NCBI GenBank assembly: GCA_016936575.1
Contig: JAFGXQ010000082.1
Location: forward strand, 333-64,332
Direction: 5' to 3'
Source: Deltaproteobacteria bacterium
Lineage (GTDB): Bacteria; Myxococcota_A; Polyangia; JAAYKL01
DNA: 64,000 nt
Both the position numbers and the translations under genes were made by a program. The notes beneath the pieces are model-generated. The model made no database searches. It was not told the origin of the DNA and saw nothing but the letters and a program-made list of their open reading frames with translations. This document shows, one piece after another, positions 1-64,000 of the stretch (its first letter is position 1; each line of letters starts with the position of its first letter).

Positions 1-10
1 TGAGGCAACA

Positions 11-1438
11 ATGAAAACTTTTTTTACACAGCCATGGGTGTATGTTCTAATCGCAATTGCGATTGTGGTTGGACTTGCAACGTTTTTATTACGGCCGCAA
101 AATCGACATCCACAGCCTTCTTCCACCAGGTTTGAAAAACCGTTTCGTGAACACATGGAACATGCACATCTGGTGAACGGGCCGTTTGCCACCGGCCAGG
201 AGGTTACCGCGGAATGCCTGAAATGCCATCCGGATGCGGCCCGGGATATGATGAAAACCGCACATTGGAAGTGGGTGGGCGCCGAGGTGGAGGTTCCGGA
301 TCACAAAGGGAAGCATCGAATCGGCAAAAGAAATCTGATCAATAACTTCTGCATCGGTATTCAGGGAAACTGGGCATCGTGTACCCGTTGCCATGCTGGA
401 TACGGTTGGGAAGACGACTCGTTTGATTTTGAAAGTGAAACATCGGTCGATTGTCTGGTGTGTCATGACGGCACCGGCTCGTACCAGAAAGGCGCTGCCG
501 GCAATCCCAAAAAAGAGGTGAATCTCGAAGCCGTGGCAAAAAGTGTTGGGTATCCCAAACGCAACAACTGCGGACTTTGCCATAATTTCGGTGGCGGCGG
601 CATGGGTGTGAAACACGGAGATCTGGACGCGAGTCTGAATCATCCCATGGAGAATGATGATGTGCATATGGGAAAACTCGATTTTCTTTGCATCGATTGT
701 CATCAGACGCGCAAACACGACATCCCCGGAAAGTCCATGTCTGTCAGCGTAAATCAGGAAAACGGCGTGTTTTGCACAAAATGCCATGCGGAGGCTCCCC
801 ACGCCGATGCCAGAATCAACGCGCATGTGAACAGCGTCGCATGTGAGACATGTCATATTCCCAGCTATGCGCGCAGAAATCCGACCAAAACCCATTGGGA
901 CTGGTCCAAGGCTGGAGATTCCACCCGACCTGAAGACCCACACCATTATCTGAAAATCAAAGGTGAGTTTCAGTATGCAAATGACATCATTCCCGAGTAC
1001 CGCTGGTACAATGGAACCGCAGCACGTTATTTGTTGGGCGATAAAATCGACCCCTCCCTGGTAACCGCCATTAACCGGCCACTGGGGTCCATTCGTGACA
1101 AACGCGCCAAAATTTATCCGTTCAAAGTTCATTACGCCGTGCAGCCTTATGATGTCGGGAACCTCACCCTGGTTGTCCCGACTACCTCCGGTGACGGCGG
1201 GTACTGGCACGATTTCGATTGGGACAAGGCTTTCGCGCTTGGGGCAAAGGCAACCGGTCTTGCCTACAGTGGAAAATTCGGGTTCACAAATACCGAAATG
1301 TACTGGCCGCTATCGCATATGGTCACTCCGAAGGCGGATGCGCTCACTTGCAACGATTGTCACTCCGATACCGGTCGACTCAATTGGGAAGCGCTCGGCT
1401 ATGAAGGTGATCCCATCGAAACAGGAGGACGAAAATGA
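11..1438 (+). CDS. Membrane-anchored octahaem c-type cytochrome, tetrathionate reductase (Otr)-like family
   Basis: 475-aa ORF with GAGG RBS. N-terminal TM anchor PWVYVLIAIAIVVGLATFLL. Eight CxxCH motifs (CLKCH CTRCH CLVCH CGLCH CIDCH CTKCH CETCH CNDCH). The NNFCIGI..CTRCHAGYGW block matches my recollection of Otr-family octahaems, but an HAO-type octahaem is not excluded. Stop overlaps next start (ATGA 1435-1438). Confidence 0.8.
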   Translation: MKTFFTQPWVYVLIAIAIVVGLATFLLRPQNRHPQPSSTRFEKPFREHMEHAHLVNGPFATGQEVTAECLKCHPDAARDMMKTAHWKWVGAEVEVPDHKGKHRIGKRNLINNFCIGIQGNWASCTRCHAGYGWEDDSFDFESETSVDCLVCHDGTGSYQKGAAGNPKKEVNLEAVAKSVGYPKRNNCGLCHNFGGGGMGVKHGDLDASLNHPMENDDVHMGKLDFLCIDCHQTRKHDIPGKSMSVSVNQENGVFCTKCHAEAPHADARINAHVNSVACETCHIPSYARRNPTKTHWDWSKAGDSTRPEDPHHYLKIKGEFQYANDIIPEYRWYNGTAARYLLGDKIDPSLVTAINRPLGSIRDKRAKIYPFKVHYAVQPYDVGNLTLVVPTTSGDGGYWHDFDWDKAFALGAKATGLAYSGKFGFTNTEMYWPLSHMVTPKADALTCNDCHSDTGRLNWEALGYEGDPIETGGRK

Positions 1439-3717
1439 AACCGCTGATTTTCTATCTGTTCGCACTGCAGCTTTTATTTGCCCTCGTTTCGTTTGCGGGC
1501 GAACCGAGACCACCGGTTACTGAACCCACTGCTTCGTCGACGAAGGCATCCCCGCGGATGCACCCAGCCATTGAACCCCTCAACAGCGTTCGACAGAACG
1601 CGTTTTATACGCATACACCGGTGGATGCCAACGCCACCTGTGGTAATTGTCACGATTCCGCATATATTCAGAAACACAATATCCACCAGCAGAACGGGGC
1701 AAACGTCAACTGCTTTGATTGCCATGTGTCTGACGTGAACGCGTGGTCGAACGCCGAGTTGGATATTTATGGTAGGTTGAGTTCTGAGCGCACCGGTATT
1801 CATCGCGCGAACAATACGGTATGCAGTAAATGCCATGGGGTGGTCGCGCCGTTCGGTCTGGCGGTTCCGGACGACTACGAAAGTCGCGTTATTAATGACG
1901 ATGGCTCCTTTTCGTATGATTTGACTAGATTTACCGGAGTGTTCTTTTCGGGGGTATTCTTTTCAAAAAGTCAATTGAACCTGAAGAATAAGAATGATCT
2001 CAATTTTCCGGCAGATGTTCATGCCCAGAGAATGCTCCGGTGTGCCGACTGCCACCATAGTGCCAACAACCCCGCCAAAGCCGAAAGGAAAAAAAGTCAG
2101 CAACGTCACTTGCGAAAAGACCCGCGCAGCATGTCACTGTCGAGTTATCTGCATCGCCCGGATCATCGACTGGAGGCACCGCAATGTAGCAATTGCCATC
2201 TGCCCACCGAGGCGCATGACTTTTTGCCGTACAAAGAGCGTCATCTTGAAGTTCTTGATTGTCAGGCATGCCACGTGGCCAAAGTATATGGTCCGTTGGT
2301 TTCGGCAATAGACGAAACCGTGGTCACCCGAGACGGGGCTCCCGTGGTGGAATACGCCGCATCAATATCCGGCGGGAATTTGAACGCAAAGCTGAACCCC
2401 GGCATTTCACCGGCGCTGATACCCTATCTGTCTGAAAACGGTAAGGTTCGTGTCGGTAGCTTCAATCTGGTGGCGCATTGGTATTGGGAAGATACCGCCA
2501 CCGGGAAGAAGATCCCCAATAGTGTGATTCGCAAATTTTTCCTCGGTCCCAACGGAGAATACACAGCTGTCGCTATAACGCTGTTTGACAAAGATAAAAA
2601 CGGGAAGCTGAGCAATTCGGAGCTGATGATCGGTACCGAAAAGCAACATACGGTCATTCTAAAATGGCTCACCCAACAGGGGTATGCAGCCCCCAGGCGG
2701 GTTGCGGTGGTAGACGCTTATAAAATAGCGCACGGCATTTCTGAAATGGGGGGAGTCGTGCGGGAGTGTGAAACCTGTCACGGTCAGGACGGACGATTGT
2801 CTCAAAATATTTCGATCACTGCCCGTCTCCCATTCCAGAGCTCCATCGCAGCCGGTGCGCGCATGTCATCGCTGCGCCAGGGATCCCTTAAAACAGACGA
2901 TACGGTTCGCTGGGTGCGGGATGGACAGCACAATGATTACTATGTGTTTGGGTATACACGCGCCGCATGGAGTGATTTGCTCGGATTACTACTGTTCGGG
3001 GCGTCTTTCCTCGGTATTCTATTTCATGGCGGATATCGATTCTACTCTCGTAAAAAACGGGTTTCCTCCCACGGTCCGATGAAACGTGTGTATATGTACT
3101 CGCTGTATGAACGCATCTGGCATTGGCTGATGGCGTCGAGTGTAATTGTATTGCTCACTACGGGGCTAAAGATTCATTTTCCAATGAATCTGTCTTTTGT
3201 TTCATTCCCCACGGCGGTGACACTTCACAATATCACGGCTGTTATACTGGTAATCAACGCGGCGCTCTCGTTGTTCTTTCACCTGGCGAGTGCGGCGATT
3301 GTTCAGTTTATTCCCGAAAAGAAAGGGTTGCTGCAGGCCTTAATTGCTCAGGTCGAGTATTACACCCGCGGTATTTTCCTCGGCCATAAACACCCCGCAG
3401 AAAAAACGCCTGATAAAAAGCTCAATCCGCTTCAGCAACTGACGTATCTGGGCCTGTTGAATGTACTGTTTCCACTTCAGGTGCTGACCGGATTGGCCAT
3501 CTGGTTGAATTCGAAATGGCCGCAACTTCTGGAACCTTTGGGTGGGCTGTCAGTTATCGGGCCGGTTCACAACCTCGGTTCATGGATGTTTCTCACCTTT
3601 CTGGTGGTGCACCTGTATCTTACCACCACCGGTCACACGATCGTATCGAATATTTCAGCGATGATTAATGGATATGACGACATTGATGCCGAAACCGTTG
3701 AAGGAGGCAACAAATGA
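1435..3717 (+). CDS. Fusion protein: periplasmic heptahaem cytochrome c plus C-terminal b-type cytochrome membrane domain (hydrogenase/FdnI cytochrome-b-like); putative quinol dehydrogenase
   Basis: 760-aa ORF with signal peptide (LFALQLLFALVSFAG). Seven CxxCH motifs (CGNCH CFDCH CSKCH CADCH CSNCH CQACH CETCH). Five hydrophobic helices in the last ~250 aa with His in helices (IWHWLMASS, TLHNITAV, FFHLASA, VHNLGSW..VVHLYL). ATGA overlaps at both ends. Confidence 0.8.
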   Translation: MKPLIFYLFALQLLFALVSFAGEPRPPVTEPTASSTKASPRMHPAIEPLNSVRQNAFYTHTPVDANATCGNCHDSAYIQKHNIHQQNGANVNCFDCHVSDVNAWSNAELDIYGRLSSERTGIHRANNTVCSKCHGVVAPFGLAVPDDYESRVINDDGSFSYDLTRFTGVFFSGVFFSKSQLNLKNKNDLNFPADVHAQRMLRCADCHHSANNPAKAERKKSQQRHLRKDPRSMSLSSYLHRPDHRLEAPQCSNCHLPTEAHDFLPYKERHLEVLDCQACHVAKVYGPLVSAIDETVVTRDGAPVVEYAASISGGNLNAKLNPGISPALIPYLSENGKVRVGSFNLVAHWYWEDTATGKKIPNSVIRKFFLGPNGEYTAVAITLFDKDKNGKLSNSELMIGTEKQHTVILKWLTQQGYAAPRRVAVVDAYKIAHGISEMGGVVRECETCHGQDGRLSQNISITARLPFQSSIAAGARMSSLRQGSLKTDDTVRWVRDGQHNDYYVFGYTRAAWSDLLGLLLFGASFLGILFHGGYRFYSRKKRVSSHGPMKRVYMYSLYERIWHWLMASSVIVLLTTGLKIHFPMNLSFVSFPTAVTLHNITAVILVINAALSLFFHLASAAIVQFIPEKKGLLQALIAQVEYYTRGIFLGHKHPAEKTPDKKLNPLQQLTYLGLLNVLFPLQVLTGLAIWLNSKWPQLLEPLGGLSVIGPVHNLGSWMFLTFLVVHLYLTTTGHTIVSNISAMINGYDDIDAETVEGGNK
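1936..1965 (+). repeat. In-frame imperfect 15-bp tandem duplication (GVFFS-GVFFS) inside the cytochrome fusion gene
   Basis: ggagtgttcttttcg / ggggtattcttttca are adjacent and in frame. Confidence 0.6.
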
Positions 3718-4238
3718 TCTTTTCACGAAAACCCAAAGAATACATCAATCCATACCTGGGCGGCACGTTGCTCGGGGTGGTTCTGTTTCTGGCGTTTTAT
3801 ATTACCGGAAACGGTCTGGGGGCCTCCGGAGCGATTAATCGAGTGATGGTCGCCATTCTTGAATTATTTGCTCCGTCGCATGTGGATCACGTCGGGTACC
3901 TGGCGCACATGGGCGGCGGCACCAGCTTTTCATTGGAAAACAGTGGTGTCGCCATGCTGCTGGGTACAATCCTCGGCGGATTCGCTTCGGGGTTGTTCAA
4001 CGGCCGCGTGAAGGTTGAAATTCGAAAGGGCCCCTCCATCACACCCAGAACTCGAATCATCATGGCACTTCTGGGCGGTCTGGTGATGGGATACGGCGCC
4101 CGGCTGGCCCGTGGATGCACTTCCGGTCAGGCGTTGAGCGGGGGCGCGGTACTTTCTGTCGGGTCGTTTGCCTTTATGTTCAGCATCTTCATCGGTGCCT
4201 ATGCCCTGGCGTATTTCGTACGCAGGTTGTGGAACTAG
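3714..4238 (+). CDS. YeeE/YedE-family sulfur-compound (thiosulfate-type) transporter, half-size subunit 1
   Basis: 174-aa hydrophobic ORF. YeeE/YedE signature RLARGCTSGQALSGG. Start overlaps upstream stop (ATGA 3714-3717). Confidence 0.8.
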   Translation: MIFSRKPKEYINPYLGGTLLGVVLFLAFYITGNGLGASGAINRVMVAILELFAPSHVDHVGYLAHMGGGTSFSLENSGVAMLLGTILGGFASGLFNGRVKVEIRKGPSITPRTRIIMALLGGLVMGYGARLARGCTSGQALSGGAVLSVGSFAFMFSIFIGAYALAYFVRRLWN

Positions 4239-4250
4239 GAGGCAACGACT

Positions 4251-5594
4251 ATGGCACCTTTTGATTTTAGCGCGTTTGCAGGAACCCTCCCTTACTACAC
4301 CATATTTCTGGTTATCGGCATTGCATTCGGTGCGGTGTTGGAGCTGAGCGGATTCGGAGATTCGCGAAAATTGGCGGCGCAGTTTTACCTGACGGACCTT
4401 ACCGTTTTGAAAGTCATGTTCACGGCGATTGTTGTCGCCTGCGTTTTGATATTCAGTGCGTCGGCACTAGGACTGCTGGAATTCAGCCGCGTCTGGGTGA
4501 ACCCCACCTACCTGGTTCCGGGAATTATCGGCGGATTGATTATGGGCGTCGGATTTATACTGGGCGGATTTTGTCCCGGCACATCGGTCGTTGCGGCGTC
4601 CACATTCAAACTCGATGGTCTGGCTTTCGTCGGCGGCGTCGGGTTAGGCACGCTACTTTTCAGTGAAACCGCATCATTGCTCGGCGACGCGAGACACGAC
4701 ACGTTTATGGGGCGCTTCATGTTGAATGAACTGTTCGGCGTACCGGTGGGAATTGCGGTGGTACTTCTGATCTCAATGGCGCTGATGATGTTCTGGGCAG
4801 CGGAACTTGCGGAAAAATATTTTGGGCGGAATGAAAAAATAACCAAAGATGCATTGCTGCCCAAAAATAAAAAGAAAATCGCAGCCGCCGGGGTACTGTT
4901 TTCTGGTGCAGTTTTGGTTGCGGTATTGGGACAACCGGGTTCAATGGAAAAATGGGAGGCCGTGGCGAAAAAGTCAAAAATCTCCCTGGAAAACAGAGAT
5001 CCGTTTATTCATCCGGCCGAGGTGGTGGAATGGCGCGCTGAAAATTCTGTATATGTTCGTATACTGGATGTTCGCAGCGAAGATGATTTCAACAAGTTTC
5101 ATCTATTAGGGGCGATACGCGTGACTGAGCAATCTTTGACCGATGCCGAATATGTGAAAGTGTTGAAAAATGTTCCCGACAATACCCTTACCTTTGTCGT
5201 ATCAAATACAGAAGAATACGCCACAGCCGCTTGGAAACGACTTGTGGGAAGCGGAGTGAAAAATGTGTATATCATTGAAGGTGGAATCAACAACTGGTTG
5301 AAACTGTACCCCACCGACCCATGCGTTTCGACACCGATTACCGATAGAAAGCTGAAAAAAGAAGAATTGGCGTTTCGATTTGCCAAATCTGTTGGCGGAA
5401 GCTGCTACGCCGCGCATCCGGAAGCGCAATTCAAGGAACCACCGACTGATTGTTATATGGAAGCTCACCCGGAACTGAAAAATAAAAGTAAGTCGGTTAC
5501 TCGGGATGTTCCTTTTGATGCAAATAAGAAGCACAAGTTTACAAGGAAAGTTAAAATGAGAAAATCAAACGGACCGGTGGGCGGCTGTGGCTGA
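4251..5594 (+). CDS. YeeE/YedE-family half-size subunit 2 fused to a rhodanese-homology domain without catalytic Cys, plus Cys/His-containing tail
   Basis: 447-aa ORF with AGGAGG upstream. TM domain carries the GGFCPGTS motif. Residues ~253-352 look like a rhodanese fold (RILDVRSEDDFNKFHLLGAIRV ... IIEGGINNW), but the active-site loop reads FVVSNTEEYA. Tail contains CYAAHPE, CYMEAHPE and a terminal GGCG. Confidence 0.8.
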   Translation: MAPFDFSAFAGTLPYYTIFLVIGIAFGAVLELSGFGDSRKLAAQFYLTDLTVLKVMFTAIVVACVLIFSASALGLLEFSRVWVNPTYLVPGIIGGLIMGVGFILGGFCPGTSVVAASTFKLDGLAFVGGVGLGTLLFSETASLLGDARHDTFMGRFMLNELFGVPVGIAVVLLISMALMMFWAAELAEKYFGRNEKITKDALLPKNKKKIAAAGVLFSGAVLVAVLGQPGSMEKWEAVAKKSKISLENRDPFIHPAEVVEWRAENSVYVRILDVRSEDDFNKFHLLGAIRVTEQSLTDAEYVKVLKNVPDNTLTFVVSNTEEYATAAWKRLVGSGVKNVYIIEGGINNWLKLYPTDPCVSTPITDRKLKKEELAFRFAKSVGGSCYAAHPEAQFKEPPTDCYMEAHPELKNKSKSVTRDVPFDANKKHKFTRKVKMRKSNGPVGGCG

Positions 5595-6285
5595 GTATTT
5601 GTCTCCTCTTCAAACCGGAAAGCTGATTCAACGGTACAAGCGTTTTCTGGCAGATATTCAACTGGATTCCGGTGAACAAATCACCGCCCATGTGCCCAAT
5701 ACCGGTTCGATGCTCAGTACAAAAGCAGCGGGGTCACCGGTTGCGGTGTCGTATCATCCAGCGCCCCATCGCAAATTGAAATGGACATTGGAACTGGTTA
5801 AATCTCACAACACCTGGGTGGGCGTGAATACATCTGTCAGCAACAGAATGGTGGAAGAAGCGATTGAAGACAAAAAAATCAAGTCGCTTGTCGGGTATGA
5901 CCATATTCGTCGCGAGGTGAAATACGGAGTGAACAGCCGAGTTGATTTGCTGTTGGAGCGGGCTGATGAACGCTGTTACGTGGAAGTGAAAAACGTCACC
6001 TATAAAGACGGAGACGGCGCCTATTTCCCTGACGCGGTTACCGAACGGGGTCGCAAACACCTGCGGGAGCTGACCCAAATGGTAAAAGAGGGGCACCGGG
6101 CGGTGATCTTTTTTCTGGTAAATCGAAATGACTGCAGCTTCATGTCGCCGGCTGCCGACATCGACCCGGCCTACGCCGAAGCACTGATAACCGCCACCGA
6201 CAGCGGCGTGCTCGCCCTCGCCTACCGCTTCGAACAACACCTGACCGGCTACCGCATCGATAAAAAAATACCCATTCGCTTATAG
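5587..6285 (+). CDS. sfsA: Sugar fermentation stimulation protein SfsA
   Basis: 232-aa ORF. GTG start overlaps the upstream gene by 8 nt. LIQRYKRFLADI...HVPNTGSM N-terminus is typical of SfsA. Confidence 0.85.
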   Translation: MAEYLSPLQTGKLIQRYKRFLADIQLDSGEQITAHVPNTGSMLSTKAAGSPVAVSYHPAPHRKLKWTLELVKSHNTWVGVNTSVSNRMVEEAIEDKKIKSLVGYDHIRREVKYGVNSRVDLLLERADERCYVEVKNVTYKDGDGAYFPDAVTERGRKHLRELTQMVKEGHRAVIFFLVNRNDCSFMSPAADIDPAYAEALITATDSGVLALAYRFEQHLTGYRIDKKIPIRL

Positions 6286-6467
6286 AGATGGGGTTTGTGC
6301 CTGTTCATTAGAATTTTTTTGGGGCTACAAAAATTAATTTGCAGGAACGGGCAAACACTGTTCGAATGCAGAACACTTTCTAACTACTTGATGAACTTTT
6401 GCAAATTCTTTGCAACACTTCGCAAAAACGACCGATACACTAGCGAGTGCAAGTTGATTGATAGTCA

Positions 6468-6813
6468 TTGACAGGACGGATTTCTGATATTCCGAACAAT
6501 GATTCGTTCATCGCAATAGAAAGAGTTGGACAACTTATTAGATTGGTTCGAGGACAAAAAGTCATTTTGGACTCAGATTTAGCGCAAATTTATGAAGTCG
6601 AAACAAAGACTCTAAATAGAGCTGTAAAAAGAAATATAGAACGTTTCCCTGAGGACTTCATGTTTCAACTCAACAAAGATGAATACTTGAAGTGCCCAAT
6701 TGGTACCTCAAGTAAACCATGACAAACAGCTAAACGCTATCTATGACATCATCACTAAACTCATGGCGCAAGATGTAAAATCTGGCAATAAAACGATTGG
6801 CTTCAAGCAATGA
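6468..6813 (+). pseudogene. ORF6N-domain (phage/mobile-element-associated DNA-binding) gene remnant with internal deletion and frameshift
   Basis: N-terminal ORF6N block ([37 protein letters not shown]) stops at 6722. A family-typical C-terminal block (KQLNAIYDIITKLMAQDVKSGNKTIGFKQ*) continues in another frame at 6724-6813. The central part of the family is missing. Surroundings are AT-rich. Confidence 0.6.
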
Positions 6814-6904
6814 CCATACAAACTGAAAATGCAAAACAATCACTTTCAGTGGTCAATGTATAAGCCTGATTGATTCGGACGTTACAGGATTCTTACCCCG
6901 GAAT

Positions 6905-8419
6905 CTATTCAGATAGCTTGTACAGCTTGCTGTATTTTTGCTGCAAGTAGGTGATGAAGTACTGGGCGGTGGGGGATTCGCCGGTTGCAGCGCGTATAAT
7001 TTCGCGTGGAGTTCTGGTTTGACCGATGTGATGTACATTGGTTCTAAGCCAGTTGAGCAGAGGCTTGAATTCACCTTCGGCGAATTGGGAGGATAAATCA
7101 CCGAGTGTTTTGTCGGCGGCGTGATAGAGTTGTGCGGCGTACACATTCCCAAGGGTGTAGGTCGGAAAGTAGCCGAACATTCCCCCCGACCAATGTACAT
7201 CTTGCAAAACGCCTTCTCTTTCGGTCGCGGGTGAAATACCGAGATATTCTTTCATCTTCTGTCGCCATGCGTCGGGCAAATCCGATGGAGAAAGTTCATT
7301 TCGGAACAACGCCAGTTCCAATTCAAAGCGAAGCATCACATGAAGATTGTATGTCACTTCATCAGCCTCCACTCGAATACATCCGGGCTTGACGGCGTTC
7401 ACCGCCAGAAGAAAATCGTCGAGAGAAACCTGTTTGAACTTGGAAAAATATTCTTCCGCAATCGTTTTGGCGAACATCCAGAACCCACGCGAACGCCCCA
7501 CCATGTTTTCCCATAGCCGAGATTGTGATTCATGAATGCCCAGCGAAACAAACATTCCCGCCGGTGTGCCGTAGTGCTCGGGTACCAGACCGAGCTCATA
7601 CAAAGAATGGCCGGCTTCGTGAAGACAGCCAAATACGCCGCTTCCGAGATTTTTTTCATTGTACCGCGTCGTTATTCGAGAATCTCCAGGACCGATTCCA
7701 ACCGAAAACGGATGAACTGTTTCGTCGATGCGGCCGTCTTCCAGACTATAGCCAATCGCCGTTACCAATTTCTCGCACAGTTGTTGTTGAAATATTACCG
7801 AAAAGTCGTCGTTGAAGATAGTGGAATTCACCTCAACCGATGAATCTTCAATTTGCTGCAGCAGCCCGACCAACGGTTGTTTCAATTCAACAAACAGCGA
7901 CTCCAAAAACGAAGTCGTGGCGCCCATTTCGTATTCATCGAGCAATGCATCGTAGGGTTCTTGTTCGAAACCCAGCGCCTCCGCTTTCTGCTTGTTCAGC
8001 GAAATGAGATTTTCAAGATGAGGAAAAAAGCTTTCCCAATCATTCTTATGCATCGCCTTTTCCCAAGCAGATTCTCCTTCAGACGACGCCCGGGCTAATT
8101 CCGTTGCGAGATTTTCCGGAATCTTGGTCTGTTTGTCGAACTCTCGTCGCCACATCGAAATATTCGATAAAATAACAGCATCGTCTACTTTATTTAACTT
8201 ACTGTTTTCAACTGAAGACAGACATTCTTCTATTTTCGGGTCTGTCGACCGCTGATGAATCAATTTCGCCAACGCCGCCATTTGCCGGCTTCTATGGGGA
8301 TGCCCGTTCGGTGGAATATATGTGCGTTGGTCCCAGGCCGCCAGCTCAGCACAGGAAATAAGGTAACTTGTGTCAACTGAATGTTGACGCAACCAATCAT
8401 ACGCTTCCGAGGGTGTCAT
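6905..8419 (-). CDS. M32-family metallocarboxypeptidase (Taq-type)
   Basis: HEAGHSLYE zinc motif and IHESQSRLWEN block. Start moved to Met37 (ATG at 8419), 20 nt after the upstream stop. Confidence 0.85.
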   Translation of the reverse strand: MTPSEAYDWLRQHSVDTSYLISCAELAAWDQRTYIPPNGHPHRSRQMAALAKLIHQRSTDPKIEECLSSVENSKLNKVDDAVILSNISMWRREFDKQTKIPENLATELARASSEGESAWEKAMHKNDWESFFPHLENLISLNKQKAEALGFEQEPYDALLDEYEMGATTSFLESLFVELKQPLVGLLQQIEDSSVEVNSTIFNDDFSVIFQQQLCEKLVTAIGYSLEDGRIDETVHPFSVGIGPGDSRITTRYNEKNLGSGVFGCLHEAGHSLYELGLVPEHYGTPAGMFVSLGIHESQSRLWENMVGRSRGFWMFAKTIAEEYFSKFKQVSLDDFLLAVNAVKPGCIRVEADEVTYNLHVMLRFELELALFRNELSPSDLPDAWRQKMKEYLGISPATEREGVLQDVHWSGGMFGYFPTYTLGNVYAAQLYHAADKTLGDLSSQFAEGEFKPLLNWLRTNVHHIGQTRTPREIIRAATGESPTAQYFITYLQQKYSKLYKLSE

Positions 8420-8439
8420 AAAAAGGCGCTCCTGATATA

Positions 8440-10812
8440 TTATACGCCACCGTTCACAACGGTGAAGCTGCGTGCGATTTCGTACATACCGATATGGCCG
8501 CTTTCCTCTGCGACCAGAATTGAGCAATCGGGATTCACCTGCAGCAAATCCGGAACCGGCGGATCACCCCCCAAAGAGTGGACGATTTCTCCGCTGTTCG
8601 GATTCAGCACATAAATTGTATCCGCAGGGACAAACAACGCCCCGCCACGAAGGAATACCCCCAAGCCTAGCGGAATATCATCGGAGCATGTGGGGCCGAG
8701 AATGGTTGTCCATGCATCTTCACCGGTACGTGCATTCAAGGCGCGAACGGTACCTCCGGCAAGATTCAGAATAAATTTATCATCAGTCGCGAACAATGAA
8801 CAGGAATCTGCCCAACCATCGCAAGGAATTCGCCACAATAACTTGCCGTCTTTTGCCCGAAACGCGACGAGATCATTTTTCCCCTTAGAAACAACAGGCA
8901 CCAGTACGACACCGTCCGCAGCAATCGGAGCGGTTATCGCTCCTCCACCCAGGGATACATTCCAGTTGCATTCTCCGCTGAATGCGTTGAATCCGTACAG
9001 TCGCCCCTCACTTTTGCCGATACGTCCCCCCGCCTCAAATACCTGATCTTCCCACACCGCCGGCGGCAAGAAGAACCGAATGCGATCGATATACCGCCAA
9101 ACCAGATGACCGTCTTCAATGTCAATTGCTGAAAACTGAGTATCACCCGATGACACATAGAGAAGTCGTCCTTGCTTGCGCAGTGAGAACCGCCCTCCCC
9201 GCATGACGGCGAAGCGCCACTTGATTTCTCCGGTACGCATATCGAGCGCCACCAGATTTTTGTCTTCTTCAGCAACGATAATCGTAGCGGGCAGTGGTCC
9301 GGAATCTTCAACCAGTACAACCGGTGCGCCGCCGGAACGTGGTGCCAGCGTCGTTCGCCATCGCAACACACCGGTACGCGCATCCATCATGTCGACATTT
9401 CCGTTCTGGCACACCCGGACAAATCCATCCCGCCCCGCAGACTGCAAGCGATAATCGCCGCGATCAATTTCTCGGCGCCAAAGAATGGTGCCGCTATCGA
9501 GTTCCACGCCAAGAATAGACCCCCGCGCTGAAATCAAGCCGACTTCACCCACGATTAATGTTCCACCCAAGTCCAGCCCCTCTGCTTCGAGCCGCCATTT
9601 TTCCTTAAAGACAAGTCCGCGTGACTGACCGATACCCACATCGCTGTGGGCGGGCGCATCAAAATGAAGCTGCTGCTTGTAGCGCGCGGTGTTCTCGTTG
9701 ATCAGAGATTCCCGTTGATGCTCTTTGGTCATTGAGGTTAATCGACGAATCTCACGCGAAAAACTTTCGATACGCATATTTTTGCGTTGTTTCGGTGACT
9801 GCCGAATGATGTAGCGACGAATTTCTCTGGCAACACCAAGTACCGCATCAGCGAACTCTAGAGGATCCATTTCATTGAGTACAATAATTGAATCGTCATC
9901 TGCCTGATTGGCCAATGTAACAGTAAGCTTTTCATCGCTTGTCAGTTTCAATCCGATGGAGATGCCTTCGGCGATCAGTCGAACCGACATGGGGCGGCCT
10001 TCTTCCCATGCGCTCATCAGCTTTCGTAACGCAGCCAGGAGTTTTTCCGCCTGTAAAAAAAGAAATCCTTCGCCCATGATTCGGCGCCGTTCGCGTGCAT
10101 GAACCACCAGCTGGCCGCGAAACAGCAAAGCGTTCAGGTCGTTACCGATAGGTCGTCCGGGGGCAAGCAAATCAGTGCTGGTTCCCACGAACTTAAACCC
10201 GAACGAGAATCCGTTTTCAGAACGGGGTTCATGCCAACGGGAGCTCTCTATATGAATGCGTTTTATTCCTGTGGGTTTCGAGGTGGAGCCATCTGCGTTG
10301 GAAATGGTGTCATTCAACCGGCTGCCAACACTCTGCATCCATTGAATCAATGGATTACTGTCAGCGGCGTCATCCAGCTCGCGAACCTGATCCAATAGTC
10401 CATTGGCGGAGTCGAGAATTCCCTTTACAAAGGAAACAAACGGCAGAACGCGATCCTTCACCATCACTTCAGGGAAATGGCCGCCTCTGTAGAAGGTGAG
10501 ATACACCACCTCTCCATTTCGCTGAAACACCAACTCATAAGGAGTTTCGTAAAAACTCACCCGTGCGCTGCTGTCTCCGGTCGTTAATCGTTCCGCTGCA
10601 GACAGCAGATCTCGCATTAAAAAGAAAATTGAATCTTCGCTGGGGTGAGCGAGCAACGGCTTGCCGTCCACAAACATATCCATCACGCCGCGCATCGCGG
10701 CTGGGTCAAATTTTAATACTTTGTTGCTCTCAGAGAATTGCTCGACGGCACCGTCATTCCAACTCTCACGAAACGTGATTTTAAATGTTTGATTCGGACT
10801 CATAAAACTCAC
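8440..10812 (-). CDS. Large protein without signal peptide: unknown ~400-aa N-terminal region plus PQQ-like/BamB-like beta-propeller repeats
   Basis: 790-aa ORF. C-terminal half has repeated G..LWR / G.I.WR blade motifs (GTILWRREI, GVLRWRTT, GEIKWRFA, GHLVWRYI, GKLLWRIP, GEDAWTT). I recognise no motif in the N-terminal half. Confidence 0.7.
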   Translation of the reverse strand: MSFMSPNQTFKITFRESWNDGAVEQFSESNKVLKFDPAAMRGVMDMFVDGKPLLAHPSEDSIFFLMRDLLSAAERLTTGDSSARVSFYETPYELVFQRNGEVVYLTFYRGGHFPEVMVKDRVLPFVSFVKGILDSANGLLDQVRELDDAADSNPLIQWMQSVGSRLNDTISNADGSTSKPTGIKRIHIESSRWHEPRSENGFSFGFKFVGTSTDLLAPGRPIGNDLNALLFRGQLVVHARERRRIMGEGFLFLQAEKLLAALRKLMSAWEEGRPMSVRLIAEGISIGLKLTSDEKLTVTLANQADDDSIIVLNEMDPLEFADAVLGVAREIRRYIIRQSPKQRKNMRIESFSREIRRLTSMTKEHQRESLINENTARYKQQLHFDAPAHSDVGIGQSRGLVFKEKWRLEAEGLDLGGTLIVGEVGLISARGSILGVELDSGTILWRREIDRGDYRLQSAGRDGFVRVCQNGNVDMMDARTGVLRWRTTLAPRSGGAPVVLVEDSGPLPATIIVAEEDKNLVALDMRTGEIKWRFAVMRGGRFSLRKQGRLLYVSSGDTQFSAIDIEDGHLVWRYIDRIRFFLPPAVWEDQVFEAGGRIGKSEGRLYGFNAFSGECNWNVSLGGGAITAPIAADGVVLVPVVSKGKNDLVAFRAKDGKLLWRIPCDGWADSCSLFATDDKFILNLAGGTVRALNARTGEDAWTTILGPTCSDDIPLGLGVFLRGGALFVPADTIYVLNPNSGEIVHSLGGDPPVPDLLQVNPDCSILVAEESGHIGMYEIARSFTVVNGGV

Positions 10813-11028
10813 TATCTGTTACAGTCAACCTTCCTGGCTCCCCAAACCCAGGCGCTTCGTACCATCTGATAATCATTTTACCCTGATTAAAATAGACGAT
10901 GCAATTAAATGGCAAAAATGTATTCATTTATCCTACACGTGGGTTTTTTAGTACAGTTCACTGTCTTATATATGATTGTGATTATCCAAGCCAAAAAAGT
11001 CGCTACTCGATCTCGAGCTTGAATTCAG

Positions 11029-11073
11029 AAAAAAAGGTGGACCGGCTCGGAGAATTTCGTCCGTCAGCCGGCT
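11029..11073 (-). terminator. Intrinsic-terminator-like hairpin with U7 tract
   Basis: Minus-strand RNA reads AGCCGGCU-GA-CGGA-cgaaauuc-UCCG-AGCCGGU-ccacc-UUUUUUU. Outer stem is 6-7 bp and inner stem 4 bp. The U tract is set 5 nt from the stem. Confidence 0.45.
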
Positions 11074-11189
11074 AAAGGAAGGAGTTGGTGAATGTGGAAC
11101 CGCTATCGCAGGCGGGATATCGATAGTCGCCCTCACATTTCGTTTGTTGTTGCGAAGTCCGTACCAACTACTGAACATAGACGCCGGTT
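11029..11189 (-). ncRNA. Candidate ~160-nt small RNA of unknown identity, or a long structured 3' region
   Basis: Sigma70-like TTGAAA-16 nt-TATGTT on the minus strand (11196-11223) is followed ~160 nt later by the hairpin+U7. No RBS-preceded ORF lies between them. The locus sits in a 513-bp gap between trxB and the 790-aa gene. Confidence 0.2.
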
Positions 11190-11325
11190 TGCTTTAACAT
11201 AACGAAATGATACATGATTTCAATATATCAGTGGGGACGCTAGTATTATAAAACAGCGAATCTGAGGTGTGTAAAGACTCAGAATGAAGTCAAAAATGAC
11301 ATTATATGGGGTGGCAAAATGGATG

Positions 11326-12258
11326 TTAATCGTCTTCTTCGAGCAGTCGAGTCGCTTCGATAGCGGCCATGCAGCCCGTTCCAGCCGCGGTAATCGCCTG
11401 TCGAAACACTTCATCCTGAACATCGCCTGCGGCGAATACGCCCTTCACATTTGTGGCGGTACTGTCGGGCCTGGTAATAATATTTCCGGCGGGAGACAAT
11501 TCCAACTGCCCCCCTAAAAAGTCTGTCATCGGTTTATGCCCGATTGCCATAAACACGCCGTCGACTTGCAAATCCTTCGTGGAATCATCGCGAATATCTT
11601 TTACCCGCAATCCGGTAACACCGGCATCGTCTCCGAGAATTTCGTCAACCACAGAAAACCAAACCGGCTCGACCTTCTTGTTCGCCAGCAGGCGATCTGC
11701 CATGATTTTTGATGCGCGCAGCTCATCGCGCCGATGTATCAAATACACTTTGGTGGCATGGTTGGTGAGGTAAATCGCTTCCTCGCAGGCGGTATCTCCC
11801 CCCCCCACAACGGCAACCACCTTTTCTCTGTAAAAGCATCCGTCACAGGTTGCGCACGCAGACACCCCGCGGCCCATAAACTTTTGTTCCGAATCAATTC
11901 CCAGCCATTTGGCTTTGGCGCCCGTGGCAACAATCAATGTTTTTGCAATCACTTCGCCGGAACTGGTTTTGATTCTGAACGGACGTTGCGACAAATCCAC
12001 GCTCTCCACCGCATCGGTCATGAAATCAGCTCCGACGCGCACGGCCTGTCCCCGCATCTGATTCATCAATTCCGGACCGGTAATGGCGTTTTCAAAGCCG
12101 GGAAAATTTTCGATTTCAGTGGTGGTCATCAACTGCCCGCCCGGCTCCCAGCCTTCAATCAGCAATGGTTTGGCAGCTGCACGTGCGGCATAAATCGCAG
12201 CCGTGTATCCGGCGGGGCCTCCGCCGATGATTACAACGTTTCTTACTTCTTCAGACAT
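11326..12258 (-). CDS. trxB: Thioredoxin-disulfide reductase
   Basis: VVIIGGGPAGYTAA FAD motif and redox-active CATCDG. Start moved to Met20 (ATG at 12258). Confidence 0.9.
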   Translation of the reverse strand: MSEEVRNVVIIGGGPAGYTAAIYAARAAAKPLLIEGWEPGGQLMTTTEIENFPGFENAITGPELMNQMRGQAVRVGADFMTDAVESVDLSQRPFRIKTSSGEVIAKTLIVATGAKAKWLGIDSEQKFMGRGVSACATCDGCFYREKVVAVVGGGDTACEEAIYLTNHATKVYLIHRRDELRASKIMADRLLANKKVEPVWFSVVDEILGDDAGVTGLRVKDIRDDSTKDLQVDGVFMAIGHKPMTDFLGGQLELSPAGNIITRPDSTATNVKGVFAAGDVQDEVFRQAITAAGTGCMAAIEATRLLEEDD

Positions 12259-12439
12259 AAATAACTCCCGGATTTGAATTGAATTTAGGCATGAAGCCAT
12301 AATTTTATGGCCCAATTGTAGTCACTCTTCGATAGTTTTCAATGGGGATGCCTGAAAAATTACAAATCGAGACATTCCGACGGCAATACACAGTTTCCGG
12401 TATAGCAGGTTCCCTCTTCGGTAACCTCCGGAACCGCCT

Positions 12440-13213
12440 TTACTCCAGTAGCTTTTCATTCAACTGGCTGATTCTTTTAGCCATATTTTTTAGCAATGTG
12501 GTGGCAAACTGGCTGTTGGTATCAATTAAATGATGAAAAATATGAGGTTCCAAAATTCGTACAAAGCAATTCTGCGTTGCGATTACCGTGGCATTTCGTG
12601 CATTGTGCGTGAGAAATCCGAGTTCGCCGAATAACTCACTGTTCCCGATCGTTCCCACAAGTTTGTCACCGATATAGACATTTGCTTTGCCGGTAATCAT
12701 TTCGTAGACTGCGGTCGCCTCTTCTCCTTCGGTCAAAATGGTTTCTCCGCTGGAAAAATTTTTCACGACCATTTCGAAATCAATAATCTCCGGCGCAAAT
12801 TCGCCGCACAGATACAGCAGCAGTCGTCGCTCCATGTCGCACATCTGTGTCCACCGGGGCATCATCTCCGGATCACCAGAAATCACTGTCCACAAAGTGT
12901 TTGATGAAAATTGAATCAAATCAGATTTGAAATCGCTGACAATTCGATATTTCCGGGACCATTCTCCGTTCGTTGGAATAAAATCCCCGCTTGAATACAT
13001 TCGAATTTCGCGATTTTCCTTGAGCAGTTTCAGATACCCTTCCTTCACATAGCAGATCATATCTGAACCACATTCGTCGAACAGATTCTTTTCCCGCAGC
13101 AGAACAAAAGGCTTTCCCTGCGAAGCCACTACCGTGTACAGCTCTACAGCCAGTTCTTTATACTGCTGGTATAAGATTTCGAGTTCCTCTGATACGCCGC
13201 GACTGTTTAACAT
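12440..13213 (-). CDS. Cyclic-nucleotide-binding-domain protein (C-terminal domain canonical, N-terminal half degenerate cNMP-like)
   Basis: 257-aa ORF. The FGELGFL...RNATVIA motif is typical of CAP-family cNMP pockets. Confidence 0.7.
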   Translation of the reverse strand: MLNSRGVSEELEILYQQYKELAVELYTVVASQGKPFVLLREKNLFDECGSDMICYVKEGYLKLLKENREIRMYSSGDFIPTNGEWSRKYRIVSDFKSDLIQFSSNTLWTVISGDPEMMPRWTQMCDMERRLLLYLCGEFAPEIIDFEMVVKNFSSGETILTEGEEATAVYEMITGKANVYIGDKLVGTIGNSELFGELGFLTHNARNATVIATQNCFVRILEPHIFHHLIDTNSQFATTLLKNMAKRISQLNEKLLE

Positions 13214-13348
13214 ATTTCTCTGTTCAATTCATTTTGCCCGCTTTTGTTATCTCTAATATCGACACGTTCCCAAAAAATATTAGGGTTTCGGCGTTTTCGG
13301 GAAAGAATGGTGCTTGTATGTACAGTGTTTCCTTGGCATATTGCCCCC

Positions 13349-14257
13349 ATGGAGAACAACAAATCAACAGTGACCACATTAACTCATATATCTGACTTCC
13401 ACTTACCCATTGAAGGACGAGTCCCGCGGCACAAACTATTTTCAAAGCGAATACTTGGCTACGCCAATCTACGGTTCAACCGGGGAAAGACACATATGAA
13501 GCAACCGTTTATAGCGTTGTTGGAGCATCTGTTCAACCAACATGCCGATATGTGCGTGGCGACTGGCGACTTCGTTAACCTGGCGCTGTCATCTGAATTC
13601 GCACATCTGGCTTCGATTTTCGAACAGACCGGGTTCACCGACAAAAACCTATTCTGTATTCCCGGTAATCACGACCGGTACACGCCGGGCGCTCAGTTGC
13701 GAAAAGATTTCGAAACGCATTTTCACCAATGGCTTCCGTTCGACAACGCACAGCAGGCGTATCCAACGTTCAAAATTGTGGGATCCGTCGCACTAATCGG
13801 CGTCAATACAGCCACATGGCGCGGACCCGTTCGGGCGGCCGGGCGCATTGACAAATCGCAGCGCCAACGCATTGAGCAGCGATTGAATACCCTGCCCTCC
13901 GGTTTGACGCCGGTAATTGCCATGCATCATCCACCATTTGCTGCTGCCGGACACATGCTGAAGCAATATCTGGACGGACTGCAGCACTTCGAACCGTTGG
14001 TGGCGATGCTACAGGGACGAAACGCGGTTGTTATTCACGGGCACATTCATGTGCTGAGTGACAGAACGTATGGTGATGTACGCATTATCGGTGTGCCGTC
14101 GGCGTCCAATGACACCGGCACCGATCGTCGTCAACTGGGCTACAATACCTTGAAATTCGACGCAGAAGGATTAAAGGAAGCAGCATGTACACAATTCTGG
14201 CCGGCCACAAACACTTTTCGCACATTTCAATTGAATGAAACGCGGGCCGACCTATAA
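13349..14257 (+). CDS. Calcineurin-like metallophosphoesterase, CpdA-like (class III cyclic-nucleotide phosphodiesterase motif set)
   Basis: Motifs HISDFH, GDFVN, GNHDRY, MHHPP and HGHIH occur in the canonical order. Start moved to ATG at 13349. Confidence 0.75.
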   Translation: MENNKSTVTTLTHISDFHLPIEGRVPRHKLFSKRILGYANLRFNRGKTHMKQPFIALLEHLFNQHADMCVATGDFVNLALSSEFAHLASIFEQTGFTDKNLFCIPGNHDRYTPGAQLRKDFETHFHQWLPFDNAQQAYPTFKIVGSVALIGVNTATWRGPVRAAGRIDKSQRQRIEQRLNTLPSGLTPVIAMHHPPFAAAGHMLKQYLDGLQHFEPLVAMLQGRNAVVIHGHIHVLSDRTYGDVRIIGVPSASNDTGTDRRQLGYNTLKFDAEGLKEAACTQFWPATNTFRTFQLNETRADL

Positions 14258-14327
14258 TCGCATTTTTTTGCGCGACTGAACTGTACGACATCAATCGCGC
14301 AATACTGATTGGTAAAGGAAGACTATT

Positions 14328-16154
14328 ATGAAACACCCCTTGCGAAGTCATACTTCCACACAAGGAAAAAGAATGGCCGGCGCGCGCAGTTTGTGGCGAC
14401 GAAACGGAATGACCGAAGAACAAATCGGAAAACCGATTATCGCCATCGCCAATTCTTTTACCCAATATGTTCCCGGACACGGTCACCTGCATCAAATCGG
14501 CCAGGAAGTGAAGAAGAAAATCGAAGCACTCGGCTGCTTTGCCGCCGAATTCAACACCATGGCCATCTGCGACGGAATTGCCATGGGACATGATGGTATG
14601 CTGTATTCGCTGCCGTCGCGCGAAATCATCGCAGACACGGTCGAATACATGTGCAACGCCCATCGGGTGGATGCCATGGTGTGTATTCCCAACTGCGACA
14701 AAATTACTCCCGGCATGCTGATGGCGACCATGCGCCTTAACATTCCGACCGTTTTCGTATCCGGCGGGCCCATGGAAGCGGGCGTGATTGAAGGAAAAAA
14801 ATACGATTTAATTGATGCGATTGTAAAAGCGGCAGATGCGAAAACCGATGACAAGCTGCTCGACAAAATTGAGCGAAACGCCTGCCCCACCTGCGGTTCC
14901 TGTTCCGGTATGTTTACCGCCAATTCTATGAACTGCCTCACGGAGGCGCTAGGCATGGGGTTCCCGGGTAATGGTTCGATTGTGGCAACTCATAAAAAGC
15001 GATTGGAGCTGTTCGACCGTGCCGCGAAAACCATCGTTGAAATGACAAAACGGTATTACGAAGACGGCGACGACTCTGTTCTCCCCCGCAATATTGCGAC
15101 CAAAGCGGCGTTCAATAATTCGATGACTCTTGATGTGGCAATGGGCGGCTCCACCAATACCGTACTGCACATCCTGGCGGTGGCCCGTGAAGCCGAAGTT
15201 GATTTCACCATGAAGGACATCGACGCGATTTCGCGTAAAACACCCAATCTCAGCAAGGTCGCACCCAGCTCGCACTATCATATGGAAGACGTGAACCGTG
15301 CAGGCGGCATCATGGGAATACTGGGAGAACTGGACCGTCTCGGATTACTCGACACCACGGTGAACCGCATCGATAAGAAACTGAGCGAAGTGTTGGACGA
15401 ATACGACATCATGCGTGACACTGTTACAGATGACGCCGTTGAACTTTACAGCGCCGCGCCCGGAGGCGTTCACAACAGCGTAATGGGTTCTCAGAACGCG
15501 AAATTTAAAGAACTTGATAAAGACCGAGTGTCGGGGTGCATTCGCAGCGGAGAAAACGCATACAGTCAGGACGGCGGACTGGCGGTGCTGTACGGTAACA
15601 TCGCACAAGACGGTTGCATTGTGAAAACCGCCGGCGTCGACTCCTCGATACTGCAATTTGAAGGGCCGGCCAAAGTGTTCAACTCGCAGGACGACGCGTG
15701 CGAAGGGATTCTGGATGAGACAGTACAACCGGGAGATGTGGTTGTTATCAAGTATGAAGGCCCCAAAGGCGGCCCCGGTATGCAGGAGATGCTGTATCCC
15801 ACTTCTTATATCAAATCAAAAGGCATCGACAAAGAATGTGCGCTGATCACCGACGGCCGGTTCTCGGGCGGCACTGCAGGGCTCTCCATCGGTCACGTTT
15901 CTCCTGAAGCGGCGTCCGGCGGGTTGATTGCCCTGGTTCAGACAGATGACAAAATCAGAATCGATATTCCGGCGCGCACCATCAATGTGCTGGTGAGCAA
16001 GGAAGAACTGGCTGAACGAAAAGCTGCGGAAGAAGCCAAGGGCGAAGCGGCGTACCAGCCCGGCCCCAGAGAACGAGTGGTTTCCAGAGCGCTGCAGGCC
16101 TATGCCCACTTCGCTGCCTCCGCCGACAAAGGCGCAGTGAAGATAGTGGACTAG
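14328..16154 (+). CDS. ilvD: Dihydroxy-acid dehydratase
   Basis: 608-aa ORF with [20 protein letters not shown] and full-length IlvD-like sequence. Confidence 0.95.
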
Positions 16155-16196
16155 CGCACCTGCAATACCTAAAAGCGTAACCGAATATTTCGTTGA

Positions 16197-17768
16197 TTAG
16201 AGACCATACTCATACACCACATCTTCATTCAAATTGATGAATTGTACGTGCACGTCGTCAGGAGAAACGTTCACCAATGCCCAACCGGGCTCGGCGATAT
16301 AGTTTTGGTAGCCGGTGGTGGTTTCAGTGAAAAGCCACGGTGCGCCCGCGCTACCCGGAGACGAATAATGAATGCCGTCGACAACCATATCGGTGAACAC
16401 ATGATCGTGTCCGTAAAACAAAATTTGAACGTCATGATCAATCATCAGCTGGTGAATAACCGCCTGTTCCCCCACGTACGCAGCCTGCCCTCCCCCTCTT
16501 CCATAAATGGAGTTTTCTTCGGTAGCGGCGGCGCCACCCACCGTATGATGAATAAAAACAAATCGCCATTTTGCGCTTGCATCGGACAGGGTTTGTTCCA
16601 ACCAATTTAATTGTGATTGTCCAAGAGTCCAATCGTCGGCACTCCCCTCTGAAAACGTACTGAGCAGGTGCTCGGTCATCGTATAGCTTTGAACATTCAA
16701 AACAATGAACATCGCATCTCCCCAGTTGAATGCGTAGTAGTCCTGAAAATCGCTGCCGTTATATCCCACCGTTTGCGCGTTCGGGTTAGGCATATACACC
16801 AGTCGTGCGTCTCTGGAACGCAGAATTTCTTCGTCGGTAAAACAACCGCTCTCGCCGTCCCAGTTGCCGATTGTCGAGAAATGAAACATCGTTGCAGGCA
16901 TGGTTTCCAGCAAATTGCGATATGACAAATACGCCTGTTTGGTCAGCAAACTGCTGGGGGACGGCACATTGAAACCATACTGATGAAAATCAAGTACATC
17001 ACCGAGATGTATGGTGAAACGCGGACCATAAACCGAAATTTGAGATGCCACTTCCCGACACCATTCCGGTACGCCCTGATTGCTGTATGACATATCGCTG
17101 CCGATGTGCGTATCGGAAAGCATGGCAAAACTGAAGGAACGCCCAGGAGGTTCTATCGTCGTCAGCGTTCCTTCTGATAGCAATTGAAACGCATCATCGA
17201 AAGTTGTACGGCGATACAACAGCCGGTACTGATACGCAGATGCTGGAGATAAATCGGTTGCCTGAAAAATTGCGGTATCGAGCATTCCGATGCCATCTGT
17301 GTAAAAAGGATTCATCGGAGGATTCCAATTCGTATCGCCTTCGGTTTTCACTTGTAAGCGCAATTTTTTCGGATCACCGTTTTCAAGTACTGCGTTCAGA
17401 CTGAATCCGGTCGGCGTGGGAGAGAACAACAGTGGTGCGCACCGCAATGTCGCAACTGGTACCGTATCTGTATCAATGAAAACAAAACCTTCGGAATCGG
17501 TTTCGGTATCTGTTTCGGTTTCGGTATCTGGAGCAATGCTGGAATCTGATTCAACAATAGCAGCGTCGTCCGCACTGTCACGCACTGCAAGATTGTCTGA
17601 TTCCGAATCTGCAAACACAACGTCATCTGTTTGGGACAAATCATCCGACGTGCCGGAATCGAATTCAGATTCTTCCAGTTTCGGCCCGCATGCCGAAAGC
17701 AACCAAATCATACTGATGCCCACACTCACAGTGTGGATTGACCTGGATACTGTCATGACTCGGCTCAT
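16197..17768 (-). CDS. Secreted lipoprotein metallophosphoesterase (purple-acid-phosphatase-like) with acidic N-terminal linker
   Basis: Lipobox LLSACG. Acidic low-complexity region at aa ~31-93 (..DTETETDTETDSEG). Motifs GDVLDFH, GNWD, HHTVGG and GHDHVF. Confidence 0.8.
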   Translation of the reverse strand: MSRVMTVSRSIHTVSVGISMIWLLSACGPKLEESEFDSGTSDDLSQTDDVVFADSESDNLAVRDSADDAAIVESDSSIAPDTETETDTETDSEGFVFIDTDTVPVATLRCAPLLFSPTPTGFSLNAVLENGDPKKLRLQVKTEGDTNWNPPMNPFYTDGIGMLDTAIFQATDLSPASAYQYRLLYRRTTFDDAFQLLSEGTLTTIEPPGRSFSFAMLSDTHIGSDMSYSNQGVPEWCREVASQISVYGPRFTIHLGDVLDFHQYGFNVPSPSSLLTKQAYLSYRNLLETMPATMFHFSTIGNWDGESGCFTDEEILRSRDARLVYMPNPNAQTVGYNGSDFQDYYAFNWGDAMFIVLNVQSYTMTEHLLSTFSEGSADDWTLGQSQLNWLEQTLSDASAKWRFVFIHHTVGGAAATEENSIYGRGGGQAAYVGEQAVIHQLMIDHDVQILFYGHDHVFTDMVVDGIHYSSPGSAGAPWLFTETTTGYQNYIAEPGWALVNVSPDDVHVQFINLNEDVVYEYGL

Positions 17769-17880
17769 TCAATATGCGTTTCTGTTTTTCATCTGTTTTC
17801 AAGTGAGCATGGAAAGACTTTCACGAGACGAGCAGAACCATATTCGATTGCAGCGAGGATGCGTTGGTGTGGTAAGGGCA

Positions 17881-18135
17881 CTACTCCTCTTCGTCTTCAA
17901 TCCATTCGGTGTTTTTAGTGGACTCGCCCTCCCCTACCACGTTTTCAATCATCGATTCCGTTCGTTTCTTTGCGACAATATCACCAATTCGCTTAATGGC
18001 GAATATCGCTACAAACGCGCCGGCGGCGATGATCACCACCCATTTCCAGATTTCCAGTTCAAACCCCACGTTGGTGGGAGACGGTTTCACATTTTGTTGT
18101 GCGAGCAACATTGACGCAAGATTAATGATATTCAC
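17881..18135 (-). CDS. Small single-pass membrane protein with acidic C-terminus
   Basis: 84 aa. GTG start 6 nt after AAGGAG. One TM helix (IWKWVVIIAAGAFVAIFAI). Confidence 0.5.
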   Translation of the reverse strand: MNIINLASMLLAQQNVKPSPTNVGFELEIWKWVVIIAAGAFVAIFAIKRIGDIVAKKRTESMIENVVGEGESTKNTEWIEDEEE

Positions 18136-18321
18136 GTTTCACTCCTTGTTCGCAGCCTATTGATACCACCTATACAACCATTCGCCCCCTGGAGGCAAGC
18201 ATTCGCGCAAAAAGCGATGGGTTGTAGCGGCGTATGTACTTGACCCGGTCCGTTGTTTAAAGTAGACAGTATCCATTGAAAATTGTTTCAATTTTATGTC
18301 GAAACTAAAAAGGAGTACGAC

Positions 18322-18525
18322 ATGGCGAAAGCAAAAGCAAAAACCAAAAAAGCAAAAGCTGAATACACAATCATTCAAAAACGTTCCGGCCGATTCGCGG
18401 TTAAAGGAAAAGACGGAAAATTCATTAACGGCGAAGCCAAAGTTGAAATTCTGTTGAAAGAAAAGAAAATCAAATTGGCGGCTCCCAAGAAAAAAGAAAA
18501 AGCCGCCGAAGAAGCCGCCGAATAA
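18322..18525 (+). CDS. Small lysine-rich basic protein (histone-H1-like composition)
   Basis: 67 aa starting MAKAKAKTKKAKA. AAGGAG RBS upstream of ATG 18322. Confidence 0.6.
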   Translation: MAKAKAKTKKAKAEYTIIQKRSGRFAVKGKDGKFINGEAKVEILLKEKKIKLAAPKKKEKAAEEAAE

Positions 18526-18588
18526 CCCCACGCCTCCGCTCATTCAAATTTATACCTGAAACGATTTTGAGTACATTTTCTGTTTTGG

Positions 18589-19578
18589 TCATTCCCACAC
18601 CGGGTTGTTGATATTGCCGTCGATGTACTCAAACAAGCTCGTCGTTTCATTTTGCTCCAGGTGATGAATGCCGGTATTCAGCAACCAGCGCTGTACGCCA
18701 AGATCGGTGAGCATGTCATGCCCTTCCAGCAGGTTGATCATACAGTTCCCCGCTACCGCATGCCCCACCACGAAAATGACTTTTCCGGATTGACCGTACC
18801 GTTCCAGCAACAAATCTCTACTTTGCTTTACGAGGAACAGCCCTTCTTCATATGTCGCGGGTAAATAAAGATTTTCGACCGCACCGCTGCGATACGCCAG
18901 ATTGTCAGCTTCTACAGGGGCGCTCAGATATTCGTTGGGGGATAGTTCGGTCGGCAACGGCGCACCAGTCGGTTCGCCATCGCATCCTTCGGTCAGCTCC
19001 GGCCATATCTCACCCGTAATTCCCGCACTCACCAGAAACGGCGAAATCGTATTCTGCGCGCGCCATGTGGGCGATACCAGAACCGCATCGGGAACGACGC
19101 CCCAATCGACGAGGTATTGCGTCAGGTCCGCAACCTGCGTCTCGCCCAGGGGAGAGAATATATTTGCATCCTCCCAGGTGACATCCTCTTTGATGTTCGC
19201 CATTGTTTCGGCATGCCTGATATAGTATACCGTCAACCCTTGCTGCGGCAGACTGTCCGTGTCAATGTCTGTATCCGAATCGGTATCCGCATCGGTGTCT
19301 GAGTCGGTATCGCTAGCGGTGTCTGAGTCGGTATCTGTATCTGTGTCTGAGTCGGTATCGCTATCGGTGTCCGAGTCGGTATCTGTATCGGTATCGGTGT
19401 CGGCATCCGAGTCTGTATCAGCATCTGAATCCGAGTCACTGTCGGAATCTGTATCCGTGTCGGAATCTGCATCGCCGTCGACGTCAGAATCCGCAACATC
19501 AGAAATGTCTGACGACTGCTCCCCGCATGCAAAACAGAGCAACCCGACACTGAACCAAAATAAAATCGTTCGAAACAT
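18589..19578 (-). CDS. Secreted lipoprotein of the histidine-phosphatase (phosphoglycerate-mutase-like) superfamily with long Asp-Ser/Thr linker
   Basis: Lipobox LLCFACG. About 80 aa of D-[ST] repeats. Catalytic-type YYIRHAET (RH motif) and VVGHAVAG. Confidence 0.75.
19258..19506 (-). repeat. Imperfect hexanucleotide coding repeat encoding alternating Asp-Ser/Thr
   Basis: Runs of gtatc(g/t)gaatc / gtctgagtcggtatc units on the plus strand translate to [17 protein letters not shown]... on the minus strand. Confidence 0.8.
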
Positions 19579-19705
19579 TCAAATTCTCCCCTTGATAGCG
19601 AAATAAAAATGACAAATATCTCAAATAGTGTTTCGGACGGGTGTTGACAGGTGGGTTTAGCAGCAAGAAAAATTACCGAATGAATGTGCTGAAAAAAAAC
19701 TGAAA

Positions 19706-21241
19706 TCAGGTGGGAATATTACCGTTGCGACGCTCGGGTTTGTCTTCGATTTTGTTGAAATGACTTTTCAGGTGCCTGAACAGTTTTACCCGGGTCTCGC
19801 TGGGTTGAATTACCGCATCCACATATCCACGTTCCATTGCCCTAGCCGGATTGAGGAATTTATTCTCATATTCCTCCATTTTTTCGACTGTCGCCTGTTC
19901 CTGGTCTTCCGCCTGGGTAATCTCTTTTCGGAAAAGCACTTCAACCGCGCCGGCAGCGCCCATCACCGCGACTTCTGCGGTGGGCCATGCGAGATTCACA
20001 TCAGCACCCACATGTTTGGAGCTCATGACGATATACGCGCCGCCGTATGCCTTGCGCATGATCACCGCTATCTTGGGTACGGTTGCTTCGCAGTAGGCAT
20101 ACATCAGTTTCGCGCCGTGAGCGATAACACCGTTGTGCTCCTGCCCTGTACCGGGAAGGAACCCAGGAACATCAATCAGTGAAATAATTGGAATATTGAA
20201 CGAGTTGCATGTGCGGATAAAACGAGCCGCTTTTCGCGACGCATTACAGTCCAGCACCCCCGCCATCATCCCGGGTTGATTGGCGATTACACCGACCGAA
20301 TATCCGCCGAGTCTGGCAAAACCGACAACAATATTTTTTGCCCAGTTTTTCTGAATTTCAAAAAATGTCTCTTTATCAAAGATGGACTTCACAATCGTTT
20401 TCACGTTGTAAATCTGCTTGGAATATTCGGGTATCGCGGTATCGAGATCGCTGCAGTCCCGATCGATGGGGTCATCAATCTCTTCAAACGGCGGTTTTTC
20501 CAGATAGCTCTGCGGAAGGTAACTGAGCAGTTCCCGTACACCGGCGATTGCCGCTTCGTCATTCTTGTACACCAGATGTGCGATACCACTGGTTCTGCCG
20601 TGCACGTCCGCGCCGCCGAGAGATTCCGCATCGACCTCTTCAAACGTTACTGTTTTTACGACCTTGGGTCCCGTCAGGAACATGTAGCTCTGCTTGCGCA
20701 CCATCACGATGAAATCGGTCAATGCGGGAGAATACACAGCACCGCCGGCACAGGGCCCCAATACCATTGATATTTGGGGACATACGCCGGAACTGAGCAC
20801 ATTCCGCCTGAAGATTTCGCCGTATCCGCCAAGAGAATCAATGCCCTCCTGAATTCGGGCGCCGCCGGAATCGTTAATGCCGACCAGCGGCGCCTTGGCA
20901 CGCATGGCGAGATCCTGTATGCGTGCAATCTTTTTCGCGTGCGCCTCTCCCAATGATCCGCCCATGACGCTGCGATCCTGAGAATATGCAAATACGACGC
21001 GACCGTTGACCTCCCCTGAGCCCGTAATCACACCGTCCCCGGGAATCCGCTTTTTCTCGAGACCAAAGTCGGTGGAACGGTTCACAACGCCGGAGCCGAT
21101 TTCTTCAAAGGTTCCTTCATCGAACAGCATTTCCAGGCGCCCTCTTGCCAGGCCTTCAAACGGGTTTTTCTTTTCTTGCGGCGTTGCTGCTACGGCCGCC
21201 GCTGCGGACTGATCAACTGCTTTATCTTCGGACATACTCAT
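19706..21241 (-). CDS. Acyl-CoA carboxylase carboxyltransferase subunit (propionyl-CoA carboxylase beta / methylmalonyl-CoA carboxyltransferase-like)
   Basis: 511-aa ORF with full-length similarity to the carboxyltransferase family (GSLGEAHAKKI, INDSGGARIQEG, GPCAGGAVYSPA, RKAYGGAY). Confidence 0.9.
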   Translation of the reverse strand: MSMSEDKAVDQSAAAAVAATPQEKKNPFEGLARGRLEMLFDEGTFEEIGSGVVNRSTDFGLEKKRIPGDGVITGSGEVNGRVVFAYSQDRSVMGGSLGEAHAKKIARIQDLAMRAKAPLVGINDSGGARIQEGIDSLGGYGEIFRRNVLSSGVCPQISMVLGPCAGGAVYSPALTDFIVMVRKQSYMFLTGPKVVKTVTFEEVDAESLGGADVHGRTSGIAHLVYKNDEAAIAGVRELLSYLPQSYLEKPPFEEIDDPIDRDCSDLDTAIPEYSKQIYNVKTIVKSIFDKETFFEIQKNWAKNIVVGFARLGGYSVGVIANQPGMMAGVLDCNASRKAARFIRTCNSFNIPIISLIDVPGFLPGTGQEHNGVIAHGAKLMYAYCEATVPKIAVIMRKAYGGAYIVMSSKHVGADVNLAWPTAEVAVMGAAGAVEVLFRKEITQAEDQEQATVEKMEEYENKFLNPARAMERGYVDAVIQPSETRVKLFRHLKSHFNKIEDKPERRNGNIPT

Positions 21242-21558
21242 TCCTTTTCTTAAAATTCAATCTTCAAAAAACAAGTTAGATTTCGAATTTGTCGTCCTGT
21301 CCTCTAGCAACATTTACACCATTGCGCAAAACAAAATGGCAAAATCCGGCGCAAACAGATTAGGTTAATAAAATTATGTAGTTAAGAAATTTCGATATAT
21401 GAACCAATAATGAATTAAACGCGAAAAACCAGGCTAAAACAATTCGCACCGACACTTTTGGTTCGCACCCGCAGCGCATTTCATAGTCGTTGAAAAAGGA
21501 TTCTCGATGCAAAAAGCGGTTTCTTCCGCGTCGTTGTTCATATAGGTTCATCCCCATC

Positions 21559-22575
21559 ATGAAGATAAAAATCAATGTAATTAAAAGTGTTCTTCTGGCG
21601 TGTTCAGCCACCGTATTTTTCGTGTCATGTGCAACCGCCGCAGAATACGCATTCGTATCTGACGATATTCTTTCGATCACCGCTGTTCGCCCTGCGTTGG
21701 ATGAGGATTTGGCCACATTGGTACCCTCCGGGTTGCAGCAGGCCAGTTGGCTGAACGTGGCGGAAATGCGAACTTCTCCGCTATGGCCCACAGTTGACGC
21801 GTTGATTGAAACCCACATGTCTGATGTGTTGCCGAAATCCATTTATCGGCAGTTATCGAAAAGCACTTCTGAAATACTGGCAGCGAGTGGTCACCGCATT
21901 CCCGATGAGCCGGACGGGTTTATTTTTCTGTTTAAGGGCGATTTCAAAAGCGGCCCCCTGATGGCGCAAATACAGAAACGCCTGAATCTGAAACCGGTGG
22001 ACGGCACGCCGTTCGATACGCTCAAATTAATGAATATATACATATTCGCGCCCACAGAACGAACTATTATTATCGCGACGAAATCACTGGCGACCAGCTG
22101 CTTCGACATCATTGCTGGAAACGCGGCGTCTCTTTGCGATGACAAACTGTTCTCCAAATTTGAAAAGCCCTCTTTCGGCGGTGTGGTTTCGCTGTATGAA
22201 AGGGGCGAAAGCACGTTGCAGCAGAAAAATTTTCAAGGCACACCGATGGCGCAATTCAGGTGGCTGAAAGACGTCGAACGATTTCACGGTACGTTGAAAT
22301 TAACTCAGTCACTGGCTCTGGAAGGCAACGCGACACTCGATGAACCTGAACAGGCAGAGCGTGTCAAACGCGATATTGAAGGTCAAATTCGAGCAATCAC
22401 ATCGAATGCGTTGATCGCACTGCTGGGGGTGAAACCTCTTATTCAGAAGCTGAAACTGACAACCGAACATACGCAAGTTTCGATCCAGTGGGAACTGAGC
22501 AACGCCGATGTAAAAAAAATTGTAAAAATGATTGAACCATTGATGCAGATTCGTGAAATGCTGAACGCAGATTGA
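21559..22575 (+). CDS. Hypothetical lipoprotein
   Basis: Start moved to MKIKINVIKSVLLACSATVFFVSC (lipobox). Ends 9 nt before cmk. Confidence 0.6.
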   Translation: MKIKINVIKSVLLACSATVFFVSCATAAEYAFVSDDILSITAVRPALDEDLATLVPSGLQQASWLNVAEMRTSPLWPTVDALIETHMSDVLPKSIYRQLSKSTSEILAASGHRIPDEPDGFIFLFKGDFKSGPLMAQIQKRLNLKPVDGTPFDTLKLMNIYIFAPTERTIIIATKSLATSCFDIIAGNAASLCDDKLFSKFEKPSFGGVVSLYERGESTLQQKNFQGTPMAQFRWLKDVERFHGTLKLTQSLALEGNATLDEPEQAERVKRDIEGQIRAITSNALIALLGVKPLIQKLKLTTEHTQVSIQWELSNADVKKIVKMIEPLMQIREMLNAD

Positions 22576-22584
22576 GGAGAAAAT

Positions 22585-23247
22585 ATGCGAAGGAACCCTG
22601 TTGTGGCTATTGACGGCCCGTCCGGTGTGGGAAAAAGCACAGTTGCCAAAGGTGTTGCGGCACAACTGCAATTTCAGTTTGTTGATACCGGTGCGCTTTA
22701 TCGGGCAGTTGCGTTGGCGGCATATAAAAACGGAATCAACTGGGAAGACGGGAACGCCGTGGCCCGAGAAGCTGAAACGCATTCCTTTTGTTTTGACAGC
22801 AGTGGGAATCTGGCAATGGATGATGTTTTCGTGGGAGACAGCATTCGTACGCCCCATATGAGTGAGGGCGCATCGACTGTCGCGAAACACCCCGAGGTGC
22901 GTGCCGCCCTGCTTGATATTCAGCGGCAGTTGGGGAAGGACGGCGGCGTGGTACTCGAAGGACGAGACATCGGCACGGTTGTGTTTCCCGATGCCGAAAA
23001 AAAATTTTTTCTTACCGCATCGATCAGAGAACGGGCCCGGCGACGGCATCTCCAGCTTTTGGAAAAAGGAGAAAACGTAACCATCGAAGAAATTGAAAAA
23101 GCGCAAGTAGTTCGCGATGAACGTGATTCCAATCGTGCTGTTTCTCCCCTGAAAAAAGCCGATGACGCGCTGGAGGTGGATTGCGAAACCAAATCTGCTG
23201 ACGAAGTGATTCAGCTCATCACCTATTCAGTTGTCTCTTCGCATTGA
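22585..23247 (+). CDS. cmk: Cytidylate kinase
   Basis: VAIDGPSGVGKSTVAK P-loop. Classical cmk-rpsA synteny. Confidence 0.9.
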   Translation: MRRNPVVAIDGPSGVGKSTVAKGVAAQLQFQFVDTGALYRAVALAAYKNGINWEDGNAVAREAETHSFCFDSSGNLAMDDVFVGDSIRTPHMSEGASTVAKHPEVRAALLDIQRQLGKDGGVVLEGRDIGTVVFPDAEKKFFLTASIRERARRRHLQLLEKGENVTIEEIEKAQVVRDERDSNRAVSPLKKADDALEVDCETKSADEVIQLITYSVVSSH

Positions 23248-23267
23248 AAAATTTCCGCCATTTTTCT

Positions 23268-23294
23268 TTGACTTCTATAGCAAAAAAATATAAA
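23268..23294 (+). promoter_or_regulatory. Sigma70-like promoter candidate upstream of rpsA
   Basis: TTGACT followed by TATAAA. The spacer is only 15 nt (suboptimal). Confidence 0.3.
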
Positions 23295-23420
23295 GGTGCC
23301 TGCGTCGCAGTCGAAGGTTTTATCATTTTTATTTAGTAGACATCAACCTTTAACCCCGGTAGAGCCGACGGCAGACAGATGAGAGGAGTGTGGCCGAGAG
23401 GCCAAACAAACAAAAAAAGA

Positions 23421-25175
23421 ATGAACGATACGAAAACCGCAATATTAACAAACGATTTTGAAAGTCTGCTCGAGACCTCATTTGAGCAGGAGTCCGCACT
23501 CGAAGAAGGAAACATCATCAAAGGCACGGTAGTGAAAGTCAGCAAAGACTTCGTTATCGTGGATATCGGCTACAAATCTGAAGGTGAAATTCCCATTGGT
23601 CAGTTTACTGCCCCCGACGGCAAGGTGAATGTAGACATCGGACAGAAAGTGGATGTTTACCTGAATGAACTCGAAAACGAGCACGGCCTGGTTGAGCTTT
23701 CTAAAGAGAAAGCCGACAAAATGCGTGTTTGGGATGACATTTCCGACGCATGCGATCAGGAATCAATCATCGAAGGTACGATCAGTCAGCGTGTAAAAGG
23801 CGGTCTGTCGGTAACGATTGCCGGCGGCGTGAAAGCGTTCCTACCCGGTTCGCAAGTGGATTTACGCCCCATCCGCAACCTTGAAAAACTGATTGGTGAA
23901 ACCCACCGCTTCAAAATCATTAAGTTCAATAAAAAACGCGGTAACATCGTTCTCTCCAGAAGAGCACTTCTCGAGCAGGAACGCAACGAAATGAAATCGC
24001 AGACGCTGGAAAACCTCCAGGAAGGCGCCACCATCGAGGGTATCGTCAAGAATATTACCGAGTACGGTGCGTTCGTTGACCTGGGTGGCATCGACGGTCT
24101 GCTTCACATCACTGATATGAGTTGGGGACGCATTGGTCATCCTTCTGAAATTCTCAAAGTGGGTGATAAAATCGACGTCCGCGTACTCAAATACAACGAA
24201 GATAACGAGAGAGTATCTCTCGGCCTGAAACAGACACAGCCCGACCCATGGGAAGATGCGGTATCTCGTTACCCCATCGGCCTGAAAGTAAATGGCAAAG
24301 TAGTGTCGGTTACAGATTACGGCGCTTTCGTTGAGTTGGAGCAAGGGATTGAAGGTTTGATTCACGTTTCAGAGATGAGTTGGACCAAACGCGTAAAACA
24401 CCCCTCCAAGGTTCTCGAAGTGGGCGACGAAGTGGAATGCGTCATTCTCGATGTAGATACCACCGCACAGCGCATTTCTCTCGGTCTCAAACAGCTTGAG
24501 CCCCATCCGTGGGAGCGCTTCATCGAGCAGTATACTCCCGGTAATACCATTAAAGGTAAAATCCGTTCCATCACTGACTACGGTGTTTTCATCGGTATCG
24601 ACGATAACATCGACGGCATGGTTCACAAGAGCGACCTTTCCTGGACACAGCGCATTAATCATCCCTCTGAGCTTTTCCGAAAAGGCGAGGAAGTGGAAGC
24701 CGTTATTCTCAATATCGATCACGAGGAAGAGAAAGTTTCGCTGGGAATCAAACAGCTGTACGAAGATCCGTGGGAAAGAATCCCCATGGATTACCCCCTC
24801 GGTCAGGTTCGCGAAGTGAAAGTGATCAAAATCACGGACTTCGGCGCATTCGTAGAGTTGGAGCCTGGTATTGAAGGTCTTATTCACGTTTCTGAGCTCA
24901 GCAATGAGCGTATTGATGACCCCAAAAGCATCATTCAGGAAGGCGAGAGCATTAAAGCCGAAATTATTACGCTCGACCCGCAGGAACGCAAAATCGGCCT
25001 TTCCATCAAGTCTTTGACTGGCAACGAAGAAGAAGGCGATATGACTGAGTACGCCAAGAAAATGGCGAAGAAACCCACCGAAAAAGCGACTCTGGGTGAC
25101 TTGCTCAGCAGCCAAATCGGCCAGATGGCAGAAAAGGCCGACGACGCGTCTGAAAAGAAAGAAGACGCCGAGTAG
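23421..25175 (+). CDS. rpsA: 30S ribosomal protein S1
   Basis: Six S1 repeats (G.V...T.YGAFV.L..G..GL.H.S). Start moved to ATG at 23421. Confidence 0.95.
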   Translation: MNDTKTAILTNDFESLLETSFEQESALEEGNIIKGTVVKVSKDFVIVDIGYKSEGEIPIGQFTAPDGKVNVDIGQKVDVYLNELENEHGLVELSKEKADKMRVWDDISDACDQESIIEGTISQRVKGGLSVTIAGGVKAFLPGSQVDLRPIRNLEKLIGETHRFKIIKFNKKRGNIVLSRRALLEQERNEMKSQTLENLQEGATIEGIVKNITEYGAFVDLGGIDGLLHITDMSWGRIGHPSEILKVGDKIDVRVLKYNEDNERVSLGLKQTQPDPWEDAVSRYPIGLKVNGKVVSVTDYGAFVELEQGIEGLIHVSEMSWTKRVKHPSKVLEVGDEVECVILDVDTTAQRISLGLKQLEPHPWERFIEQYTPGNTIKGKIRSITDYGVFIGIDDNIDGMVHKSDLSWTQRINHPSELFRKGEEVEAVILNIDHEEEKVSLGIKQLYEDPWERIPMDYPLGQVREVKVIKITDFGAFVELEPGIEGLIHVSELSNERIDDPKSIIQEGESIKAEIITLDPQERKIGLSIKSLTGNEEEGDMTEYAKKMAKKPTEKATLGDLLSSQIGQMAEKADDASEKKEDAE

Positions 25176-25254
25176 TTCTTCAAGGGTTCCGTAACCAAAT
25201 CTTCGCCGGATACCTCTACCTTTCAAATTCTGTACATAATTCCCAAATCCTTTC

Positions 25255-25283
25255 TTGACCTAATCTGCGGCTGTGTTTATTTA
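25255..25283 (+). promoter_or_regulatory. Sigma70-like promoter ending 5 nt before the ATG of the next gene (possible leaderless mRNA)
   Basis: TTGACC, 17-nt spacer, TATTTA. ATG at 25289. Confidence 0.4.
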
Positions 25284-25288
25284 GCGTC

Positions 25289-25930
25289 ATGCAGTCGCGC
25301 TTGGAACAGATTCTTGAGATGCTTCAGCAAGACGCCGCGGAGACCGGTCTGGCGGACTTTCGTCTGGCCAGAGAGGAATTCCACCGGCTGACCGGCGAAT
25401 TCGAAGAAGGTGAACCGTGGTTTGAAACGAGGATGACCATGTTTATGGATTGGTATCTCCTTGATCGAAAAGGCCCGGATGACCTCACACCCAATGAACG
25501 ATTTTTAAATAAACGCGGCGCCGAACTTTCTCCAACCGACAAGAAACAGTTTGAGCTACTTAATGTAACCCTCCGCTCCATTTTTCAGATTGAAAAAAAA
25601 AATGGGAGCGACTTGCTGGTGGAAGATCTGCTTTCCGGCGGACAGTGGAAAGCCCGATGGACACTGCCGTCGGTTGGGTTGGCGCTGGATGACATTTTTA
25701 ATTCTCGATTGTTCATGATAGATGGGAAACTTGAAATCGGTCGTTCCGCCGTATTGCATCCCGTAGATGCGCACGATGCCATTTTTGACATTGTGGACAG
25801 AGCCCAAAAAGAAAACATGCCCGCGCGTCAAATGGTATATTATCTCGACAAGGTAAAACTGAAATTGGACAGGTACTCAAATGTCAAAATCAGACACGTT
25901 TACAAATATCCGACAGATGTGGTCTTTTAA
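25289..25930 (+). CDS. Hypothetical protein
   Basis: 213-aa ORF with protein-like composition. No motif recognised. Confidence 0.6.
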   Translation: MQSRLEQILEMLQQDAAETGLADFRLAREEFHRLTGEFEEGEPWFETRMTMFMDWYLLDRKGPDDLTPNERFLNKRGAELSPTDKKQFELLNVTLRSIFQIEKKNGSDLLVEDLLSGGQWKARWTLPSVGLALDDIFNSRLFMIDGKLEIGRSAVLHPVDAHDAIFDIVDRAQKENMPARQMVYYLDKVKLKLDRYSNVKIRHVYKYPTDVVF

Positions 25931-27014
25931 ATACCTTCTGTTTCTCCCCGTCGGACTGTTCATATTCGTCGCCTTGTTCGTCCGAGCAGAGGATATGCCT
26001 TCGAGTGCGGTTTCCCCCGGTAACGTCACGGTATTTCGTTCTCCCCCTGCCCAGCGGGGAGTTGCGCTTGGGCTGTTCCGGCAGGAGCCGAACTGGAACT
26101 ACAAAGATTTTGTCACCGAAATCCAACATACCGGGGCGAATTATATGGCCATTGTGGTTTCAAACTATATGAAAACCAACCTATCCAATGAAATATATGA
26201 TTTGCAGGGGTATACCGCGCCGTTGCACACCGTGGAAAAAACCATCCGCCAGGCACAGAAACAGAACATGAATGTGTTTTTATTTCCGATTTTACGTGTG
26301 GAGGATAAATCCAACGGCGGCTGGCGCGGCACATTGGCTCCCACCGATGAAGATGCCTTCTTTGAAAATTATACCCGGTACATCGTTCGGTATGCCAAGC
26401 TGGCGCAGAAGCTCCAGGTTCCGCTAATGAGTGTGGGTTCAGAGTTGAGCACCATGGATATTCACACGGAGCGGTGGCATAAAATTATCGAAGAAGTGCG
26501 CAAGGTCTACCACGGCAAGCTCACCTATTCCGCCAACTGGGACCATTATCCGAAGGTGGCATTTTTCGATCGGCTGGATTACGCCGGGGTAACCGGATAT
26601 TTTCAGTTGGAAGACACTCGGGCGCCCGTTGATGTGAATCCGCCGATAGAAAAGTTGGTTCACAGCTGGCGTGAAATCTACTTCAAGTTGATGAGATGGC
26701 AGAACGAGTTGAATAAACCCCTGATTTTCACAGAAGTCGGTTACCTCAGCCAGCAGGGCGCGGCGTCCAGACCTTGGGCGGAAGGTGCCGACGAAAAAGT
26801 TGATTTGGAGATTCAACGACGCTGCTACGAAGCCTTCATTCGAGTATGGGACAACGAAGACCGCCTCGCGGGCGTGTACTTCTGGAACTGGTTTGATTGG
26901 GAAGGCGAAAATGACCGGGAATATACCCCCCGTGAAAAGCCAGCCGCAGATGAAATGCGAAAATGGTTTTCCGCGTCGGAAGCATCGCCCACACAAGCCG
27001 CGCCCTCTCAATGA
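25917..27014 (+). CDS. Membrane-anchored or secreted TIM-barrel glycoside-hydrolase-like protein (clan GH-A-like)
   Basis: N-terminal hydrophobic segment. Candidate catalytic Glu contexts SVGSELS and FTEVGY. Family assignment is weak. Confidence 0.55.
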   Translation: MWSFKYLLFLPVGLFIFVALFVRAEDMPSSAVSPGNVTVFRSPPAQRGVALGLFRQEPNWNYKDFVTEIQHTGANYMAIVVSNYMKTNLSNEIYDLQGYTAPLHTVEKTIRQAQKQNMNVFLFPILRVEDKSNGGWRGTLAPTDEDAFFENYTRYIVRYAKLAQKLQVPLMSVGSELSTMDIHTERWHKIIEEVRKVYHGKLTYSANWDHYPKVAFFDRLDYAGVTGYFQLEDTRAPVDVNPPIEKLVHSWREIYFKLMRWQNELNKPLIFTEVGYLSQQGAASRPWAEGADEKVDLEIQRRCYEAFIRVWDNEDRLAGVYFWNWFDWEGENDREYTPREKPAADEMRKWFSASEASPTQAAPSQ

Positions 27015-27925
27015 CCCCCCCGAATCGATTTATATCGTTGCTCCGGCAGGCTGCGCGCACGCGCCGTCCATTGCTGCTTGACGGTGCTATCGGAACCATG
27101 CTCGATAGCGAAGGGCTGGTCACCGAGGATGCGCCATGGTCCGGGCTGGTTCCGTTGCAGCACAGCGATGAACTGACCAGACTTCATCGTCGGTATATTC
27201 AGGCGGGCGCCCAGGTGATCACCACGTGCACGTTTCGCACATCGTTATTCATGTTCGAAAAATACAGTCTGCCCCAAGGTCTGTGGCTGGAGTCAGCTGT
27301 CGCAGCGGTTCAAGCAGCCAAACAGGCCATCACGTCGCAGCAGGTTGCGGTCGCCGGCAGCGTCGGTCCCCTGGAGGATTGTTTCTCGCCGCAAAGTTCG
27401 CTCGATGCCCAGGATGCATATCAATTTCATCTGCCGCTACTTCGACTGTTGGCGGAAGAAGGTGTCGATGTGCTGTGGCTGGAAACATTCGGCCACTCTC
27501 TCGAAATCGAAGGTGCGCTTCGAGCCGCAGAGCAGGTAGCCGCCGAAACGGAGATTCCGTTCGCGTGCAGCGTCACGACACGGAGGAACGGTTGCCTGCT
27601 GGATGGAACAGCCTTGGAGCAGACGCTGGAACGCGCCGTCTCTGTCGGGTGCAGCGCTTTTCTGGTAAATTGTATTCCGCCGAATCATGTCTCCGCCGCA
27701 TTGAGCCGGCTGCAACACGCCGGTATTCCCATCGGTGTGTATGCGAACCTGGGTGTACCGGAGCCGACTCAGGATTGGGAGGGCGACGCCTTCCTCCCTT
27801 CTCGAAGTTACGCGGAGACGGTAGAGCAATGGTTTTCGCAAAATATTGAGTTGATCGGTGCCTGCTGCGGTTCAACCCCCGGCCACATTGCCGCGTTGGC
27901 GGAAATGATTCGTAGAACCAGCTAG
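27011..27925 (+). CDS. Homocysteine S-methyltransferase
   Basis: LLLDGAIGTML N-terminus. Zn-binding Cys context GACCGSTPGHI. ATGA overlap with the upstream gene. Confidence 0.8.
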   Translation: MTPPNRFISLLRQAARTRRPLLLDGAIGTMLDSEGLVTEDAPWSGLVPLQHSDELTRLHRRYIQAGAQVITTCTFRTSLFMFEKYSLPQGLWLESAVAAVQAAKQAITSQQVAVAGSVGPLEDCFSPQSSLDAQDAYQFHLPLLRLLAEEGVDVLWLETFGHSLEIEGALRAAEQVAAETEIPFACSVTTRRNGCLLDGTALEQTLERAVSVGCSAFLVNCIPPNHVSAALSRLQHAGIPIGVYANLGVPEPTQDWEGDAFLPSRSYAETVEQWFSQNIELIGACCGSTPGHIAALAEMIRRTS

Positions 27926-27990
27926 ACGATATATTGAAAATTCTGTACTCTGCCGAGAACGTATTTAAATGGAGAAAGGACTCTGTCACC

Positions 27991-28698
27991 ATGAAACAAT
28001 TGATGTTTGTCGTAATCAGCGCTGCGATAATGACCGTTTTCGCGGCTTGTTCCCCTACCCCGGTGGCCATTAAATTTGATAAAGATGTTTACGTACTGGA
28101 AGGTGCTGACGCAAAGGGAAAAATCGTTGCCTTCGCTGTTGATGCCGACGGAAACCCCATTAAAGAAGGTGTTGACCTCACTTATTTCTGCGCAGACCGC
28201 GATGTTGTGAAAGTGAGTGCGGACGGTTCAATCGAAGCGGTTTCCTCTGGCGAAGAAACCGTTGAAGTTGAAGTGGTGGGTGTAGATATTAAGGCTGAAA
28301 TCGATATTCGAGTCAAAATTCCGAGTGGAATCGAAGTGACCCATGAAAAACTCAGTCTGTGGGTTGGCCAGGTGAAAAAAAATGTGGCCGCATGGGTGGT
28401 CAGCGAAAAGGAAGCCTATATTGAAGGGTACACAACCGAATGGACCTCGAATGATCCGTCCATTGTCTCAGTCAAAGGCATCCCGGACCCCGTTAAGGGC
28501 AAAATGCAGCGCAGCTATGTTGAAATGAAAGGATTGAAATCGGGCGATACAACCATTACAGCTAGTTTTGGTGACCTTTCGAAAGATATTACCGTTCGTG
28601 TCTATCGCGAAGATGAAGAACTCGATCTTTCGGGACGACGAAAACAGCCCGCTGATGGCGAAGAAAAAGAAGAAGAAGAAGAAGAAGAAGAAGAATAG
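27991..28698 (+). CDS. Lipoprotein with bacterial Ig-like (Big_2-like) domains and poly-Glu tail
   Basis: Lipobox VFAACS. The ...G.T.ITASFGD... motif is typical of Big_2. C-terminus is EEKEEEEEEEEE. Confidence 0.7.
   Translation: MKQLMFVVISAAIMTVFAACSPTPVAIKFDKDVYVLEGADAKGKIVAFAVDADGNPIKEGVDLTYFCADRDVVKVSADGSIEAVSSGEETVEVEVVGVDIKAEIDIRVKIPSGIEVTHEKLSLWVGQVKKNVAAWVVSEKEAYIEGYTTEWTSNDPSIVSVKGIPDPVKGKMQRSYVEMKGLKSGDTTITASFGDLSKDITVRVYREDEELDLSGRRKQPADGEEKEEEEEEEEE
28669..28695 (+). repeat. (GAA)9 trinucleotide run at the 3' end of the lipoprotein gene
   Basis: Nine consecutive GAA codons immediately before the TAG stop. Confidence 0.9.
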
Positions 28699-28846
28699 TC
28701 GGCGTTTTCTTTTTCGATAGCCAGATGATTCCCAATTCTGTGCTCTCCGGGGTTTTCTTTTCAACCGGCATCAAATAAAATATCTGTTTGCTAAAAGAAG
28801 TACTACTATATACTCATTACCGAGAAGCACAGTTGATGAGGTTAGG

Positions 28847-29338
28847 ATGAGTAAACAACTATGGGCACCGTGGCGTATGGATTATATCAAAGAACTTGAT
28901 ACTCCCGGTTGTGTGTTTTGTCAGGCCGCAGCAGCCGATGAAAATCAAAAATCGGAGTTTCGGATTCTGGCGAGAAGAGCCGATGAATTTGTTATTCTGA
29001 ACAAATACCCATACACCTTCGGTCATATTCTGATTTGCCCTGTATTGCATAAAAAGCGATTGGAGGATTTGTCGAAAGAAAATCAGCAAAGTCTGTTCGC
29101 GCTGGCGGTGGATGCCCAAGTGGCGCTCCAGAATGTGCTTCACCCACACGGGCTGAACTGGGGCATCAATATCGGCAAAGAAGCCGGTGCAGGGATTGAA
29201 ACGCATCTGCACATTCATATTGTTCCTCGTTGGGTCGGCGATACCAATTTCATGCCGGTCGTCGCGGATTGTCACATTATGCCCGGTCATCTGAATGAAC
29301 TGTATACGCAATTGCTGACGGAATTTGAGAAATTGTAG
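28847..29338 (+). CDS. HIT-family nucleotide hydrolase/phosphorylase
   Basis: Histidine triad HLHIHIVPRW. Confidence 0.85.
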   Translation: MSKQLWAPWRMDYIKELDTPGCVFCQAAAADENQKSEFRILARRADEFVILNKYPYTFGHILICPVLHKKRLEDLSKENQQSLFALAVDAQVALQNVLHPHGLNWGINIGKEAGAGIETHLHIHIVPRWVGDTNFMPVVADCHIMPGHLNELYTQLLTEFEKL

Positions 29339-29339
29339 T

Positions 29340-29744
29340 ATGTCTAAAAGAGCGAAAAACACTACGTCAAATATTTCGATGCCCAACCTCTTCCTGGTGA
29401 GTATCAGCGCCGTTGTACTGTGTATTTTTGTATTGTTTTTTATACTGGCGAATATCCACTGGGTTCCTTTATATGTGCCGAGCCTGCCATGGCACACACA
29501 TCCGTATTCAGCAGCGTTTGAAACACCGCTGATTGTGGTGGTATTGTTTTCAGTTGTGTTGGGCGCTGTGGGTATCGGATTTATGTTTTCATTTGTACAT
29601 AAACACAATGTTCACAAACAAACCGTTTTGAAGTCATACATTGTGCGGCTCGAAGCAGAGCTTGAAAAAACACAGCGATTGATCACGTCTACCAAACATG
29701 GAGGCGGACATTTACAGGGGGAAACAACCTGTGACGAAATTTAA
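29340..29744 (+). CDS. LapA-like (DUF1049-type) two-TM inner-membrane protein
   Basis: Two TM helices followed by a short coiled-coil (LKSYIVRLEAELEKTQRL). Architecture-level call only. Confidence 0.5.
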   Translation: MSKRAKNTTSNISMPNLFLVSISAVVLCIFVLFFILANIHWVPLYVPSLPWHTHPYSAAFETPLIVVVLFSVVLGAVGIGFMFSFVHKHNVHKQTVLKSYIVRLEAELEKTQRLITSTKHGGGHLQGETTCDEI

Positions 29745-30417
29745 TCATTATTCACATCGGTCTCGTATTATTTCATATTTGGTGCCCGGGTTTTTTTTAG
29801 TGTTCTGTTTGGCGTGTAATTCACCCATGCAGTCGCAAAAATATTTTGTCAAAGCAGTTGAAGACGACCCCATTTTGGAACCCATTCATCAAACAGCGCT
29901 GTATACCGTTTTTTTTGATCATGCCTTGCGTCGCTGCGTTCTTCATTCCTCATATACATGGGGAGAGAGTGGCGGCGGCACCGGCGGCACCGGTTTGGGA
30001 GTAACCATCTTCAACTGCAACCCGCAAGCATTGAAAGCGCACGTGGAAAACTTGAGGCAGCAAATCGATGAAGGTGTCGAGTATTTTGACTTGCCGATTC
30101 CCAAAGTCAGAAACTCATCCACTCCTGAAAGGATGCAGAGATCCGAAGCGCCTCAGACAATTTCGCCACAGCCCGCCGCCAGTCCATCGGAGCAGGCATC
30201 CCCGGCTACTTCCGTCGACGCCCCGAAACAGAAACAACCTGCAACAGAGTCGACATCCCCCGTGATGGAACCTGTTGCGCCGTTGACACCACCGACGCCC
30301 GAAAAGAGAGATAACACTGCGCTGCCTGCAGCGAAAACAAACTCTAGTAGCGCACCGGATAAGCCAAGTCAGGAAAGAAATTCCCCTCCCCTGTTGCAAC
30401 CGGTGTATCAACCGTAG
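29698..30417 (+). CDS. Proline-rich lipoprotein
   Basis: Lipobox FCLACN. Pro/Ser/Ala-rich C-terminal third. Start uncertain: the ATG at 29698 overlaps the upstream gene by 47 nt, and a GTG at 29731 is an alternative. Confidence 0.5.
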   Translation: MEADIYRGKQPVTKFNHYSHRSRIISYLVPGFFLVFCLACNSPMQSQKYFVKAVEDDPILEPIHQTALYTVFFDHALRRCVLHSSYTWGESGGGTGGTGLGVTIFNCNPQALKAHVENLRQQIDEGVEYFDLPIPKVRNSSTPERMQRSEAPQTISPQPAASPSEQASPATSVDAPKQKQPATESTSPVMEPVAPLTPPTPEKRDNTALPAAKTNSSSAPDKPSQERNSPPLLQPVYQP

Positions 30418-30429
30418 CGGAGAATAATA

Positions 30430-30837
30430 ATGACTGACGAAAAAAAAGAATCGACAGAAGAACAGAGCGAAAATTCAATTTTTGACAAAGTGCTAAAGGG
30501 AAAAGTGCGCCAGGTGGTCAACGAGCTGAAAATGCCGAAGGAAGCGCTCAATTACATTTTCAAACAAGTGGATGAAACCAAACACGCCGCAGTGAAAATT
30601 ATCGCCAGGGAAGTTCGAGAACTGCTTGAAAAAACAGATTTGGCGGAAGAAGCGACTAAAGTTTTGACCAGTTTGTCGTTCGAAATCACAACAAATGTCC
30701 GTTTTGTTCCGAATGAAGATGGAAAGAAAAAGCGTGTAAAATTCAAGCTCACCAGTAAATCTGACAATGCGGCAGAAGCCGCTCCCGATGAGAACAGCCC
30801 GAAAGATGTTTCTGTCGACAGCGTAGAAGAAAGTTGA
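30430..30837 (+). CDS. Acidic hypothetical protein
   Basis: 135-aa ORF, GGAG upstream. No motif recognised. Confidence 0.55.
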   Translation: MTDEKKESTEEQSENSIFDKVLKGKVRQVVNELKMPKEALNYIFKQVDETKHAAVKIIAREVRELLEKTDLAEEATKVLTSLSFEITTNVRFVPNEDGKKKRVKFKLTSKSDNAAEAAPDENSPKDVSVDSVEES

Positions 30838-30939
30838 TCTTTAAGCAAAAGTGACTATCTTCTTCCCGTCGGAGTGACGACGATGTTTCGAGATAAAAAT
30901 CATTCAAAAAAATATGCATTTTTCTTTTTGGTTTTTATT

Positions 30940-31481
30940 TGCGATGCGGCAAATCGGGGCGTTGCATCATCTTCTGGTTACGGAACATCAACTTTCTCAG
31001 GTTATCCTCTTACGACTCTACGAACCTGACTCAACCGTCGGGCATCAAGTCAATGACAATATGCGTAGTGCAATTTCGCGTCATTCTCGCAGCGCCGATA
31101 ACCGCTCTCATCCGCATTCCCACAAATGTGATTATTTATCCAGTCTGACTTGTGCAAGCAGTGTGACCCCCGCTGTTGTACTGCAATTGACAGAATTGCC
31201 GGCACCTGTTCGGAGTATACAATGAGTTGATACACGAACTTGAACTGTCTTCATTCCTCCACCTTCCGTATCGACAGTTGTCTGGTGGACAACGCCAACG
31301 TACCCTTATCGCCCGTGCGCTGTTTGTTGAACCTCAGCTTCTGCTGCTCGATGAACCCACTAGCGGTCTGGATACGGAATCAACTCAAATGCTGCTCGAC
31401 TCCCTTCGACGGCTTCATGAACATATGTCTGGGGCTCGTCGGGATTATCAGATATACCCGCGTTCTTCGCAATCAGCGTAA
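30940..31481 (+). pseudogene. Degraded ABC-exporter-type ATP-binding domain
   Basis: Intact signature and Walker B ([35 protein letters not shown]) in the 84-aa ORF at 31227-31481. An upstream fragment LRLYEPDS lies in another frame. There is no Walker A or transmembrane domain, and the C-terminus is truncated. Confidence 0.55.
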
Positions 31482-32665
31482 TTATTGAGATATCTGAAAT
31501 AGTACACCCACTTCATGGCGCTGTCGTCTTCAAACCGAAATTTGTATACTTTTCCTTCCGCTCTACACTCGAAAATGGTTTTCATTTGAAACACATAATC
31601 GTTCACTTTTTCAACAGAAAGTACAAATGGTTCTACGGCGTTATCTTCCGGGGCGAAAGAGAGATCCTTTTTTGTAAGCGTGAGGGTTCCTTTTGAAATG
31701 GTCGGGTATTCTCCCAAATCGGTTACATCACAATAATGAACCCCTGTATTGGCCGTCAATATATCTGTTGCATCAGCGTCTGAGATTTTATTTTTTACCT
31801 GTTGCTTATGCCACATCGACCAATCGTACAGATTACCGATTTCACTTGCATTGTCACTTCGCGGCGTTAGGCGAAAATGAGCATCCAGTGACCATGACGC
31901 ACTGCATTTTGTACATTGAACAGTGTCACCTTCTCCCTTGATATGGTCTTCCGTGCTGCATGATGGGCACATCCACATGAATCGATTGATACCCACCGTA
32001 GCGGGGGCGCCCGAAAACCGCGTATTGAGCATTTCGGTATTATTCAAATCGTTGTTTCCAATAAACTGAATCACCGCATCCCGAATATCGGCCTTGCTCA
32101 TATCGGCCAATTGATCAACTGATAGTATGTTACGATGAACAATAACCTTCCCCTGACGAAAACTTTCCGACCACCAAGGTTTGCTGATAAAATTTCCCGT
32201 AATACGCATCATCACCAACGGCAACTTTGACCTTTTAATAATACTCTCAATGCCACTGAATACAGGTTGCGTCTGCCCGTCCCAGGTGGTTTGACCTTCC
32301 GGAAAAATCAATACTGGGTACCCTTCCTTCAACGTTTTCAACGTATATTTCATGGCGGCAATGTCCGACTCCCCTTTCTTTTTGGGAAACGCTCCGATAT
32401 TTCGCAGATACCATTGCACAAACTTCGGTGCTTTGAACCCTTCTTCGTTCATCATAATGGACAAGGGATACGGGCTAAGATGTCCAATCAACCATGGGTC
32501 AAAGAATGTGCCGTGGTTCGAGACCATAATAAATGGGCGCTTGGGAATTTTCTGTTCTGTGTTTCTCACTTCCAATTTGAATTTCGGGCGAAGATACACA
32601 ACACAAAACAGCCTGCTGAACGTCCAGAAAAGCCAACGATGAAAATAAATGAGTTTCTTTTTCAT
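31448..32665 (-). CDS. PlsC-family lysophospholipid acyltransferase with C-terminal extension containing a zinc-ribbon
   Basis: HX4D block ([11 protein letters not shown]) and FPEGQTT block. C-terminal ~200 aa includes CPSC...CTKC. Confidence 0.8.
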
Positions 32666-32749
32666 AATGTTGTCCTGCGCTAGCGAATTTTTATTCGTAG
32701 CGAATAGTGAAAAACCATATTCTGTGTGCTTTCGATGAGAGAATTCACA

Positions 32750-33943
32750 TTAATCAAACAATGCATCGTATACCGCCTCCGTCCAAGTGCCAGATTGAAT
32801 ATCGAGAACTTTGTTTTTTCCACCGTCGTCCCATATCGCCCAACCGATGCCTCTTCGTTCCGCTTCGGTTCGAACCATTTTCAAAAAGATTGTGCGACTT
32901 CTGGAATCGGCGTAGTCAATCGCACCGAATTCTCCGAGATACACTCGATGGCCGGTTTCTTTCACGAACGCTGTAGCCCGGTCAAATTCCTCCCAAATCG
33001 TTTTGGGCCCGCTGGGGTTTGTATCGGCGGGCAGCGTGTTGTATTGAGTCAGCCATTCGTTCGCCCATTCGGCTGCTTTTGCCGCGCCGGTAATCGGCAC
33101 CGGCGTTTTGGGAGGGCCGGGAAAAATCACCTTTGCCACACGGTACTCCGGGTCCATCCACGGTGCGCCCTGATGGGTAAATAAAATGGGCTGGTACATA
33201 TGAAAGGTTGCAATGGTATTCGTGTCAAAAAATGAAACATCCATGTCATCCAACCACTCCGTGTTGGCCCAGAAGTAGCTATCGACAAACAACAGGCGAT
33301 TGGGGTTGCTGCGGCGCACCAACTCGTGCGCCTCCTTCATCAACGGGTTCAAAATTTCAATCTTCAGCTGGTCACATGGTTCATTCAGTAATTCAAACGC
33401 CACTGTTTCAGGACGATTCTGATATCTTTCGGCGATTTGTTTCCATAAAGTCAAATATCGTTCTTTATGTTGCTCGGGTGTCTTCATCAATTCTTCATAA
33501 TGGTGCACATCAAGAAGAACCCCTAGACCGTTTTTTTCGGCTTCGTCCAATCCCCAATCCACAATTTTAAAAAACGCCTCATCGATTACATAGGGTGCTT
33601 CGCTCTGCGCGTGAGCGCTGAACCGAACCGGAAAACGAACATGGTCAAATCCACCCTCTTTGGCATATTTAAAATGGAGCTCATCCAGCATCACGCCCCA
33701 TTCACCAATGGCCGGTGCATCCAACGCATTCCCCAGATTCAGGCCCTTTGTGAAGTGGGGAATCTCTTTGTTCTGAACCGCCACCTTGGGAGGCGAAAGC
33801 GTGATATTCAGCTGCGCATCAACAATGGCATTCGCCGATTCCGATGAATCTGGAGCGTGAACCGTTTCTTTTTTTTCTCCCGGCGGCATGATGCAGGAAG
33901 CGACAAGAAGTGCGACGACAAAAAGTAAAAATAGTAGTTTCAT
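32750..33943 (-). CDS. Glycoside hydrolase family 5 lipoprotein (cellulase/mannanase type)
   Basis: Lipobox LLVASC. ELLNEP acid/base motif and YLGEFGA nucleophile motif. Confidence 0.85.
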   Translation of the reverse strand: MKLLFLLFVVALLVASCIMPPGEKKETVHAPDSSESANAIVDAQLNITLSPPKVAVQNKEIPHFTKGLNLGNALDAPAIGEWGVMLDELHFKYAKEGGFDHVRFPVRFSAHAQSEAPYVIDEAFFKIVDWGLDEAEKNGLGVLLDVHHYEELMKTPEQHKERYLTLWKQIAERYQNRPETVAFELLNEPCDQLKIEILNPLMKEAHELVRRSNPNRLLFVDSYFWANTEWLDDMDVSFFDTNTIATFHMYQPILFTHQGAPWMDPEYRVAKVIFPGPPKTPVPITGAAKAAEWANEWLTQYNTLPADTNPSGPKTIWEEFDRATAFVKETGHRVYLGEFGAIDYADSRSRTIFLKMVRTEAERRGIGWAIWDDGGKNKVLDIQSGTWTEAVYDALFD

Positions 33944-33977
33944 TGATAAGCCTCAAATTCAGTATCGGCGAGTGTTT

Positions 33978-34379
33978 CTATTTGTACTCCAGCGCACCGT
34001 GGGGACAGAAGCGGGCACACGCCGGGTCCCCTCCGCACAAATCGCATTTTTCGGATTTTCCGGTTTGCAAATTGAAATGCATATGACCGAACGGACATGC
34101 GATTTCGCACAGCCCACAGCCAATACACCGATCGGCGTTTACCTCGATGGCGCCCGTTTCCACATTGCGAACCAGTGCGCCGGTATCACACGCTTTCATG
34201 CAGGCCGCCTCGACGCATTGCAGACATGTGGTTTGCACATGGGAGTCCGGTCCCGTGGTATGAATATGAATGCGACTGCGTGCGATAATCTCCCCCTTCC
34301 CCTTTACCATGGAGCATGCCAGTTTACAGGTGCCGCAGCCGGTGCATTTTGAGGGAATCACAACCAGGGTTTTTTCCAT
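33978..34379 (-). CDS. Polyferredoxin-type 4Fe-4S protein (HycB/DmsB-like)
   Basis: Four Cys-cluster motifs: CTGCGTCKLAC, CLQCVEAAC, CIGCGLCEIACP, CDLCGGDPACARFCP. The ATG at 34379 overlaps the upstream stop by 1 nt. Confidence 0.8.
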   Translation of the reverse strand: MEKTLVVIPSKCTGCGTCKLACSMVKGKGEIIARSRIHIHTTGPDSHVQTTCLQCVEAACMKACDTGALVRNVETGAIEVNADRCIGCGLCEIACPFGHMHFNLQTGKSEKCDLCGGDPACARFCPHGALEYK

Positions 34380-35131
34380 CACGAAACCCCCAATCCCGAA
34401 AACTTCGAAGCCAATTCTTTTCGTTTGCACTCCTGGCATTGCAGATAGTAATCTTCAGGCAATTCTCGATTGGCGATGGCCCATTCCCGATAGGCCACCG
34501 GAATCAGCGGTGCGCCGCACGATTCGCATTTCGCCCGTTCAAATTCTTTCCCCCAGATTACCCGCTTCGAGGGCATATCAATCATTTCAATAAAACCGGT
34601 GGGACAAATGGCGGCGCAACTGCCGCATCCCACACAGGCATCCGGAACGGTCAGGAACGGGGGTTGTATTGATTTCCCCTGTCCTCTTCCTACCGCCGAA
34701 ATGGCATTGCATCCCATCTTTTCGCAAGCGCGGGTACACAGATAGCAGAGAATGCACTCATTGGCGTCGGGCGATGTTGAGTAACTGGTTGACTCAACAC
34801 CGTTCTCTCTCGACAAATCAAGCAGCAGCTTGTTCTCCGGTGCACGCGCCAACAACAAATCAAGGGTGGTCTGTCTGGAACGGCGGACGGCTTCTGAATG
34901 CGTAAACACTTCAATATGTGGCGCAACCTTGTACTCGCAGGCGGTAACCAGCTTTCGCTCTCCGTTCGATGAGGTTTTCACCTCAACCACACAAAGCCGG
35001 CACGCACCCACGTTTTCGAGGGCGTCGTGATGACAAAGCGACGGAATAGAAATGCCGTTTCGCTTTGCCGCACTTAATATGGTATCCCATTTTTTGGCTT
35101 CGATCTGTTTTCCATCAATTCGAAGAATCAT
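34379..35131 (-). CDS. NuoG/HydA/FdhA N-terminal-like FeS protein ([2Fe-2S] plus [4Fe-4S] domains) lacking any catalytic domain
   Basis: 250 aa. MILRIDGKQIEA...SLCHHDALENVGACRLCVVEV [2Fe-2S] fold, then CILCYLCTRAC and CVGCGSCAAICP. Confidence 0.8.
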   Translation of the reverse strand: MILRIDGKQIEAKKWDTILSAAKRNGISIPSLCHHDALENVGACRLCVVEVKTSSNGERKLVTACEYKVAPHIEVFTHSEAVRRSRQTTLDLLLARAPENKLLLDLSRENGVESTSYSTSPDANECILCYLCTRACEKMGCNAISAVGRGQGKSIQPPFLTVPDACVGCGSCAAICPTGFIEMIDMPSKRVIWGKEFERAKCESCGAPLIPVAYREWAIANRELPEDYYLQCQECKRKELASKFSGLGVS

Positions 35132-35139
35132 TGTTTTCC

Positions 35140-37029
35140 TTATTTTGCAACCTGCACTGCGTCATCCGGACAAACCTGCCGACACGCGCCGCAGCGAATG
35201 CATCTTTGCTCATCAATCACATGCGTCTGATTGGCGGAGCCGGAAATAGCATCAACAGGGCATCCGCTTTTACAGCGCAGACAACCGGTGCATTTCGTTT
35301 CGTCGATGACAAAAGTGGTCAGTCCGGCACATACGCCCGCGCGGCAACGCTTCAGATTCACATGTTCTTCAAATTCATCTCTGAAATTGTTCAGCGCAGA
35401 GAGAATCGGGTTCGGCGCAGATTTGCCCAAACCGCATAACGCGCTTTTTTTCATTTCGCACGCCAGCAGTTCGATGTCATCGAGGGTACGCTTTGTCGCA
35501 ATACCTTTCGAAATACCGTTCAGCAATGTGTGCAGCTGATACAACCCTTCTCTGCAGGGCACGCATTTTCCACACGATTCGCCCAGCAGAAACCGAGTGA
35601 AATACCTGGCCACATCCACCATACACGAACGGTCATCCATTACGATCATTCCCCCAGACCCCATCATTGAACCGACTTGTGTGAGTTCATCGAAATCCAC
35701 CGGCAAATCAAGTTTTTCAGCGGGCAGACATCCGCCGGACGGGCCGCCGGTCTGAACAGCCTTAAACGGACGGTCATTCTGTATGCCGCCACCGATGGTG
35801 AAAATTACGTCCCGCAGCGTTGTTCCCATGGGAACTTCAACCAGCCCGGTGTGCTTGACACATCCTGCTAGACAAAACGCTTTCGTGCCTTTCGATTGCT
35901 CGGTTCCGAATTTTGAAAAGCGACTTCCCGATTCGCTCAGTATAAAAGGCACACAAGCGAATGTCTCAACGTTATTCAATACCGTAGGAAGGCCGAACAG
36001 GCCCTGCTCGGTCGACCGAATATATTTTGAAGTGGGTTCGCCTATCTTTCCTTCAATACTGCGCATCAAAGCCGACGATTCTCCACAGACAAACGCGCCG
36101 CCGCCGCGAACCAGTTCTATGTTGAAGCTGAAATCGCTGTCAAAAATATTGTCTCCGAGCAGCCCGGCCTCCCGGCACATAACAATCGCCTTTCGCAACC
36201 GGGACACCGCCACCGGATACTCGTTGCGCACGTAGATGTACCCCTGACTCGCGCCGATTGCGTAGGCGCCGATGATCATTCCTTCAAGAACCACAAACGG
36301 ATTGCCTTCCATCAGCGCACAATCCATAAAGGCTCCGGGGTCGCCCTCATCACCGTTACACACAATATAACACTCGTTGTCGCCAGCTTTCGACGCGTCC
36401 ACGCACGAACGCCACTTGCGCCCGGTCGGAAACCCACCACCGCCGCGACCTCGCAACCCACTGGCATCAACAATATCGATCACTTCTTCGGGCGATTTTT
36501 GAAATGCATTGAAAAGTGCGGTAAAACCGCCCAGATGCACATACGATGCGAGACTTTGCGGAAGCAACTCGCCACAATGTTTCAACGCGAGAAGTTCCTG
36601 ATGTGCATAAAATGGTATTTCCGATTTTTGTTTCAGCGGCGTACCGCCGGGATTGCTCCGATAATATAAGCGCGCCGGCATTGAAATCTCGCCACTCGCC
36701 GCGCGTATCACATCTGCTGCATCTTTGGGGCGAACCCCTACCAGAAGCTCTCCATTCATCGTTATCAGCGGACCGGCCTGACATAATCCTTGGCAGCCGG
36801 TCATACCGATAAACGTATTCGCGTCGGATTCCAGACACTTGTCAAAATCTATTTCAATTTTTCGCTGCTGCTCCCCGGCGGCCTGGATCAACGCATCCCG
36901 TAACACTTCGGCACCGGCCGCACGGCAACCGGCACCGCCGCATACTTTAATCTGAATTGATATATTCGCTTCCCGTTTGCGGACGTGTTCAGCCCACTGG
37001 GAGAGATCACTAGCCGTTCGAATACGCAT
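35140..37029 (-). CDS. NuoF-like NAD(P)H-binding FMN flavoprotein with fused NuoE-type [2Fe-2S] domain and C-terminal 2x[4Fe-4S] (HydB/BfuB-like)
   Basis: CGGAGC...CQGLC (NuoE-type). GRGGGGFPTGRKW and CNGDEGDPGAF (FMN/NADH site). ESCGKCVPCREG. C-terminal CTGCLRCKSGCP and CIRCGACRQVCP. Start uncertain (Met27 or Met34 of the ORF). Confidence 0.85.
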   Translation of the reverse strand: MRIRTASDLSQWAEHVRKREANISIQIKVCGGAGCRAAGAEVLRDALIQAAGEQQRKIEIDFDKCLESDANTFIGMTGCQGLCQAGPLITMNGELLVGVRPKDAADVIRAASGEISMPARLYYRSNPGGTPLKQKSEIPFYAHQELLALKHCGELLPQSLASYVHLGGFTALFNAFQKSPEEVIDIVDASGLRGRGGGGFPTGRKWRSCVDASKAGDNECYIVCNGDEGDPGAFMDCALMEGNPFVVLEGMIIGAYAIGASQGYIYVRNEYPVAVSRLRKAIVMCREAGLLGDNIFDSDFSFNIELVRGGGAFVCGESSALMRSIEGKIGEPTSKYIRSTEQGLFGLPTVLNNVETFACVPFILSESGSRFSKFGTEQSKGTKAFCLAGCVKHTGLVEVPMGTTLRDVIFTIGGGIQNDRPFKAVQTGGPSGGCLPAEKLDLPVDFDELTQVGSMMGSGGMIVMDDRSCMVDVARYFTRFLLGESCGKCVPCREGLYQLHTLLNGISKGIATKRTLDDIELLACEMKKSALCGLGKSAPNPILSALNNFRDEFEEHVNLKRCRAGVCAGLTTFVIDETKCTGCLRCKSGCPVDAISGSANQTHVIDEQRCIRCGACRQVCPDDAVQVAK

Positions 37030-37624
37030 ACGTGGAATCCCGTTCCTCATCTTCCAGTTCGAGCTCAACATCATTTTCGAGACGAAGCTTGGTACCTTCT
37101 TCATAACCGGCGGCAAATGCCGACACATTCAACGGAATAAACTTGGACTTCGATGTAAACGACTCCTGTATGACTTCGATCATATCTTCTTTGGTGACAA
37201 TTTTTGACAACCCGATGAATGCACCCAAAAGCACAAGATTTGTCGCCTTCACATTTCCGAGGCCCATGGCGATATCACCTGCCGGCAGGTACAGCACATG
37301 GCAATCGTCTCGTTCAAACGATTCTCTCACCAAGGTTGAATTTACCAGAACGAGCCCTCCCGTTTTCACTTTGGGGCCGAACTTGTGCAATGAGGGCGTA
37401 TTCATCACCACGAGTGAATTGGGGCGTTCAATATATGGCGACATCACGTCTCCATCGGATATACAAACGGTTACATTGGCAGTCCCTCCGCGCATTTCGG
37501 CTCCGTACGCGGGAAGCCACGACACCTGCCTCCCTTGCTTGATCATCGCCATCGCCAACAGTTTCCCGGCCATCAACATGCCGTGCCCCCCGAAACCGGC
37601 GAACAGAACGTCTGTTGTTTTCAT
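37010..37624 (-). CDS. 2-oxoacid:ferredoxin oxidoreductase gamma subunit
   Basis: FAGFGGHGMLMAGKLLA N-terminus is typical of the gamma subunit. 4-nt overlap with beta. Confidence 0.85.
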   Translation of the reverse strand: MKTTDVLFAGFGGHGMLMAGKLLAMAMIKQGRQVSWLPAYGAEMRGGTANVTVCISDGDVMSPYIERPNSLVVMNTPSLHKFGPKVKTGGLVLVNSTLVRESFERDDCHVLYLPAGDIAMGLGNVKATNLVLLGAFIGLSKIVTKEDMIEVIQESFTSKSKFIPLNVSAFAAGYEEGTKLRLENDVELELEDEERDSTYAYSNG

Positions 37625-38379
37625 CGACTGCCTCCCTCGTGTTTTTCTGGAATCTTGTGTTCACCCAAAGGATAATAAGGTAACATATTCGTTTTCATCC
37701 AGTTAAGAGAATCTACCGGAGACATCCCCCAATTGGTCGGACAAGTGGAAAGAAATTCCACAAAGCTGAAGCAAGTATTGGATACTTGGTATTCAAATGC
37801 CTTGCGTACAATCTGTTTGGCCTTAATGATCTCAGCAGGAGAATGCATGGACACGCGTGCAATATACCCCGGTGTCTGTAATTGAGACAATATCTCAGAC
37901 ATTTTCAACGGGAATCCATCTTCCGCCACATTGCGTCCACCAGGAGTGGTGGAGGTTCGCTGCCCCGGTATGGTGGTCGGCGCCATCTGCCCTCCGGTCA
38001 TCCCGTAGATGGCGTTGTTCACGAAAATACAGGTGATTTTTTCACCACGATTCGCCGCGTGAATGATTTCAGATGTTCCGATGGCCGCTAAATCGCCGTC
38101 CCCCTGATAACAGAAAACCACCAACTCCGGTCGACACCGCTTCGCTCCGGTAGCTACCGCGGGGGCTCGTCCGTGAGATGCCTGAAACATGTCGCAGCGG
38201 AAGTATTTATAGGTGAACACCGAACATCCGACCGGCGATATGCCGACCGCTCGTTCGCGAATGCCGAGTTCAATCAGCGTTTCGCCGACCAAACGATGGA
38301 TAATTCCGTGGGTGCACCCGGGGCAGTAATGCATGGGGTCGGTAATCATTCCTTCTGTGTGAGAAAAAATCTTTCTCAT
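37621..38379 (-). CDS. 2-oxoacid:ferredoxin oxidoreductase beta (TPP-binding) subunit
   Basis: YCPGCTHG and YQGDGDLAAIG TPP motifs. 4-nt overlaps on both sides. Confidence 0.9.
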   Translation of the reverse strand: MRKIFSHTEGMITDPMHYCPGCTHGIIHRLVGETLIELGIRERAVGISPVGCSVFTYKYFRCDMFQASHGRAPAVATGAKRCRPELVVFCYQGDGDLAAIGTSEIIHAANRGEKITCIFVNNAIYGMTGGQMAPTTIPGQRTSTTPGGRNVAEDGFPLKMSEILSQLQTPGYIARVSMHSPAEIIKAKQIVRKAFEYQVSNTCFSFVEFLSTCPTNWGMSPVDSLNWMKTNMLPYYPLGEHKIPEKHEGGSR

Positions 38380-39452
38380 GCAACCCCTCCCTTGATCTTC
38401 GCCAATGTACTGTGAACACTCTCAATAACATCTTCTATTGAAGGAGTCAGACCACCGCACTTGCCCATAAAATCAACTTCGCGTTTTCCGTTGGCGGCCA
38501 GTTGAATGTCAACCAGCATCTGGCCCATATTCATTTCAACATCGAGCACGCGCTTCGATTTAAAAATCGCTGCCGAGCACTGCTCCGAGGGAAACGGCTT
38601 GACAGTGATCGGCCGAAACATTCCCACATTAATGCCCTGCCCTTTCAGCTCCTGAATCGCCGACTTGCATACGCGACTCATTACACCGAAAGCGGTTATG
38701 AGCACATCGTACGGTTCATCGCAATTATATAATTCATGGCGGGCTTCATTGTCTTTAATCACTTTGTATCGCGCAAACCGTTCGTGATTTTTTTCATTTA
38801 ATTCGACAGGGTCCAGAAACAGCGATGACACCAGTCGTGGTTCGCGTCCCTTGCATCCGGTAAGTGCCCAGTCGGCAGCCTTCATGGGTGGCCCTACCTC
38901 CACATCGGGAAACTCCACTGGTTCCATCATCTGGCCTATCATCCCATCGCCCAACAACATCACCGGATTGCGGTATTTTTCAGCCAGTTCGAAACTCAAG
39001 ATAGTGAGATCAACTGCCTCCTGAACGGATGACGGCGCCAACACAATCAACTCGAAATCGCCGTGAGCGGTGCCGCGCGTGGCATGTGCGTAATCGCTCT
39101 GTGCAGGTAGAATCCCCGCCAATCCAGGGCCGGCACGCATCATATTGACAATCACAGCCGGCAGCTCAGCCCCGGCCAGATATGACAACCCCTCAGACAT
39201 GAGACTGATTCCCGGTGATGACGACGACGTCATCACGCGCACTCCCACACCGGCGGCGCCGAAGATCATATTACTGGTAGCCACTTCACTCTCGGTCTGA
39301 ATATATTTTCCGCCCACCTGGGGCAGACGCTTGGAAAGATATTCGGGTAGTTCATTTTGAGGGGTAATCGGATAACCGAAAAAATGAAGACACCCCGCCT
39401 TGATGGCGGCTTCTCCAATGGCTTCATTTCCCTTCATCAAAATTTTTGCCAT
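38376..39452 (-). CDS. 2-oxoacid:ferredoxin oxidoreductase alpha subunit
   Basis: MAKILMKGNEAIGEAAIKAG...GYPITPQNE N-terminus. Start moved to ATG at 39452. Confidence 0.9.
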   Translation of the reverse strand: MAKILMKGNEAIGEAAIKAGCLHFFGYPITPQNELPEYLSKRLPQVGGKYIQTESEVATSNMIFGAAGVGVRVMTSSSSPGISLMSEGLSYLAGAELPAVIVNMMRAGPGLAGILPAQSDYAHATRGTAHGDFELIVLAPSSVQEAVDLTILSFELAEKYRNPVMLLGDGMIGQMMEPVEFPDVEVGPPMKAADWALTGCKGREPRLVSSLFLDPVELNEKNHERFARYKVIKDNEARHELYNCDEPYDVLITAFGVMSRVCKSAIQELKGQGINVGMFRPITVKPFPSEQCSAAIFKSKRVLDVEMNMGQMLVDIQLAANGKREVDFMGKCGGLTPSIEDVIESVHSTLAKIKGGVA

Positions 39453-39463
39453 ACGTTCACTTC

Positions 39464-39697
39464 CTAGTACGGATAAAATTCGTATCGACAGCCTTCGGCA
39501 AATACTTCTATCGCCAGGTCCGGACACGACAACGCGCAGAGTTTACATCCGATACACCGGGGTTTATCCACCACCTGGGCATAGCGAAACCCCTGCGTGT
39601 TGATCTTATCTGACAGTCGAATAATCTTTTGGGGGCACGCATTGATGCACAATTCGCACCCCTTGCATTTATCATTTACTACCTTGATTAAAGGCAT
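39464..39697 (-). CDS. 2-oxoacid:ferredoxin oxidoreductase delta subunit (2x[4Fe-4S])
   Basis: 77 aa with CKGCELCINACP and CIGCKLCALSCP. Confidence 0.8.
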   Translation of the reverse strand: MPLIKVVNDKCKGCELCINACPQKIIRLSDKINTQGFRYAQVVDKPRCIGCKLCALSCPDLAIEVFAEGCRYEFYPY

Positions 39698-39700
39698 CAG

Positions 39701-40489
39701 TCATCCTCTTCTGTCTGCTGCGGCAATAGGCCATGAGTTTTGAGCGTCGTGATTGAGCCAAGGTGGCAGCATCCGTCTGTTTAGTACACAAATAGGATAA
39801 TCGGACGCGTTTTTCAACTTTGTTGTGTCTGTGACACCCTCCATTACCGTTGTGAATGCGACCGGCACCTTCGATTGATGAACCAACTGTTCACAAAGTG
39901 CCATACCTGCACGAACAATGCTTTCGTCGGTATATTCCATTAGATGTGTATTATTAATATAAGCGCCCACTGTAAGACCGGCCACGGTTTCAATTCTCGA
40001 TTTCATTTCAAGACAACCGGCAACCGTACCTGTAAAGGGACGACGCTCGTTGATCACCTGATACAACATGTAAGGGGCATCTCCAATGGCGCTGCGCAAA
40101 GAAGCGAGCACCTTGGCGCCGGTCTCGTCCCCGCCCACATCAAAAAATGAAAAGTCATCGTCGGCCCGCTGCAGCATTCCCTTTATTTGTGGAACCAACA
40201 CAGGCAAATCGCTGAATTGAACTTCTCCATGGGGAACCACCGGAACAACCCCCTGCTCCCGTAAAAACTGTTGTGCTTCCCGACTGCGAAAATACGGATT
40301 GGCCATATCGAGGTCCGCAAGTTTGACGCGATGTCCGAACCGGGCGAGCGCTGCAGTCCAATTTACGGATATTTCGGTCTTGCCGCTACCGAAGCTGCCG
40401 ACAATTATGTTCAGTCGTTTTACAGGTACAGGAAAGCCACTGACATCAATGTCACCGACAACTTTTACCTCATGCTCACTACGACTCAT
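39701..40489 (-). CDS. P-loop NTPase of unclear family, first gene of the OFOR operon
   Basis: Walker A GSFGSGKTE, then KLADLDMANP. 262 aa. 3-nt gap to the delta subunit gene. Confidence 0.65.
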   Translation of the reverse strand: MSRSEHEVKVVGDIDVSGFPVPVKRLNIIVGSFGSGKTEISVNWTAALARFGHRVKLADLDMANPYFRSREAQQFLREQGVVPVVPHGEVQFSDLPVLVPQIKGMLQRADDDFSFFDVGGDETGAKVLASLRSAIGDAPYMLYQVINERRPFTGTVAGCLEMKSRIETVAGLTVGAYINNTHLMEYTDESIVRAGMALCEQLVHQSKVPVAFTTVMEGVTDTTKLKNASDYPICVLNRRMLPPWLNHDAQNSWPIAAADRRG

Positions 40490-40590
40490 TACGCTTCTTC
40501 CTCACAGCGGGTTTCAGATACAATAACAGGTAACAGAGCAATGTCATATATTTGTCATAAGAACGGCTATTTGAACCAGAAAAAACGACC

Positions 40591-40612
40591 TTTGATACAA
40601 ATTTGTATCAAA
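40591..40612. repeat. Perfect 22-bp palindrome TTTGATACAAATTTGTATCAAA (candidate operator or AT-rich terminator)
   Basis: Self-complementary over all 22 nt. Lies in the 166-bp gap upstream of the OFOR operon. On the minus strand it is followed by GGTCGTTTTTT. Confidence 0.6.
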
Positions 40613-40655
40613 TCTGTATTGTTTTGTAATTTCAACACGTTAAAAGCAGTTGTGT

Positions 40656-41312
40656 CTAGATTGGATGACAAGCACCGAAGCCACTGTACACACCGACGCT
40701 ATTGTACATCGGTACACACATGTGCGAGCTGTCACAAAATTGCATTTCGCACGTCAGTTGGCAATAGGGCTGAAGCTCGCCTTCGGATTCATACAACAGG
40801 CACAGCCCTTCATCTGCGGAATTTTCGTCGCGACAGAAACCGTCGGCGCGGTAGTCGTTGCATTGGCTTCGCGGTGTGCAATTGCCGCTACAGGAATAAT
40901 ACACCGGTACGATGTCGAGGGACAGATTGCAGTAGCCCAGAGATTCAGCCAAATCGAAATAGCTGCACGGTACAGATTCATCGTTTCCAACACACATGCT
41001 GGGTTGACAGGGAGCGCGACAGCAACACGACGAAGCGTACTCATCACATTCCTGAGCGATGATCTGCGGTGTATCACACCATACGGTTCTCGCACCGTCC
41101 ACTGTTTTGGTATAGCATTCCTGATCTGCGCCGCCCAGATTATCCGCGGTGTCATAACTCCAGTCGGTCAGTTCTGTGTCTGTCAGATAATCCGATGACT
41201 GAGCGTCGGTTCCGAATAACTGGTGAATCACCGGCTCCGTTTGACACCCCCAAAAAAGAACCGCCGGGCATGTGAAAAGCAAAAACGCATATTGAAAAAA
41301 AGGTCGGAACAT
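40656..41312 (-). CDS. Cysteine-rich secreted lipoprotein
   Basis: Lipobox-like LFWGCQ. More than 20 Cys in 218 aa. Competing plus-strand ORFs look less protein-like. Confidence 0.5.
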   Translation of the reverse strand: MFRPFFQYAFLLFTCPAVLFWGCQTEPVIHQLFGTDAQSSDYLTDTELTDWSYDTADNLGGADQECYTKTVDGARTVWCDTPQIIAQECDEYASSCCCRAPCQPSMCVGNDESVPCSYFDLAESLGYCNLSLDIVPVYYSCSGNCTPRSQCNDYRADGFCRDENSADEGLCLLYESEGELQPYCQLTCEMQFCDSSHMCVPMYNSVGVYSGFGACHPI

Positions 41313-41457
41313 AAATATCTACCGTTTTGCCCCCCGGTATGATGACCTGAGAATACACATGTATTCACCCGGTCACCAATGGTACGACAATTGTGTGATG
41401 AAAGCCATTTTTTAATGAGGATTCATATTTTCGTGGAGGATTCGTTCAGGGGGCAAC

Positions 41458-42567
41458 CTATGAAATGGCGGCGTAGTCTTCACCTGACGTTTCTTCAGAC
41501 ATGGAAGCCGCAGGGTATTGACGGTGGGTGACGGTGTTCATGGAGAGATCCCGCTCATGCAGATACTCGGCGACCTGGTCCTGTTTTCCACACGAATTTC
41601 CAAGACGAATCACTTCGAATAGCAAATCGTCATCTGTGGGCCTGAAGTTGGACGCATCCATCATGTCCAGGTACGCGGTTTCCGTGTCTCCCAGATACTC
41701 ACTGACTACCGCGTGTCCGCGCAACGCCGCAACCATACAAGGCGATTTGTTCAATGCCGCCGAGAAAAACACGTTCGCGCCATCGAGGTCATCATTTAAC
41801 GCTGCCAGCCGACCCAGCCCGCACATTGCCCGGGCGCATTCTGAATCGATACGCAACGTTTCGCTCAATGCCACGTAGCCCTGCCGAGTATTGCCCGCCA
41901 GGTCGTGACAAGCTGCCAGAAGCAGTGCGTATTCTCTAACTGCCGACATGCTGTCCAGGTGTTCATCCAGTTCTCCCAGTGCTTCCACTGCTATTTGCCA
42001 GTCTCCCTGTGCGAGATGTCGTTCCACCCGCTGAAACGTCTGATAGTGAAGATTCGCCGACTTGCTGCATGACCAAAGTCTGAAATACGGGCCGTTATTG
42101 GTATGACGTATGTGTTCAAATCCGTTTCGCACCAGCACCGCGTGTATCTCCTCATCGCTGTACTGGCCGTATTCGCCTTCGAGAGGCAATTTTCCGCGCC
42201 AGGGAATTTCAGTTGTCATATAAAACGGCGCATGCTCATCCATCACCTTCCAAAGCCACCGATACACCGCATGGGGTTCAGCCACACGGGAAGGCCCGAA
42301 TAACCATATGGCCATCTTTACATCTGACAACCAGGGCTGTCCCGTTTCCATATCGCTCACGTCAAACCCCAACGGTGCATCCCCACGGACAAACGCTTTT
42401 CCGCTCAACCACATGAACCCGCCGGGCCGGCCGTTCGGATACGAAACGATTTCCACGATGGGCCCATCAATTTTACGGGCTTTCTCGCGGATGAGATCGT
42501 ATTTCAGAATATTTCTTGCTTCACGCAACGCCTTTTCAGGCTCGATACTGACGCTGTTCATATCCAT
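41458..42567 (-). CDS. TPR-repeat protein with an N-terminal domain of unknown function (weakly methyltransferase-fold-like)
   Basis: C-terminal half shows TPR-like helical repeats (YALLLAACHDLAGNTRQGY, ..AMCGLGRLAALNDDLDGA). The N-terminal call is weak. Confidence 0.6.
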   Translation of the reverse strand: MDMNSVSIEPEKALREARNILKYDLIREKARKIDGPIVEIVSYPNGRPGGFMWLSGKAFVRGDAPLGFDVSDMETGQPWLSDVKMAIWLFGPSRVAEPHAVYRWLWKVMDEHAPFYMTTEIPWRGKLPLEGEYGQYSDEEIHAVLVRNGFEHIRHTNNGPYFRLWSCSKSANLHYQTFQRVERHLAQGDWQIAVEALGELDEHLDSMSAVREYALLLAACHDLAGNTRQGYVALSETLRIDSECARAMCGLGRLAALNDDLDGANVFFSAALNKSPCMVAALRGHAVVSEYLGDTETAYLDMMDASNFRPTDDDLLFEVIRLGNSCGKQDQVAEYLHERDLSMNTVTHRQYPAASMSEETSGEDYAAIS

Positions 42568-43279
42568 AACAGTTCACCTCCAACGACTCGCTGATTGCGG
42601 GAAAATACCAATTGAGCGCCATGGCATTTTCTTTTCTTTCATCTCCGTACATGGGAATTCCCACTTCTGCTTCCGGAGATCCTGCGGAAGTTGCTGCTTT
42701 GATAGGTACTGAAAACCGAAATCCCGCGCCCCGTTCTTCGGGCTCAAAATATTCCACACGTCCGTTCAGTTCTTTGGCCTTTTCGCTGGCCAGATGAAGT
42801 CCGAAACCCGTATCCCATTCACCTACTCGAGTAGAAAAACCGGGTGCCATCAGGTTCTTTTTAATTACGTCGGGAATCACCGCGTCCTTGCCGATGGCAT
42901 CCACACCCGCGTATCCGCCTCTCCACCATGTTTTCAAAACGACAGTCCCGGGCCCCGGCTCCACAGCGGCCGATGCGTTCTCGCCGATGTCTACAATCAG
43001 CGGAACCATCTGCGACAACGAAATGCTCGTCGGCGGAATCAACGGATCTATCACCACTTCAATCGAAATATTACGGAGAGATAATTTTTCAGCAAGCTTG
43101 TTGGCCGCTGCTTGAGTGGCATGATTCAAGTCTCTGATGACCCCGTCGGACGTGTCGGTGGAGTAGTCGATGCAGGTTCCCACGTATTGCCATACGCCGG
43201 CCTGCGGCACCTCTGCCAACCTTACTTCAGGGGATACGATTTTGGTTGAAGCATCAATGGTAATGGTTTTTAGCGTCAT
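42536..43279 (-). CDS. Sensor-less histidine-kinase-like protein (HATPase_c domain; H-box apparently degenerate)
   Basis: N-box IVDIGENASAAV, F-box/G2 APGFSTRVGEWDTGFGLHLA, GAGFRFSVPI. H-box-like GVIRDLNHATQAA has Arg where His is expected. Start chosen at Met47 (ATG at 43279, AAGGGG RBS). Confidence 0.6.
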   Translation of the reverse strand: MTLKTITIDASTKIVSPEVRLAEVPQAGVWQYVGTCIDYSTDTSDGVIRDLNHATQAAANKLAEKLSLRNISIEVVIDPLIPPTSISLSQMVPLIVDIGENASAAVEPGPGTVVLKTWWRGGYAGVDAIGKDAVIPDVIKKNLMAPGFSTRVGEWDTGFGLHLASEKAKELNGRVEYFEPEERGAGFRFSVPIKAATSAGSPEAEVGIPMYGDERKENAMALNWYFPAISESLEVNCYGYEQRQYRA

Positions 43280-43376
43280 TTTATCGACCCCTTTTTTATG
43301 CACCGCCGCGTTCAAGGTGGCATCCAACATGGTGTACCGCCCCATGACGCGACGAATTGTTGTCGCCTGCGCGATT

Positions 43377-43787
43377 TTATGCCTCGCGGATTTGCTGCGT
43401 CCCCGAAGAAATCGCAATTGCCTCTTGCCAGGTCATATGAAGCTCTTCCAGAGCGGAAATAACCGGCACGAGCGGTTCACTGGTCATAGTGTTGTATGCA
43501 TCAGTCATTTTTTCCATCATCGAGTGGTACAACGACTGCAAATCCGCACACAGTTCCGGCGCCAGATCAAAATCAAGCGAATCAATGAAATGCTCAATAA
43601 TCCAGTACGCCTTTCCGAGACTGAACAGTTGCTCTGCCGTCTTGTCACCGGAATCGATTTCTTCTCTGGCCTGTTTCACATTCCGAATTGCGCTGGCGTA
43701 CAGTGCTAACAACAGCTCATTGCGATTCATCTCCTTCGGGATGGGAACTACAGGCGTTTGTTCAACGTTTCGAAGTTCGTTCTGCAT
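43377..43787 (-). CDS. fliS: Flagellar export chaperone FliS (divergent copy 1)
   Basis: 136 aa. The LLLALYASAIRNVKQAREEI...AYWIIEHFIDSLDFDLAPELCADLQSLYHSM pattern matches FliS. Directly downstream of a flagellin gene. Confidence 0.8.
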   Translation of the reverse strand: MQNELRNVEQTPVVPIPKEMNRNELLLALYASAIRNVKQAREEIDSGDKTAEQLFSLGKAYWIIEHFIDSLDFDLAPELCADLQSLYHSMMEKMTDAYNTMTSEPLVPVISALEELHMTWQEAIAISSGTQQIREA

Positions 43788-43846
43788 TTAATTCTCTCCG
43801 TATTTTCTTTTCTTCGGGCGTCAACATGACCCCTGTTTCACTCGCT

Positions 43847-44677
43847 TTACTGTCCGATGAGCGCCAACGCCATCTGCGGCAACTGGTTTGCCTGCGACAA
43901 CACCGATATGCCCGCCTGCATTAAAATCTGACTGCGCGTCTGGGTTACGGTTTCCTCGGCGACATCCACGTCTCGAATTCGACTGTTCGCGGCCGACAGA
44001 TTTTCACGCTGAGTCGCCAGGTTTTTAATGGTGCTCGCCAATCGATTCTGAATAGCACCCAAGTCACCGCGAATTTTCGATACGCTGTTAATCGCCGTAT
44101 CCAATGAGGTCAGTGCATTTCTCGCATTTGAACCGGTTCCACCGCTGATTTGTACTCCGGCGAGACCGATACCTGACGTACTCATCGTACTGATCACCAC
44201 TTGAATTCGATCATCAATATGATTTCGAATGCCAACCTGCAAATCAAACGATGCGGTACCATCCAACAGCTGCATGCCGTTGAAATCTGTGACTCCCGCA
44301 ATACGATCGATTTCCTCCATCAGTTCATTCAGTTCGTTGTTCAGGTAACCACGCTCTTGAGACCCCAGGGTCCCTGTAGCCGCCTGAACCGCCAACTCCC
44401 TGCACCGAATCAGAATGTTGCCGACCTCGTTCAATGCACCTTCAGCAACCTGCACCAACGAAATGCCGTCCTGCGCGTTTCGCTCCGCCTGCCCCAGTCC
44501 ACGAATTTGTGCGCGCAATTTTTCAGAAATGGCCAGGCCCGCAGCGTCGTCTTTAGATGCCGTGATTCGCATACCAGACGACAATCGCGCCATGCTGGTG
44601 TTCAGTGAGTCTTCAGTTCTGCTCAAGTTCCGTTGAGCATTCATAGAAGCAATATTGGTATTAATTACCAGTCCCAT
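43847..44677 (-). CDS. fliC: Flagellin (copy 1, 276 aa)
   Basis: [18 protein letters not shown]...[22 protein letters not shown]-terminus and ..[29 protein letters not shown]-terminus. Confidence 0.95.
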   Translation of the reverse strand: MGLVINTNIASMNAQRNLSRTEDSLNTSMARLSSGMRITASKDDAAGLAISEKLRAQIRGLGQAERNAQDGISLVQVAEGALNEVGNILIRCRELAVQAATGTLGSQERGYLNNELNELMEEIDRIAGVTDFNGMQLLDGTASFDLQVGIRNHIDDRIQVVISTMSTSGIGLAGVQISGGTGSNARNALTSLDTAINSVSKIRGDLGAIQNRLASTIKNLATQRENLSAANSRIRDVDVAEETVTQTRSQILMQAGISVLSQANQLPQMALALIGQ

Positions 44678-44978
44678 CTTGTCCCTCCTTGGGTACGTGA
44701 AGCCCGTCCCTTTGCGATTGTTGGAAACGCGGCATATCTTCTTTGATAGTCACTTGGCCATCTGAAAAAATTGAATTGAAGTCGTCCAGATTGAACGGTA
44801 CCAGCGCGAAGTGTTCTGCCAGACGATTCAGAATCTGGTCCGCATCCGCGAACATGAACCAATTCTCGTCGGCGTTGGAATCGACTCGATGTAAAAATCG
44901 CTCCGATAGAATCACACCCGGATTCTGTTCTTCTTTTCTTTTTAAAGTTTGTTCTTCAGTCACTTTTTCACCTGCCAT
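44661..44978 (-). CDS. Hypothetical 105-aa protein upstream of flagellin 1
   Basis: Protein-like ORF directly downstream of a sigma54-type promoter match. Weak RBS. The 3' end overlaps the flagellin start by 17 nt. Confidence 0.45.
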   Translation of the reverse strand: MAGEKVTEEQTLKRKEEQNPGVILSERFLHRVDSNADENWFMFADADQILNRLAEHFALVPFNLDDFNSIFSDGQVTIKEDMPRFQQSQRDGLHVPKEGQDGTGN

Positions 44979-45001
44979 TCGTTGGCCTGACAGGTGTTAT
45001 C

Positions 45002-45016
45002 GCAAGAGTGATGCCA
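45002..45016 (-). promoter_or_regulatory. Sigma54 (-24/-12) promoter match
   Basis: Minus strand reads TGGCAT-cactc-TTGC, against consensus TGGCAC-N5-TTGC. About 24 nt upstream of the ATG at 44978. Confidence 0.5.
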
Positions 45017-45019
45017 AAG

Positions 45020-45445
45020 TTATGCGTGACTATCGACGATAATGGAGGGACGTTGCTTGGCAACGTGTGAGGACATTAAATATCCTTTAGATTTCCGCAC
45101 GTTACCAATATTGGCAGAGATCTCTCTGCGTAAGTTCGCAGCAATATCAACGTTTTTTTGGTCGTTTGCAATGCAAGTGTTTGTAATTGCGTTGCCTTTT
45201 TCAATTAATAATTCAATTTTTTTGACGGTTTCAGCGTCAAAATCCGGCCACCCGGCGGCCTTCCGAGCTCGGATTTCGGTCAGCTCACCGTCAAGATGTT
45301 GAAGGGAGTCAATAATTTGTTGACGCTCTTTCAACTCAGCATCAACAACCGTCTGCTCCCCTGTAATATCTATAACGACATCATTAAAAGAAGCCAAAAG
45401 CGCATGCCATTTCTTCAGGGTACGAATGGTTTGATTCGCGTTCAC
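45020..45445 (-). CDS. Coiled-coil flagellar-locus protein (FliT/FlgN-like by position and composition)
   Basis: 141 aa. GTG start overlaps the fliS stop (GTGA). Helical, charged sequence. Confidence 0.5.
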   Translation of the reverse strand: MNANQTIRTLKKWHALLASFNDVVIDITGEQTVVDAELKERQQIIDSLQHLDGELTEIRARKAAGWPDFDAETVKKIELLIEKGNAITNTCIANDQKNVDIAANLRREISANIGNVRKSKGYLMSSHVAKQRPSIIVDSHA

Positions 45446-45864
45446 AGTGCACCCCCAACCCCGGTCGCCGGTGCGTTTTCCATTTGCGCCTGATTCACGG
45501 CAATCTGCCAGGTTTCCCGCATCGAACGAAGATGAATCAATACGGGATCCAACGCCTGTGCATTCATGTGCACGTTGGCTTCGGCAATCTGTTCGAGCAT
45601 AAAACCATAGATCAGCTCCAGATTGGAACATAGCTCCGGTGACATCTTATGATCTAGCGCATTAATAAACTCAGCGATGATCGCATGGGCTTTGCGAAGG
45701 CTCTCCCCTTTGGGACCGGCCTGTCCGGCGGTAATCTGCTCTTGGGCCTTTTCCACAAAACGGATAGCCGCATCGTACAGTTGCAACAGCACCCTACCCG
45801 GATTCGCTGTCTCCACATGAACTTTCTTGTACGCCTGCTGCCTGTAACCCATTAAATTCTGCAT
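45442..45864 (-). CDS. fliS: Flagellar export chaperone FliS (copy 2)
   Basis: 140 aa. ANPGRVLLQLYDAAIRF...AHAIIAEFINALDHKMSPELCSNLELIYGFM is typical of FliS. Downstream of fliD. Confidence 0.85.
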   Translation of the reverse strand: MQNLMGYRQQAYKKVHVETANPGRVLLQLYDAAIRFVEKAQEQITAGQAGPKGESLRKAHAIIAEFINALDHKMSPELCSNLELIYGFMLEQIAEANVHMNAQALDPVLIHLRSMRETWQIAVNQAQMENAPATGVGGAL

Positions 45865-45890
45865 ACAGCACTCCTTACATTCGTTACTAT

Positions 45891-47192
45891 TTAAAACATC
45901 ATTGAAGACATATAACTCATCTGTGATTGAAGCTGGTTCATTGAAATTTCCATTGCGGTGAATTTGGCCACAAGTCCTTGTTCATATCCATCGATACGGC
46001 CTTCCTCCTGAAGAATCGAATTCTCCAGATTCGAAATCATCTTCTGCAAGCCGCTTTCCTGCGCTTTCAATACACCGTCCACACTGGACACATATCTATC
46101 GATAAACTCATCCAGAATATCTCCCAACCCGTTAACACTACCATCGTCATTTCCGGCAAATAGTTGAGCCACACCACGAGTATCTCGTGCCAATGCTTCT
46201 TCCAAATCATCAGAATCCAATGACAAAGAACCGTCACTGCCGGTTTTTATGCCGATTTGAGAAAGTGCTTTAAATACCCCACCCACATCGCCGATTTCGC
46301 TGGCAATGGTCATTCCCATCTGCATTTGAAGAGATCGCAGGGTCGAGTTCGAAGAAGAATCCTTTTTCACGAGCGCCATGATTTCATTGTAACTGTCAAC
46401 AAAACCTTTCAGTGTCTCTTCGATTTTGTCGTCATCCGGCTGAATTTTCAGCTGAAAAGAATCTTCGGTTTCCTCATTTACATTAATGGTGACCCCGGTC
46501 AGCACATCCTCAAATGTATTGGTGTCGCTGTTAATGGTAATATTATCGATTGTAATTTCAGCACTCTGAGCACTTTTAAATTCCGAAAAACCGAAATTCA
46601 GCGTTCCCGACTCAGCGAAGGAAATCCCCGCATCCAACGGATCACCGGTTTCCTTGCCGGCAATTTGCACCGTGTATTCACTGCCGTTAAACAGCAGACT
46701 GGCACTCACACCGGCATCGGAGCCATTGATTTCGTTTACGATGTCTTCGAGCGACATCGTGTCAGTAATCTCGATATCCACCGCATCGCCGGAACCCACT
46801 GTAATCGAAAGCGTTCCCTCTCCAGCAGCGCCCAACGCCGTTTTGTCGGCAAATGTAGCGGTGGAGTAGTCTCTTTCCGCCTGCGCCAATCGAACCACTT
46901 TCACATCATAAACACCGGGGGATGCGTCACCTGTTGCGGTGACATCCATGGCGTCTTCCTCTGAAAACACCGCGGAGTAGGAGAGGAAATCACCAATCTC
47001 AGACATCTCCTGCATGGTTGTCTGCAGCGTCTGCAACTTTGAATTTAGCGTTCGAATTCCCGATAGCTGATCATTGTACTCTTTCTTCTGATTTTCCATC
47101 TGCCGAAGGCCGGCTTTCTCTGAATAAACAAAAGACTCAACAATGGACCCGGTATCGATACCAGAGCTGATCCCCGAAAAGGTGATACCCAT
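45891..47192 (-). CDS. fliD: Flagellar filament cap protein FliD
   Basis: MGITFSGISSGIDTGSIV N-terminus and coiled-coil termini. AAGGAG RBS. Confidence 0.9.
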   Translation of the reverse strand: MGITFSGISSGIDTGSIVESFVYSEKAGLRQMENQKKEYNDQLSGIRTLNSKLQTLQTTMQEMSEIGDFLSYSAVFSEEDAMDVTATGDASPGVYDVKVVRLAQAERDYSTATFADKTALGAAGEGTLSITVGSGDAVDIEITDTMSLEDIVNEINGSDAGVSASLLFNGSEYTVQIAGKETGDPLDAGISFAESGTLNFGFSEFKSAQSAEITIDNITINSDTNTFEDVLTGVTINVNEETEDSFQLKIQPDDDKIEETLKGFVDSYNEIMALVKKDSSSNSTLRSLQMQMGMTIASEIGDVGGVFKALSQIGIKTGSDGSLSLDSDDLEEALARDTRGVAQLFAGNDDGSVNGLGDILDEFIDRYVSSVDGVLKAQESGLQKMISNLENSILQEEGRIDGYEQGLVAKFTAMEISMNQLQSQMSYMSSMMF

Positions 47193-47222
47193 GTTATTGC
47201 TCCTTCTACACCGCGCATGCGG

Positions 47223-47570
47223 TTACATAATGCTTTCCCAAAACTGCGCCTGCTGTTTTTTTATCCGCTGTGCGGTTCGGATCGCATCTTCCGGTGGAAT
47301 CTGACGAATCACTTCCTCTCCATCAGCGGATGTAATCTGCATGACAACCAGGTCATTTTCGCGATCGTACTTCACGTCTACGGAATTCCCCATGGATTGC
47401 CCGATTTCCTGCCCTGCTTCCACCGCCGCCCGAATCAGAGGTTCATTCACCTCTGCTTTCGAGTTCGTTTTCACTTCCCGTTGAATTCGTTCAACATGGT
47501 GAATTTCATGAGCTTCCCTCTCAAAATCCGGTCCACGCTGAATTCCGGTAATGGTTTTTGTATTCGGCAT
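47223..47570 (-). CDS. flaG: FlaG family protein
   Basis: 115 aa. The VKYDRENDLVVMQITSADGEEVIRQIPPEDAI block is typical of FlaG. Confidence 0.8.
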   Translation of the reverse strand: MPNTKTITGIQRGPDFEREAHEIHHVERIQREVKTNSKAEVNEPLIRAAVEAGQEIGQSMGNSVDVKYDRENDLVVMQITSADGEEVIRQIPPEDAIRTAQRIKKQQAQFWESIM

Positions 47571-47585
47571 CTTACCACCTCACTT

Positions 47586-47649
47586 ATCCGGTTCCGTCCG
47601 GATAGTCGGCGCCTCACCCCTCCCTTCCATCGGGAGGGGCGGCACCTGA
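47586..47649 (-). promoter_or_regulatory. Two stem-loops between flagellin 2 and flaG (no U tract)
   Basis: CCCCTCCC-7 nt-GGGAGGGG (47627-47649) and ATCCGG-6 nt-CCGGAT (47586-47603). Confidence 0.4.
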
Positions 47650-47653
47650 AAAA

Positions 47654-48484
47654 TCAGCCGATTAACGCCAGCGCCATGCTCGGCAAACCATTTGCCTGGG
47701 CAAGCACTGCTGTTCCGGCCTGCATAAGGATCTGGCTCTTCGTCATTTCAACTGACTCAGAGGCAACATCGACGTCTCGAATTCGGCTGTTCGAGGCCGC
47801 CAAATTTTCACGGGTTGTCGCAAGGTTATTCACGGTGCTTGACAATCGGTTTTGATAAGCACCCAAAATGCCTCGCTGTTCAGAAAGGTTCGTGATTGCC
47901 GTGTCAATCGTGTCAATCGCCGAAAGCGCATCTGTTGCTGTAGAAATATTCTCACTGTCGACGTCAATGTGTGACGATGTCGCCCTAACGTCAGTCAATT
48001 CGACGTCCAGCTGATTGTCGGCGGCAGCTGTGCCGATACCAATCTGCAGTGATACAGTAGAATCTCCATTCAGCAAGGAAATGCCGTTGAATTCAGTCGA
48101 ATTCGCAATTCGCGTGATTTCGTCTGACAGTTGACTGAATTCGTTGTTCAGGAATCCTTTCTGATCCGAATCGGTTGTCCCGTTGGCAGACTGCACCGCC
48201 AGTTCTCTCATTCGAATAAGCATGCCGCTGATTTCGTCCATTGCGCCTTCGGCCGTCTGTACCAGCGAAATTCCGTCGTTGGCGTTTCGTTCCGCCTGAC
48301 TCAGCCCACGAATCTGGGCTTTCATTTTTTCGCTGATGGCCAATCCCGCCGCGTCGTCTTTGGCAGAGGTAATCCTCAAGCCCGAAGACAGACGCGCCAT
48401 GCTCGTCGAAAGAGAGGAACTGGTCCGTGTCAAGTTCCTCTGGGCGTTAATCGCCTGCGTATTTGTGTTTATTACCAATCCCAT
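47654..48484 (-). CDS. fliC: Flagellin (copy 2, 276 aa)
   Basis: Canonical flagellin N- and C-termini. AAGGAGG RBS. Confidence 0.95.
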
Positions 48485-48550
48485 CGTTCTTCCTCCTTGG
48501 AAGCCGGGCTGGGCGGCCCGGGGAGCCTTCGTGCTCCTTGTTCCGTTATG
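48485..48550 (-). promoter_or_regulatory. Conserved flagellin 5' leader (shared with copy 3) with two GGA motifs and a GC hairpin
   Basis: CATAACGGAACAAGGAGCACGAAGGCTCCCCGG, then hairpin CCGGGC-cgccca-GCCCGG, then CTTCCAAGGAGG before the ATG. Confidence 0.4.
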
Positions 48551-48632
48551 TGTGGGCGTAGCACCTGAAAAACCAATTCCGTTTTTGGCCGGCCTTAACG
48601 CATCCGGAACGAGCCTTCCATGGCTACACTAG

Positions 48633-48661
48633 TTATGTCGGTGGGTTGGGCGCTATCTTGA
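48633..48661 (-). promoter_or_regulatory. Weak sigma28-like promoter candidate for flagellin 2
   Basis: Minus strand reads TCAAGA-14 nt-CCGACATAA, against TAAA-N15-GCCGATAA. The -10 element is imperfect. Confidence 0.3.
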
Positions 48662-48956
48662 GAAGAAAAATAATTTTTTTTTGGGGAAGGCATGGAATTT
48701 TGTTTTACGCGCTCATTTGGTTCGACTGACGAATGTTTTATCCCGTGCTGCTGCTGCAAACGCGGTACTTGTTCACTCCAAAATACATATCGTATCATTA
48801 AAATTATTATTAAGTTCGAACGTCGTTGTCGTCATGTGCGTATCTCTTAACCACTTGTAAATTTTGCTATTTTCACTTCTGCAAATATTATATCACACGC
48901 TCGACTCAGATACGGAATTGGTCCCGATGGAGAAGAATCCGTTCTCACCTGCCCCC

Positions 48957-48985
48957 GGAAACCATTTTATTGGACTGGCCGTTTT
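48957..48985 (+). promoter_or_regulatory. ECF-type promoter candidate upstream of the ECF sigma gene
   Basis: GGAAAC-17 nt-CGTTTT, about 110 nt upstream of the sigma-factor start. Confidence 0.3.
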
Positions 48986-49096
48986 GGCGGTCATCGCTAT
49001 GCACAAAAAATTCGAAAATTAAATAAAACTTTTTCAGTTGTTTTTTCGTCCAAAGTTGAAGACGCTTGCTTTCATCCATAAAGAGGAAAATGTATT

Positions 49097-49720
49097 TTGG
49101 AACTGTCAAAACCGAGAAAATATGCCGCCACCCGGGAAGATGTACTGGTGGAACAAACGCTGGTCGAGAAAGCGCAGGAAGGCGAGCAGTGGGCCATCGG
49201 AAAACTGTACCAGGATCATGTGGTACAGGTGCGCAAACTGCTGCTCAGCATTCTCGGTCCAAATTCACAAATTGACGACCTGACGCAAGATGTATTTGTG
49301 CAGGTGTTCACTTCAATCCGACGATTTCAGGGGAACAGTCGGTTTGCCACCTGGCTTCACCGTATCGCGGTAAACGTTGCGCTGTCATGGCTTCGGCAAA
49401 AGAAGAGAACCCCTTTCGCTACCGATGATACCACCGCTATACCAACGGCACCGCAACAGGAACGGCAAGCGCAGGTTCAGGCGCAACTGAAAGAACTGTA
49501 TGGCGTCCTCGATTCATTGAGCCCTAAGCGCCGCATCGCTTTCATTCTTTTTGAAATTGACCATCGTTCGCTCGATGAAATCGCGGTTATCACCGGTTCA
49601 AATGTGGCGACCATTAAATCAAGGATCTTTTTTGCCCGCAAAGATATTTTTAAAAAGGCAGCGAGTAGACCTGTATTGAAAGAGTTGATGGAAGACTTGA
49701 CGGGAGATGAGCGGAAATGA
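49097..49720 (+). CDS. ECF-family RNA polymerase sigma factor
   Basis: Region 2 (DLTQDVFVQVF..FATWLHRIAVN) and region 4 (SLDEIAVITGSNVATIKSRIFFARK). TTG start assumed. Confidence 0.85.
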   Translation: MELSKPRKYAATREDVLVEQTLVEKAQEGEQWAIGKLYQDHVVQVRKLLLSILGPNSQIDDLTQDVFVQVFTSIRRFQGNSRFATWLHRIAVNVALSWLRQKKRTPFATDDTTAIPTAPQQERQAQVQAQLKELYGVLDSLSPKRRIAFILFEIDHRSLDEIAVITGSNVATIKSRIFFARKDIFKKAASRPVLKELMEDLTGDERK

Positions 49721-50844
49721 CCAAACGCATATTCCGAAATCAGTATATGTTGAATGCATTGAAAACCGAGCTGCATCAACAGTCCGCTGTTTCCGATGCC
49801 CAGCTGGAGCTGAATAAACGAAAGCTGGCGGCAGTGGTACAGCACGATGATCGTTCATGGCGTCACCATCGTATTTTGTGGGCAGCACTCGCCGCATCCG
49901 CGGCATTCATTTTGATCGGCGTTGCCACCTTCATCTATCTCAATTGGACGCACCCGCTGCCGCCCGCGCTGACTCCTCGAGATATTACCCATTCCGTCAA
50001 TACCGCACCGCTCGAAATGCAGGGTCTGGTGTCTATTCCGCCGCTGTATCAAGACATCGAGGTCCCGGTACACACCGGCGCAAAATTCATAATGGCAGAT
50101 GATTCCACAATCTGGACGGCAGAAGAAAGCCGGCTGCGCCTACAATCATCTTTGGGAGAACTGCATTTGGCATCAGGTCGTATTCTGGCCACATATTCCA
50201 AGCGAGCCGAACATACTTCAATTCGAACCCCCAATGGAACCATTGAAATATTGGGAACCACATTCGCTATCACCGCGTCAGCATCCTCTCTGGAGGTGCG
50301 ACTGTTCGAGGGAAAAATCGCGTTGCACCTAAAGGGAGAAGTTCACAATATTACCCAGGGAACATACATCCGGGTGGAAGGCAACCAACTGGTGGAACAA
50401 AGAATTATCGACCGTTCTGATATTATATCAGCATTGTTGGTTACTGAAAAAACATTCCATCTGCCCGGACCGAAAGTGCCCGAATTGTCGGTTCCGCAAC
50501 CGCGTGCGGCAATTATTCCAATGCCGAAAAAGAAAACAGAAAAAAAAGAAAAACATCGTCCATCGCAGAAGAAAAACCGCGATAGCACTACCGCTGAAAC
50601 GCCTGATTCCTCAACCATCGACGTCGTTTCCCCTGAACCCGACGATATGGTTGTCGAAATTGCCGAACCTGGACCGACGAAACAGAATACAGAAGCAATG
50701 TCAGAGGCGGAACGACTGCTTGAAGATGCATGTCGAAATATGAAAAACGGCAATCACGCCCAGGGAAAAGAACAGATTCGCGAATACCTTAAACTCCACC
50801 CCAAAGACCGATTCTGGCAGCATGTAAATTCAATTTTTGAATAA
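49717..50844 (+). CDS. Anti-sigma factor with one TM helix and a periplasmic FecR-like domain
   Basis: 4-nt overlap with the sigma gene. TM helix ILWAALAASAAFILIGVATFIYL. FecR-like TIEILGTTFAI. Confidence 0.75.
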   Translation: MTKRIFRNQYMLNALKTELHQQSAVSDAQLELNKRKLAAVVQHDDRSWRHHRILWAALAASAAFILIGVATFIYLNWTHPLPPALTPRDITHSVNTAPLEMQGLVSIPPLYQDIEVPVHTGAKFIMADDSTIWTAEESRLRLQSSLGELHLASGRILATYSKRAEHTSIRTPNGTIEILGTTFAITASASSLEVRLFEGKIALHLKGEVHNITQGTYIRVEGNQLVEQRIIDRSDIISALLVTEKTFHLPGPKVPELSVPQPRAAIIPMPKKKTEKKEKHRPSQKKNRDSTTAETPDSSTIDVVSPEPDDMVVEIAEPGPTKQNTEAMSEAERLLEDACRNMKNGNHAQGKEQIREYLKLHPKDRFWQHVNSIFE

Positions 50845-50937
50845 ATTCACAACTCCTTAAAACCTTAAAACCTTTCTCATCGGCGTAGCGACTAAGTAGA
50901 TGAATTCGGCACATGCCGACAGCGAAAGGACGCTACT

Positions 50938-51177
50938 ATGAAAACAACATTGGCTTTGGTATTCACCCTGATGATTGCGGGCAGCGGGCATTTTGTTCTT
51001 GCCCAGGAAAATGAAGATGTCACCAAGTATGAATTTGACGATGACGTCGTACAGGGCGACCTGATTCGTCCCGACAACACCAACATCACGGTATTGAAGG
51101 CCGATGCGACAAAGAGCCTGGTGAAGGTTCGCAAGCATTTTGTGCCTGAAATGTTTAAAACCGTCGAAAATATCTGA
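50938..51177 (+). CDS. Small secreted protein
   Basis: 79 aa with signal peptide MKTTLALVFTLMIAGSGHFVLAQ. Confidence 0.6.
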   Translation: MKTTLALVFTLMIAGSGHFVLAQENEDVTKYEFDDDVVQGDLIRPDNTNITVLKADATKSLVKVRKHFVPEMFKTVENI

Positions 51178-51474
51178 ACTTACCATTTTTTACGCCCCTT
51201 TTTGAAAAATTGTCTCTTAATTATATCTCTCAAGGAATACTATCCTGCCATAGTTCAGCGCGTTCCGAGCTACTCCGCGCCCCACGTGTGCGCGGTGATT
51301 CGATCGTTCCGTTTTCGATTCAGATATTATACAGAGACAATTCGTCAAAGGGGGAGATTTGTATCCGCCGAAGTGTACCCCAAAATTTGAAAACGTTGTT
51401 CACTATTAAGTGCAAACAGCTGCAGTTCGGGGTAGAACTATTGAAACAAAACTCACTTCAAACTGGAGCGAAGA

Positions 51475-52782
51475 ATGAAAAACATATACTGGTGGGGAAT
51501 CCTCATTGTCCTGTTAACCGCATGCGGCGGTGCATCTCATGGGGCCCATAATGCAAAAATGGCATCCGCAGATGCCGCATACGCACCTTCGCAGATGGAC
51601 TATGAGACGGCTGCCGCAGACGACTATGTAGGGCAAAGCGTAGGGAGCGAATATTATGTTGAAGACATGGAGTATGCGGAGGAGGAAGCCGAATCCATGC
51701 CGGCCCCCATGAGTGCGGGGAACAGCAGTTCTGTGTCGATGGAACGGGAAATGAAAAAATCGGTGACCCCGAAAAGTCCTCAGCGCGTACCCGGCTCAAA
51801 ACAGGCGCCGCAACAGGTACCGAATACTGATAAGGCACAAACCAAAGGCCCCAAACCCGATGATCCAATGATCATTTACAGTGGGTATCTTCATTTGCGG
51901 GTGAAACGGCTTCTCGATGCATTGGACGCAATTTCTGACATTACAAAGGAGGCCGGCGGATATGTGGACTCCATGACCAAAACATCAATTGTGGTGCGCA
52001 TCCCCGGAGACCGTTTCGATGAAATGATTGTTGCGTTTGCCCAATTGGGAGACTTACTGTCGAAAGAAATTTCAGCGATCGAAGTGACCGCTCAATACAC
52101 AGATATTAAGGCACGACTGGCGGTTGCCGAAGAGGCTAAAGCTCGGTTGCTGGCATTGCTTGAAAAAGTACAGAAAGCAGATGAGCGTTTAAGAATTCTA
52201 GAAGAAATCAAACGACTCTCGGAGCAGATCGAATCCATTAAATCCACACTGGCCACTCTGCAGAACCTGCTGAAATATTTTACAGTAACCATCGATTTGA
52301 CGCCGATTCTACAGGACGATGCATCGATACAGCACCAGTCACCGTTTGCCTGGGTGAATGAACTGTCTCCCCATCGTATGACCATTTTCGGCGGCGCGAA
52401 ACAATTCACCATGAAGTTGCCTGACGATTTTGTGCTGTTTTCAAAAGATGAGAATTATCGGGCACAGGCGGCAGACACCACGATTATCCGCGGCGGGGTG
52501 ATGGACAATAATCCAGTCGGTAATAATGCCTTTTGGACGGATGCAATTTCGTATGAAATGAAGGGGAGAAGCGAATCATTGGAGGATCAGGGAACAACCG
52601 GCAATATTTCGTACCTGCTGTTCAAGAATGCCGATTTGAAGCCTAGATGGTATCTGGTTGGGGTATCGGTTGTCGGTGATAAAGTAATTGTCATCGAGGT
52701 GTTTTTTCCCAATGAAACAGCGTTCAACGCCCACAAAGACGATGTGCTGGACGCGCTGAAAACGTTTGAGGTGAACCGATGA
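51475..52782 (+). CDS. DUF4349-like lipoprotein with an extra C-terminal domain
   Basis: Lipobox LLTACGG. DUF4349-like core (GGYVDSMTKTSIVVRIPGDRFDEMI...EVTAQYTDIKARL...). C-terminal ~150 aa resemble the product of 53530-54000. Confidence 0.7.
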   Translation: MKNIYWWGILIVLLTACGGASHGAHNAKMASADAAYAPSQMDYETAAADDYVGQSVGSEYYVEDMEYAEEEAESMPAPMSAGNSSSVSMEREMKKSVTPKSPQRVPGSKQAPQQVPNTDKAQTKGPKPDDPMIIYSGYLHLRVKRLLDALDAISDITKEAGGYVDSMTKTSIVVRIPGDRFDEMIVAFAQLGDLLSKEISAIEVTAQYTDIKARLAVAEEAKARLLALLEKVQKADERLRILEEIKRLSEQIESIKSTLATLQNLLKYFTVTIDLTPILQDDASIQHQSPFAWVNELSPHRMTIFGGAKQFTMKLPDDFVLFSKDENYRAQAADTTIIRGGVMDNNPVGNNAFWTDAISYEMKGRSESLEDQGTTGNISYLLFKNADLKPRWYLVGVSVVGDKVIVIEVFFPNETAFNAHKDDVLDALKTFEVNR

Positions 52783-53528
52783 AAAGCAGATTGATAACCG
52801 TATTGTTATTCAGTGGAACCTTGTTGTTTGTTGGCGCCGCCACGGCGAAAAACAAAAAAAACACGGATACTCCTGATACCGCAAAGCAAACTGAAGCGGC
52901 CACAGCAAATACAGACGATGCGCAAACCGAACCGGCAAAGGAAGAAACGTCCGAAACGTCGACTCCCGCAGAGAATTCTTCCCCGACCGAAGAAACCGAC
53001 GTTCGATTGACTTCGATTCAGAGCCGCATGACACTTAAAGTCGTCAATCCCGATGAAGCGCGGGAGCAATTGAAAAAAATCGCAGCGTCTTACGGCGGGT
53101 ATGCCACCCGAATCACAGATACGAACATTGTACTGAAAGTGCCGCCAACACAAATTACCCAGGCAATGGAAGCATTCGTGAAACAGGGTATTCTGGTTGA
53201 AAAGACAATTGAACGCAAAGATCTGACGCTGAAAATCGCGCAGCTGGAGGGCAAGCTCACCAGTCAAAACGAAATTCTTGCGAAGTTACGCAGCTTTTTC
53301 GATGACTCGGACTTCACCGCAACGCTTGAAATAGAACGGAGTATGAGTCGTCTGGTGTACGAAATTGAACAGGTGAAAGGTGAACTCCGCTATTTGTATG
53401 ACCAGGCGGAATGGGCGGTGGTCGAGGTGGATTTCAGATTCCGTGAACGGGAAAGTGTCATGTATGTATCGTCACCTTTTGAGTGGTTGAACAGTGCCAA
53501 TCTTTCCACTTTTTTGGAGGAGTTTTAA
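52779..53528 (+). CDS. DUF4349-like secreted protein
   Basis: 4-nt overlap with the upstream gene. Signal peptide. GGYATRITDTNIVLKVPPTQI...coiled-coil pattern parallels the upstream paralog. Confidence 0.65.
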   Translation: MKSRLITVLLFSGTLLFVGAATAKNKKNTDTPDTAKQTEAATANTDDAQTEPAKEETSETSTPAENSSPTEETDVRLTSIQSRMTLKVVNPDEAREQLKKIAASYGGYATRITDTNIVLKVPPTQITQAMEAFVKQGILVEKTIERKDLTLKIAQLEGKLTSQNEILAKLRSFFDDSDFTATLEIERSMSRLVYEIEQVKGELRYLYDQAEWAVVEVDFRFRERESVMYVSSPFEWLNSANLSTFLEEF

Positions 53529-53529
53529 G

Positions 53530-54000
53530 ATGCATGGAACTCAACGACAGATATTACTCTTCGGCTTTTTCATATGTGCTGTCTTTGCAGCCGGATGCGC
53601 AGTTCCTTACTCGATGAAAGCGCCGGAACAATTCAAACGATTTGACACCAAGAATTCATTTAAATATATCACGGCGGACGGTGTGATGTTGAAAGCCAGG
53701 GAAGTCGACAACTACCCCAAAGCGTCCCTGTCCTTCTGGAAGGATGCCACCAAAGAACATCTGGAAAAAAGCGGTTATCTGCACAGTGAAACCCATTGTT
53801 TCAAGACCGACAAAGGGCTTGATGGATGTTCTCTGACATTCGCCCTACCCCATGGCGCGGAAGACTGGATTTTTCAAGAAACCATTTTTGTATTGGATGA
53901 AATCATTGTACTGGTGGAAGCAACCGGAGAATTCAACAAATTCAAAGCGGTGGAAGCGGACTTGAAATCGGCATTGAAGACATTTTCGCCCAATTTATAA
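53530..54000 (+). CDS. Lipoprotein homologous to the C-terminal domain of the 51475-52782 product
   Basis: Lipobox FAAGCA. Shared pattern ends LKSALKTFSP, against VLDALKTFEV in the larger protein. Confidence 0.6.
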   Translation: MHGTQRQILLFGFFICAVFAAGCAVPYSMKAPEQFKRFDTKNSFKYITADGVMLKAREVDNYPKASLSFWKDATKEHLEKSGYLHSETHCFKTDKGLDGCSLTFALPHGAEDWIFQETIFVLDEIIVLVEATGEFNKFKAVEADLKSALKTFSPNL

Positions 54001-54010
54001 ACTCTCCTGT

Positions 54011-54039
54011 TTGGCGAAGACGACGCATTCTGCTAATAT
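54011..54039 (+). promoter_or_regulatory. Sigma70-like promoter candidate upstream of ccmE
   Basis: TTGGCG-17 nt-TAATAT. Confidence 0.4.
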
Positions 54040-54119
54040 GTCATCTCAACGACCACCTCACTCAATCGTGATGTGCTGAGGCCGATTGCGGCCGACATGA
54101 AAGTGAAATAGAAGAAAAA

Positions 54120-54530
54120 ATGAATAAGAAAGCGGTGAAAGCCATTATTACCATTCTCGTGGTTGCCGGGGCGGTCACGTACCTTGCTGCCTCCAGTTTC
54201 GAAGAAACCATGATTTACTACAAAACCGTCGAAGAAGCCCTACATGCACGAAGCCAATTCGAAACCACACCGGTGCGCGTCAATGGACTGCTGGTTCCCG
54301 GCTCCATTAAACAGAAGCCAGGCACCGATAATTTCATATTCGAACTCAAAAAAAATGACACGGTCCTGCAGATTAAATATGCAGGCATTCTTCCGGATAC
54401 CATGACTGAAGGAAAAGAACTGATCGTTCAGGGCACACTCGTTCCAGGTGAAGATACACTGCAGGCCACAGAAATTCTGACGAAATGCCCATCCAAGTAC
54501 GAAAAAGAGGCGGAAAGCCGCAACAAGTAA
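54120..54530 (+). CDS. ccmE: Cytochrome c maturation haem chaperone CcmE, CxxxY variant
   Basis: N-terminal TM anchor. OB-fold-like core (VRVNGLLVPGSI...ELIVQGTL). C-terminal LTKCPSKYE stands where canonical CcmE has HxxxY. Confidence 0.85.
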   Translation: MNKKAVKAIITILVVAGAVTYLAASSFEETMIYYKTVEEALHARSQFETTPVRVNGLLVPGSIKQKPGTDNFIFELKKNDTVLQIKYAGILPDTMTEGKELIVQGTLVPGEDTLQATEILTKCPSKYEKEAESRNK

Positions 54531-54624
54531 TCCGATTTCGTTGAAAAGCAGATTGACTTCACCAGTAGGCCGATCCATACTCCGGCTGCCTTAAAACGCG
54601 ATTCCATCGGAAAGGTTGGAAAAA

Positions 54625-55137
54625 ATGAAATTGTTTTCTGGAAAAGTCGATATTATCGCTGCTGAAATCACACAGCGGTTGCTTAGTGGCGAGGCCATTG
54701 AAACGGATAGCCCTCAGGAAGTGGAATTGGATATTGCATCGGTGTTAAAAGAATATATCCGAAGAGATAAACATTTCACAGAATCTGCGAAAGATATTTG
54801 TGAACGCCAGGGCCTTCCGTACAACTCATTTCCGAAAATCAAACGTCAGCTCGCCAAGAAAGAGAACTTCGTTATCGGCGATGAAGCCATCGATTATCTC
54901 ATGGATCAGATTATCGGTGTATTCATGCACAGCCAGTTCGTTGATGAAATTTTTTCGGAAGACCATGAACTGAAGGTCATTATGCGCGATGTGCTGCGAA
55001 AGCACACCGATATTGAAGACGAAATTGACGAAGAGGCGCGCAAGAAAATTCGAAATCTCAAAGAAGGTACAAATGAGTGGGAAATCGAGTACAAACGCGC
55101 CATGGAGCAGGTAAAAAAACGCCGCAAGCTCTCCTGA
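54625..55137 (+). CDS. DUF507-family protein
   Basis: MKLFSGKVDIIAAEITQRLL... matches my recollection of DUF507. ATG at 54625 chosen over the upstream TTG. Confidence 0.65.
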   Translation: MKLFSGKVDIIAAEITQRLLSGEAIETDSPQEVELDIASVLKEYIRRDKHFTESAKDICERQGLPYNSFPKIKRQLAKKENFVIGDEAIDYLMDQIIGVFMHSQFVDEIFSEDHELKVIMRDVLRKHTDIEDEIDEEARKKIRNLKEGTNEWEIEYKRAMEQVKKRRKLS

Positions 55138-55240
55138 CCGATCTTTGATTACATCGGTCTCTATCCCGCTCTCCCCTTTTTCTCAGTACAACATCGATTG
55201 TTTAGAAATTCCGGTTTAGGGATGAAAATCAAAACTGTTT

Positions 55241-58200
55241 TTACTGAACGGTACAATCACTTTTGCGCACGAGGTCGTACTGATTGTTGTTGGTGTCGAT
55301 ACCGTTGCCGATGCGCGCGAAGCAGGTGGCTTTGACGTTCGTAAACGCATTGGGCTGGGTTTCGGCGGATTGCTCAAAACCTTCCATTACTTCAAACGAA
55401 TCAATGAGCAGATCGCTGCACACCAGCTGATATGAAAAGCTGCTTTTCGGCGGAATGTGCGTTACGTTCTGCGTATCTTCGATGGTTCGCCACGGCACGT
55501 CGAGACTGGTGACAAACACGCGACCGTCTGCGGGAACCGTTCCGGAAAGCTGCAGAGACGGCCCCTCAGTGGGGACAGTTTCCGAATCGGGAGTGGTATC
55601 TGTGTCGAATTCAGCAGCAGGCAAAGGACGAATCAACTGACAGTTTTCAAGAGATGTTCCCGGTTCCATCTGAAGTTCAACGTAGGTATTGTCAATTTCG
55701 GTACTCACCTGACGAATAATTGCGGGCTGCCGAACATTCACCATGTAGTACCCGAATGTACCCATTTCACCTCGCAACTCCAGTTCTTCCACGTCACTCG
55801 CGTTCACATATAAAATCGGATCCGGACCCCCGGCGAAATTTGTGGTGGACATTACTGCCATATCATTCTCGTCATATGCAGTCAGAACCGTATCGGGAGT
55901 GGAACGGCCAAGACGATCGAGGGTTCGTGCAGATATTACAATGGCGATTCGACAGTCTGCGTCAGGAAGCATCTCGGTAATATTATCAGTGTATGGCGCA
56001 ATATCCATCGTCGTAAGGTCACCATCTGCCGTATATTTTGTATAGTTTTCAAGTTCTTCAAAATACAACATCGGAGATACACAAGGAGTCACACCATCCA
56101 TGTTTTGACCGGTAGAATCCGTATCAGCGTTTTCGCTATCATTCACTTCTGTGGTATCGGTATCACCCATGTCTGACACTTCAAGGGGTTCGTTCAAATG
56201 CCCCATCGAAGTAATGGTGAACTGATATCCTTCTGTCGCACCGCCCACGATCTGATTTTTCTGACTGGACGCCCACAGCACAAAACGTTTGTTACCAAAA
56301 ACCCATAACACACCGTCATCAGCAACTGCCTTGAGGTTTCCCCTGTCGAACCAATCCACCAGATGGACCGTTGCCGGTGTATAATATTCCGGGGCGGTTT
56401 TAAATGCGACCACTTTAACGAAAGTAACCGGTTTTGACAGAATATCTTCTACATTTTCCCATGGAAAAGATACGGTGGTATATGCCGCTGTCTCACCGAA
56501 ATCAGAAGACGACCTCGTGTCCTGAAAGCCGACTTCCACTGAATCCAAATTCACCTGCTCTGTAACGGGCATGTCTTTGTCGCCAATCGACCAGAATCCG
56601 ATTGCCGCCCCCTGAGAAGTTGTTACGCCGACAGGTATTCTTAAATTGTATTCAGACAGTTCCGCTTCCCTTGCCAACCCGTAGCTGAAATCCGCCGTCA
56701 TCGTTGCTGAAATACTGCCTTCGTCAGAAATATTGTCAACATCGGCATCATAGCCCGAAATGATTGGAGATACCCGCGTAACCAATGACCCTAGAAGCGG
56801 TCGATTCTCAGCGGACATCGACGGCAATTGAATATTTAAAAACCCAACATTTCGCGCCCCTGGAACCACAGAGGATGGGTTCAATGTAGCCGTGAGGGAA
56901 TCGTCTTCGTCGCCGTTTTCGTCAAATGCGTCCACAATTTCGACGGGAATCACAAATTGACGTCCGTCAATCGACACGGTCACACCGAACCAGCCGCCTG
57001 GCCCCTCCTCTTCGAGTGAAAACACGATGGCGATGCCGGTCTCACTTTGATTTTCAGCAGTGGTGTAGTAGCGTTCCACGTTCACGCCGATATCTTCGTA
57101 AATAGAAATTCCGGTGGGTTTCCCGACGTACGCTCCGTCGAGTGTCGCAAACACTTTGCCGAGGCCTTTCGCACGGGAAATAGACATTTGTTTCACGCTG
57201 CGCAGCGGCATCGTATCGTCTTTTTCGGCGCGCAAATTCACCGCCTGTTGTTGCCCCCCGCTGTAGAAATAGAATGTTTTTATGCCTCGCCGGACACTGC
57301 GTGAAATATTCAGCGTAACGGTTGCGGTGCTCTGCATGTCCGGATCCAACACCATCTCTTCCACCTGTATTCCGGCGTCGTTGATGAACAGCTGTGTGTC
57401 CGGCCCAAATGTGAATCCTCCCTGGCCTGAAAACACAATCGTTGCGGTTCGGTTCGCCAGCCAGATGATTTCGAAGTCGCTCAATATGTACGCTCCTTGC
57501 CCCAGAGCCGGCTCCACATCAAAGAAACCTTCATCGCTGAATTTCTTTACATTGCTGTATGTTGTCATGCTCATGGGCCCGGTCGGTGCATCCGCCTCAA
57601 CGGAGAAATCATCCAGCACCAGATGTTCGTTGTATTCTGAAATATCGGTATCTGTGTTGTCGTCTTCCTCCAGTGTATCGGAAGGAATACCGCCGTACAG
57701 ATAAAAATCTGCCAGTGTGTCCTTATAAAATTTTCCGACCTGTTTCTTCACCACTTCCTCATCGTCCTCGCCGCGATTCGCCGTATCTAATTTTATAAGG
57801 GCGTTACCGGCCACCTGATTGATCAATAGATGGGTGACGATTTCATCGGTTCCATTTGTAAACTGCAACCGTATTGAGTCAACCCCGGAGGTTGCTTGAG
57901 CCTGCACCCACAGCGCCCATTCCTTGGGCCCCATCATGCGACGAACAATCGTGACACTGGAATCGACAGGGAACACCTCCCATGACGCATCGAATTCAAA
58001 ACCAATCGGCTTTACAAAAACCAGTTGCTTCGGACACTCATCTCCGATGTGGCAATTCGCACCGGCGGTTCCACAGGCGCAGCTCGGAATGATGGGGGGA
58101 GAAAGCTGAACAGCGTGGTCGTCAAAACCGGTGGGGACAATATTGACCGATGCATATGACACTGCACCGTCGAGACTGATCATCATCGCTGCCGGTCCGA

Positions 58201-59221
58201 GAATGGCGGAATTATCGACCGTCACGGTGCAAAACGCTTTCAGCGGATCGCTTGCAGATATGCGAATAGAGCTTTTATCCACAATAATTCCCGGATTCTG
58301 GGGAAACTCAAATGACAGATATGGAGCACTTCCAACGTATGTATCGGGGGCTTTCAACAAGTCATCTTTGCTGGTGATGGTAAGATCGTATTGGACCTCA
58401 GCGCCGTTATACAACGGTTTTCCCAGTCGCGTCGGGGTAATGGAAATGGTCGGATGCTCTCCGGGAACAATATTGATTTCTCCGTAATAAACCGTCGGAT
58501 AACTCACCAACATGACCTCAACCGCTTTTTTCCTGGAATCGTCTATTCCGGGGTCCAACGCAAGCTCAGATACATCGAGCACAACCGTCACGATTGTATT
58601 TTGCTCATTAATTGAGATGTCCTGAACCAGAATATCGTCGTCATCCACGCTGAAAAAGATGCTGGTCGGCTTGCTGGAAAACGTGGGCGGCATTTCGGTA
58701 TCGTCGCCAACGAGGGAAATATGAATTTCCTGCTCGGACTTTCCGTTCACCAGATAGCCGGGTTCAAATTGAAGATTGTATTCCTGAATTTTTTTTCGAA
58801 CATAAAATCGCGCCGAAACCCGTTCATTCGTATTACATTGAAATTCAAGCACATAGGTTCCCGAAGGCACATTCTGCCCCAATGACAACGAAATCGCCAT
58901 CCGCTCTGAAGATACGTGTTCCATGGCGGCCAACTGAATTTGACTTTGACGGGTTTGGGTGGTCGCATCGAAAAAAGAAAAATGAACCGCCAGATATTCA
59001 ATCGGCTGAGAATCCCAATCGTCTAGAGTTTCACATGTGCTGAAATCAATTGTGCCGCCGGTGATATCAACCAGCACTTCTTCACCCACATACATGGTTG
59101 CGGGCTTCATCAACACCGGCGCATTCGGTAGAACGTCGGAGGACGGCTTACATCCGAATAGCATTATGACTGCGAAAAACCAACAAATATGAAAGGTTCT
59201 CAAAGCTCTACTTGCAAGCAT
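55241..59221 (-). CDS. Giant (1326-aa) acidic lipoprotein of unknown function
   Basis: Uninterrupted ORF. Lipobox MLFGCK. No catalytic or repeat motif recognised by eye. Confidence 0.75.
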   Translation of the reverse strand: MLASRALRTFHICWFFAVIMLFGCKPSSDVLPNAPVLMKPATMYVGEEVLVDITGGTIDFSTCETLDDWDSQPIEYLAVHFSFFDATTQTRQSQIQLAAMEHVSSERMAISLSLGQNVPSGTYVLEFQCNTNERVSARFYVRKKIQEYNLQFEPGYLVNGKSEQEIHISLVGDDTEMPPTFSSKPTSIFFSVDDDDILVQDISINEQNTIVTVVLDVSELALDPGIDDSRKKAVEVMLVSYPTVYYGEINIVPGEHPTISITPTRLGKPLYNGAEVQYDLTITSKDDLLKAPDTYVGSAPYLSFEFPQNPGIIVDKSSIRISASDPLKAFCTVTVDNSAILGPAAMMISLDGAVSYASVNIVPTGFDDHAVQLSPPIIPSCACGTAGANCHIGDECPKQLVFVKPIGFEFDASWEVFPVDSSVTIVRRMMGPKEWALWVQAQATSGVDSIRLQFTNGTDEIVTHLLINQVAGNALIKLDTANRGEDDEEVVKKQVGKFYKDTLADFYLYGGIPSDTLEEDDNTDTDISEYNEHLVLDDFSVEADAPTGPMSMTTYSNVKKFSDEGFFDVEPALGQGAYILSDFEIIWLANRTATIVFSGQGGFTFGPDTQLFINDAGIQVEEMVLDPDMQSTATVTLNISRSVRRGIKTFYFYSGGQQQAVNLRAEKDDTMPLRSVKQMSISRAKGLGKVFATLDGAYVGKPTGISIYEDIGVNVERYYTTAENQSETGIAIVFSLEEEGPGGWFGVTVSIDGRQFVIPVEIVDAFDENGDEDDSLTATLNPSSVVPGARNVGFLNIQLPSMSAENRPLLGSLVTRVSPIISGYDADVDNISDEGSISATMTADFSYGLAREAELSEYNLRIPVGVTTSQGAAIGFWSIGDKDMPVTEQVNLDSVEVGFQDTRSSSDFGETAAYTTVSFPWENVEDILSKPVTFVKVVAFKTAPEYYTPATVHLVDWFDRGNLKAVADDGVLWVFGNKRFVLWASSQKNQIVGGATEGYQFTITSMGHLNEPLEVSDMGDTDTTEVNDSENADTDSTGQNMDGVTPCVSPMLYFEELENYTKYTADGDLTTMDIAPYTDNITEMLPDADCRIAIVISARTLDRLGRSTPDTVLTAYDENDMAVMSTTNFAGGPDPILYVNASDVEELELRGEMGTFGYYMVNVRQPAIIRQVSTEIDNTYVELQMEPGTSLENCQLIRPLPAAEFDTDTTPDSETVPTEGPSLQLSGTVPADGRVFVTSLDVPWRTIEDTQNVTHIPPKSSFSYQLVCSDLLIDSFEVMEGFEQSAETQPNAFTNVKATCFARIGNGIDTNNNQYDLVRKSDCTVQ

Positions 59222-59339
59222 GAAATATCCTGATATTCTCCCCTTCTGAAATTTTAGATTGTTGAATCAACAATTTTTATTTACGGAATATCCGATATTG
59301 TTGGCTCGAACAATGATAACATGGATAAAAGGGGTTGTA

Positions 59340-59645
59340 ATGTACATTCCAAAAATAGAAGAACGACATCATTTTTGTTTTAAATGCGGTCAGGAAATTG
59401 ATTTTGATCGAATAAAAATGGCGAGAACCGACACTTGTCCACACTGCGCCCATGATCTGCACTGCTGCAGGAACTGCGAGTACTGGGACCCGGGCTACCA
59501 CAATCAATGCCGCGAACGGATCACGGAATATATCTCAGATCGCGAATCTGCGAATTACTGCAGCCATTTCACCTTTAAGAACGGCAAACCAGAAACAGAT
59601 AACACTTCGGATGCCAAGGCAAAACTGGACGCTTTATTCAAATAA
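59340..59645 (+). CDS. Small cysteine-rich zinc-ribbon-like protein
   Basis: CFKC..CPHC..CCRNC..C..C pattern in 101 aa. Start moved to ATG at 59340. Confidence 0.6.
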   Translation: MYIPKIEERHHFCFKCGQEIDFDRIKMARTDTCPHCAHDLHCCRNCEYWDPGYHNQCRERITEYISDRESANYCSHFTFKNGKPETDNTSDAKAKLDALFK

Positions 59646-59668
59646 CCGGACCGAAGAAAGATAAGAAA

Positions 59669-60538
59669 ATGCGCAGCATGACGGGATTCGGTCGAGGTAC
59701 GGCCACTGCCGGTAACGCACAGATCGTTGTTGAACTGAAAAGCGTGAACCATCGCTTTCTCGAAATTCGTACGCGGCTTCCCGGAGAACTGGGAGGCGTG
59801 GAAATCGCGCTGGAGAAACAGATTCGAAAACGTCTCGAGAGGGGCTACTGCAACGTACATGTCAGCGTGGAGCAAAACGAAGTAAGTGCATACACTATTA
59901 ATACCGCAAAGTTGTCGCGTTATATAGACATGATCCGCGAGACCGCCCAGACCCGGGCGTTACCTGCAGAGTATCTGATGCTAATTCTTTCAAATGCACC
60001 GGATTTGTACGAATCCAATCTGTTCGCGGCCGACGACGACATGCAGGACGCGTGTCTTCGCGCTACCCGGCAAGCAATCGACAAACTGTTGGAAATGCGG
60101 ACCGTAGAAGGTGCCAACATGGAAACCGACCTGCAGGAACGGTTGCAGCAGATTCGAAAGATGGTTGATGATATTGATGCGCTGTCATCAAATTTTGAGC
60201 GGTCAATTTTTGAAAAATATCGGCAAAAAATAGCAGACATCCTTGCGGAGCATCACACTCCAGATGTAAAAAGAGTTGAAACCGAAGCCGCGATCATTGC
60301 TGAAAAGGCGGACGTCACAGAAGAGCTCACCCGACTGCGGAGCCATACGGAACAAATGAGAGCGACATTCCGGTCCGATGGCGCCATTGGTCGAAGACTT
60401 GATTTTCTGGTTCAGGAAATGGGCCGTGAAGCCAACACCATTGCATCAAAGTCCGCTTTGGCCGATGTAACTCATATAATTGTAGACATCAAAGGTGAAT
60501 TGGAAAAAATACGAGAACTTGTGCAAAACGTGGAGTAA
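59669..60538 (+). CDS. yicC: YicC-family stress-induced protein
   Basis: MRSMTGFGRG N-terminus. C-terminal REANTI..K motif. Classical yicC-gmk synteny. Confidence 0.85.
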   Translation: MRSMTGFGRGTATAGNAQIVVELKSVNHRFLEIRTRLPGELGGVEIALEKQIRKRLERGYCNVHVSVEQNEVSAYTINTAKLSRYIDMIRETAQTRALPAEYLMLILSNAPDLYESNLFAADDDMQDACLRATRQAIDKLLEMRTVEGANMETDLQERLQQIRKMVDDIDALSSNFERSIFEKYRQKIADILAEHHTPDVKRVETEAAIIAEKADVTEELTRLRSHTEQMRATFRSDGAIGRRLDFLVQEMGREANTIASKSALADVTHIIVDIKGELEKIRELVQNVE

Positions 60539-60542
60539 CACT

Positions 60543-61151
60543 ATGAATCAACGAAAACCATTACTGATTATTGTATCTTCTCCCTCCGGCGCCGGGAAAA
60601 CCACACTGTGCAAAAAATTACTGGCAGAATTCTCGGACATCCGGTTTTCGATATCACATACCACACGTCCGCCCAGACCCAATGAGGTTAACGGCAAAGA
60701 CTACATGTTCACCGACAAAGAAACATTCGATCAGATGGTCGATGATGAACAGTTTGTGGAGTGGGCGCATGTGCACGGAAACCGATACGGCACTTCTCAC
60801 GGAGAGATCCGAGCGGCTGCGGCTTCGGGTGTGGACCTGATTTTCGATGTCGACTATCAGGGAGCAAAGCAAATCAAGAATAATTATCCCGACGCCATCG
60901 GCGTATTCATTCTGCCGCCCTCCATTGATGAACTGAAACTTCGTCTGAATGCCCGGGGAACAGAAACCCCAAAATCACTGGAAACCCGGTTCAAAGCCGC
61001 GTTGGGAGAAATCGCACATTTTGACGAATTTGATTATCTGCTGGTAAATGATGATGTGAACCATGCCTACGATCGCCTTCGCGCCATTCTGCTGTCGGAA
61101 CGTATCAAAAAATTTCGATGTGCCCATCACGCCAAACGACTCCTGGAATAG
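60543..61151 (+). CDS. gmk: Guanylate kinase
   Basis: SSPSGAGKTTL P-loop. Start moved to ATG at 60543. Confidence 0.95.
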   Translation: MNQRKPLLIIVSSPSGAGKTTLCKKLLAEFSDIRFSISHTTRPPRPNEVNGKDYMFTDKETFDQMVDDEQFVEWAHVHGNRYGTSHGEIRAAAASGVDLIFDVDYQGAKQIKNNYPDAIGVFILPPSIDELKLRLNARGTETPKSLETRFKAALGEIAHFDEFDYLLVNDDVNHAYDRLRAILLSERIKKFRCAHHAKRLLE

Positions 61152-61336
61152 TTCTATTATTTGCATATTTGTGCTATCTTTTACATCTTTACAGTTTCTA
61201 GAATTGTCACACTTTCACGCAAATAAGCAAAATAACAAAAATTTTTCAGCAGCTTACAGACTGAACACAAACTGGCATGAGTTTCGCATTTGTTGCTATC
61301 ATGAACAATGTTACGAAGAAAGAAAGAGGCTTTAAA

Positions 61337-61450
61337 ATGAAAAAAACAAATGCGAGCGCCGCCCATGAAGTGCTTGTCGGACCACCCGGCATTTTCTTTT
61401 TTGCCAGTATTGCGGTGCCGATTATCGCAATTATGTTTCAATTTATATAG
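61337..61450 (+). CDS. Candidate 37-aa single-TM micro-protein (below the ORF-track cutoff)
   Basis: MKKTNASAAHEVLVGPPGIFFFASIAVPIIAIMFQFI*. GAGG lies 7 nt upstream of the ATG. A terminator-like hairpin follows. Confidence 0.35.
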   Translation: MKKTNASAAHEVLVGPPGIFFFASIAVPIIAIMFQFI

Positions 61451-61471
61451 AGTCGTTAAACTTTTCCCTCC

Positions 61472-61500
61472 GGGGTCGATATCTACTACAGACCCCTTTT
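61472..61500 (+). terminator. Intrinsic-terminator-like hairpin
   Basis: GGGGTC-13 nt loop-GACCCC followed by TTTT. Confidence 0.45.
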
Positions 61501-61531
61501 CAGCGAATATCGCGGGAAGTGTAACCGATAT

Positions 61532-62755
61532 ATGACCTTAGTAGCTGTTGACCAACTTGAACCTGGAATGACTACTTCAAAAAACGTCGTGAATCAGCGA
61601 GGCCAGATTCTTCTGCCGAAAAATATCGAACTGAATGATAAACACATCCAGGGACTGCGCTCCTGGTCCATTAAATTTGTCGACGTGATACAACCGGGCG
61701 GAACGTCGACGGAAGAACTGACCGAGGAACGAAAACAGTTCCTGACCCGACTTATCGACGATCATTTTCTTCTGAACCGCGAAAATGAAAATAATCCACT
61801 CTGCACAATACTCAAGGAGTTGCTGGAGGAGCATCTGACAGAGTCCCTGGTCGAATTTGAAACAATGGCGCAAAACGATGTGCCGCTCGAAGAACCCGCC
61901 CCCGCTGAAAAATGGCTGACCGTGAATCATCTGGTGGTAAATTCAAAGACCCTTCCCTCAATTCCTGAAATGCATCGAAAAATCATCGGAACAATGAATC
62001 GACCGGATGCGTCCATTTCAGAAGTCAGCACTGTCGCTGCGTTGGATGCTTCGCTGAGTGCAAGACTGATTAAAATGGCGAATAGCGCGTACTACGGCAG
62101 CAACCATCAGATTACATCGGTAGCCAAGGCCGGTTCAATGGTCGGCATCGAAGATTTGAAAACATTCGTCAAAGACACGCCGGTGCTGACACAGTTTTCA
62201 GATGACGAAGTTATGAATGCCGACATGTACAGTATGTGGCGTCATAACCTGGCGGTCTCCATTTTCGCTCGCTTCATTGCGCAGGCAACCAAACATCCGG
62301 ACGATGAATATCTGGCGCTGCTGGGTCTTCTGCACGACATCGGAAAACTGGTGATATATATTCAGGTGCCGGAACTGTATGCTCACATTTGCCGATACAG
62401 CAGCCAGAACAAGTTGTCGTCTTTGAAAATCGAGCGAAAAGTGTTGGGTTTCTACCATAATCTGGTATCACTGGAGCTGCTTAAACACTGGAATTACTCA
62501 AAAATCACACAAGATATTGTGTATTATCACCACTCACCGGAAAACGCGGTGCATCCGCGAGAAGCCTATATCATTCACCTGGCAGACGCGCTGGCCCATG
62601 CCATCGGTTTTACGGGGCAGCGGTGTGCCGTTTTGCCGGCGGTTCATCCCGACACTCTCAATGCACTGGGCCTGAAAAAGAAAATGCTCCATGGAATCAT
62701 CGCCCAGGCCCAACAGCGAATCGCAGACACCACGCACACGGTAATGTATAATTAG
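61532..62755 (+). CDS. HDOD-domain signalling protein with DUF3391-like N-terminus
   Basis: LPSIPEMHRKIIGTMNRPDASISEVSTVAALDASLSARLIKMANSAYYG is typical of HDOD. LGLLHDIGKL is HD-like. Confidence 0.8.
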   Translation: MTLVAVDQLEPGMTTSKNVVNQRGQILLPKNIELNDKHIQGLRSWSIKFVDVIQPGGTSTEELTEERKQFLTRLIDDHFLLNRENENNPLCTILKELLEEHLTESLVEFETMAQNDVPLEEPAPAEKWLTVNHLVVNSKTLPSIPEMHRKIIGTMNRPDASISEVSTVAALDASLSARLIKMANSAYYGSNHQITSVAKAGSMVGIEDLKTFVKDTPVLTQFSDDEVMNADMYSMWRHNLAVSIFARFIAQATKHPDDEYLALLGLLHDIGKLVIYIQVPELYAHICRYSSQNKLSSLKIERKVLGFYHNLVSLELLKHWNYSKITQDIVYYHHSPENAVHPREAYIIHLADALAHAIGFTGQRCAVLPAVHPDTLNALGLKKKMLHGIIAQAQQRIADTTHTVMYN

Positions 62756-63001
62756 GCGACGCCATGAAAAAGCGAACCTCCCCGTCCGCTTACACACCTT
62801 CTCTGTTTGGGAAAATATAAATTGAAATCAAAAAAAACAATTCCCGGAATCTCGCCCCCTGACTGCGGATACAGCATCCTCACACCGTTGTCGCCCCACC
62901 CCATAAGCTAACTTCGGTCAGCTGCAGCAACTTGGACCAGACAGGTCGAGATGTTCCGGAAATTCGTTTTTCAAAGAACGTTTCATCCAAGAAGACCAAG
63001 C

Positions 63002-63048
63002 AGTACTCCTTTTGGTCATTCCGGGCAAGAAACCCCAAAAGGAGTACT
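63002..63048 (-). terminator. Perfect 14-bp stem hairpin downstream of flagellin 3
   Basis: AGTACTCCTTTTGG-19 nt-CCAAAAGGAGTACT, 17 nt after the flagellin stop. The trailing U tract is poor. Confidence 0.5.
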
Positions 63049-63064
63049 TTCTCAGTCAGTTTGC

Positions 63065-63892
63065 TTAGATGAGGCTCAACGCCATCGACGGTACGCCGTT
63101 GGCTTGTGCCAACACAGCGGTACCCGCCTGCATCAGAATTTGACTCCGTGTCATGCTCACAGATTCCTCGGCAACGTCAACGTCGCGGATTCGGCTGTTC
63201 GATGCGGACAGATTCTCTCTGGTGGTCGCCAGGTTGCGAACGGTGCTGTCCAATCTGTTTTGGGCCGCACCCAATACACCGCGCTGTTCTGACAGATCGG
63301 TAATCGCGGTATCTAACGCGTCAATCGCAGAAAGTGCGTTGGTGGCGGTGTCGATTGTTTCAGTGCCAGTGTCAACAGACAGCCCTGAAGCGGTTACGTC
63401 CATCAAGGATACCGATATTTTACTATCAGTATCATTCTTGATGCCGACCTGCAACGTTACAGAAGTAGTGCTTCCATCGGTCAGGTTTGTTCCGTTGAAC
63501 TCTGTGGAGTTCGCAATACGGCTGATTTCAGATGCCAGCTCGCCAAATTCGTTGTTCAAAAATCCTTTCTGATCCGAGTCGGTGGTGCCGTTCGCGGACT
63601 GTACCGCCAGCTCGCGCATACGAATCAGCATGCCGCTGATTTCGTCCATGGCGCCTTCAGCCGTCTGCACCAGTGAAATACCGTCGTTCGCGTTGCGTTC
63701 CGCTTGGGCGAGACCGCGAATCTGTGCTTTCATTTTTTCACTGATCGCAAGGCCGGCAGCGTCGTCTTTGGCAGCGGTGATGCGCTGACCGGAAGACAGT
63801 CTTGCCATGCTGGTGGACAGAGATGAACTTGTTTTCGACAGGTTCCGTTGTGCATTAATTGACATTGTGTTGGTGTTAATTACCATTCCCAT
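63065..63892 (-). CDS. fliC: Flagellin (copy 3, 275 aa)
   Basis: Canonical termini. Shares a 53-residue identical block with copy 2. Confidence 0.95.
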   Translation of the reverse strand: MGMVINTNTMSINAQRNLSKTSSSLSTSMARLSSGQRITAAKDDAAGLAISEKMKAQIRGLAQAERNANDGISLVQTAEGAMDEISGMLIRMRELAVQSANGTTDSDQKGFLNNEFGELASEISRIANSTEFNGTNLTDGSTTSVTLQVGIKNDTDSKISVSLMDVTASGLSVDTGTETIDTATNALSAIDALDTAITDLSEQRGVLGAAQNRLDSTVRNLATTRENLSASNSRIRDVDVAEESVSMTRSQILMQAGTAVLAQANGVPSMALSLI

Positions 63893-63964
63893 AATAGTTC
63901 TCCTTACGTGGAACCGGCGTCGACCCTGTGTCGACTATCCGGGGAGCATTCTTGCTCCGTTATG
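63893..63964 (-). promoter_or_regulatory. Conserved flagellin 5' leader (copy 3)
   Basis: CATAACGGAGCAAGAATGCTCCCCGG, then hairpin GTCGAC-acaggg-GTCGAC, then TTCCACGTAAGGAG before the ATG. Confidence 0.4.
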
Positions 63965-64000
63965 GTTGTTTCGTTTGAAAGTTCCTCATCGTGGCGACCG

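Follow-up and report, generated by a model that had tools for sequence, protein, structure and literature searches.

The window, a stretch of 64,000 nucleotides from a Deltaproteobacteria bacterium (contig JAFGXQ010000082.1), was found to contain four translationally coupled genes (ORF1 to ORF4) at positions 11–5594 (Table 1), with open reading frames at the same coordinates as in an earlier note on this DNA. ORF2 as a whole covered 1435–3717 (760 aa) and ORF4 covered 4251–5594 (447 aa). The ATGA start/stop overlaps which that note had claimed at 1435–1438 and 3714–3717 were both seen. The claimed 12-nt gap between ORF3 and ORF4 was also present with its AGGAGG sequence, which was found at 4237–4242, overlapping the stop codon of ORF3; further copies of AGGAGG were located at 1423 and 3702. 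The claimed 8-nt overlap with sfsA was obtained only with the GTG start at 5587, whereas the NCBI annotation of the same contig uses TTG at 5599, which gives no overlap. No earlier description of this four-gene module was found in the literature.

Table 1. Features of the four-gene cassette and its flanks, by position in the window.
Feature	Positions	Strand	Details
Upstream ArsR/SmtB-family regulator gene, stop codon	1..3	+	97 aa; remainder outside the window, L002 9700-9993
ORF1, Otr-family octahaem c-type cytochrome	11..1438	+	475 aa, 8 CxxCH, TIGR04315
ORF2 N-terminal part, signal peptide and periplasmic heptahaem c domain	1435..2964	+	7 CxxCH, Cytochrome_C7
ORF2 C-terminal part, PhsC-like membrane dihaem cytochrome b	2965..3717	+	Ni_hydr_CYTB, TM segments
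ORF3, PmpA-like C-terminal half of YeeE/YedE channel	3714..4238	+	174 aa, Sulf_transp
ORF4 membrane part, PmpB-like N-terminal half of YeeE and two further TM helices	4251..4937	+	Sulf_transp
ORF4 rhodanese-fold domain, predicted periplasmic, catalytically dead	5013..5306	+	Pfam Rhodanese; Ser318 at catalytic Cys position
ORF4 C-terminal extension, basic stretch and G-G-C-G-COOH, proposed sulfur-carrier arm	5307..5591	+	Terminal-Cys conservation
sfsA, outside the conserved cassette	5587..6285	+	TIGR00230 243 bits; start 5587 or 5599

The window opened with the stop codon of the ArsR-family gene, and the operon therefore begins outside it. This gene stopped 7 nt 5' of ORF1 and probably opens the operon and belongs to the cassette; the top sigma-70-like match (TTGACA-16-CATATT, 10/12) was found upstream of it, at L002 9620–9647. 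The regulator scored 80.1 with NCBIfam HTH_metalloreg (cutoff 55), followed by BigR as the next best match. A persulfide sensor of the BigR/SqrR type was rejected, as the BigR equivalog scored 57.4 against 155, and this identity also failed on the Cys pair of alpha2 and alpha5, where the position of BigR Cys42 contained Ser and the C-terminal Cys positions were mismatched. The ArsR genes adjoining other cassettes belonged to a different subgroup with one conserved Cys. The regulators varied among loci (ArsR or Rrf2) and gave no clear signal for function. At the 3' end, sfsA is possibly co-transcribed with the cassette in this genome. No SfsA match was found beside the cassette in the other surveyed loci, and sfsA is not a cassette member or conserved partner.

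Across many phyla, 72 independent related loci shared this gene order, an arrangement far outside what chance would produce. The survey sets had been ordered by their similarity to the window protein, and the counts apply to those sets. PmpA followed Otr in 22 of 24 genome loci from at least seven phylum-level groups, and PmpA, PmpB and the rhodanese tail were all present in 27 of the 28 metagenome loci for which 6 kb or more of downstream sequence was available. The linkage between Otr and the half-size YeeE genes was thus strongly conserved in related genomes and metagenomes, and it supplies the contextual evidence, sought in the earlier note, for a sulfur substrate. The flanks were unrelated between loci, so the genes form a cassette. 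In a rough neighbour-joining tree, the 72 Pmp-linked Otr genes spanned the whole tree, including the deepest branch.

ORF1 matched TIGR04315 with 561.9 bits (curated cutoff 375) and Pfam Cytochrome_cB with 204.6 bits, and its alignment with 1SP3, the OTR of Shewanella oneidensis, had an E-value of 5e-144, which upheld the proposed Otr-family assignment. HAO, NrfA and MccA were rejected, since no such profile scored near TIGR04315. The CxxCH motifs were found at residues 69, 124, 148, 187, 227, 255, 278, and 447, and the claimed haem content of both cytochromes, together with the cytochrome b domain of ORF2, was confirmed by ORF and Pfam analysis. A hydrophobic stretch at residues 9–27 was present at the N-terminus, as an anchor or a signal. 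Lys106 (326–328) and Cys114 (350–352) aligned with Lys56 and Cys64 of the Shewanella OTR, and both were invariant across 20 diverse sequences (alignment A1). Lys56 of 1SP3 was reportedly described by Mowat et al. in 2004 as an unusual remote ligand of the active-site haem, with Cys64 adjacent to it. By alignment, Lys106 and Cys114 are the equivalents of this pair and may share its role at the haem.

The haem c domain of ORF2 matched Cytochrome_C7 with 37.5 bits (cutoff 24.8), and residues 555–746 belonged to the Ni_hydr_CYTB family (PF01292) with 89.4 bits (cutoff 30.1). The best NCBIfam match of the membrane domain was PhsC (NF011582) with 118 bits, which is under the equivalog cutoff of 204. 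One additional TM helix joined the cytochrome b to the periplasmic haem domain. ORF2 is a plausible electron wire from quinol to haem, with the cytochrome b part as the quinol/quinone site, and the proposed passage of quinol electrons through this fusion fits its PhsC-like membrane part. Cytochromes b of the Ni_hydr_CYTB type include both quinol oxidases and quinone reductases, and the direction of electron flow is therefore not readable from the family. Some cassettes were found without ORF2 (L005 and L093), and the electron route is therefore not universal.

ORF3 matched Sulf_transp with 77.8 bits at profile positions 175–309 and ORF4 with 46.0 bits at positions 11–196 (Pfam cutoff 27). ORF3 contained Cys135 (4116–4118) in an invariant R-G-C-T-S-G motif; this residue was kept in 75/75 homologues and corresponds to Cys293 of YeeE, at the periplasmic face. 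ORF4 contained Cys108 (4572–4574) within FCPGTS, which was kept in 120/120 homologues and is the equivalent of YeeE Cys91. The GC(T/P)(S/G) motif claimed for both halves was therefore found in ORF3 as GCTS (134–137), whereas ORF4 contained F-C-P-G (107–110) and not G-C-P-G. The predicted topology of ORF3 was N-in/C-in and that of the ORF4 membrane part was N-out, with six TM helices in all; full-length YeeE is N-out/C-in with inverted halves. ORF3 and ORF4 are thus a split YeeE of the PmpA/PmpB type, that is, two adjacent halves with one conserved Cys each. The identity with TsuA/YeeE itself (NF041049, NF052577) was rejected, as ORF3 and ORF4 scored 16–35 bits against cut-offs of 400–645.

The tail of ORF4 matched Pfam Rhodanese with 47.8 bits (cutoff 22.2), and Foldseek returned single-domain rhodaneses (GlpE, 3mzz and others) with a target TM-score of up to 0.77. 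Ser318 (5202–5204) aligned with the Cys of the CGSGFRS loop in 6mxv, and the catalytic Cys position contained Ser in 112 of 120 homologues and Cys in none of the 120. An active rhodanese sulfurtransferase was rejected, since the fold was present and the catalytic Cys of CxxxxR was absent. The protein ended in GGCG-COOH (5580–5591), with Cys446 at 5586–5588. Among the homologues, GGC[G/S] termini were present in 119/120, of which 112/120 ended in GGCG-COOH; a Cys was found among the last three residues in 87 of 97 distant representatives, a few of which ended in exact GGCGG, and in 56 of 57 locus ORFs. This invariant C-terminal thiol was overlooked in the earlier note. The predicted model of ORF4 had a pLDDT of 87.6 and only the last five residues were below 50, which suggests a flexible C-terminus. 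Cys358 and Cys401 were each present in 108/120 homologues and may form a periplasmic disulfide. The rhodanese domain and the arm are predicted to be periplasmic because of the YeeE topology, the six TM helices, and the positive-inside bias (K+R was higher on the predicted 'in' than on the 'out' loops in 119/119 ORF4 homologues); the Cys358/Cys401 pair is compatible with this location. The tail had been proposed to handle imported thiosulfate, which does not agree with the loss of the catalytic Cys or with a periplasmic rather than a cytoplasmic position.

Distant relatives of the ORF3/ORF4 pair were found beside other enzymes. One pair lay directly after a PhsA/PsrA-like molybdopterin/FeS/NrfD operon, the molybdoenzyme of which matched PhsA with 527 bits, its best match by far. 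Another followed an Otr and a separate PhsC-like cytochrome b (L120). These two contexts tie the pair to sulfur reduction by a separate line of evidence. A third (L118) was found with a two-domain rhodanese and a SufS/SclA-like enzyme, a context that fits trafficking or assimilation rather than respiration.

These observations are best explained by a self-contained cassette under the control of a regulator, with a function in respiration or sulfur handling. The start/stop overlaps, the near-universal synteny, and the strictly conserved cysteines of the channel and the arm argue for functional coupling, and it is very probable that the cassette acts as a functional unit. The linkage of Otr, electron wire, and split channel is well supported, whereas we infer the substrate and the direction; a sulfur (chalcogen) compound is the likely substrate. 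Even the type OTR has had no settled physiological role in 20 years of study.

We tentatively propose a reductive mechanism with a carrier arm, to which we give somewhat less than an even chance in the form stated here. Electrons from quinol would pass through the b haems and the seven c haems of ORF2 to the eight haems of Otr. The rhodanese-fold domain and the thiol arm would lie in the periplasm beside Otr, with the dead rhodanese domain as a docking or scaffold module. Cys446 would bind sulfur covalently, either as sulfane sulfur (persulfide or polysulfide) or as an S-thiosulfonate that arises when it reacts with tetrathionate or thiosulfate. The arm would then present the bound sulfur to the active-site haem of Otr, at the Lys106/Cys114 pocket, where the S-S bond would be cleaved reductively, by analogy with Sud, which feeds polysulfide-sulfur to Psr, and with SoxY, which presents adducts to the Sox enzymes. 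The same arm could reach over the mouth of the channel, where sulfur might pass from Cys446 first to the outer Cys135 of ORF3, then to the inner Cys108 of ORF4, and into the cytoplasm; a published relay model exists for YeeE/YedE. In the cytoplasm the sulfur may enter assimilation or act as a signal for the ArsR/Rrf2 regulator. The role of the tail may also differ, for example as a redox-active thiol or as a metal or haem ligand.

The carrier arm suggests that Otr works on carrier-bound sulfur rather than on free tetrathionate. A different substrate had been proposed in the earlier note, in which tetrathionate or a related oxyanion is reduced by Otr in free form in the periplasm and the YeeE halves import the thiosulfate produced; the tail would have only a minor part in such a model. 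OTR does reduce tetrathionate in vitro, otr was upregulated 36-fold after tetrathionate was added to sediment microcosms, YeeE (TsuA) imports thiosulfate, and the synteny is conserved. However, the in vitro activity is very low, free tetrathionate is unproven as the substrate, and a Shewanella otr knockout in a Δttr background had no tetrathionate phenotype, although that gene belongs to another type of context. Import of thiosulfate by the YeeE halves was likewise not established for proteins of the PmpA/PmpB type that score so far under the TsuA cut-offs, and no YeeD/TusA-like partner gene (YeeD/TsuB for TsuA) was found in any cassette examined. The invariant terminal Cys and the conserved dead rhodanese domain are also left unexplained, the predicted periplasmic position of the tail speaks against the model, and we consider it improbable. 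A little less improbable, though still unlikely, is an oxidative, Sox-like system, in which Otr would act as SoxXA and couple sulfide or thiosulfate to Cys446, electrons would enter the quinone pool, and PmpAB would import sulfane sulfur for cytoplasmic oxidation or sensing. The terminus of ORF4 is a SoxY-type motif, the divergent soxY (soxY-S3) and soxZ genes adjoin otr in sulfur-oxidising lucinid symbionts, YeeE-like SoxT proteins import SoxYZ-derived sulfur for oxidation and signalling, and Ni_hydr_CYTB cytochromes b reduce quinone in hydrogenases and formate dehydrogenases. The nearest cytochrome b family, however, is PhsC, which belongs to a reductase, and in another locus this type of carrier pair is the partner of a PhsA/PsrA-like reductase. 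A couple of the thiosulfate/tetrathionate type (+198 mV) is too positive for quinone reduction, which would leave sulfide oxidation as the one feasible case. The host also resembles an anaerobic fermenter: anaerobic-fermentative functions are encoded in the window, and no Dsr, sHdr or other sulfur-oxidation genes were found in it.

The same genes could serve selenium or tellurium, with periplasmic reduction of selenite or tellurite, import or trafficking of Se through the YedE-like channel, and Se carried on the thiol arm. The best NCBIfam match of ORF3 was the selenium-metabolism protein YedE/FdhT (46.9 bits) and that of the ORF4 tail was a 'rhodanese-related (seleno)protein' (26.8 bits), both far under cutoff; the rhodanese of the L118 pair weakly matched ExtH of a selenite/tellurite reduction operon, next to the SufS/SclA-like enzyme, and a YedE-like protein carries selenium in Methanococcus. 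All of these matches are weak and under the curated cut-offs, whereas the partner enzymes with strong matches (Otr, PhsA-like and PhsC-like) are sulfur enzymes; the hosts are abundant in sulfidic sediments, and no selD or selenoprotein context was seen. We regard this reading as quite improbable. Least probable of all is a nitrogen-oxide reductase, in which Otr would reduce nitrite, hydroxylamine or NO and the Pmp pair would be unrelated or a mere membrane anchor. Purified Shewanella-type OTR is most active in vitro with nitrite and hydroxylamine, and the Rrf2-family regulator 5' of some cassettes showed weak similarity to NsrR. These Rrf2 matches were, however, equally near IscR, SufR, and CymR and below all equivalog cut-offs, the coupling argued above speaks against an unrelated Pmp pair, and the same pair accompanies a PhsA-like enzyme.

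The carrier-arm mechanism has a wider, rather doubtful extension, namely that the native substrate of the Otr family is sulfur held on a protein thiol arm and not a free oxyanion, that the membrane cassette is the ancestral and majority form, that the soluble Shewanella enzyme is a derived orphan, and that the pair of PmpA and tailed PmpB is a general adaptor. If true, the orphan status would explain why the Shewanella enzyme has had no clear substrate or phenotype in 20 years, and the pair would be a 'sulfur hand-off' adaptor for varied periplasmic reductases, either Otr or Psr/Phs-like.

Compared with known systems, ORF1 was about 50% identical to the Shewanella OTR over the whole fold, with the eight CxxCH motifs and the equivalents of Lys56 and Cys64. 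Unlike it, ORF1 is probably anchored in the membrane and has a quinol module of its own. The otr genes of the Shewanella type follow genes for a monohaem cytochrome c and a DUF3373 protein, their loci lack the cytochrome b fusion, the Pmp pair, and the carrier tail, and in the rough tree they group as a derived clade. PhsC of the thiosulfate reductase PhsABC was the closest family for both the ORF2 membrane domain and the stand-alone cytochrome b of L120; the ORF2 domain is fused to a heptahaem c domain, whereas PhsC docks an FeS subunit.

PmpA and PmpB are half-size YeeE/YedE proteins, and ORF3 and the membrane part of ORF4 resemble them as the C-terminal and N-terminal halves, in the order pmpA then pmpB. 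ORF3 fits the half-size PmpA type without added domains, whereas ORF4 exceeds a plain PmpB (about 130 aa, four TM helices) in its length, two more TM helices, the dead rhodanese domain, and the C-terminal thiol. YeeE (TsuA) contains Cys22, which has no equivalent in ORF3 or ORF4. SoxYZ, the sulfur carrier of the Sox pathway, is periplasmic, and the proposed arm of ORF4 recalls it in having a Cys at the very C-terminus among glycines (GGCGG in SoxY and GGCG-COOH in ORF4). In SoxY the 'VTIGGC' Cys is the sulfur-binding site, through which sulfur in covalent linkage is offered to haem enzymes and others. The likeness is at the level of the motif only, as no SoxY or SoxZ Pfam match was found in ORF4 and no SoxZ gene in the cassettes examined. 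Unlike SoxY, the ORF4 arm is fused to a membrane channel subunit, and its presumed partner is a quinol-linked octahaem Otr instead of SoxXA, SoxB, and SoxCD. Periplasmic rhodanese-like carriers are encoded in Psr operons, and Sud is the polysulfide-sulfur transferase that serves PsrABC of Wolinella. Under the proposed mechanism, Sud would share with the ORF4 tail the periplasmic rhodanese fold, a single functional Cys, and a quinol-dependent periplasmic sulfur reductase as partner. The Cys of Sud sits in the rhodanese active-site loop, whereas ORF4 has Ser there and its Cys at the C-terminus; the proposed ORF4 carrier, unlike Sud, is tethered in the membrane to a channel, and the putative reductase is a multihaem cytochrome here and a molybdoenzyme in the Sud/Psr system.

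The four ORFs that the earlier note had described as a coupled operon were all found in the window, at the positions listed in the table. Both ATGA start/stop overlaps (1435-1438 and 3714-3717) were verified in the sequence, as was the 12-nt gap between ORF3 and ORF4 with its AGGAGG at 4237-4242; AGGAGG was additionally present 5' of ORF2 and of ORF3. In the initiation regions of ORF1, ORF3, and ORF4 (1-14, 3700-3716, and 4236-4253), GAGGCAAC(A/G)A was common to all three, located after the Shine-Dalgarno sequence and ahead of the ATG. The 8-nt overlap claimed for ORF4 and sfsA, the gene directly downstream, holds only if a GTG start is used, whereas the public annotation of the contig starts at the TTG at 5599. 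The native contig was identified as JAFGTB010000059.1 (assembly GCA_016934495.1), which also assembles from runs SRR13394436 and SRR13394437 and, judging by its accession series, may be from a MAG of the Zodletone spring. sfsA was ruled out as a member of the module, being absent from every other locus. The window opens with the stop codon of an ArsR-family gene (97 aa), which ends 7 nt 5' of ORF1, and so the operon starts beyond the window edge. A 190-nt intergenic region precedes the operon and contains the best promoter-like site; the promoter and terminator scans gave counts no higher than the shuffled expectation, and only the site 5' of arsR was positionally sensible. An Rfam scan of the entire window gave zero matches. 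Further along the window, the 84-aa ORF with an ORF6N domain may be a mobile-element remnant.

Positions of the cassette ORFs and of other ORFs noted in the window
Feature	Position	Strand	Description
ORF1	11-1438	+	475 aa, eight CxxCH
ORF2	1435-3717	+	760 aa, seven CxxCH and C-terminal cytochrome b domain
ORF3	3714-4238	+	174 aa
ORF4	4251-5594	+	447 aa
ORF6N-domain ORF	6468-6722	+	84 aa, ORF6N domain (precomputed Pfam), isolated in the interval from sfsA to the M32 peptidase gene
ORF	41458-42567	-	369 aa, adjacent to the next, no Pfam match at E <= 1e-5
ORF	42536-43417	-	293 aa, no Pfam match at E <= 1e-5
ORF	55241-59221	-	1326 aa, no Pfam match at E <= 1e-5

ORF1 is unambiguously a member of the Otr family by sequence. 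It scored 561.9 bits against TIGR04315 (cutoff 375), and the next best among the other nitrogen- or sulfur-cycle cytochrome models was below 45 bits, so the profile classification proposed in the earlier note was decided for Otr. The alignment with the octahaem tetrathionate reductase (OTR) of Shewanella (1SP3) was end-to-end (E = 5e-144), and K106 and C114, the equivalents of Lys56 and Cys64, were invariant in a family alignment of 20 sequences. ORF2 contained a signal peptide, a periplasmic domain with seven haems and, after a single connecting TM helix, a Ni_hydr_CYTB cytochrome b, whose closest family was PhsC of thiosulfate reductase (118 bits, under the equivalog cutoff). In four related loci (L005, L093, L095, and L106) the Pmp pair, i.e., the two half-YeeE genes, was found directly after Otr and the haem/cytochrome b gene was absent; in these cases, electrons must therefore come from a donor whose gene lies outside the cassette.

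ORF3 aligned to the C-terminal half of the YeeE profile and the first ~230 residues of ORF4 to its N-terminal half. Cys135 of ORF3 was conserved in 75/75 homologues and Cys108 of ORF4 in all 120; the motif around the latter, previously read as G-C-P-G, is F-C-P-G in the sequence. Foldseek with the full ORF4 model found only rhodanese-domain matches, and since YeeE (6LEO) was not among the top matches, the assignment of ORF4 to the YeeE fold was based on Pfam and sequence. In some related loci (L048, L075, L085, L086, and L087) the PmpB-like ORF was only ~200 aa long and was followed by a separate rhodanese-tail match, through either a natural split or a frameshift, and L008 and L014, which are long-read MAGs, looked frameshifted.

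The earlier note had the rhodanese-like tail of ORF4 handling a sulfur product after its import, a view that was not supported: the catalytic Cys is replaced, the tail is predicted to be periplasmic and its terminal thiol is conserved. Ser318 was found at the catalytic position in the PDB alignment (CGSGFRS loop of 6mxv), and among the 120 homologues this position was Ser in 112 and Cys in none. ORF4 as an active sulfurtransferase was thus ruled out, as the catalytic Cys is missing. In YeeE the N-terminus lies outside and the C-terminus inside, and H1-H6 are inverted relative to H8-H13; as ORF4 combines this N-out half with two further TM helices (six in all), its tail should emerge outside. 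The number of Lys and Arg residues was higher in the predicted "in" loops than in the "out" loops in 119/119 family members (mean excess 6.6), and homology and this charge bias together predict a periplasmic tail. The co-conserved Cys358 and Cys401, each present in 108/120 homologues, would be consistent with a periplasmic disulfide.

The C-terminus of ORF4 consists of a basic stretch followed by G-G-C-G-COOH. The terminal Cys (Cys446) was conserved in 119 of the 120 close homologues, in 56/57 full-length ORFs of the fetched loci and in 87/97 full-length representatives at 30-55% identity, with the endings GGCG, GGCGG, GGC, REGC, and RRGC. The AlphaFold model of ORF4 was confident (pLDDT 87.6, pTM 0.82), and only the last five residues were flexible. 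When the window was compared with L117, L118, L120, L023, and L024, the ending seemed to track the partner enzyme (one to three examples each): GGCG was found with Otr and a fused c7/cytochrome b, (K/A)GGC with Otr and a cytochrome b encoded separately, REGC where the partner is a PhsA-like molybdoenzyme, and RRGC with a rhodanese and a SufS-like enzyme.

Among 24 genome loci of Gammaproteobacteria, Spirochaetota, Myxococcota, Fibrobacteria, Anaerolineales/Chloroflexota, Kapaibacterium, and Hyphomicrobiales, the order Otr, haem/cytochrome b, PmpA-like, PmpB-tail recurred wherever the flank sufficed. A metagenome set of 80 loci was found with a family-wide Otr alignment, and PmpA, PmpB, and the rhodanese tail were present in 27 of its 28 loci with at least 6 kb downstream; because similarity to the window protein determined the ranking of both sets, the fractions describe this part of the family only. 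The neighbourhood survey suggested in the earlier note thus found the half-YeeE pair to recur. Every Pmp-linked locus of the survey came from a MAG or a metagenome contig. The genes flanking the cassettes were unrelated between loci, and the regulator 5' of the cassette was either ArsR or Rrf2, depending on the locus; the unit is a mobile four-gene cassette with a regulator, sfsA excluded. The ArsR of the window was nearest to BigR, YgaV, and SqrR, whose Cys positions it does not match. Other cassettes carry a different ArsR subgroup or Rrf2, and the regulators gave no clear pointer to an inducer. Most cassette-adjacent ArsR proteins (26 of 30 aligned; e.g., L108, L103, and L020) formed a subgroup of ~120 aa in which helix alpha1 carries one conserved Cys (HAxIC-x-AL-x-DP); the window protein has Leu at this position and its own Cys set (C34, C39, C44 and C91, C95). 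A second, divergently oriented Otr paralogue (~45% identical) was present 5' of the cassette in some Anaerolineales/Chloroflexota (L017, 5949-7298 (-); L025, 2-214 (-)).

In Shewanella and Marinobacter, a DUF3373 gene and a monohaem cytochrome c precede otr and the Pmp genes are absent; otr of Malonomonas stands alone. A rough NJ tree, rooted at the midpoint, was built from 78 Otr proteins of typed context (no bootstrap, biased sampling). In it, the sequences of these genera formed one clade nested inside Pmp-linked sequences, and the deepest branch was also Pmp-linked, which suggests that the Pmp-linked context is the commonest one for Otr and possibly the ancestral one. As of 2026, the literature has confirmed no physiological function for OTR, and deletion of Shewanella otr in a Δttr background gave no tetrathionate phenotype. 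OTR genes are in wide use as metagenomic markers of "tetrathionate reduction", with 73 encoding genomes of 14 phyla from one spring.

Several contexts connect the cassette parts with sulfur. One distant member of the pair, which ends in REGC, lies 3' of a molybdopterin/FeS/NrfD operon whose catalytic subunit matched thiosulfate reductase PhsA far better than any other family (527 bits); another, ending in GGC, lies 3' of a bona fide Otr (540 bits) and a separate PhsC-like cytochrome b, and a third is flanked by a two-domain rhodanese and a SufS-like enzyme. In lucinid symbionts, a divergent soxY/soxZ pair adjoins otr. The identities, architecture, conservation, and coupling of the cassette parts are established, and we rated the cassette as a putative carrier-assisted periplasmic sulfur oxidoreductase. 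In the mechanism that we tentatively favor, at somewhat under an even chance, Cys446 would bind sulfane or thiosulfonate sulfur and offer it to the Otr active site, where the S-S bond would be cleaved with quinol electrons passing through the two b haems and the seven c haems; the dead rhodanese domain may serve in docking or positioning of the arm. The arm might also pass on its sulfur, first to Cys135 at the outer opening of the PmpAB channel and then to Cys108 and into the cytoplasm.

The main rival is the oxidative, SoxXA-like direction, which we consider rather unlikely. Weak hints of a reductive direction come from the likeness of the cytochrome b to PhsC, from the partner resembling PhsA in another branch and from the genes of the window, which are of an anaerobic-fermentative kind. 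The action of Otr on free tetrathionate, as the earlier note had it, is given a small chance, and selenium chemistry seems less probable still. A purely nitrogen-oxide role is unlikely in view of the coupling to strictly conserved channel and arm cysteines.

Every domain of the cassette belongs to an already-known family. What appears to be new is the PmpB-rhodanese(Ser)-GGCG architecture, together with its predicted role as a periplasmic carrier and its near-obligate pairing with much of the Otr family. Public annotations name the ORF4-type protein "YeeE/YedE family protein", "rhodanese-related sulfurtransferase" or hypothetical, and nothing more. A full-text literature search, with most subscription journals outside its scope, gave no account of Otr combined with YeeE/YedE, rhodanese, and cytochrome b. 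The conserved tie of Otr to a sulfur channel and a carrier thiol offers the first concrete, testable substrate hypothesis for most family members, and the cassette is of high interest because the long-standing question of the OTR substrate becomes directly testable. The locus also defines an undescribed architecture, i.e., a channel subunit with a predicted periplasmic dead rhodanese domain and SoxY-like terminus, which touches the question of how periplasmic carrier-bound sulfur passes the membrane.

The SoxY sulfur-carrier arm is marked by a Cys between glycines at the very C-terminus; the ending of ORF4 resembles it at the level of the motif only, as ORF4 contains no SoxY domain (Pfam). ORF3 and ORF4 resemble the published PmpA/PmpB, which are likewise split halves with one Cys, there essential, in each. 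Secreted rhodanese-like proteins occur in Psr operons, and an inward relay through YeeE/YedE has already been proposed. In Wolinella, Sud serves Psr as a periplasmic Cys carrier that feeds a quinol-dependent sulfur reductase (PMC6378623; PDB title).

Follow-up and report, generated by a model that had tools for sequence, protein, structure and literature searches.

The combination of a 2-oxoacid:ferredoxin oxidoreductase (OFOR) with a Bfu module was put forward under the name Por-Bfu as a bioinformatic prediction by Schut et al. 2022 (PMC9304861), with Dehalococcoides mccartyi 195 and syntrophic Deltaproteobacteria as examples. The subunit by which the Bfu core is defined is BfuC, and its cluster C1 belongs to the proposed bifurcation site (PMC9304861, PMC11829005). 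In the current structural model, the minimal site consists of [B1-FMN-C1], C1 also takes part in the shuttle to B3/B4 (PMC11829005, PMC9304861), and the A1-B1-FMN path excludes C1 (PMC11829005). Across 1558 HydB operons, BfuC and BfuB are almost always encoded side by side (Schut et al.; PMC9304861). In canonical Bfu enzymes the B2, B3/B4, and B5 ligands serve the ferredoxin branch. Non-bifurcating BfuB homologues are stated to be devoid of the B2-B5 sites (PMC11829005). WorABC(SL)3 from Acetomicrobium mobile is an electron-bifurcating tungsten aldehyde oxidoreductase of solved structure (PDB 9MQX; PMC12318220). The phenylglyoxylate:NAD+ oxidoreductase PadEFGHI of Azoarcus/Aromatoleum is an OFOR whose electrons go to NAD+ and not to free ferredoxin (Hirsch et al. 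1998, as cited in PMC5109826). Finally, HydAB and Hyd1ABC of Syntrophus and Syntrophomonas are non-bifurcating NADH-dependent [FeFe]-hydrogenases, and the characterised non-bifurcating relatives all keep a NuoE-like module and are without the extra BfuB domains (PMC7311640).

The window, i.e., the whole 64-kb stretch of DNA that was analysed, carries an OFOR-Bfu operon in which all eight minus-strand open reading frames claimed in a sequence-only reading are present at the positions given there:

39701..40489, minus strand: P-loop NTPase of the SIMIBI class, 262 aa, heading the operon
39701 / 39697, minus strand: P-loop/delta junction, 3-nt gap
39464..39697, minus strand: OFOR delta, 77 aa, 2x[4Fe-4S] (Fer4 dicluster domains)
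39464 / 39452, minus strand: delta/alpha junction, 11-nt gap
38376..39452, minus strand: OFOR alpha, 358 aa, start MAKILMKG (Pfam POR_N and PFOR_II)
38376-38379, minus strand: alpha/beta junction, 4-nt overlap
37621..38379, minus strand: OFOR beta, 252 aa, TPP-binding (TPP_enzyme_C; PorB_KorB-type matches)
37621-37624, minus strand: beta/gamma junction, 4-nt overlap
37010..37624, minus strand: OFOR gamma, 204 aa (POR domain)
37010..37029, unstranded: gamma/BfuB junction, 20-nt overlap, position of bfuC in relatives
35140..37029, minus strand: BfuB/HydB-type flavoprotein, 629 aa (Pfam domains, full-length PDB matches)
35140 / 35131, minus strand: BfuB/BfuA junction, 8-nt gap
34379..35131, minus strand: WorA-like BfuA, 250 aa (Fer2_4 and Fer4 dicluster)
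34379, minus strand: BfuA/polyferredoxin junction, TGATG, 1-nt overlap
33978..34379, minus strand: WorS/AorA-like four-cluster ferredoxin, 133 aa (PDB matches)
40520..40547, minus strand: weakly supported match to a sigma-70-like promoter, ahead of the P-loop gene

The tight, co-directional packing was thus confirmed, including the 4-nt overlaps and the 1-nt overlap. The exception is the small gap that had been read between gamma and the flavoprotein: homologue alignment places the flavoprotein start at ATG 37029 (MRIRTASD...), which yields a 20-nt overlap with the gamma stop (37010). Two sequencing runs, SRR13394436 and SRR13394437, independently gave the same assembled DNA. The promoter match agrees with an operon start without proving one, as the total of sigma-70-like matches across the region equals the shuffle expectation.

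The linkage of the OFOR to NuoF/NuoG-like genes, the central claim of that reading, is not a peculiarity of a single genome. In a genome survey, at least 33 GTDB species representatives had the genes in this colinear arrangement; they belong to six named phyla (Myxococcota, Acidobacteriota, Zixibacteria, Ignavibacteriales, Planctomycetota, and Calditrichota). Of 32 informative metagenome loci, 8 have the C-B-A-S add-on after the window-type OFOR. Judged by this recurrence across dozens of genomes, the arrangement is far beyond chance, which supports the view that the OFOR and NuoF/NuoG-like genes form one conserved unit.

HMM annotation with Pfam and NCBIfam profiles bears out the predicted delta, alpha, beta, and gamma subunits. 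Delta, whose best NCBIfam matches are OGOR_delta and OorD, has eight Cys that are all invariant across nine relatives. Alpha scores 496.8 bits against NCBIfam VorB PRK07119 (cut-off 399 bits), and its match to the nearest solved structures (1yd7, 8ys5, and 6n2n) is confined to the N-terminal ~185 aa. In beta, a GDG...NN motif for TPP is seen together with four Cys (CPGC, GCSV, STCP). Gamma ends in a clade-specific acidic C-terminal tail (...EDEERDSTYAYSNG) that extends ~16-20 aa beyond the 183-189-aa homologues; it is present in the members of the BfuC-less clade described below, four of five of which show the ending ...SYAYSNG. For the P-loop NTPase, the sole Pfam match is a weak one to CbiA/MinD, and its 565 homologues at E<=1e-10 are mostly named 'CbiA' or 'ATP-binding'. 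Its AF2 model (pLDDT 81, pTM 0.81) was matched by Foldseek to SRP-type/FlhF SIMIBI NTPases (TM 0.5-0.57, 14-22% identity), and the invariant residues include the Walker A motif GxxGSGKTE and C159. In 17 metagenome loci this gene is likewise found ahead of a stand-alone OFOR cluster (delta-alpha-beta-gamma) without Bfu genes. By gene context it goes with the OFOR and not with the NADH module, and the protein is probably an OFOR assembly or maturation factor.

The NuoF-like flavoprotein turned out to be of the bifurcating HydB/BfuB type, with full-length matches to HydB of T. kivui (8a6t_B, 684 bits) and WorB (9mqx_B, 654 bits). Pfam assigns 2Fe-2S_thioredx, Complex1_51K, SLBB, NADH_4Fe-4S, and two Fer4 domains, and the sites comprise the N-terminal thioredoxin-like [2Fe-2S] cluster B5, FMN/NAD(H), the [4Fe-4S] cluster B1, a His/Cys site for B2 or Zn, and the C-terminal 2x[4Fe-4S] pair B3/B4. 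The domains and the two extra FeS motifs first described for this protein stand; its length is 629 instead of 630 aa, and the motif called NuoE-type belongs to BfuB's own N-terminal [2Fe-2S] domain. A NuoE/NuoF fusion was rejected because homologues have the same N-terminal domain and still encode a NuoE-like BfuC as a gene of its own.

That the NuoG-like protein is truncated reflects a real, WorA-like family type: its best PDB match is WorA (9mqx_A, 247 aa; E 6.5e-52, residues 4-244 aligned). This BfuA contains the [2Fe-2S] cluster A1, 2x[4Fe-4S], and a C-terminal Zn finger (CxxC...CxxC) with a helix-like segment, KRKELASKF, after it, and all 16 Cys are invariant across nine relatives, BfuB-less ones included. 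In the polyferredoxin, the expected four clusters are matched by 16 Cys in four CxxCxxCxxxC-type motifs, and the protein is WorS-like (9mqx_E, 152 aa, E 1.5e-32 over residues 1-132; AorA 8c0z_C, E 1.1e-31). It stops directly after the last Cys motif, without the C-terminal oligomerisation helix, whereas WorS in Wor-Bfu loci measures 156-163 aa. Among NCBIfam profiles, PadI matches best, through its N-terminal domain (110 bits). On the PadI profile, the polyferredoxin aligns to positions 5-135 and OFOR beta to positions 227-365, a Rosetta-stone fusion that supports a predicted physical contact between the two proteins.

What sets the window apart is the loss of BfuC. Of 80 related loci, 78 carry this ~155-aa NuoE-like gene in the interval from gamma to BfuB, the remaining two starting only within BfuB; the three nearest outgroups have it as well. 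No BfuC match was found anywhere in the 64-kb window, nor a bfuC remnant at the gamma/BfuB junction. BfuC is also absent from the 15-17-kb loci of two divergent relatives (L083 and L084), which share the 20-nt overlap and the flanking synteny, and its absence is common to a five-member uncultured Myxococcota clade. Both BfuC and BfuB are gone from two sister genomes (L088 and L089), which keep the P-loop protein, OFOR, BfuA, and ferredoxin with all ligands intact. Within the clade, BfuB is the fastest-evolving redox-chain gene and changes three to four times faster than the OFOR subunits, most strongly in the N-terminal domain and linker. The ratio of BfuB identity to mean alpha/beta identity is 0.70-0.72 in three BfuC-less pairs versus 0.83-1.02 in ~125 control pairs; dN is 0.28-0.34 for BfuB versus 0.07-0.11 for alpha at saturated dS, and the BfuB/alpha dN ratio is 3.0-4.3 versus 1.0 in controls. 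BfuB is nevertheless an intact reading frame of 624-629 aa in three BfuC-less lineages in which 34-38% of its residues differ, with no change in its FMN/NADH motifs or in any of its 20 metal ligands, which comprise those of B1 and, for the ferredoxin branch, B2/Zn (Cys-His-Cys-Cys), B3/B4 (8 Cys), and B5 (4 Cys). Because these ligands are kept at saturated dS, with dN/dS well below 1, BfuB is under purifying selection and still a working protein.

As BfuC with its C1 cluster is missing from the window, canonical bifurcation by this operon is unlikely unless BfuC is encoded elsewhere. The proposal of an NAD(P)-coupled or bifurcating OFOR is supported in part, for its OFOR-Bfu linkage; given the 2022 Por-Bfu prediction, the bifurcating idea was also not novel as stated. 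We consider it an even call that the operon encodes one multi-subunit non-bifurcating 2-oxoacid:NAD+ oxidoreductase descended by bfuC deletion from a widespread nine-gene module (P-loop protein, OFOR delta-alpha-beta-gamma, BfuC, BfuB, BfuA, and WorS-like ferredoxin). We infer complex formation, the electron path, NAD+ as acceptor, and the absence of bifurcation. The VorB-family OFOR would oxidise a 2-oxoacid with CoA at TPP, from where electrons would pass through the beta [4Fe-4S] cluster, the two delta clusters, and the four clusters of the WorS-like adaptor. BfuA would dock on the adaptor through its Zn-finger and helix 'plug' and carry the electrons via 2x[4Fe-4S] and A1 to B1 and FMN of BfuB, where NAD+ would be reduced. 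In the ancestral nine-gene form, C1 would divert low-potential electrons to B3/B4 and ferredoxin. Since the clade ancestor presumably deleted bfuC, the window enzyme is most likely a non-bifurcating, exergonic, NAD-linked (or partly uncoupled) OFOR complex under reductive evolution, with an NADH branch under weakened selection that was lost outright in the sister genomes. The lineage would then show a bifurcating module being dismantled in nature.

Several observations speak against the non-bifurcating reading. The conserved B2, B3/B4, and B5 ligands make a dead ferredoxin branch hard to explain, and NuoF-type flavoproteins are generally unstable without a NuoE-like partner. Characterised non-bifurcating relatives show the opposite pattern to the window (PMC7311640). 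A bfuC gene may also lie beyond the 64 kb covered, and BfuC could be supplied in trans, by a relocated gene or by another complex that lends its HydC/NuoE-like subunit. The result would be a canonical bifurcating or confurcating OFOR, reducing NAD+ and ferredoxin simultaneously or running in reverse as a reductive carboxylase. The ferredoxin-branch ligands and the purifying selection on BfuB fit such a supply, but the gene adjoins BfuB nearly everywhere else, is missing from all three BfuC-less loci, and would, if merely encoded elsewhere, not be expected to bring about the acceleration of BfuB; the sister genomes, moreover, do without BfuB entirely. We therefore regard a partner in trans as rather unlikely.

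These sister genomes, with their intact OFOR, BfuA, and ferredoxin ligands, speak for a further reading, in which BfuB would be functionally marginal, a slowly decaying or repurposed appendage of an enzyme made of OFOR, WorS-like ferredoxin, and BfuA that would deliver electrons to free ferredoxin/flavodoxin or another partner. The fast evolution of BfuB and the many stand-alone P-delta-alpha-beta-gamma OFORs of the same subfamily agree with this, yet the intact frame, the unchanged motifs and ligands, and the conserved translational coupling (the 20-nt overlap) argue for continued function and render a marginal BfuB improbable. The stand-alone OFORs could also mean that two independent enzymes are neighbours here, an ordinary ferredoxin-dependent OFOR and an NADH-linked FeS flavoprotein with some other function, as the complex is a prediction from sequence. 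That is very improbable in view of the fixed gene order with overlapping stop and start codons across six phyla, the OFOR as only catalytic partner of a module with WorA-type plug and WorS-type adaptor, the PadI fusion, and the single complex formed by homologous parts in WorABC(SL)3 (PMC12318220).

Compared with the known systems, the non-bifurcating NAD-linked enzyme proposed here shares with Por-Bfu the four OFOR subunits clustered with HydABC-like Bfu genes, a bifurcating-type BfuB that has the conserved His and additional FeS domains at both termini, and a truncated BfuA without catalytic domain; both are known from sequence alone. However, the Por-Bfu order is gamma-delta-alpha-beta-BfuC-BfuB-BfuA and its OFOR is POR-like, 25-29% identical to that of the window (e.g., L074), whereas the window type has a VorB-family OFOR in the order P-loop-delta-alpha-beta-gamma-[BfuC]-BfuB-BfuA-WorS-like, the window itself being without BfuC. 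A WorS homologue is also missing from Por-Bfu, whose BfuA is described as devoid of the C-terminal helix (PMC12318220). WorABC(SL)3 is similar in its BfuA (full length to WorA, Zn finger and C-terminal helix segment included), its WorS (aligned over all four cluster motifs), and the logic of a plug into a four-cluster adaptor; it differs in its tungstopterin partner WorL in place of a TPP-dependent OFOR, in possessing WorC, and in the WorS C-terminal helix that builds a three-copy nanowire, so that a single adaptor copy is expected in the window enzyme. HydAB and Hyd1ABC, as HydABC relatives using NAD(H) without ferredoxin, represent the state proposed here but keep the NuoE-like module, fused or separate (PMC7311640). 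The window is the reverse of such non-bifurcating homologues, with the NuoE-like module gone and the extra BfuB domains kept. PadEFGHI (NCBIfam NF045762/64/66) likewise is an OFOR feeding NAD+, and the N-terminal four-cluster domain of its beta subunit PadI is homologous to the separate ferredoxin of the window. Its OFOR subunits are distantly related to those of the window (E 1e-12 to 1e-18), and its NAD-reducing subunit is a different, FAD-containing protein and not a NuoF/BfuB-type FMN protein plus BfuA.

Eight minus-strand ORFs are present in the window sequence at 33978-40489, and their junctions (two ATGA-type 4-nt overlaps, one TGATG 1-nt overlap, and gaps of 3, 11, and 8 nt) bear out the eight-gene layout and spacing described in the sequence-only reading. 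The flavoprotein gene had there been placed after gamma with a small gap; instead, its start (ATG 37029, giving 629 aa) lies in a 20-nt overlap with the 3' end of gamma, as indicated by the alignment of homologues, with which two independent gene calls concur. The same DNA was recovered, identical, from two separate sequencing-run assemblies. Annotation of the eight products with Pfam and NCBIfam profiles upholds the parts that had been assigned by eye.

Products of the operon at 33978-40489 (minus strand), in gene order
P-loop protein: weak CbiA/MinD-like match (Pfam, NCBIfam)
OFOR delta: 2x[4Fe-4S]
OFOR alpha: POR_N + PFOR_II; VorB family, 497 bits vs NCBIfam cut-off 399
OFOR beta: TPP-binding, 4-Cys cluster (motifs read off the sequence)
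OFOR gamma: POR domain
BfuB: 2Fe-2S_thioredx + Complex1_51K + SLBB + NADH_4Fe-4S + two Fer4 (Pfam)
BfuA: Fer2_4 + dicluster Fer4_21/Fer4_7 (Pfam)
133-aa protein: four-cluster ferredoxin

The alpha, beta, gamma, and delta domains of a four-subunit 2-oxoacid:ferredoxin oxidoreductase (OFOR) are all present; the alignment of solved OFOR structures to the window alpha subunit is limited to the N-terminal half, from which no substrate was assigned. The flavoprotein has the domains that define BfuB, i.e., NuoF FMN-binding, SLBB, NADH_4Fe-4S, and 4Fe-4S (IPR011538, IPR019554, IPR019575, and IPR017896), and BfuA contains at least one 2Fe-2S and 4Fe-4S ferredoxin-type domain. Promoter and terminator scans returned as many matches as expected from shuffled sequence, and an Rfam search of the window gave zero hits.

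Ribosomal protein S1 places the host in the uncultured Myxococcota near Polyangia. The window also encodes flagellins (43847-44677, 47654-48484, and 63065-63892), fliD (45891-47192), and fliS (43377-43787); cultured Myxococcota glide and are not known to have flagella. Two adjoining large multihaem cytochrome c genes at 11-3717, with a cytochrome b561-type membrane domain fused to the second (760 aa), suggest a respiratory or extracellular electron-transfer module. At 30914-31481 (plus strand), a domain-less 103-aa ORF is followed by an 84-aa ORF that corresponds to the signature/Walker B part alone of an ABC-transporter ATPase; this gene looks truncated or frameshifted, and the gene caller splits it in the same way in loci L081 and L082. 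A 1326-aa ORF at 55241-59221 (minus strand) has no Pfam hits at E<=1e-4.

The CGGAGC...CQGLC motif of the flavoprotein had been read as a fused NuoE. This does not hold, as homologous loci (L001 and L008) combine an N-terminal domain of the window type in BfuB with a distinct NuoE-like gene, bfuC (155-158 aa), that lies between gamma and BfuB. In a BfuB scan of GTDB (one genome per species), which delivered 80 loci at 47-57% identity, BfuC occupies this position in 78 loci, and the remaining two start inside BfuB. In the window, tblastn with two BfuC queries (IPR002023) matched solely the N-terminal domain of BfuB itself, so that the conserved bifurcating BfuBC core, in which BfuC is encoded with BfuB, is incomplete within the 64 kb. 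At the gamma/BfuB junction, a small-word blastx search for a BfuC remnant returned nothing above noise. The BfuC-less layout recurs in L083 and L084, divergent relatives that come from other samples (BfuB 66% and 62% identical, respectively), where the 20-nt overlap and the neighbouring genes (acyltransferase, FliS, flagellin, and HIT) are as in the window, while BfuC is found in all of the nearest outgroups (BfuB 58-60% identical). BfuB homologues of 792-808 aa pointed to BfuC-BfuB fusions, and one of them seemed to be on a contig of the sister genome L088; this link was rejected, as that homologue belongs to an unrelated ENA contig that happens to have the same length (26914) and has another gene context. 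A natural BfuC-BfuB fusion (792 aa) is encoded in another locus (L090, 8001-15586), where the next genes specify a BfuA-like protein of 648 aa that has an FlpD domain, and a pair of FAD/NAD oxidoreductases; this cluster is of the Bfu type with a function other than that of the window cluster.

Measured against the window, the OFOR subunits of the BfuC-less genomes are 87-91% (alpha), 91-92% (beta), 83-87% (delta), and 76-80% (gamma) identical; the ferredoxin reaches 86% and BfuA 74-77%, but BfuB only 62-66%. The ratio of BfuB to OFOR identity is 0.70-0.72 in three BfuC-less pairs versus 0.83-1.02 in ~125 BfuC-containing control pairs, in which BfuB is ~82-87% identical where alpha and beta are 85-89% identical. 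Since dS was saturated or undefined for most pairs, the comparison relies on ratios of dN, with omega usable as an upper bound: dN is 0.28-0.34 for BfuB versus 0.07-0.11 for alpha (ratio 3.0-4.3, versus 1.0 in one outgroup pair), and, as dS is saturated, the omega of BfuB stays well below 1. The excess change peaks in the N-terminal [2Fe-2S] domain (44-50% versus 62-89% identity) and the adjoining linker. All ligands (FMN/NADH, B1, His/Cys of B2-or-Zn, B3/B4, and B5) are nevertheless kept in the three BfuC-less BfuBs, including the His and Cys ligands of the B2-or-Zn site that set bifurcating BfuBs apart from non-bifurcating NuoF homologues (SCMVD ... EEHVNLKRCRAGVC, kept in the window, L083, and L084).

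Two sister genomes, L088 (GCA_016937015.1) and L089, go one step further: the P-loop, OFOR, BfuA, and ferredoxin genes are present, and both BfuC and BfuB are absent. Their alpha and beta subunits are 84-86% and 91-92% identical to those of the window, the ligands of BfuA, ferredoxin, and delta are all intact, and in L089 the flanking synteny is that of the window clade. In the simplest history, bfuC would have been lost before the five members diverged, the constraint on BfuB would then have relaxed, and bfuB would have been lost later in one branch. In the BfuC-less clade, gamma is extended by an acidic C-terminal tail of ~16-20 aa (37010-37090 in the window), which none of the BfuC-containing homologues has. 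The tail has the ending ...SYAYSNG in all five members but L088; it appeared when bfuC was lost and is still there in the genomes without BfuB.

In the bifurcating tungsten aldehyde oxidoreductase WorABC(SL)3 (Wor), the bifurcating core is docked by a helix and Zn finger of WorA onto a wire that consists of WorS units (PMC12318220). BfuA (250 aa) matches WorA of Acetomicrobium mobile (9MQX chain A) over its whole length (E 6.5e-52). The alignment reaches residue 244 (CESCGA...CQECKRKELASKF versus CPICGQ...CPTCRKREYASKF), and the predicted C-terminus of BfuA consists of a CxxC...CxxC zinc finger and a helix segment (KRKELASKF versus RKREYASKF in WorA), so that it appears WorA-like in both elements. 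The ferredoxin (133 aa) aligns across its four cluster motifs with WorS (9mqx_E, E 1.5e-32) and likewise with AorA (8c0z_C); the 16 Cys of the four [4Fe-4S] clusters are invariant. The window ferredoxin stops at residue 133, which corresponds to residue 131 of the 152 in WorS, just where the oligomerisation helix starts, and thus lacks the C-terminal helix by which the adaptors stack into a nanowire. These ferredoxins measure 133-135 aa in the clade versus 156-163 aa in Wor-Bfu loci. Given the missing helix, a single adaptor copy rather than a wire is predicted. With 684 bits to the bifurcating HydB of T. kivui and 654 bits to WorB, BfuB aligns end-to-end with both, and the cluster has no gene for the tungstopterin catalytic subunit WorL. 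Plug and adaptor details vary within the OFOR-Bfu family (L010, L033, L047, and L002): some of these members have lost the zinc-finger Cys of BfuA, and in some the WorS-like protein is extended at its C-terminus and therefore longer (144-162 aa).

The linkage of OFOR and NuoF-like genes seen in the window is conserved. A genome survey by tblastn with all eight window proteins found the colinear cluster complete in at least 33 loci and truncated in several more; the named taxa are Myxococcota, Acidobacteriota (Thermoanaerobaculia, Holophagae, and Sulfomarinibacter), Zixibacteria, Ignavibacteriales, Phycisphaerales/Planctomycetota, Calditrichota, and Anaeromyxobacter. No flanking gene is conserved across these phyla, and this variability marks the cluster as a self-contained module. 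Just downstream of the ferredoxin gene, nine loci (L009, L010, L013, L014, L017, and other Acidobacteriota) have an ORF of ~170 aa whose sequence looks ferritin/rubrerythrin-like. Among the BfuC-containing outgroups, the three nearest (L085, 10060-11395; L086, 10002-10436; L087, 10074-11465) have a Pfam-negative ~144-aa ORF in translational coupling with the 3' end of the ferredoxin gene, and in two of them a protein with Fer4 and nitroreductase domains comes next; neither of these two genes occurs in the window.

JGI metagenomes were scanned with alpha, and no further clade members were found above 69% identity. Of the metagenomic loci, 32 had sufficient downstream DNA for an architecture census: 23 are stand-alone [P-loop]-delta-alpha-beta-gamma clusters, eight continue with BfuC-BfuB-BfuA-ferredoxin, and in one the OFOR genes are accompanied by just a ferredoxin hit. 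This makes the Bfu module an optional add-on, with constant gene order. Other BfuB-related loci belong mainly to Firmicutes and Coriobacteriia, have a WorS-like gene ~3 kb upstream of BfuC-BfuB-BfuA, and are taken to be of the Wor-Bfu type. A few Syntrophaceae/Thermodesulfobacteriota loci contain a distant POR-type OFOR in the order gamma-delta-alpha-beta, without WorS.

The P-loop gene belongs to the OFOR: it heads the stand-alone delta-alpha-beta-gamma clusters in at least 17 metagenome loci (L111, L112, L116, L124, and others). The family comprises at least 565 clusters named 'CbiA' or 'ATP-binding', and given this position the name 'cobalamin biosynthesis' is very probably a misannotation. 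An AF2 model (pLDDT 81) has only a general likeness to SIMIBI NTPases (TM 0.5-0.57), and we infer that the protein is an OFOR assembly or maturation factor.

In current structural work, bifurcation takes place at [B1-FMN-C1]; cluster C1 resides on the mobile C-terminal domain of BfuC and hands electrons of low potential on to B3/B4 and ferredoxin. The N-terminal domain of BfuC is wedged between BfuA and BfuB (PMC11829005; PMC9304861). Because the path A1-B1-FMN-NAD needs no C1, the window enzyme is proposed to work without bifurcation: a 2-oxoacid would be oxidised and its electrons would pass from beta via delta, the adaptor, BfuA, B1, and FMN to NAD+. With the pyruvate couple at ~-500 mV and NAD at -320 mV (Table 1, PMC9304861), this reaction would be strongly exergonic. 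The best NCBIfam match of the ferredoxin is the N-terminal domain of PadI (beta subunit of the NAD-dependent phenylglyoxylate dehydrogenase PadEFGHI), to whose C-terminal part the window beta subunit aligns; the fusion of a WorS-like domain to OFOR beta in PadI argues that the adaptor may bind the OFOR.

The main doubt about this non-bifurcating route comes from the intact ligands of the ferredoxin branch in the window BfuB, which suggest that this branch still matters. They would fit a bfuC encoded elsewhere in the genome and an enzyme that still bifurcates, which we consider unlikely. The opposite doubt, that BfuB is of little importance in the window enzyme, appears similarly improbable. 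The retention of all ferredoxin-branch ligands would also be accounted for if B5, the N-terminal thioredoxin-like [2Fe-2S] cluster of BfuB, had been remodelled into the role of C1. The B5 domain is homologous to the cluster domain of BfuC and is the fastest-changing part of BfuB in the clade. BfuA and BfuB would then form a minimal BfuC-less bifurcating core coupling 2-oxoacid oxidation to NAD+ and ferredoxin; this is a long shot.

Bfu-type enzymes are the least understood electron-bifurcating class, and their OFOR-linked members have not been purified. The present loci provide a second, widespread OFOR-Bfu architecture with a Wor-style WorA/WorS "plug and adaptor", distinct from Por-Bfu and available from many source genomes. 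Moreover, one Myxococcota clade offers a natural deletion series (full module, without BfuC, without BfuC and BfuB), which bears on whether BfuC and C1 are indispensable and on the roles of BfuB, BfuA, and the adaptor in their absence; comparing the three natural forms gives a handle on the [B1-FMN-C1] model. For annotation, the "NuoE-like" motif in HydB-type proteins should not be equated with a NuoE subunit, and the "CbiA" gene in these clusters should be treated as that of an accessory NTPase of the OFOR. Should the enzyme prove to be just an NAD-linked OFOR, the addition would be modest, namely an example of how respiring anaerobes turn a ferredoxin-producing reaction into an NADH-producing one. 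The headline idea has been published, but the deletion series and the plug architecture give testable handles on the role of BfuC.

Among known systems, PadEFGHI differs in that its NAD-reducing subunit is of the FAD type; the window has no gene for a Pad-type flavoprotein, and its PadG, PadI, and PadE scores (45-110 bits) fall below the equivalog cut-offs of 300-700. Non-bifurcating NADH-dependent HydB-type flavoproteins keep the NuoE-like module and have lost the N-terminal [2Fe-2S] and C-terminal 2x[4Fe-4S] domains (PMC7311640; PMC11829005). The window is the opposite, with the NuoE-like module gone and the extra BfuB domains kept, a pattern for which no precedent was found. A close parallel is the 'Por-Bfu' class that Schut et al. 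(2022) predicted when defining the BfuABC family, with 12 sequences in Dehalococcoides and syntrophic Proteobacteria and without purification (PMC9304861); by full-text search, the term occurs in two papers only. With this prediction in print, the central idea of the sequence-only reading, an OFOR coupled to Bfu-type subunits, is a published hypothesis and not new; what stands is that the window architecture is a variant of it. Both have four OFOR subunits contiguous with Bfu genes. Por-Bfu has a POR-type OFOR in the order gamma-delta-alpha-beta (the type seen in locus L074), no WorS homologue, and a BfuA with the Zn finger and without the C-terminal helix (PMC12318220), whereas the window has the order delta-alpha-beta-gamma, another OFOR type, a WorS homologue, and a WorA-like C-terminus. 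No description of this architecture was found in the accessible literature, which does not cover the organisms behind the 12 Por-Bfu sequences, and one of these may be of the window's type. The observation is confirmed and its interpretation partly supported: the window holds an OFOR-Bfu module whose plug is of the WorA/WorS type, from a lineage in which BfuC has been deleted.
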